DNA of 12,248 bases from positions 1 through 12,248 of the forward strand of contig JACPWU010000060.1 of assembly GCA_016196885.1 (NCBI GenBank). Reading direction: 5' to 3'. Source of the stretch: Chlamydiota bacterium (lineage in GTDB: Bacteria > Auribacterota > JACPWU01). Below the pieces are notes generated by a model. The model was not told where the DNA came from, did no database searches, and worked only from the letters and a program-made list of their open reading frames with translations. The position numbers and the translations under genes are program-made. Shown one piece after another: positions 1 through 12,248 of this stretch. Positions within the stretch are counted from its first letter, which is position 1. Every line of letters starts with the position of its first letter.

Positions 1-278
1 CCAGGGGCGGATACGCTTTTCTTTCCTCTGTATAAGGATGTGACGATGTCTATTTGACCTGTGACTTCCATGGAGCCTAATGAAGGGGAATACGGATTGG
101 GGGTGGCACTTAGATTTTGGATTTGAAGCTGGGTGCGGGCTAAGACCTTTTTAGATGAGATTTGTGCTTGGGAAAGAGGGCAGCAAGAAAAAATAAAAAA
201 ACTTGTAAAGAAAAAGAAACGAACAAACCTTCTTTTAGAGAAAGAATCACCGGAAATATACGTGGAGACATCTTTCAT
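1..278 (-). CDS. Partial CDS (5' end only; continues past the window start): predicted secreted protein of unknown function, downstream of the adaptor gene in the same operon
   Basis: Not in the supplied ORF track because it is edge-truncated. A minus-strand ATG at 278..276 opens a frame that stays open to position 1. It translates as MKDVSTYISGDSFSKRRFVRFFFFTSFFIFSCCPLSQAQISSKKVLARTQLQIQNLSATPNPYSPSLGSMEVTGQIDIVTSLYRGKKSVSAP. This has a basic n-region (KRR), a hydrophobic core and an SQA-Q cleavage-like site. The PNPYSP motif is reminiscent of FlgD-Ig/FlgD-like beta-sandwich domains. The ATG lies 27 nt after the adaptor stop codon. There is no obvious SD. Confidence 0.45.
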   Translation of the reverse strand, partial: MKDVSTYISGDSFSKRRFVRFFFFTSFFIFSCCPLSQAQISSKKVLARTQLQIQNLSATPNPYSPSLGSMEVTGQIDIVTSLYRGKKSVSAP

Positions 279-305
279 GAAAACATAATCTTTATCAATT
301 GAGTT

Positions 306-1553
306 CTAAGACTTTTCCCCAATCTCTGCACCCACACCCTTTGGTGCTTCACCACTGGCTTCTTCCTTCTCTGTAATCTTAACCGGGGCACCGTCTTTTA
401 ATTTTACAGGTGTTTCAGTGACGACAAGCTCCCCCTCTGCAATTCCGTCATCAATTTGAATCTCGTCTGTCGCGGTGTAGCCGACTTTAATCGGTCTTTG
501 ATGCGCAACATTCTTGTCATCTACGATAAAAACAAAGGCCTCTTCTCCAGAGGTTTCAACGGCTTTGATGGGAAGGGCAAAGGTGTTTTGTTTGCTGTAC
601 ACAGTGACAAATCCCCGTGTGAACATGCCTGGAACAAGAGGGGCATTTTCATCATTGGGCAATTTTGCTTTGACTGTGAGGGTTCGGCTTTTTCCCTTGA
701 TCATGGGTGTGATGCTGACGATTTCTCCGTCATAAGATTTGTTAGGATACGTATCCACAAAAAATTTGGCGGCCTGTCCTGATTGTAATTTATTGATGTC
801 TTTCTCGACAATACCGATTTTGGCATAGACTTCACTGGTGTCGATCACGCTTACAATATCGCTGTTGGAGGTAACATATTCGCCGGGTTCAGCATCCCGA
901 GCCCCCAGAACGCCATCAATGGGGCTTTTGAGATAAGTTTTACTTAATTCTTCTTTAGAAGACTCCACCTCGATTTTGGCAGCATCATATTCCCTCTGTT
1001 TATTCTCCAGGTCCAATTGAACCTCTTCTATCTTTGCTTTGATAATGGCTCCAATGTCATAAAGTTTTTGATACATTTCCTGTTTTTTCTTGGCAGAACT
1101 AACGCCCGTTTCAGCCACTTCTAACTTTGCCTTGCGGTATTTGACTTTCAAAAGGGCGTCACGATTGTCAAGTCTCGCGATCACATCTCCTTTTCGCACT
1201 CGATCGCCATCTTGAAAATTATAAAATTCAATGATCCCAGGCACTTCAAACTTCAAATCAATTTCAGAAAGGCCTTCAATGCTTCCCAAAACAGGCAAAA
1301 GGTCCTGAAAATCTGCCTTTTGCGCCTTGGTGACTTTCACATCTACAGGTTCTTGTTCCTCTTTGGGGGCTTCCTTCTGGGATTCTTCTTTTGGCTTTTC
1401 TTTTTCCCCTTCCGGTTTTACCTCCGTTGTTTTCTTTCCAAAAATTTTGTCTTTAATTTGCGTAAAAACTTTAAATTTAACCTGTGCGACAATGATGACA
1501 AGACCCAGCACGACAATCAAAATGGTTCGTGCGAGACGAGATTGTTTAGCCAT
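306..1553 (-). CDS. Efflux transporter periplasmic adaptor subunit (membrane fusion protein, HlyD/RND-MFP family)
   Basis: 415-aa ORF with the expected parts. It has an N-terminal TM anchor (LARTILIVVLGLVIIVAQV) and a K/E/P-rich linker. A lipoyl-like motif follows (GIIEFYNFQDGDRVRKGDVIARLD), then a long coiled-coil hairpin segment, a second lipoyl half (SPIDGVLG...AEPGEYV) and beta-barrel/MP-proximal segments. AAGGAG (1566..1561) lies 7 nt upstream of the ATG. Confidence 0.85.
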   Translation of the reverse strand: MAKQSRLARTILIVVLGLVIIVAQVKFKVFTQIKDKIFGKKTTEVKPEGEKEKPKEESQKEAPKEEQEPVDVKVTKAQKADFQDLLPVLGSIEGLSEIDLKFEVPGIIEFYNFQDGDRVRKGDVIARLDNRDALLKVKYRKAKLEVAETGVSSAKKKQEMYQKLYDIGAIIKAKIEEVQLDLENKQREYDAAKIEVESSKEELSKTYLKSPIDGVLGARDAEPGEYVTSNSDIVSVIDTSEVYAKIGIVEKDINKLQSGQAAKFFVDTYPNKSYDGEIVSITPMIKGKSRTLTVKAKLPNDENAPLVPGMFTRGFVTVYSKQNTFALPIKAVETSGEEAFVFIVDDKNVAHQRPIKVGYTATDEIQIDDGIAEGELVVTETPVKLKDGAPVKITEKEEASGEAPKGVGAEIGEKS

Positions 1554-1566
1554 TTGGAGACTCCTT

Positions 1567-1655
1567 TTATAAGTTTTAAGTTGTAAGTTTTAAGTTGTAA
1601 GTAAAAAAATAAACTCCTTTAAAACTTAGAACTTAAAACTTATAACTTAGAACTG
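1567..1655. repeat. Heptamer-periodic palindromic intergenic element, TAAGTTN family, copy 1 (long imperfect hairpin)
   Basis: TAAG recurs at 1570, 1577, 1584, 1591 and 1598, an exact 7-nt spacing. The complementary CTTA recurs at 1625, 1632, 1639 and 1646. The arms pair over about 26 nt with 2 mismatches. The loop contains CTCCTT, which reads AAGGAG on the transcribed minus strand. The right arm covers the last four codons and the stop codon of the TolC-like gene. Confidence 0.85.
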
Positions 1656-3808
1656 CTTTTTATTTTCTTCTTCGCTCTTTCTAAATAAATCTGTACACGA
1701 CGGTTTTGAGGATCTAATTCGAGCGCCTTGTTCCAAGCCTCGATGGCTTCTTCGTATTTTTCTTCCTGATAGAGAACCTCTCCTTTTTTGATCCATCCGT
1801 CGACATCGAGAGTCTCATTTGATTGAGATCCAGTGGATGCTTTTCCGGAAATGGTTTTAGGAGATGTCGTACTTTTAGAAGAATCCCAGAATTGCCACCA
1901 GGGTTTGTCTCCCTGTAGACGGCGAATCACGTCTTGATAGCCTGCGGTGCTGGGGAGAGAGCCGACATCTCCAGGATTGTTAATGTAGGTTCGCCAAGCA
2001 TCAACGGGGGCGACTTCCTCTTGAAGCCCTCGCTTTAAGTCAAAATAATCTGTTAGACCCACGGTCTTATTCAAGTTGGCCACCGCCGTGTAATAACCTG
2101 TGAGAGATTGCCCGTAATCCGATTGGGCCCTTGAATATTTGTCTCGGGAATCCAAAAGTTCTGAATCGAGAACTTCATTCAGCTCAAATCTTGCTTCGGA
2201 CACCCGCATCTCTTTTTGAGCCACTTTTAATTTATCAGAATTGTTCTCGAGTTGTTGAGCGGCCTTGATGTATTCGTAATAATTTTTCTTCACTTCAAAA
2301 ATAATAGAATTACGTTTTTTAACGTATTCATCAATGGCTTTTAAATATTTAATATCGGCCTCTTTGATATCAATCTTGGCCGTGTTGTTCCAAAAATACC
2401 ATTTGAGGGTATTGCTCTGAAATTCCGTAGCCGTGGTTTGTCCCACGCTAGGGACTTTGTCTTGGGCAATGAAATTGTCTTCTAAGGTACTTGAACCAAA
2501 GGCCTTGTTGACTTTAACGCCTACAAACCATTCTTTTTCCAACTCTATATCTTCCGTAATGAAGGCCTCATCATTTAATCCTGCACTGCCTTCCAAACTC
2601 ACATTCCATTTGTATTCGCTCCTCGCAATTTTCTGACCCGCTTGATTGTATTCAATGAGAAGTTCATCCACGATGAGGTCGGATCTATTTTTGAAAGCCA
2701 GTTCAGTACATTGTTCTAAAGTTGTTTCCAGGCGATAGGGGCCCAGCACAGACCGGATGGTGAAGGGGGCTTCTTGATGGGTATCGAGGATTTGAGTCAT
2801 GGTGAGCTGGGCCAAAATCAAATCCTTTTCGGCAGCCTCTTTGCGGTAACGGATTTCACCCACCTTGGTTTTGGACTTCAACCATTCTAGTTCTGTGGCC
2901 AATTCCATTTTGTATTTTTGCTCTGTGATGTGAAGGTCTTTTTGAGCTTTTTCATGAAGTGCGTGCAAATCTTGAACGTCTTTGAGTGCATTGGTTAAAA
3001 TAAAATAAGCTTGCTCCACTTTGAAATCGAGTTCAGACACCTCTTTTTGAAGATTGCGCTTGGCAATTTCCCAATTGGTCTTGGCTTGAAGGTAGAGGGC
3101 CTTGTTTTTGCCCCAGGTGAGGAGAGGCTTTTGAACTTCCAAAGTGATTTCTCGTCCCGTAAAATCTTGACCCGTGGTCGTTCCGCGTGTTTCCTTCCAG
3201 AAGGCATCTACGGAGGGCCACAGGGCCCGCCTGGCAGGGGTTATTTTGGCTTGAGCGAGGGTTGCCTCCTCCCGTGCGATTTTGACAGAGAGGCTGTTGG
3301 CTCGGGCGATCATAATGCATTGCTCTAAAGTGAGAGGGGTGCCTGAACCTGGCAGTGGCTCATTTTCAGCACTTGGATAGTCGAACATCTTTTCTATGTT
3401 TCCAGGGTTAGAGGATACGGGTGATGGGGGGGGGGTTTGTGGGGCGGCTTTTGCTTTTTCTTCTTGGATAAGCATTTCTTCCATGTTCGGAACTCTTTGA
3501 AGAATAGAATCCAGAAGCCTTAAAATCTCTTTATTTTTTGGATCGACGAGAAGGGCTTTTTTGAGTTCTATATAAGCTGTTTTATAATCTCCTTTTCGGG
3601 CAGCCATCTTTCCCACGCGGAGCTGATTTTTTACGTAGGTTTTTTGTTCAGGTGTAAGAGGGGAGGACGAGGAAGCGTCTGAAGCGGGAGAAAGACTTTC
3701 ATTTGAGGAGGCCCCTAATAAATTTTCAGAAGGAAAAAAAGTCAAAGTGAAAGAGGAAAGGGTCAGGAAAAGAATCAAGACCCGTCCGAAGGTTAGAAAA
3801 TATTTCAA
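1640..3808 (-). CDS. TolC-family outer membrane efflux protein with TPR motifs at both termini
   Basis: The central region of about 430 aa has the duplicated outer-membrane-efflux-protein architecture (LTLEQCIMIARANSLSVKIAREE...; second half TLEQCTELAFKNRSDLIVDE...). The N-terminal segment KGDYKTAYIELKKALLVDPKN and the C-terminal segment EEKYEEAIEAWNKALELDPQN are TPR-like. The track ORF starts at a GTG at 3823. I prefer the TTG at 3808, which sits 7 nt after GGAGGA and gives a canonical signal peptide, MKYFLTFGRVLILFLTLSSFTLTFF. Confidence 0.8.
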   Translation of the reverse strand: MKYFLTFGRVLILFLTLSSFTLTFFPSENLLGASSNESLSPASDASSSSPLTPEQKTYVKNQLRVGKMAARKGDYKTAYIELKKALLVDPKNKEILRLLDSILQRVPNMEEMLIQEEKAKAAPQTPPPSPVSSNPGNIEKMFDYPSAENEPLPGSGTPLTLEQCIMIARANSLSVKIAREEATLAQAKITPARRALWPSVDAFWKETRGTTTGQDFTGREITLEVQKPLLTWGKNKALYLQAKTNWEIAKRNLQKEVSELDFKVEQAYFILTNALKDVQDLHALHEKAQKDLHITEQKYKMELATELEWLKSKTKVGEIRYRKEAAEKDLILAQLTMTQILDTHQEAPFTIRSVLGPYRLETTLEQCTELAFKNRSDLIVDELLIEYNQAGQKIARSEYKWNVSLEGSAGLNDEAFITEDIELEKEWFVGVKVNKAFGSSTLEDNFIAQDKVPSVGQTTATEFQSNTLKWYFWNNTAKIDIKEADIKYLKAIDEYVKKRNSIIFEVKKNYYEYIKAAQQLENNSDKLKVAQKEMRVSEARFELNEVLDSELLDSRDKYSRAQSDYGQSLTGYYTAVANLNKTVGLTDYFDLKRGLQEEVAPVDAWRTYINNPGDVGSLPSTAGYQDVIRRLQGDKPWWQFWDSSKSTTSPKTISGKASTGSQSNETLDVDGWIKKGEVLYQEEKYEEAIEAWNKALELDPQNRRVQIYLERAKKKIKSSSKL

Positions 3809-3844
3809 GTGCTGCTCCTCCACCCGGCGGCTTTATGTACATGA

Positions 3845-3967
3845 GACCTCTGAAAAAGGCCCATCTGACAACGCTTCCTGCTTCGCTCAGTCGTGCGGCG
3901 TACTGGAGAACGTACGCCTCCTCCCTCGCTCGCAGGCGCCTCGCATCTGGGACCTTTTTGAGAGGTC
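3845..3967. repeat. Structured dispersed repeat, copy A (123 bp; 18-19-nt terminal inverted arms plus a conserved apical hairpin)
   Basis: Collinear with 10804-10924, with most positions identical by eye. The outer arms are GACCTCTGAAAAAGGCCC and GGGACCTTTTTGAGAGGTC. The apical hairpin is GGCGTAC-tggagaac-GTACGCC (3897-3918). CATCTG is directly repeated just inside both arms. The element lies between the divergent TolC-like and hypothetical genes. Confidence 0.8.
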
Positions 3968-4028
3968 TCTAGAAGTAGGGGTTTTTCAGAGGCTTCGTAC
4001 ATATATGTATGCAAAAAATAATGCGCCC

Positions 4029-4057
4029 ATGCTAGTACATAAATCCTTCTGTGTCAA
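4029..4057 (-). promoter_or_regulatory. Candidate sigma70-type promoter for the TolC-like/adaptor operon
   Basis: The minus strand reads TTGACA (4057..4052), a 17-nt spacer, then TAGCAT (4034..4029). This implies a leader of about 200 nt containing repeat copy A. Motif match only. Confidence 0.4.
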
Positions 4058-4078
4058 CGGTATTTTTGGGTTTTTCAC

Positions 4079-4107
4079 TTGACACTCTTCCATCCCCATG
4101 TTATGTT
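4079..4107 (+). promoter_or_regulatory. Candidate sigma70-type promoter (extended -10) for the 4141-4614 gene and possibly the HU/IHF gene
   Basis: TTGACA (4079-4084), a 17-nt spacer, then TATGTT (4102-4107), with TG at 4099-4100 in the extended -10 position. It sits back-to-back with the minus-strand promoter, with 21 bp between the two -35 boxes. Confidence 0.45.
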
Positions 4108-4140
4108 CAAAACAAAGAGTTTTATTGTGAGGGGATCATC

Positions 4141-4614
4141 TTGGGCCAAAGGAACTTAGAGCTAAAAATTGAAATGCTCGAAAGTTTCATGAATTTATGG
4201 AAAAAGCTTCATGACATCTTAGATTCTCTTTTGAAAGATCATCAAGCGACAGAAGAGATGGAGCGGAATTTCCTGAGTGTCAAGGCTGAGATTGCCCGTC
4301 AGCATGCCAGACTCAGTGAAGATCTCGGGCTGGACGCTCATTTTGCAGATGAGGTGATGGGGATGCTGAGCCAGATGATTTCTCTCAAAGATTATCTTAC
4401 CCTTTCTGCCACGCAGACGCGAAGAATCGAGTCCCAATGGCATCATCTCTTCATTCTCATGCATGGTCAATTAGGAAAATATCAAGCCCATCAAGAAAAG
4501 AAGAGTTCTGGAAAGTGGCTCTTGCGAATTTTAAAAAATCCATGGGTGGTTTTGACGTTGGGGGTACTTGTCTTGGTGGGAATTTATTTTGTGGGACAGA
4601 GGATATTGCATTAA
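4141..4614 (+). CDS. Hypothetical alpha-helical protein with a C-terminal transmembrane anchor
   Basis: The track ORF begins at a GTG at 4051, which would place the predicted promoter inside the CDS. An in-frame TTG at 4141 follows GAGGGG (4129-4134) by 6 nt. An in-frame ATG at 4174 is the alternative start. The C-terminus WVVLTLGVLVLVGIYFVG is a single TM segment. I recognise no family. Confidence 0.55.
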   Translation: MGQRNLELKIEMLESFMNLWKKLHDILDSLLKDHQATEEMERNFLSVKAEIARQHARLSEDLGLDAHFADEVMGMLSQMISLKDYLTLSATQTRRIESQWHHLFILMHGQLGKYQAHQEKKSSGKWLLRILKNPWVVLTLGVLVLVGIYFVGQRILH

Positions 4615-4617
4615 AAA

Positions 4618-4707
4618 CAGTTATAAGTTGTAAGTTTTAAGTTCTAAGTTTTTAAAGGAGTTTATTCTTTTGTTTACTTATAACTTGCGACTTAAAACTT
4701 ACAACTG
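4618..4707. repeat. Heptamer-periodic palindromic intergenic element, TAAGTTN family, copy 2
   Basis: TAAG recurs at 4624, 4631, 4638 and 4645. CTTA/CTTG recurs at 4677, 4684, 4691 and 4698. At least 17 contiguous bp can pair in one register and 26/32 in another. The core TAAGTTTTAAGTTCTAAGTTTT(T)AAAGGAGTTTATT matches the reverse complement of copy 1, apart from one extra T in a T run. Confidence 0.85.
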
Positions 4708-4727
4708 TGTTTAAAAGGAGGCTTGAA

Positions 4728-5051
4728 ATGACAAAGCGAGATTTGGCCATTCGCATTGCCAATGAGACAGGGGTTCCCCAAATTGCCGTCAAGGAGGTGA
4801 TTCAAAAAACACTGGACTATATCATTGAGAGTTTGGGTAAGAACGATAAGATTGAGCTGAGAAATTTTGGTGTCTTCATGGTGAAGCATCGAGATGCCCG
4901 AGTGGGAAGAAATCCCAACAAGCCCGAGCAAGAAGTTCAGATTCCCGCGAAGAATGTACCTTATTTTAAGCCTGGAAAAGAAATGAAGAAAATTGTTGAG
5001 ACGTTTCTGAATCAGCACCTGAATGCGCCAACGCCTCCGGCAGCTGCGTAA
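4728..5051 (+). CDS. HU/IHF-family nucleoid-associated DNA-binding protein
   Basis: MTKRDLAIRIANETG...IELRNFGVFMVKHRDARVGRNPNKPEQEVQIPAKNVPYFKPGKEMKK matches the bacterial histone-like fold and the arm signature GRNP-x-IPA-x-FKPGK. AAGGAG (4715-4720) lies 7 nt before the ATG at 4728, so the track's GTG at 4707 is rejected as the start. I cannot tell from sequence alone whether this is an IHF subunit or HU. Confidence 0.9.
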   Translation: MTKRDLAIRIANETGVPQIAVKEVIQKTLDYIIESLGKNDKIELRNFGVFMVKHRDARVGRNPNKPEQEVQIPAKNVPYFKPGKEMKKIVETFLNQHLNAPTPPAAA

Positions 5052-5055
5052 AGAT

Positions 5056-5147
5056 TGGTGAGTGGTTATTGGTGAGTGGTAAGTAGAGAGCAAAAGCCTT
5101 AAAAATATATTTCTCACCACTCACCACTCACCAATAACCTCTCACTT
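5056..5147. repeat. Heptamer-periodic palindromic element, TGGTGAG family, between convergent genes (possible bidirectional 3' hairpin)
   Basis: The left arm is five heptamers: TGGTGAG TGGTTAT TGGTGAG TGGTAAG TAGAGAG (5056-5090). A 22-nt A/T-rich loop follows. The right arm is CTCACCA x3 then ATAACCT CTCACTT (5113-5147). Arms 5058-5090 and 5113-5145 pair at 29 of 33 positions. No U tract follows on either strand. Confidence 0.8.
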
Positions 5148-5151
5148 ATCC

Positions 5152-6234
5152 TCACCCGCATTGCGCTCTCTGTAGCAAATAATGATCCACCAAAACAAGT
5201 GCCATCATCGCTTCTACCATCGGAACGGCTCTGGGGAGCACACAAGGGTCATGTCGTCCTGGAGCTGAGAGAAGTGTTTGATCACCTTCCGATGTGACTG
5301 TTTCCTGGATTTGACGAATGGTGGCCGTGGGTTTAAAGGCCACTCGAATCACAATATCCTCGCCATTTGAAATGCCGCCTTGCACGCCTCCTGATCGATT
5401 GGTTTTAGTTCGAACCTTGCCTTCTTCCATATAGAAGGCGTCATTGTGCTGGGATCCTGTCATCAAAGTTCCTTCAAAGCCTGAGCCAATCTCATAGCCC
5501 TTGGTCGCAGGTAAGCTCATCACGGCCTTGGCCAATTCTGCTTCCAGTTTGTCAAAGACTGGATTTCCGAGCCCCACAGGAACTCCTTGGGCGATGGCCT
5601 CAATGATTCCTCCCAAGGAATCACCTTTCTTGCGAGTGTCTTCAATCAGCTGAATCATTTTTTCGGCCGTGGCAGGATCGGGACATCGGACGATGTTAGA
5701 CTCGATTTTTTCATGGGTGAGAAAGGTGGTATCCATCGAACAAGCAATGGAGTGAATTTGTTTTACATAAGCAAGAATTTTCACACCGCACTTTTCTTTT
5801 AAAATTTTTTTTGCTAGAGCCCCTGCGGCCACACGGCCCACGGTTTCTCGAGCGCTAGACCGGCCGCCCCCTTGCCAATTTCGAATCCCATACTTTTGTT
5901 GATAGGTGTAGTCCGCATGGCTGGGGCGAAATGTTTCTTTAAAGGGTGCGTAGTCTTCTGCTTTTGTATCTTTGTTAAGGACCATCATGGAAATAGGCGT
6001 GCCTAATGTCATTCCCTCAAAAACACCCGATAAAATTTGAACGCGGTCTTCCTCCTGACGAGGCGTCGTAATACGGCTTTGACCGGGCCGGCGACGGTCC
6101 AACTCATATTGAATTTCATCCGCTGAAATGGGAATGCGCGGCGGGCAGCCGTCAATGACCACACCGACTCCGCCTCCATGGGATTCACCCCAGGTCGTAA
6201 TTCTAAAAAGATGTCCGAAAGAATTTCCGCTCAT
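5152..6234 (-). CDS. aroC: Chorismate synthase
   Basis: 360 aa. The N-terminus [30 protein letters not shown] and the motifs [17 protein letters not shown] and RPSHADYTY...[10 protein letters not shown] are hallmark chorismate synthase signatures. The length is typical of the family. Confidence 0.95.
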
Positions 6235-6246
6235 TTAGATACCGTT

Positions 6247-6320
6247 CTGCGTACATCGTACATCGTGCATCGTTCTACGTACGCAGTACGATGCACGATG
6301 CACGATGCACGATGCACTGC
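6247..6320. repeat. Heptamer-periodic palindromic element, GCACGAT/ACGATGC family, in the aroC / ATP-grasp divergent spacer
   Basis: Ten in-phase heptamers run from 6251 to 6320: GTACATC GTACATC GTGCATC GTTCTAC GTACGCA GTACGAT GCACGAT GCACGAT GCACGAT GCACTGC. ACGATGC is a perfect tandem x4 at 6288-6315. The left arm pairs with the right arm at about 19 of 21 positions. A nested alternative stem pairs CTGCGTAC (6247-6254) with GTACGCAG (6279-6286). Confidence 0.85.
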
Positions 6321-6339
6321 CTTATTCTATCACTTCATT

Positions 6340-6368
6340 TTGAAATCTTGTAGATTTAATGTTACAAT
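6340..6368 (+). promoter_or_regulatory. Candidate sigma70-type promoter for the ATP-grasp gene
   Basis: TTGAAA (6340-6345), a 17-nt spacer, then TACAAT (6363-6368). It lies about 80 nt upstream of the ATG at 6448. Motif match only. Confidence 0.45.
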
Positions 6369-6447
6369 AAAGCCAGAGTATGGAGCTTATCATAAACGTA
6401 ATAAAATCTTTTTTGAATTCTCTCCTGTGTTTTCTCTGGATTTTGAC

Positions 6448-7503
6448 ATGATGAAAAAACTAAATGTTACGGTCTTAACCAATGCAACTCGAGAGATGGC
6501 TCCTGATGATCCGAAATCAATTGAAATCATCAAGGCCTCTGAAGAGGTGGAGCATGATATTACAAAAACATTGGAGAAATGCGGGCATCATGTGCGCGTG
6601 CTCGGGATTAAAGAAGATGTAAAAAATTTTTTCAACGGACTTCTAGATTGCAAAGATGACATTATTTTCAATGTCTGCGAATCTTTTCGCAATGACTCCA
6701 TGCTCGAAATGCATGTGGCTGCTGTCCTTGAGCTGGTTGGATTAAAATACACAGGTTGTGGTCCTACCGGCCTTTTGTTTGCTCAGGATAAAGGGATTAC
6801 GAAAAAAATTTTAGCCTATCATGGAATTAAATTCCCGGCTTTTGCGATTTATCCTAAAGGGAAGCCCGTGGAAGTTCGTCCTTCGGATTTGAGATTTCCT
6901 TTGATTGTGAAACCTTTGCATGAAGATTCTTCTATTGGGATCAGTGGAAATTCCCTTGTTAAGAACGATGAGACCTTGAAAGAACGTGTCGAATTTGTTC
7001 ACGAAAAATTGAGTCAGGATGCCTTGGTGGAGGAATATATTGAAGGCAGAGAGTTTTACGTGGGTGTTCTGGGATTTGAAGACGCACAAGTTCTTCCGAT
7101 TATTGAAATGGATTTTTCAAATTTTCCGAAAGACAGACCCAAAATTGCGAGCTTTAAAGCCAAGTGGGATCCAAAATATCGGGAGGAAAAGGGGATCAAA
7201 AGTTTCTTTCCAAAGGATTTGCCAGGAGACTTGATTTCGAAAATTTCGGAAGTTGCTCTGACTTCTTTTAAGGCCCTTCAATTGAGAGACTATGCCAGGC
7301 TAGATTTGCGCGTGACGCCGGACCATGAGGTGTATGTCCTGGAGGCCAATCCCAATCCCTATATTGCCGAGGGGGAGGATTTGCCTGAGGCGGCTGCCAA
7401 GGCAGGGATTTCTTATTCAGATTTCCTAGAGCTGATTCTCGACAGCGCCTTAAAACGACACCGAAAAAATATTCCCCCTCCCAAGAATGGCAGTGGGGTC
7501 TAG
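6448..7503 (+). CDS. ATP-grasp enzyme, D-alanine--D-alanine ligase-like family (substrate unknown)
   Basis: The region after MMKKLNVTVL has the Ddl-like layout. This comprises a pre-ATP-grasp domain (ESFRNDSMLEMHVAAVLELVGLKYTGCGPTGLLFAQDKGITKKIL), an ATP-grasp core (FPLIVKPLHEDSSIGIS...VEEYIEGREFYVGVLG) and a C-terminal Mg/ATP motif (ARLDLRV...VYVLEANPNP). It lacks the canonical cell-wall Ddl N-terminal GG-S-E-VS motif. The track's upstream extension (6178-6447) overlaps aroC and the heptamer hairpin, so I reject it. Confidence 0.8.
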   Translation: MMKKLNVTVLTNATREMAPDDPKSIEIIKASEEVEHDITKTLEKCGHHVRVLGIKEDVKNFFNGLLDCKDDIIFNVCESFRNDSMLEMHVAAVLELVGLKYTGCGPTGLLFAQDKGITKKILAYHGIKFPAFAIYPKGKPVEVRPSDLRFPLIVKPLHEDSSIGISGNSLVKNDETLKERVEFVHEKLSQDALVEEYIEGREFYVGVLGFEDAQVLPIIEMDFSNFPKDRPKIASFKAKWDPKYREEKGIKSFFPKDLPGDLISKISEVALTSFKALQLRDYARLDLRVTPDHEVYVLEANPNPYIAEGEDLPEAAAKAGISYSDFLELILDSALKRHRKNIPPPKNGSGV

Positions 7504-9174
7504 CGCACGTTTGAGATTTGCCATCGCTGTGAGTGTTTCCCTCGGATAAAGAATTTCCAAAGAGCTATGTTTAAGTTTTCCAATCCCATGTTCAGCAGAA
7601 ACAGTTCCATGCATCGAGACGGCTTGCTTGCATAATTCCAAATAAATTTTTTTTGATTCTCTTAATTCGGTTTCATTTTTAGGTAGCAGATTGGCGTGCA
7701 GGTGATTATTACCCATGTGCCCAAAAATGACATATTGAATCTCACTTTTTTGAAGGGTCTCGCGGAAAAAATTCATCATGGGAATAAAAAATTCATCGGG
7801 GACGGCTGTGTCTGTGCCTACTTTGTGAAGAGACGAAAGTCCACTTTCCCTTTTGTGAAGGCCAATGATTTCATTGACACGTTTTGGAATTTCATGTCGG
7901 AATTCTCTTAAATTTTGCTGATGTTTTTCTTCGCCGGGGAAAGCCAACTCTAAATCGTTCAGGACATTTTGCCCTTTTAATAAAAGGAAGAGTTTTCCAA
8001 AGGGATGGTCTTGCAGGCTTTTCTCTTCTTGGGGTTTTAAAGCTCTTTCTTCAAAGAGAGGACTCATTAGATTTTCAAGAGATTCACGAGAGATAGGGAT
8101 AGAACTCTCTTGTTCTAAAAAGAGAGCACACTCGGCTTTTTCGGGGACGCGAGTGCCAAGGGGATTTTTTCTCAAGAGATTCAGTGACTCGCCATCAAAA
8201 TATTCAATGGCTCGAATGTCCATTCCATTTAAATGATGAGTGCGCCAGGTGCGGTAGGCTTCTTCTCTCAGTGTTTGAACAAAATGAAGCGCTGTATTCT
8301 CTTTTTGAAAAAAGGCAATGGCGCTTAAGACTGTACTGGGTTTTTTTTGAAGAACGAGTTCGATTTGAGTAACCACGCCCAAAGTCCCTTCAGATCCGAT
8401 CCACAAATCAATCAAATCCATTTCCGGTTTACAAAAATATCCAGCCGCATGTTTAATAGAGGGCATGGAAATATGTGGAATAGCAATGAGCACTTTCTTT
8501 TTTTCTGAGATGAGTTCAAAAGTACCTTCTTTGGAGGAAAAATTTTTTCCTCTCTCAAGATTGAGAATCCCTCCTTGACTCAAAGCAATTCTGAGTGCAT
8601 GAACGTGCGCCCGCGTCGCCCCATATTTAAAGGTTCGGGCCCCGGAGGCATTGGTTGCGATCGTGCCACCCAGGAAGGCAGTGGTTTCTGTGGGGTCTGG
8701 GGGATAAAAAAGTCGAAGGGCCTCCATTCTTTTCTGAAATTCTCCCAATCGGAGTCCTGGAGGGACTACGGCGATGATTTTATCTTCTTCGCGTTTTAAA
8801 TAAAATTGATAAGGAATATTTGTGAGTTCATCGTGGCCTTCTAAAATTTCAAAAACATCTTCGCCGGGTTGAGGATAAGTTTTTGAGAAAAGAAGGGTTG
8901 CGATCACTTCTCCACCCAGAGGAATAGCACCACCCACCAGCCCCGTGTGATTACCCGCGATGGTGACAGGGGTATTTTTTTGAGATGCGTTTTTTAGGTA
9001 TTGGGAAATCTGCTCTTCTGTCTGAGGAAAAATAACAGCTAATGCATTGCCCCCAACCATTCTCGATGCATCTTGAAGATATTCTTGAAATTCTGCAGGG
9101 TCTGTTTTACGAAGGAGAGAAGATGTTGTGTCGAGGGGGCTTTGTTTTGCGGAAGTACAATAAAGGGTGGTCAT
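7450..9174 (-). CDS. FAD-binding oxidoreductase, FAD-linked oxidase (GlcD / D-lactate dehydrogenase-like) family
   Basis: 574 aa. It has an FAD_binding_4-like N-terminal half (VIFPQTEEQISQYLKNASQKNTPVTIAGNHTGLVGGAIP; GGTIATNASG; GSEGTLGVVTQIEL). The C-terminal half is FAD-oxidase_C-like (HMGNNHLHANL...SAEHGIGKLK...LDPTAILGRGNIF). Its 3' end overlaps the ATP-grasp CDS by 54 nt. Confidence 0.85.
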   Translation of the reverse strand: MTTLYCTSAKQSPLDTTSSLLRKTDPAEFQEYLQDASRMVGGNALAVIFPQTEEQISQYLKNASQKNTPVTIAGNHTGLVGGAIPLGGEVIATLLFSKTYPQPGEDVFEILEGHDELTNIPYQFYLKREEDKIIAVVPPGLRLGEFQKRMEALRLFYPPDPTETTAFLGGTIATNASGARTFKYGATRAHVHALRIALSQGGILNLERGKNFSSKEGTFELISEKKKVLIAIPHISMPSIKHAAGYFCKPEMDLIDLWIGSEGTLGVVTQIELVLQKKPSTVLSAIAFFQKENTALHFVQTLREEAYRTWRTHHLNGMDIRAIEYFDGESLNLLRKNPLGTRVPEKAECALFLEQESSIPISRESLENLMSPLFEERALKPQEEKSLQDHPFGKLFLLLKGQNVLNDLELAFPGEEKHQQNLREFRHEIPKRVNEIIGLHKRESGLSSLHKVGTDTAVPDEFFIPMMNFFRETLQKSEIQYVIFGHMGNNHLHANLLPKNETELRESKKIYLELCKQAVSMHGTVSAEHGIGKLKHSSLEILYPRETLTAMANLKRALDPTAILGRGNIFSVSF

Positions 9175-9188
9175 GTTTTTTCTTTTTA

Positions 9189-9207
9189 CTCACCACTCAC
9201 CACTCAC
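9189..9207. repeat. Solo arm of the TGGTGAG heptamer family (CTCACCA x2.7)
   Basis: CTCACCACTCACCACTCAC is identical to 5113-5131, the right arm of the 5056-5147 hairpin. I see no complementary partner within about 60 nt. It spans the stop codon (9204-9206) of the VOC gene and the 29-nt spacer before the oxidase start. Confidence 0.6.
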
Positions 9208-9812
9208 GACTGTCTTTTCGTCGACTGCATCAAACTGTTGGCTTGAGGAGGCTGAAATCCGGCATAGCCCTGATGGCGCTCTGCCAGTTCAAGGACAGAA
9301 AAAGATTCATTTTTGCGCTTTTCAGGTTCTGTAAAGATTTGACGAAGGACAGAGCCCGGTTTGCCGACAATTTTTCCAGAGAATCGAATGCCGTGGGATT
9401 TCATGGCCCGAACCGCTTTTTCAATGTCACCGACTTGAATCGCGACATGATGGAGGGTTTTGTCGCCAAATTTCTTGACCCATCCGGGAATAATGCTGGT
9501 TTTACCCGCGGGACCCTTTTTACCTTGGTCAATGAAGATGGCCGGATGCCCGGGTTTTCGAAGGACAATGGCAAACCAGTCGTCGTATTCCAAAATGCCC
9601 TTGGGACCAACCGTTTTATCCTGCTTGAACCCCAACTTCAAAAATTCTTGAGCTCTTTTATAAACGTCCGTCGTTCGCACAGTCATATGATCTGCAACGG
9701 GTCGAAAACCAATACCTATTTTTTCCAAGACTCGAGCAATGATATGAGCGGATTTATTTTTGCGAAGGTAATCTTGAATGTAGGCCTGAATGACTTTTTC
9801 AGCAGCATCCAT
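9204..9812 (-). CDS. VOC (glyoxalase/bleomycin-resistance/dioxygenase) superfamily protein, resembling the C-terminal module of 4-hydroxyphenylpyruvate dioxygenase
   Basis: 202 aa. HHVAIQVGDIEKAVRAMKSHGIRF, then LRQIFTEPEKR...FSVLELAERHQGYAGF...ANSLMQS, parallels the HPPD C-terminal pattern (HH-A; LLQIFT; FFEIIQR-GFG-GNF-LF). It is probably co-transcribed with the oxidase, with a 29-nt gap on the same strand. Confidence 0.6.
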   Translation of the reverse strand: MDAAEKVIQAYIQDYLRKNKSAHIIARVLEKIGIGFRPVADHMTVRTTDVYKRAQEFLKLGFKQDKTVGPKGILEYDDWFAIVLRKPGHPAIFIDQGKKGPAGKTSIIPGWVKKFGDKTLHHVAIQVGDIEKAVRAMKSHGIRFSGKIVGKPGSVLRQIFTEPEKRKNESFSVLELAERHQGYAGFQPPQANSLMQSTKRQS

Positions 9813-9846
9813 GATTAAAGTTTATCACATTTTAAAATCTCAATAG

Positions 9847-9875
9847 TGGAAAAAGAACTTCCTTTATTATAGAAT
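9847..9875 (+). promoter_or_regulatory. Weak candidate promoter for cysM (would give a near-leaderless mRNA). It overlaps a perfect minus-strand TATAAT (9871..9866) that could serve the VOC gene
   Basis: TGGAAA (9847-9852), a 17-nt spacer, then TAGAAT (9870-9875), with the ATG at 9885 and no SD. The reverse complement of 9866-9871 is TATAAT, but I find no good -35 for it. Motif level only. Confidence 0.25.
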
Positions 9876-9884
9876 CCACGAGCT

Positions 9885-10796
9885 ATGAATTTTCTAAAAT
9901 CGTCTAAAACTGTATTAGATTTGGTGGGAAATACCCCTCTTTTGCGTCTTCAAAGGTTGGGGAAGGAATTTTCTCCTGTTCAATTTTATGTCAAAGCCGA
10001 ATGGTTTAATCCGGGAGGCTCTGTCAAAGATAGGCCTGCTTTGAGAATGATTTTGGAGGGGGAACGCTCTGGAAAATTGACACAGGATTTAGTGATTTTA
10101 GATTCTTCATCAGGGAATACCGCCATTGCCTATGCGATGATTGCCGCCTTTCGCAAATACAAGGTGGAGCTTGTCATGCCTGAAAATGTAAGCGATGAGC
10201 GCAAGAAAATTCTCAATGCGTATGGTGCCAAGGTTATTTATACAGATCCCTTAGAGGGTTCAGATGGAGCGATTCGGGAGGCGCATCGGCGCCTTAAAGA
10301 AAATCCTCAAAAATATTTTATGCCGGATCAGTACAACAATCCTTTTAATCCAAAGGCGCATGAAGAGGGTACGGCCCAAGAAATATGGGCTCAGACAGAA
10401 GGAAAGGTAACGCATCTTCTGGCCGGGATTGGGACGGGTGGGACCGTCACAGGAACAGGAAGAGGACTTAAGAAGCACAATCCAAAGATTCAGGTGATTG
10501 CGGTTGAGCCAGCGGGCGCTCTTCATGGTTTGGAAGGGATGAAGCACATGGCTTCTTCGATTGTGCCCGGGATTTATGATGAGAAATCCTTGGAGGGAAA
10601 AGTTTCTGTGGAGACAGAAGATGCCTATGAGATGACCCGAGCTTTATCTCATGAAGAAGGCATTTTGGTGGGGCAATCCTCAGGCGCTGTTTTATGGGGA
10701 ATGTTTCAGGTGGCCAAGAAATTGAAGGAAGGATTGATTGTGGGGGTTTTCCCGGATGGCGGAGATAAGTATTTGACGACACGAGTGTGGGAGTAG
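9885..10796 (+). CDS. cysM: Cysteine synthase, CysM-type PLP-dependent beta-replacement enzyme
   Basis: 303 aa. It has GNTPLLRL, the PLP-lysine motif NPGGSVKDRPA, the Asn-loop SSSGNTAIA, the glycine loop GIGTGGTVTG and the C-terminal QSSGAVL...DGGDKYL. The length and the region VEPAGALHGLEGMKHMASSIVPGIYD resemble the CysM class (E. coli and M. tuberculosis) rather than CysK. Adjacency to a JAMM protease supports this. Confidence 0.85.
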   Translation: MNFLKSSKTVLDLVGNTPLLRLQRLGKEFSPVQFYVKAEWFNPGGSVKDRPALRMILEGERSGKLTQDLVILDSSSGNTAIAYAMIAAFRKYKVELVMPENVSDERKKILNAYGAKVIYTDPLEGSDGAIREAHRRLKENPQKYFMPDQYNNPFNPKAHEEGTAQEIWAQTEGKVTHLLAGIGTGGTVTGTGRGLKKHNPKIQVIAVEPAGALHGLEGMKHMASSIVPGIYDEKSLEGKVSVETEDAYEMTRALSHEEGILVGQSSGAVLWGMFQVAKKLKEGLIVGVFPDGGDKYLTTRVWE

Positions 10797-10803
10797 GGGG
10801 CGC

Positions 10804-10924
10804 GCCCTTTGAAAAAGGCCCATCTGCTGCGTTGCCTGCTTCGCTTAGTCGTGAGGCGTACACGAAAATGTACGCCTCCTCCTTCGCTCTCAGGCGCCTT
10901 GCATCTGGACCTTTTTGAAAGGGC
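10804..10924. repeat. Structured dispersed repeat, copy B (121 bp), filling the cysM-JAMM intergenic spacer
   Basis: Same architecture and orientation as 3845-3967. The outer arms are GCCCTTTGAAAAAGGCCC and GGACCTTTTTGAAAGGGC. The apical hairpin is GGCGTACA-cgaaaa-TGTACGCC (10855-10876), and CATCTG is repeated inside both arms. Confidence 0.8.
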
Positions 10925-10939
10925 TTAAGATTCTAATTT

Positions 10940-11359
10940 ATGCTAAAAATAAAAAAAAGTACATACGATCAAATTGTAAGTTATGTGAAAGCGTCTTATC
11001 CTCATGAATGTTGTGGGGTTTTGGTGGGGAAAATGGAGGGGGATGTGAAGGTGGCCAGCGAGGCACACCCGATTCGCAATCTAAATGAAGAGCGAGCGCG
11101 TGATCGCTATAACATGGACCCCGTTGGTTTTATGCGGGTGGAGAAGGATATTGCAAGGAGGGGCCTGGAAATGGTGGGGATTTACCATTCTCATCCGGAT
11201 CATCCGGCCCGTCCTTCTCAAACAGATTTTAACCATGCCTGGCCTATTTTTTCTTACATCATTTACGCGATTGCCAAAGGGACTGATATTGAGGCCAAGA
11301 ATTGGTGCTTGAATGAGGATGCGAGTGAGTTTGTGGAAGAGGCTTATGAAATCAGTTAA
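10940..11359 (+). CDS. JAMM/MPN+ (Mov34/PAD-1) zinc metalloprotease, Mec+-like
   Basis: 139 aa. It carries the complete JAMM motif: the conserved Glu in YPHECCGVLVG, and HSHPDHPARPSQTD (H-x-H-x7-S-x2-D). The size and the position next to cysM match the stand-alone bacterial Mec+/QbsD class. Confidence 0.85.
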   Translation: MLKIKKSTYDQIVSYVKASYPHECCGVLVGKMEGDVKVASEAHPIRNLNEERARDRYNMDPVGFMRVEKDIARRGLEMVGIYHSHPDHPARPSQTDFNHAWPIFSYIIYAIAKGTDIEAKNWCLNEDASEFVEEAYEIS

Positions 11360-11364
11360 TTTTT

Positions 11365-11399
11365 ACGAACGATCAACGATGAACGATTCACGAGGAACG
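11365..11399. repeat. Solo array of five degenerate heptamers (ANN[A/C]ACG), related to the GCACGAT family
   Basis: ACGAACG ATCAACG ATGAACG ATTCACG AGGAACG are in exact 7-nt register in the JAMM / HEAT-protein spacer. Read in another phase, the units (AACGAT) differ by one base from CACGAT in 6286-6313. There is no inverted partner nearby. Confidence 0.55.
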
Positions 11400-11407
11400 G
11401 TAGTTCG

Positions 11408-12061
11408 ATGAGACGCATCATTGATTTTTTTATTATTCCTTTAGTGATTATTTTGTTTCTCATTGGAGGAGTCATTTGGGTTCAGCATTCTTCTTTTGTT
11501 CATAAGACGGTGGAAGATTATGTCCGGGATTTAAAATCTTCCAAAGTAGAAAAAAGGTGGTTTGCGGCCTATCGTTTGGGTGAATTAAAGGATGCGAAGG
11601 CAGTAGGTCCGCTTTTGTCAGCTCTTCAGGATTCTTCACGAGAAGTCAGGTGGAATGCGGCGCTTGCCTTGGGGAGTTTGAAAGACAAGCGAGCAATATC
11701 ACATTTGATTCGGGCTTTAAAAGACGAAAATGATGGCGTGAAAGTTTGTGCAGCTAGGTCTCTTGGATTTTTAGAAGATGAAGCTGCCGTTGATGCCCTT
11801 TTAGAAATTCTAAAGAGTCCAAATGAGTCGGTAGAGCTGACCGCAATTTGGGCACTCGGAAATATTGGAAGCAAAAAAGCCACTTCTTTTTTAGAACCCT
11901 TCCTTGAAAATCCATCCCAGGAAATTTCATTTCAAACCGCTTGTGCCTTGGCCCGTTTGGGCAATGCAAGAGGCAAATCTCTCCTGGAAACCATGCAAGA
12001 CTCTCCTCAGCCAGAGGCCAGAGACGCTGCGAAAGAGGCGTTAAGGTTGTTGGGGGTTTAG
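11408..12061 (+). CDS. HEAT-repeat (PBS-lyase HEAT-like) protein with an N-terminal transmembrane anchor
   Basis: 217 aa. The N-terminus IIDFFIIPLVIILFLIGGVIWV is a TM helix. About five repeats of roughly 31 aa follow, with the HEAT_2/PBS-lyase pattern: VRWNAALALGSLKDKRAISHLIRALKDEN, VKVCAARSLGFLEDEAAVDALLEILKSPN and so on. Confidence 0.8.
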   Translation: MRRIIDFFIIPLVIILFLIGGVIWVQHSSFVHKTVEDYVRDLKSSKVEKRWFAAYRLGELKDAKAVGPLLSALQDSSREVRWNAALALGSLKDKRAISHLIRALKDENDGVKVCAARSLGFLEDEAAVDALLEILKSPNESVELTAIWALGNIGSKKATSFLEPFLENPSQEISFQTACALARLGNARGKSLLETMQDSPQPEARDAAKEALRLLGV

Positions 12062-12096
12062 CACGATATTTTTATACATTTTGAAGTTATGACAGT

Positions 12097-12248
12097 ATGG
12101 AAAAGGATGTTACTGTCCAAATTGTAGTCGTAAGAAGTGACCGAATTGGTATCGTAAGAAAAAAGGGACATGGCCGAGGTGGGATCGTAAATCCCCACAC
12201 CTATTCTATTGATGGCGATGGAATTGTTTTGAAGAGAGAAACTCGGAC
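12097..12248 (+). CDS. Partial CDS (5' end; continues past the window end), unknown function
   Basis: An ATG at 12097 opens a frame to the window end: MEKDVTVQIVVVRSDRIGIVRKKGHGRGGIVNPHTYSIDGDGIVLKRETR. About 21 of 50 codons start with G, a typical coding signature. The exact antisense frame is also open, but its first-position composition is poorer. There is no SD and I recognise no family. Confidence 0.35.
   Translation, partial: MEKDVTVQIVVVRSDRIGIVRKKGHGRGGIVNPHTYSIDGDGIVLKRETR

Follow-up and report, generated by a model that had tools for sequence, protein, structure and literature searches.

The window analysed here, the entire 12.2 kb of a MAG contig labelled Chlamydiota by NCBI, offers a dense example, rich in hairpins, of a known, poorly understood repeat class, and not a new kind of system. 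Six of its 11 intergenic spacers, about one array-bearing spacer per 2 kb, carry tandem arrays of 7-nt units, the flanking genes being Pfam-supported with NCBI gene calls in agreement (Table 1). We consider it moderately probable that these are intergenic heptanucleotide SSRs (LSSR/STRR) grown by slippage, near-neutral by-products of mutational bias with side effects on mRNA rather than a dedicated regulatory system.

Table 1 Heptamer arrays and hairpins in the window (TRF, Tandem Repeats Finder; IR, inverted-repeat match; + and -, strands).
Feature	Position	Strand	Units, arms and loop	Spacer	Arm complementarity	RNA fold (kcal/mol)	Methods
Hairpin A1	1566..1655	-	TAAGTTN arm 1566-1604, inverted NAACTTA arm 1618-1655; loop 13 nt	86 nt, TolC-like gene/RND adaptor (HlyD-type) gene, both minus strand	96% over 27 nt	-34.5 on +, -26.7 on -	TRF, lag scan, IR, RNA and ssDNA folding
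Hairpin A2	4616..4706	+	arms 4616-4654 and 4676-4706	113 nt, hypothetical gene/HU gene	88%	-32.1 on +	TRF, IR, RNA folding, A1/A2 alignment
Hairpin B	5054..5147	none assigned	left arm 5054-5090, (ATTGGTGAGTGGTT)x2 plus partial copy; right arm 5111-5147, CTCACCA x3 plus degenerate units; loop ~20-30 nt	between convergent HU and chorismate synthase genes	91%	-47.2 on + (z -8.8), -59.4 on - (z -11.2)	TRF, IR, RNA folding
Hairpin C	6243..6321	none assigned	GTACATC/GTGCATC units 6243-6280, ACGATGC x4.3 6283-6321; loop almost nil	divergent, chorismate synthase (start codon 6234, minus)/ATP-grasp gene (start codon 6448)	87%	-50.8 on -, -38.8 on +	TRF, IR, RNA folding
Solo array D	9187..9211	-	ACTCACC x3.4	29 nt, filled by the array; VOC/glyoxalase-family gene to FAD-oxidase start codon (9174)			TRF, lag scan, folding
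Solo array E	11365..11401	+	degenerate, ~five CGATNAA units; 14-nt super-period	48 nt, JAB gene/HEAT-repeat gene; array ends 7 nt before start codon			TRF (period 14, 84% matches), lag scan, folding
Period-7/14 arrays	1570-1602, 1619-1654, 4619-4652, 5053-5080, 5113-5145						TRF
Period-7/14 arrays	6250-6273, 6288-6317, 9188-9211, 11367-11399						TRF

The original prediction of exact 7-nt arrays at six places was borne out by Tandem Repeats Finder (each of the six loci having 2.9-5.1 copies of period 7) and by a lag scan of 21-nt windows with a self-match of at least 80% at lag p (p=3 to 21), and all of the arrays are intergenic. Other Tandem Repeats Finder output in the window amounted to one 2-copy heptamer within a gene and one 13-mer. 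The lag scan returned seven segments at p=7 and six at p=14, all remaining periods in the 3-21 range being empty, while 200 dinucleotide shuffles gave 0.00 segments at p=7 and p=14 and at most 0.01 at any period; within the window, 7 (and 14) are exclusive. The left arms of A1 and B contain exact super-repeats of 14 nt; the heptamer array claimed for hairpin B is present, its left arm having a 14-nt period. The array at 11365-11399 (CGATNAA), assigned to the GCACGAT family by the original prediction, is only loosely related to that unit. As in the LSSR/STRR class, the arrays have at least three head-to-tail 7-nt copies, exceed what composition would give and are mainly non-coding. Their unit sequences exclude them from the named families (STRR1-3, TAACTGA, GGGAATC, GGGGAYT, ATCTTTC), and the window lacks even a two-copy tandem of any of TAACTGA, CCCCAGT, TTGGTCA, CAACAGT, GGGAATC, GGGGATT, ATCTTTC and TTTTGAA.

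Inverted arms forming hairpins of about 20-30 bp had been predicted at four loci, and folding as RNA (z-scores from 200 shuffles) and as ssDNA agrees with this. RNA folding energies of the four pairs range from -26.7 to -59.4 kcal/mol (z -4.4 to -11.2, matched by 0 of 200 shuffles), and ssDNA folding gives z-scores of -3.3 to -7.5, the stems measuring 25-31 bp and the arm complementarity spanning 23-31 nt. Arm alignment shows the arms to be colinear with point differences only, and no 7-nt indels separate the arms of any one hairpin; recent slippage is not directly visible in them, which we counted against a slippage origin. Pairings shifted by 7 or 14 nt would retain much of the folding energy (-48.0 against -50.8 kcal/mol for C on the minus strand), making the suggested slipping between registers physically plausible. 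Neither solo array folds as RNA, and D has no inverted partner. Rfam gave no match at gathering score; below it came only plant or animal microRNA precursor models (36 bits against 68), hits that we ascribe to the generic shape of a long hairpin.

Most arrays are probably transcribed, because most lie inside operons or adjoin start or stop codons. The TolC stop codon (TAA, 1640-1642) falls within the right arm of A1 and the VOC/glyoxalase-family stop (TGA, 9204-9206) inside array D, while hairpin C ends ~10 nt upstream of the aroC start codon and would be placed in the aroC 5' UTR by predicted promoter-like sites. Once transcribed, the pairs would form RNA stems of 25-31 bp lacking a U-tract, in UTRs and intercistronic regions, that may serve as RNase III substrates and as barriers to 3' exonucleases, and might let adjacent cistrons differ in stability or translation. 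In the predicted folds, duplex length and stability are adequate for an RNase III substrate of the hmw1A type.

The syntenic relatives that could be compared are the nearest other genomes, with proteins 55-66% identical. The same spacers hold heptamer arrays of other sequence, or are short and array-free, and the arrays are therefore lineage-specific additions. In the relative L124, CTCACCA/CTCACGA units take the place of TAAGTTN in the TolC-adaptor spacer, while hairpins with arms of GCTCGAG (-60.7 kcal/mol) and AAAATCN occupy the adaptor-AcrB and the divergent spacer, respectively; all ten of its arrays are intergenic, and about ten further unit sequences are found there. L125 and L126 have only 18-19 nt in the spacer equivalent to that of A2, and L124 has 62 nt. 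No arrays occur in L130, L131 or L133 and one in L132, the spacers of these four having shrunk to 14-60 nt. The relatives' 63 kb yielded 10 arrays of period 7 and 0-1 for each other base period. The suggested comparison of orthologous spacers revealed different heptamer sequences or no arrays, in genomes too distant for steps in copy number to be followed. Since relatives equally distant from the window are without arrays, or with a single one, the coordinated function implied by a window-wide 'system' is not supported, and this dispensability underlies our near-neutral reading.

That the arrays are an assembly or chimera artefact limited to this contig, a possibility the original prediction had raised against itself, is vanishingly improbable. 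The contig is a short one from a MAG, repeats are difficult for short-read assemblers and the Logan assemblies break inside A1, but across the arrays the window matches the NCBI contig JACOUD010000067.1 at 100% identity, as it does Logan contigs from three runs (SRR12113387, SRR12113416 and SRR12113417), with A2, B, C and D reproduced base for base in one 6.7 kb contig from the independent Logan assembler. Array D was found again in two more sequencing runs, the same proteins occur in two NCBI MAG records, and arrays of the same kind are present both in the syntenic relatives and in isolate genomes of other phyla. Among the NCBI contig and the Logan contigs of the three runs, which are consensus sequences and probably from one population, no variation in array copy number was seen. 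This we also counted against slippage, with consensus sequence only having been compared.

A1 and A2 are 86% identical over ~110 nt, including the loop TTTAAAGGAGTTTATT, and because the identity extends through the loop the alignment indicates that they are copies of one element. The original prediction had suggested a common mechanism for the arrays instead of descent from one sequence; a sequence-independent generating process fits, but descent evidently contributes in this pair. Both have a G+C content of 20-24%. In A2 the TAAGTT core is kept while the seventh base is free, leaving 6-bp helices split by single mismatches.

Growth by slippage would account for the variety of units as follows. 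Arrays would originate and lengthen at their present sites through strand slippage, by one or two heptamers at a time, with 7-nt loops that would be too large for mismatch repair, and mutated units would be re-amplified to give new 'families'. An arm could then be copied inverted beside itself by intramolecular template switching, yielding mirror-image arms, and a whole arm-loop-arm unit would occasionally be duplicated elsewhere, as with A1 and A2. Evolution in place is suggested by the stepwise drift of one L124 array (19146-19217), which changes unit by unit from AGCTTCT through AGCTTTC and AGCTTTG to AACTTTA, and by the 14-nt super-repeats of the A1 and B left arms; the colinear arms with their point differences fit the mirror-copying step.

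It is unlikely that the hairpins are instead non-autonomous mobile elements (MITE-, REP- or REPIN-like) with heptamer-built arms, moved by a transposase elsewhere in the genome. Such movement would explain the two copies of a ~100-nt arm-loop-arm unit in A1 and A2, which share their orientation relative to the downstream gene, and the 21-nt identity CACCACTCACCACTCACGACT common to D and an L124 array at a non-orthologous spacer despite ~62% protein identity; both observations are easier to understand as mobility or copying, and were counted against slippage. A second dispersed palindromic repeat of ~125 nt, apart from the heptamer arrays, is present in the genome, and the Logan break inside A1 is what a multi-copy sequence would cause. 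However, neither target-site duplications nor conserved termini were found around A1 (flanks AAAAGCAG/TATAAAAGG) or A2 (AAAAACAG/TGTGTTTAAAAGG), a search of JGI metagenomes turned up no related copy of the A-element loop motif, and no transposase is encoded among the 11 genes of the contig. B, C and E are single-copy within the 12 kb, B and C being unrelated in sequence, and families differ at the same spacer between relatives. Transposition leaves the gradual drift within one L124 array unexplained and would need a further cause for a 7-nt period common to unrelated sequences.

Selection for RNA elements, be they tail-less terminators, RNase III sites or 3'-end stabilisers for which heptamers are the easiest route to a longer stem, is similarly doubtful. 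Very stable stems lie exactly at cistron boundaries, L124 has an independent hairpin at the TolC-adaptor junction (-26.1 kcal/mol), relatives have an ordinary hairpin in the convergent spacer where the window has B (in L124, tgcccgatgaatcgggcg), a heptamer hairpin in hmw1A is functional and cut by RNase III (PMC12721329), and in other phyla 21 solo TAAGTTN arrays lie in convergent spacers but only 3 in divergent ones. Against this, the same junctions are free of hairpins in L125, L126, L130, L131, L132 and L133, two of the six arrays are unable to fold, the bias towards convergent over divergent spacers is weak over all families (29% against 16% of spacers) and hairpin pairs track the abundance of spacer types. 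None of the 13 terminator-like sites in the window coincides with an array, stems of 25-31 bp with no T-run after them lack the features of intrinsic terminators, and B in particular has a U-tract on neither strand. Moreover, the stronger-folding strand differs between A1 and A2, and this inconsistent G-U asymmetry gives no sign of selection on the RNA fold. Less probable again is a role as sequence-specific binding arrays for a single-strand RNA- or DNA-binding protein of the CSP, S1 or CsrA type acting on translation, as proposed for cyanobacteria and for the Beggiatoaceae TAACTGA repeats (PMC4679880; bioRxiv 10.1101/2022.06.06.494920). While the distance from array end to the downstream start codon is 7-22 nt for five of the six arrays, as read from the sequence, such proximity is unavoidable in spacers of 29-113 nt. 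The conserved TAAGTT core with its variable seventh base and mismatch-split helices would suit a binding site, but the hairpins would bury the putative sites in duplex, one protein cannot read at least three unrelated unit sequences in 12 kb and some ten more in L124, and the orientation of solo TAAGTTN arrays relative to transcription is only weakly biased in other phyla (29 against 16).

Arrays of this kind extend well beyond the lineage. Among 120 loci from many phyla (861 kb), 245 arrays were found at p=7 against 2-24 at other periods; with the ascertained family removed, period 7 still outnumbers every other, with 66 arrays compared with 24 for p=8, 10 for p=9 and 9 for p=6. Inverted same-family pairs are common in these loci, neighbouring arrays forming 25 such pairs against 9 same-family direct ones. 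In viral contigs, TAAGTTN arrays numbered 38; of the same-composition controls, TTTAAGN, in partial overlap with the target family, gave 60 and TATAGTN at least 120; control heptamers are thus as common as TAAGTTN or commoner, and there is no sequence requirement.

Inverted arms and palindromes give the window hairpins a partial likeness to REP/BIME/REPIN and Drosophila foldback (FB) elements. In enterobacteria and Pseudomonas, REP elements are palindromes of transcribed extragenic spacers, where they lend stability to upstream mRNA and form inverted doublets; they have a single conserved sequence in each genome, lack internal tandem periodicity and depend on a RAYT transposase. FB elements have inverted arms of short tandem repeats and are eukaryotic, kilobase-sized and mobilised by transposase. 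We know of no 7-nt rule in either. The original prediction knew of no described class pairing heptamer arrays into hairpins, which proved incorrect: heptanucleotide LSSRs have been published (PMC4679880, PMC4692102), as have inverted pairs in Xanthomonas (PMC4692102) and the hmw1A hairpin (PMC12721329). As cited in these papers, Mrazek 2007 reported heptanucleotide repeats to be over-represented in bacterial intergenic DNA (PMC4679880, PMC4692102) and heptamers to be the most abundant class of long SSR, proposing an origin by slippage (via PMC4679880) and a match between 7 nt and the polymerase contact length. For the preference of 7 over 5, 6 or 8 the mechanism is a proposed one, a point we also counted against slippage. 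So far as these citing papers describe them, the LSSRs of Mrazek, Guo and Shah (2007; via PMC4679880, PMC4692102) resemble the window in their tandem 7-nt units, lengths far beyond chance, intergenic location, scattered phylogenetic distribution and many unrelated unit sequences; the window differs in a density far above that of LSSR genomes (a few hundred arrays per several Mb), in short arrays (3-6 units) mostly in inverted arm pairs, and in a host lineage previously unreported.

The cyanobacterial STRRs, named as closest precedent, were the right neighbourhood. Like the window arrays, STRR/TAACTGA repeats of Beggiatoaceae, Cyanobacteria and Bacteroidetes lie a few nt before start or after stop codons, are mixed with other heptamers per spacer and are missing from shorter spacers in close relatives (PMC4679880). 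Their strains show indels in 7-nt steps, and the BOGUAY draft genome has 169 direct TAACTGA sets beside one inverted set (PMC4679880), whereas four of the six window loci are inverted pairs and the STRR/TAACTGA units are absent in tandem. The Xanthomonas GGGAATC repeats (PMC4692102) are likewise intergenic heptamers, some in inverted pairs (stem-loop or cruciform), varying in length and sequence at the same spacers across related species; they are one G-rich family with G-quadruplex potential, unlike the several families of the window, none of them G4-prone, in which inverted pairing is the rule. By analogy, the closest experimentally tested parallel is the H. influenzae hmw1A (ATCTTTC)n tract, a heptamer array forming one arm of a long RNase III-cut hairpin in the 5' UTR just upstream of the gene (PMC12721329), with a duplex of RNase III size such as is predicted for the window. 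There the repeat (at least 11 copies) pairs with a G-rich non-repeat arm, in a pathogen adhesin gene where it is both hypervariable and phase-variable. In the window both arms are repeats of 4-5 units, without any change of length among the sequences compared, and the neighbours are housekeeping genes. What the window adds to these known systems is its array density, its mixture of families and the dominance of hairpin pairing.

Tandem Repeats Finder lists repeats of period 7 or 14 at every place where the original prediction had put heptamer arrays, and almost nothing besides. The 7-nt period is equally clear from a lag scan, which compared 21-nt windows with the sequence p bases off (p = 3–21, identity of at least 80%) and found seven segments at p = 7 and six at p = 14, with no segment for the remaining values of p; 200 dinucleotide shuffles of the window contained no p = 7 or p = 14 segment. 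Placed on the eleven-gene map assembled from Pfam and public gene calls, every array falls in a spacer, as had been proposed, with 6 of the 11 spacers occupied, and the upstream gene's stop codon lies within the array at A1 (TAA, 1640–1642) and D (TGA, 9204–9206). The window has a G+C content of 44%. For chorismate synthase, the start in the public gene call gives a shorter protein. No spacer separates ATP-grasp from FAD-oxidase, two convergent genes whose 3′ ends share 54 nt (7450–7503); their counterparts on L124, a syntenic contig of a relative, lie 36 nt apart.

Genes, heptamer arrays and dispersed repeat copies in the window
Feature	Position	Strand	Basis
Partial ORF leaving contig end	1–268	minus	Read from sequence
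RND adaptor (HlyD-type)	306–1553	minus	Pfam/public calls
A1, TAAGTTN hairpin (TolC-adaptor spacer)	1566–1655		
TolC-like gene with TPR	1640–3808/3823	minus	Pfam/public calls
Second dispersed repeat, copy 1	3838–3972		
Hypothetical gene	4141–4614	plus	Pfam/public calls
A2, TAAGTTN hairpin (hypothetical/HU spacer)	4616–4706		
HU	4728–5051	plus	Pfam/public calls
B, hairpin (HU/AroC spacer)	5054–5147		
Chorismate synthase (AroC)	5152–6234	minus	Pfam/public calls
C, hairpin (AroC/ATP-grasp spacer)	6243–6321		
ATP-grasp (Ddl-like)	6448–7503	plus	Pfam/public calls
FAD-linked oxidase	7450–9174	minus	Pfam/public calls
D, solo array (ACTCACC)	9187–9211		
VOC/glyoxalase family	9204–9812	minus	Pfam/public calls
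Cysteine synthase	9885–10796	plus	Pfam/public calls
Second dispersed repeat, copy 2	10797–10925		
JAB/MPN	10940–11359	plus	Pfam/public calls
E, solo degenerate array (CGATNAA)	11365–11401		
HEAT-repeat protein	11408–12061	plus	Pfam/public calls

An assembly or chimera artefact is ruled out by Logan contigs, assembled by a separate pipeline from runs SRR12113387, SRR12113416 and SRR12113417, which reproduce the window base for base (4155–10839, 8149–10839, 8709–10839, 10816–12137 and 263–1599). The window spans the whole of contig JACOUD010000067.1 (GCA_016178005.1, whose proteins NCBI labels 'Chlamydiae/Chlamydiota bacterium'), and the locus fetched via the adaptor protein matches it at 100% identity across 11,553 nt. 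Logan contigs end within A1 and, elsewhere, within copy 2 of a second dispersed repeat unrelated to the arrays, fitting the expectation for multi-copy sequence. Among the Logan contigs of these three runs, which give consensus only and probably represent one population, we found no copy-number differences of the arrays. A run of ten G at 3426–3435 lies within the TolC-like gene (C10 on the coding strand, a proline stretch); homopolymers this long are classic sites of slippage or phase variation, or else of assembly error.

The second dispersed repeat is palindromic, its two copies (∼125–135 nt, same orientation) being 87% identical and each forming one long hairpin that folds better on the minus strand (−72.4 and −68.4 kcal/mol) than on the plus (−56.1 and −58.6 kcal/mol). 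Between copies the outer stem carries compensating two-sided changes (ACCTCT/AGAGGT vs CCCTTT/AAAGGG). It has no match in Rfam; candidate identities are a MITE- or REP-like element and a structured RNA. Past the last gene, at 12114–12160, there is a direct repeat, TGTCCAAATTGTAGTCGTAAGAA and TGACCGAATTGGTATCGTAAGAA (24-nt spacing, 78% identical), with a third partial ATCGTAA downstream at about 12190–12200; this non-heptameric sequence may represent an operator or another kind of repeat.

Inverted-arm hairpins are indeed present at the four loci predicted to have them, A1, A2, B and C, with arm complementarity over 23–31 nt of 96%, 88%, 91% and 87%, respectively. They fold as RNA at −26.7 to −59.4 kcal/mol (z −4.4 to −11.2) and also as ssDNA (z −3.3 to −7.5); no folding was seen for the solo arrays D and E. 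The suggestion that such hairpins slip between registers is physically reasonable, since pairings moved over by 1–2 units retain much of the folding energy (e.g. −48.0 vs −50.8 kcal/mol on the minus strand of hairpin C). At A2, the variable seventh base leaves 6-bp helices with single mismatches between them. The two arms of each hairpin mirror one another colinearly, with point changes between them but no 7-nt indels; separate 7-nt and 14-nt duplications in the arms of B were considered and dropped, as a gap-free arm alignment needs point changes only. For both A1 and B, Tandem Repeats Finder detected exact 14-nt super-repeats in the left arm. Rfam (E ≤ 1) returned only spurious sub-threshold microRNA-precursor matches to the long hairpins, and a terminator scan called none of the arrays, none of which resembles an intrinsic terminator.

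Read in the direction of the flanking genes, A1 and A2 are 86% identical over an alignment that starts at AAAA(G/A)CAGTT, takes in the two arms together with the loop TTTAAAGGAGTTTATT and reaches as far as the downstream gene's ribosome-binding site. Their likeness, judged from the alignment, is due to descent, and the proposal of a common mechanism rather than descent fails for this pair, the interpretation being otherwise partly right. A leader peptide at the Shine-Dalgarno-like loop (AAAGGAG) was rejected: A2 has a TTG-started 14-codon frame, while A1 lacks a start codon.

Comparison with syntenic contigs of relatives, namely L124 (GCA_016178055.1, labelled Chlamydiae), L125 (GCA_041906865.1) and the metagenome contigs L126, L130, L131, L132 and L133, highlights how patchy the arrays are. 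All are roughly equidistant from the window and from one another: chorismate synthase homologues are 77–82% identical, and less conserved proteins are 55–66% identical to those of the window and mostly 55–66% among the relatives, two pairs reaching 73–74%. L124 contains ten period-7 arrays in 21 kb, all ten intergenic, with units unlike those of the window (AATCCGA, CATTTTG/AAAATCN, GACAACA, GCCTCGA, GCTCGAG, CACCACT/CACGACT, CTTCTAG and ACTTTAA), and heptamer-armed hairpins at three loci (−60.7, −39.0 and −26.1 kcal/mol). Shared spacers do not share units: between TolC and the adaptor, the window has TAAGTTN and L124 has CTCACCA/CTCACGA. A few short arrays of TGCGTNN or CACGANN units occur in L125 and L126, L132 has a single array, and none was found in L130, L131 or L133. 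The hypothetical-gene/HU spacer is 113 nt long in the window and 18–19 nt where arrays are missing, and the HU/AroC spacer is 100 nt in the window vs 14 nt in L130, so the arrays have been added to minimal spacers and the flanking genes do not need them. That equally distant relatives do without them argues the arrays are dispensable. At the site of A1, L125 contains AAGTTTTTAAGTTTAAG (5234–5288), two imperfect TAAGTTN-like units that could be the seed or the remnant of an array. L124 also encodes V-type ATPase subunits A, B and D upstream of the syntenic block (103–3871), which is compatible with the Chlamydiota label without proving it.

Hairpin-paired heptamer arrays prove more widespread than the original prediction supposed. 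A scan of one genome per species with three and a half TAAGTTN units matched at least 120 stretches, those listed being mostly from Bacteroidota, with Poribacteria, Patescibacteria, Omnitrophota, Planctomycetota, Acidobacteriota, Gammaproteobacteria, Cyanobacteria and others, and isolates such as Pinibacter soli, Flavobacterium ponti and Shewanella benthica, also among them. The 861 kb around the 120 listed loci hold 245 arrays of period 7 vs 2–24 for each other period from 4 to 12; with TAAGTTN-like arrays removed, 66 of period 7 remain, vs 24 of period 8, 10 of period 9, 9 of period 6 and 2 of period 5. Pairs of arrays at most 100 nt apart at these loci comprise 25 inverted and 9 direct pairs of the same family and 21 of different families, and sampled pairs fold at −26 to −60 kcal/mol; hairpin pairing is therefore general, and no peculiarity of this contig. 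Although at least 120 genomes from many phyla might suggest TAAGTTN is a privileged heptamer, in viral contigs it matched 38 stretches vs 60 for the same-composition control TTTAAGN, which partly overlaps the TAAGTTN family if N = T, and at least 120 for the control TATAGTN, so we rejected this idea. AT-rich heptamer arrays are common in IMG/VR contigs (L149–L312), many in giant-virus MAGs (GVMAG) and some contigs with several. Using crude ORF calls (≥120 aa) at the listed loci, solo TAAGTTN arrays show a weak bias relative to transcription direction (29 vs 16) and lie in 21 convergent vs 3 divergent spacers; across all families the contrast is mild (29% of convergent vs 16% of divergent spacers), and hairpin pairs simply track the abundance of spacer types.

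On balance we lean towards a four-step account of how these elements arise. Arrays would begin and lengthen in place by slippage in 7- or 14-nt units, a step suggested by the 14-nt super-repeats of A1 and B and by one L124 array whose successive units read AGCTTCT, AGCTGCT, AGCCTCT, AGCTTCT, AGCTTTC, AGCTTTG, AACTTTA, AACTTTA and AACTTTG. Such drift would be the expected product of repeated mutation and re-amplification in place, and illustrates how heptamer 'families' can diverge. An inverted copy of an arm would then be placed beside it, giving mirror arms, and now and then the whole unit would be duplicated elsewhere, as with A1 and A2. These three steps we infer from sequence patterns, and the fourth from position and the Haemophilus precedent: as arrays lie inside operons or against start or stop codons, the pairs are probably transcribed, yielding 25–31 bp tail-less RNA stems that would serve as RNase III substrates or exonuclease barriers. 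A purely in-place origin is counted against by CACCACTCACCACTCACGACT, which array D has in common with the array between TolC and the adaptor in L124, a spacer not orthologous to that of D.

That the hairpins, A1 and A2 among them, are mobile palindromic elements appears unlikely; no target-site duplication was found at A1 or A2, and a search of JGI metagenomes for more copies with the loop and arm edge (TAAGTTTT[N]AAAGGAGTTTATT) gave 15 matches, all unrelated (ribosome-binding-site contexts and one sample's unrelated repeat). The loop-motif scan also matched a multi-copy element starting TAAGTTTTGAAAGGAGTTTATTTACAATAAACCTAGGCTACAAGTTAAAAAGTGCAAGGCACGTGGGCTTGGCCCCTCAC, unrelated to A1/A2, in JGI/ENA metagenome contigs (L134–L138, L143, L144 and L146, several of them Ga0126337); its varied insertion sites and left flanks make this sequence look like the end of a mobile element. 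We give no more credence to hairpins kept by selection as RNA elements, as the strand with the more stable RNA fold is antisense in A1 and sense in A2, which leaves no strand-consistent G-U signature of selection on RNA structure. It is very improbable that the arrays are protein-binding sites. Beyond the four-step account, it is a long shot that some lineages, this Chlamydiota-labelled clade included, have an active, sequence-independent process building and lengthening hairpins in 7-nt steps. Candidates would be repeat expansion coupled to transcription and RNase III, as suggested for hmw1A, and template switching primed by hairpins where forks stall. Were this so, intergenic RNA stems would be a genome-wide, quickly tunable layer of operon regulation, and genomes of equal relatedness would differ in having them because a single trans-acting factor had been gained or lost.

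The window and L124 provide a compact natural test set, with many unrelated families in a few kb and array-less relatives equally distant. Both the common inverted same-family pairing at the listed loci and the stepwise unit drift along one array bear on how repeats arise. Annotators should record heptamer hairpins as repeats and not mistake them for small-RNA genes, terminators or CRISPR-like arrays; heptamer arrays also break short-read assemblies.

Heptamer repeats (STRR) have been known since 1990; to our knowledge, neither a reason for seven nor a general function has been established. The original prediction named no described class of hairpin-paired heptamer arrays; intergenic heptanucleotide simple-sequence repeats are already described (PMC4679880, PMC4692102), and the window arrays belong among them. 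Mrazek et al. 2007, as related by MacGregor (PMC4679880), report that heptanucleotides outnumber every other class of long simple repeat in the majority of prokaryotic genomes, and propose that slippage is favoured because 7 nt is the DNA stretch contacting polymerase. In Beggiatoaceae, Cyanobacteria and Bacteroidetes, TAACTGA repeats immediately precede start codons, mixed with other heptamers; spacers of relatives are shorter and without repeats, and strains differ by indels in 7-nt steps (MacGregor, PMC4679880). GGGAATC and GGGGAYT repeats include inverted pairs (Rehm et al., PMC4692102), and heptamer repeats are reported to affect recF and recO expression in Nostoc (preprint 10.1101/2022.06.06.494920). 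None of the published units occurs in tandem within the window. New here is how densely the arrays lie, with roughly one occupied spacer for every 2 kb in both the window and L124. Also new are the coexistence of several families, the prevalence of inverted pairs and a host lineage unreported before. The closest tested parallel to the window hairpins is H. influenzae hmw1A, in which (ATCTTTC)n is part of the transcribed 5′ UTR and supplies one of the two arms of a long hairpin cut by RNase III, and a change in repeat number needs transcription, the hairpin and RNase III (PMC12721329).

Follow-up and report, generated by a model that had tools for sequence, protein, structure and literature searches.

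The window analysed here, a stretch of 12,248 nucleotides, contains two copies, A and B, of a long imperfect hairpin whose arms differ between the copies by changes that preserve pairing. This raises the question whether the repeat is a structured RNA or DNA element selected for its fold or a mobile repeat. Very probably, A and B are copies of a non-autonomous MITE of the IS5 type, which this Chlamydiota-like genome acquired from an external source. The family to which they belong is dispersed, multicopy and non-coding, its copies are flanked by direct YTAR repeats and its presence at a site is polymorphic.

Copies A and B in the window

The two copies were initially described as collinear and in the same orientation at 3845-3967 (A) and 10804-10924 (B), which was confirmed. 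They share approximately 88% identity (column mean over 146 alignment columns), a repeat search of the window gave 84% identity for a core of 87 nt, and the 16-mer GAAAAAGGCCCATCTG common to both occurs twice in the window compared to 0.26 occurrences expected by chance. While the hairpin of A is located where the initial annotation placed it, the full copy is longer and extends from 3843 to 3996, as a 12-nt spacer and a third arm follow the hairpin. A is 154 bp long and B 125 bp. The features of both copies, with L denoting the left arm, R1 the internal right arm and R2 the distal right arm, are as follows:

3837-3842, no strand: GTACAT, left direct repeat of A, the same hexamer being found at 3997-4002
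3843-3857, plus strand: left arm L of A (GAGACCTCTGAAAAA), corresponding to the left terminal inverted repeat of IS5-type elements, CAGGCTG(C/T)TGAAAAA, with 10/15 positions matching
3843-3969, plus strand: hairpin of A from L to R1, nhmmer score 67.6 bits (plus strand), including the conserved blocks GGCCCATCTG and GCATCTGGGACC
3897-3918, plus strand: apical stem-loop of A, GGCGTAC, loop TGGAGAAC, GTACGCC, read from the sequence and the fold
3955-3969, plus strand: internal right arm R1 of A (TTTTTGAGAGGTCTC), pairing with L apart from the conserved G.G mismatch
3970-3981, plus strand: spacer of A between R1 and the third arm, 12 nt, the modal spacer length of the family
3982-3996, plus strand: distal right arm R2 of A (TTTTTCAGAGGCTTC), the outer terminal inverted repeat, with 2 mismatches to the reverse complement of L (13/15)
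3997-4002, no strand: GTACAT, right direct repeat of A, read from the sequence
10802-10926, plus strand: hairpin of B from L (GCGCCCTTTGAAAAA) to R1 (TTTTTGAAAGGGCTT), nhmmer score 79.9 bits
10855-10876, plus strand: apical stem-loop of B, GGCGTAC, loop ACGAAAAT, GTACGCC, read from the sequence and the fold

The GTACAT hexamers surrounding A are possibly the remnant of a target-site duplication, although they do not correspond to the family-typical YTAR. For B, a scan of the flanks and for arms revealed neither a recognisable third arm nor a flanking duplication, and it is probably an older or truncated copy.

Direct reading of the outer arms, GACCTCT/AGAGGTC in A and GCCCTTT/AAAGGGC in B, confirmed the two compensatory double changes that were reported initially. 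Given the two changes in the left arm, the chance of the right arm changing at the exact partner positions to the partner bases is estimated at approximately 1 in 190. Both copies also contain the G-opposite-G mismatch, which is found family-wide. Their GGCGTAC/GTACGCC apical stems enclose loops of 8 nt that bear no relation to each other, and direct repeats of the CATCTG and TCGCTC-like types are present in each copy. The ORFs crossing A and B differ in frame and strand between the copies, as was noted before, and the element is non-coding. For the hairpin of A, fold energies of -50.4 kcal/mol (plus strand) and -66.4 kcal/mol (minus strand) were obtained, and the z-scores of the two copies against shuffles are -3.8 and -7.0 on the plus strand and -7.3 and -8.9 on the minus strand.

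Copy A is flanked on one side by a TolC-like/RND efflux operon (1640-3823, minus strand), whose 5' end faces it, and on the other by a small gene (4051-4614, plus strand). A promoter-like site at 4057-4029 on the minus strand would put A into the leader of the TolC-like operon. Copy B is located 5 nt past the TAG stop codon of a cysteine-synthase-like gene (9885-10796), with a JAMM/Mov34-like gene downstream. The chorismate synthase encoded in the window has its best named relative in a Chlamydiae MAG (82% identity). In two related Chlamydiota MAGs, which have the gene order chorismate synthase, HU, small gene, TolC-like and RND in common, no copy of the element was found in 32 kb of syntenic DNA, the orthologous intergenic region included. 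The copies have a GC content of 55-57%, the window one of 43.6%. Both this contrast and the absence from the related MAGs fit acquisition followed by local spread. Among the matches listed, A and B are mutual closest relatives with 83% identity, and their identity to copies from NC10 and deltaproteobacteria is approximately 78%.

Family members, ends and target sites

A scan with the pattern AAAAAGGCCCATCTG-N70-100-CCTTTTT, using one genome per species, revealed at least 117 loci in more than 50 assemblies and in at least eight phylum-level groups by label. According to the record titles among the loci listed, these include NC10/Methylomirabilota, Rokubacteria, Acidobacteriota with a Sulfotelmatobacter MAG and many 'Deltaproteobacteria'. 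Further carriers by record title are Bdellovibrionota (Bdellovibrio including complete genomes, Oligoflexia), Bacillota (Eubacteriales/Limiplasma/Sporomusa), Chloroflexota (Limnocylindria) and Binatota (Binatia). Among complete genomes, the NC10 chromosome OY970067.1 and Bdellovibrio sp. HCB290 (NZ_CP178620.1) are rich in the element. The collection of copies called for by the initial annotation was done with a local nhmmer profile and yielded 267 matches, the palindrome matching both strands, which correspond to 159 distinct copies among the loci listed. The better strand has a median score of 98.6 bits and the other strand one of 26.9 bits, and the orientation of the element is therefore well defined. 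The family consensus consists of YTAR, directly followed by CAGGCTGCTGAAAAAGGCCCATCTG, the apex CGTAC-loop-GTACG and GCATCTGGACCTTTTTGAGCAGCCTG, mostly then by a short spacer and the third arm TTTTTCAGCAGCCTG with YTAR directly behind it. The hairpin has a size of approximately 125 bp, or approximately 150-170 bp together with the third arm.

The blocks CGTTG, CGTAC/GTACGCCTC and CGCCTTGCATCTGG are conserved to more than 90% and were not forced by the search pattern, whereas for the two segments contained in the pattern, part of the conservation results from the search itself. Conservation of the interior blocks equals or exceeds that of the terminal repeats. The same core stands between different outer arms in a metagenomic variant (L133/L138). 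Both observations are uncommon among MITEs and hint at some role in addition to being bound by a transposase. In Limiplasma, copies of the element recur in tandem every 180-188 nt. Three Logan assemblies, each from a separate run, stop 36 nt inside B, as expected for assemblies ending at a multicopy repeat. All-against-all clustering of 2040 ORFs within 8 kb of the copies revealed housekeeping families only, with no protein family enriched and the gene contexts being unrelated. The family 15-mer was not found, nor was a MITE described for these taxa, in a non-exhaustive search of the literature. The 12 viral-contig matches to a 17-mer of the element, each of 17-22 nt, were attributed to chance.

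Alignment of the copies at their ends showed YTAR (mostly CTAG, TTAG and CTAA) directly before CAGGCTGCTGAAAAA. In most copies a spacer of 4, 12 or 21 nt separates R1 (ending in CCTTTTTGAGCAGCCTG) from R2, the consensus of which is the exact inverse of the L consensus and is again followed by YTAR. A weight-matrix scan identified R2 as a near-perfect inverted L in 85/138 copies, scoring above the 95th percentile of the control. In 17/83 copies, the same 4-mer precedes L and follows R2, compared to 5.6 in shuffled pairs (maximum 13 in 5000 shuffles). Identical flanks that are not palindromic are direct in eight cases (TTAG/TTAG, CTAA/CTAA, CTAC/CTAC, CTGG/CTGG) and inverted in one. This favours a 4-bp duplication over the 4-mers belonging to the inverted repeat. 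A TA duplication of the IS630 type was likewise rejected, since the non-palindromic flanks repeat directly rather than as inverted pairs. Flank identity depends on the quality of R2, with 13/26 copies having identical flanks at up to two mismatches to L and 0/14 at four mismatches. Family-wide, the flanking 4-mers thus behave as target-site duplications, only about half of the well-preserved copies keeping identical flanks. R1 was rejected as the right boundary, as the 4-mers directly after it show no duplication (0/57 and 1/82 identical).

The boundaries are also visible in one pair of filled and empty orthologous sites, the sole clean pair, in which locus L121 reads ctgCTAG, insertion, CTAGgcc and locus L055 reads ctgCTGCgcc. 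The insertion starts exactly at L and finishes exactly at R2. L062 and L052, considered as a second such pair, are too diverged. Copies are frequently found at gene ends. A long ORF on the same strand ends at the left boundary in 80/144 copies and an ORF on the opposite strand ends near the right boundary in 36/144 copies, with sharp peaks where the stop codon is the TAG/TAA of the YTAR flank or a TGA inside L. As the element is found in both orientations relative to neighbouring genes, an RNA function strictly tied to one strand is disfavoured.

A BLAST search of plasmids with the 38-nt left end identified 89 alphaproteobacterial replicons matching query positions 1-24. Many of these replicons have several such matches, located in DNA that lacks annotation, whereas the whole 160-nt consensus gave no match against plasmids. 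On pSmeSM11c of S. meliloti the matching stretch forms the left end of a 1543-bp IS that starts, directly after CTAG, with CAGGCTGTTGAAAAAGGGCCC and finishes with CAACGGCCTG directly before CTAG, its right end reading ACTTCTTCAACGGCCTG and then CTAG. Its 363-aa ORF is an IS5-family transposase (NF033581, 209 bits with a cut-off of 140; PF05598 above cut-off; PF01609 sub-threshold with 20 versus 23 bits). Independent protein searches led to a 1528-bp element of Bradyrhizobium with the same ends and the flanks CTAA/CTAA, and to a relative in Hyphomicrobium that starts with CTAG followed by CAGGTTGTTGAAGAAGG. With the IS5-type elements of these three genera the family shares the first 17-22 nt only. 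For IS5, duplications of YTAR were reported (PMC10359306). Paracoccus versutus contains, at 16 places, a different non-coding element of 160 bp that is delimited by the same terminal repeats.

As the arm is the terminal repeat of IS5-family elements, the family represents a MITE of the IS5 type. A reading as a free-standing structured RNA that is not a MITE fails, because a transposon terminal sequence with target-site duplications was found, an outcome that the initial annotation itself had named as refuting its proposal. No IS5-family transposase with these ends was found in the window or in the fetched 8-kb loci holding the hairpin element, the fetched loci contain no solitary terminal repeat, and tblastn with E. 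coli InsH (approximate query sequence) against them was negative.

The full element thus comprises L, then a conserved and partly covarying interior folding back on L via R1, a spacer and R2. From this layout a mechanism can be proposed. An IS5-family DDE transposase acting in trans would bind L and R2, excise the element and insert it at YTAR, duplicating 4 bp. YTAR holds TAG/TAA on both strands, and insertion at a stop codon with duplication would leave the gene intact. Stop codons would therefore be frequent and harmless targets, which presumably is the reason that copies abut gene ends. The L-R1 hairpin with its fixed mismatches would be retained because lineages losing it stop spreading. 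It may be needed as DNA, for transposition or for the stability of the palindrome, and the host may tolerate or use it in a 3'-UTR or 5'-UTR.

Some observations count against the assignment as MITE. The IS relatives are alphaproteobacterial, the arms of A and B have diverged (10/15 positions compared to the IS repeat), A is flanked by GTACAT, and B has neither a third arm nor a duplication. Furthermore, it is R1 rather than the true end R2 that covaries more often with L.

Pairing within the hairpin and alternative explanations

Covariation was analysed in 80 non-redundant copies with less than 93% mutual identity. RNAalifold recovered both the outer stem (L-R1) and the apical stem. In the 23 pairs of these two stems 97.0% of cells are paired, and 95 double-sided changes were counted, compared to 14.4 in shuffles, 0/500 of which reach 95, and 12-25 in controls with slid partners. 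All four pairs of the apical stem show double-sided changes with 99% of cells paired (e.g., CGTAG/CTACG, CGTGC/GCACG, CTTAC/GTAAG). As the apex lies outside the transposon end, apical pairing is maintained for its own sake. In the middle stem, subfamilies have wholly different yet complementary sequences, such as GGCGCCCTCGGCCGCACGC/GCGTGCGGCCGTCGGGCGCC, CCGGATAAGGGCGG/CCGCCCTTATCCGG and GGAGGGGGCC/GGCCCCCTCC, which serve as examples only since MAFFT and half-against-half alignment misalign the variable interior. Where L deviates from the consensus, R1 follows in 62% of positions and R2 in 28%, and in the minimum-energy fold L pairs with R1, not with R2, in 79-82 of 85 full copies. Several mismatches are nearly fixed, i.e., G.G in 87/93 copies, C.A in 80/93 and tandem T.C/C.T in 88/93, and three G.T positions are also nearly fixed in the family. 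These mismatches may prevent R1 from serving as a transposon end, or they may render the palindrome imperfect enough to be stable. The initial proposal of selection on structure therefore holds with respect to pairing kept by compensatory change and to conserved mismatches, while the reading as a free-standing structured RNA does not.

Besides the MITE itself, four other explanations were weighed. The first concerns the conserved interior, comprising GGCCCATCTGC, CGTTG, the CGTAC-loop-GTACG apex and CGCCTTGCATCTGG together with the fixed G.G, C.A and tandem pyrimidine mismatches and the covarying apex. This interior could be a functional structured module that the MITE moves between genomes, which we regard as unlikely. 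Such a module would be a folded single-stranded DNA or RNA recruiting a host or transposon factor, or a portable mRNA stabiliser, terminator or leader. It would explain that the core is conserved across at least eight phylum-level groups to the same degree as the terminal repeats, that it is found under different arms in L133/L138, and that covariation of R1 with L is tighter than that of R2.

In a second explanation, the hairpin is the selected product itself, i.e., a structured non-coding RNA in form of a cis-acting mRNA element or a small RNA gene that is merely copied around the genome. The strong outer and apical covariation, the conserved non-Watson-Crick positions and the core kept across phyla and under different arms are consistent with this, and the promoter-like site on the minus strand would transcribe A into the leader of the TolC-like operon. 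In addition, the minus strand folds better by approximately 10 kcal/mol in 138/140 copies. However, copies abut the stop codons of genes in either orientation (80 to the left on the same strand, 36 to the right on the opposite strand), and the ends are an IS5 terminal repeat with YTAR duplications. G.U intermediates are almost absent from the covarying pairs, and wobble positions occur for both strands (435 G.T versus 249 A.C). The gene contexts are unrelated, and a search with the Rfam 15 covariance models, as the initial annotation had suggested, gave no match overlapping the element at E<=1 in the window and in eight loci with consensus-type copies, in line with its statement that no named ncRNA was recognised; the sole matches in these sequences were chance microRNA-like ones on other hairpins. 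Altogether, we consider this explanation improbable.

The third explanation addresses why the arms covary and does not dispute the identity as MITE. In E. coli, mutations are known to arise when quasi-palindromes are repaired by template switching. If this process, acting during replication, copied changes from arm to arm, the compensatory pattern would be mutational rather than selected and the hairpin a passive by-product of inverted duplication. This would agree with changes that are almost all from Watson-Crick to Watson-Crick pairs without wobble intermediates. However, template switching should erase mismatches, whereas G.G, C.A and tandem T.C/C.T are retained across phyla. Their fixation argues against pure arm-to-arm copying as the cause of the covariation and indicates that at least those positions are under constraint, and we judge this explanation to be highly improbable.

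Conserved asymmetric mismatches have been described for REPINs, and the family resembles these in this respect as well as in its long imperfect intergenic hairpin, its high copy number and its tandem arrays in Limiplasma. Nevertheless, a palindromic repeat of the REP/REPIN type, spread by a domesticated single-strand transposase (Y1, RAYT) instead of a DDE enzyme, has hardly any probability, as 4-bp direct flanks and an inverted third arm are not REP features, the arm is an IS5 inverted repeat, neither Y1 nor any other protein family is overrepresented within 8 kb of the copies, and the family alignment contains no REP unit of 20-40 nt with a GTAG or CGTC tag.

For the preferred reading as an IS5-type MITE this means that the element is a fairly ordinary mobile repeat and not a new RNA gene, and that no new kind of system is involved. 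Less ordinary are the spread over multiple phyla, the three arms, the targeting of stop codons implied by YTAR and an interior conserved to the same degree as the ends. In view of these traits, there is a modest probability that the hairpin core serves a separate function. In practice, the element explains the short-read assembly breaks at this place, and the repeat could be mis-called as small RNA, terminator or short ORF. Its spread is unusually wide for a MITE, and no published name was found for it in Rfam or in the literature searched, which was not exhaustive. With Bdellovibrio sp. HCB290 and Sporomusa sp. KB1, cultured carriers are at hand that offer a convenient case to distinguish MITE hairpins needed for transposition from those used by the host.

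Comparison with known repeats and insertion sequences

Integron attC sites were excluded as identity, as the ends read CAGGCTG and CAGCCTG and RYYYAAC/GTTRRRY (AAC/GTT) boxes are missing. REP/BIME and REPIN elements are likewise intergenic hairpin repeats at gene ends, sometimes in arrays and with conserved asymmetries, but REPs are 20-40 nt long with a GTAG or CGTC tag, lack a target duplication and depend on RAYT, none of which was seen in the window family. For ERIC, compensatory changes were reported. The 127-bp ERIC/IRU sequences are of similar size, form an imperfect palindrome in transcribed intergenic DNA and are listed among the MITEs; by description they are set apart by another host range, no IS5-type ends or YTAR flanks being described for them and no sequence relationship being known. 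In Correia and RUP elements the duplication is TA. Chunjie was rejected as identity of the element, as it has 9-bp duplications and is AT-rich while the window family has 4-bp YTAR duplications.

Correia/NEMIS from Neisseria, RUP from S. pneumoniae, Nezha from cyanobacteria and Chunjie from Geobacter are short, non-coding, multicopy and mostly intergenic, with terminal inverted repeats, target duplications and stable hairpins (PMC3184786, PMC10969869). These general MITE traits are shared by the window element's family. In contrast, the sequences are unrelated and each of these elements is confined to one genus or family, whereas the window family is found in many phyla and has the three arms L, R1 and R2.

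The IS5-family IS of the NCBIfam IS5_4 group have the terminal repeat CAGGCTG(C/T)TGAAAAAGG and the YTAR flanks (CTAG, CTAA) acting as 4-bp duplications in common with the family. They differ in encoding, within 1.5 kb, a DDE transposase (DUF772 and DDE_Tnp_1) and a small second ORF, while the window element is non-coding and 125-154 bp long. The similarity stops after approximately 22 nt, and behind this shared end the window element possesses a further inverted arm in its interior and a hairpin core that is conserved, both of which are absent from the IS5-family IS.

Variant layouts of the hairpin element

Several layouts that differ from the window's two copies were found among the compared loci:
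L046 1592-2131 and L115 897-1420: head-to-tail arrays of three units each, Candidatus Limiplasma MAG (Bacillota)
L133 5040-5140 and L138 1515-1615: variant with different outer arms, JGI metagenome contigs
L121, oriented copy at 2454 (- strand), plus 230 nt of downstream sequence: composite insertion, from the sole clean filled/empty pair
L064 3155-3250: left arm only (GTGAAAAAGGCCCATCTG), Bdellovibrio bacteriovorus YOA24, scan-pattern match

In the Limiplasma arrays the unit period is ~180-188 nt, and downstream of every hairpin lies a conserved spacer of 60 nt, the end of which forms a terminator-like stem. The variant on the metagenome contigs possesses an interior of the window type (TCGTTG...GTCGCTCAGTCGTGCGGCGTAC-loop-GTACGCCTCCTCCTTCGCTC...GGCGCCTAG) and carries the outer arms CTGGGACTCATTTGCT / AGCAAATGAGTCCCAG in place of the GAAAAAGG arms. 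The composite insertion consists of a full hairpin, a second hairpin that is devoid of the left arm, the spacer and the outer right terminal repeat R2, in this order, and the whole is enclosed by one pair of CTAG flanks. After the left arm, the B. bacteriovorus locus continues with unrelated sequence and a stem that resembles a terminator; this match is either a truncated copy of the element or a chance match of the scan pattern.

Promoter-like sites and heptamer hairpins in the window

Two divergent promoter-like sites are located immediately right of copy A (3843-3996):
4057-4029, - strand: promoter-like site, consensus match at 10/12 positions
4079-4107, + strand: promoter-like site, consensus match at 10/12 positions

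As judged from its sequence, the - strand site would drive transcription across copy A into the TolC-like/RND efflux operon, and the operon leader would then carry the more stable of the two hairpin strands.

Most of the remaining intergenic gaps of the window contain a long hairpin or half-hairpin:
1558-1663, 4610-4706, 5048-5155, 6250-6317, 9177-9211 and 11367-11399: heptamer hairpins or half-hairpins

These are inverted arrays of tandem 7-nt units, namely TAAGTTG/TTAAAAC, GGTGAGT/ACTCACC and CGTACAT/ACGATGC, and the unit varies from site to site. Rfam returned only sub-threshold, chance-level microRNA-like matches for them. A comparable heptamer hairpin is present in the orthologous TolC-side gap of a related Chlamydiota MAG (L148, about 12150-12300). 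The heptamer hairpins may be more unusual than the hairpin element of copies A and B.

Elements sharing the IS5-type ends

The IS5-family elements with the common terminal repeat have a conserved second ORF of ~110 aa directly 3' of the transposase gene:
L143 2689-3024, L146 2292-2636 and L147 2286-2561: second ORF, about 110 aa

In the precomputed Pfam annotation the L146 product, which is complete, has no match; for the end-truncated L147 product no match is on record.

A further element was found on a plasmid:
L144 1505-1663: non-coding element of about 160 bp, Paracoccus versutus pBEN, terminal repeats CAGGCTGCTGAAAAAG...CTTTTTCAGCAGCCTG

Its terminal repeats are those of the window's hairpin family, its flanks are CTAG and CCAG, and BLAST located it at 16 places in the pBEN replicon. 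In contrast to the window's hairpin MITE, its interior is unrelated and lacks the long hairpin core. The P. versutus element is a second MITE family with the same IS5-type ends.
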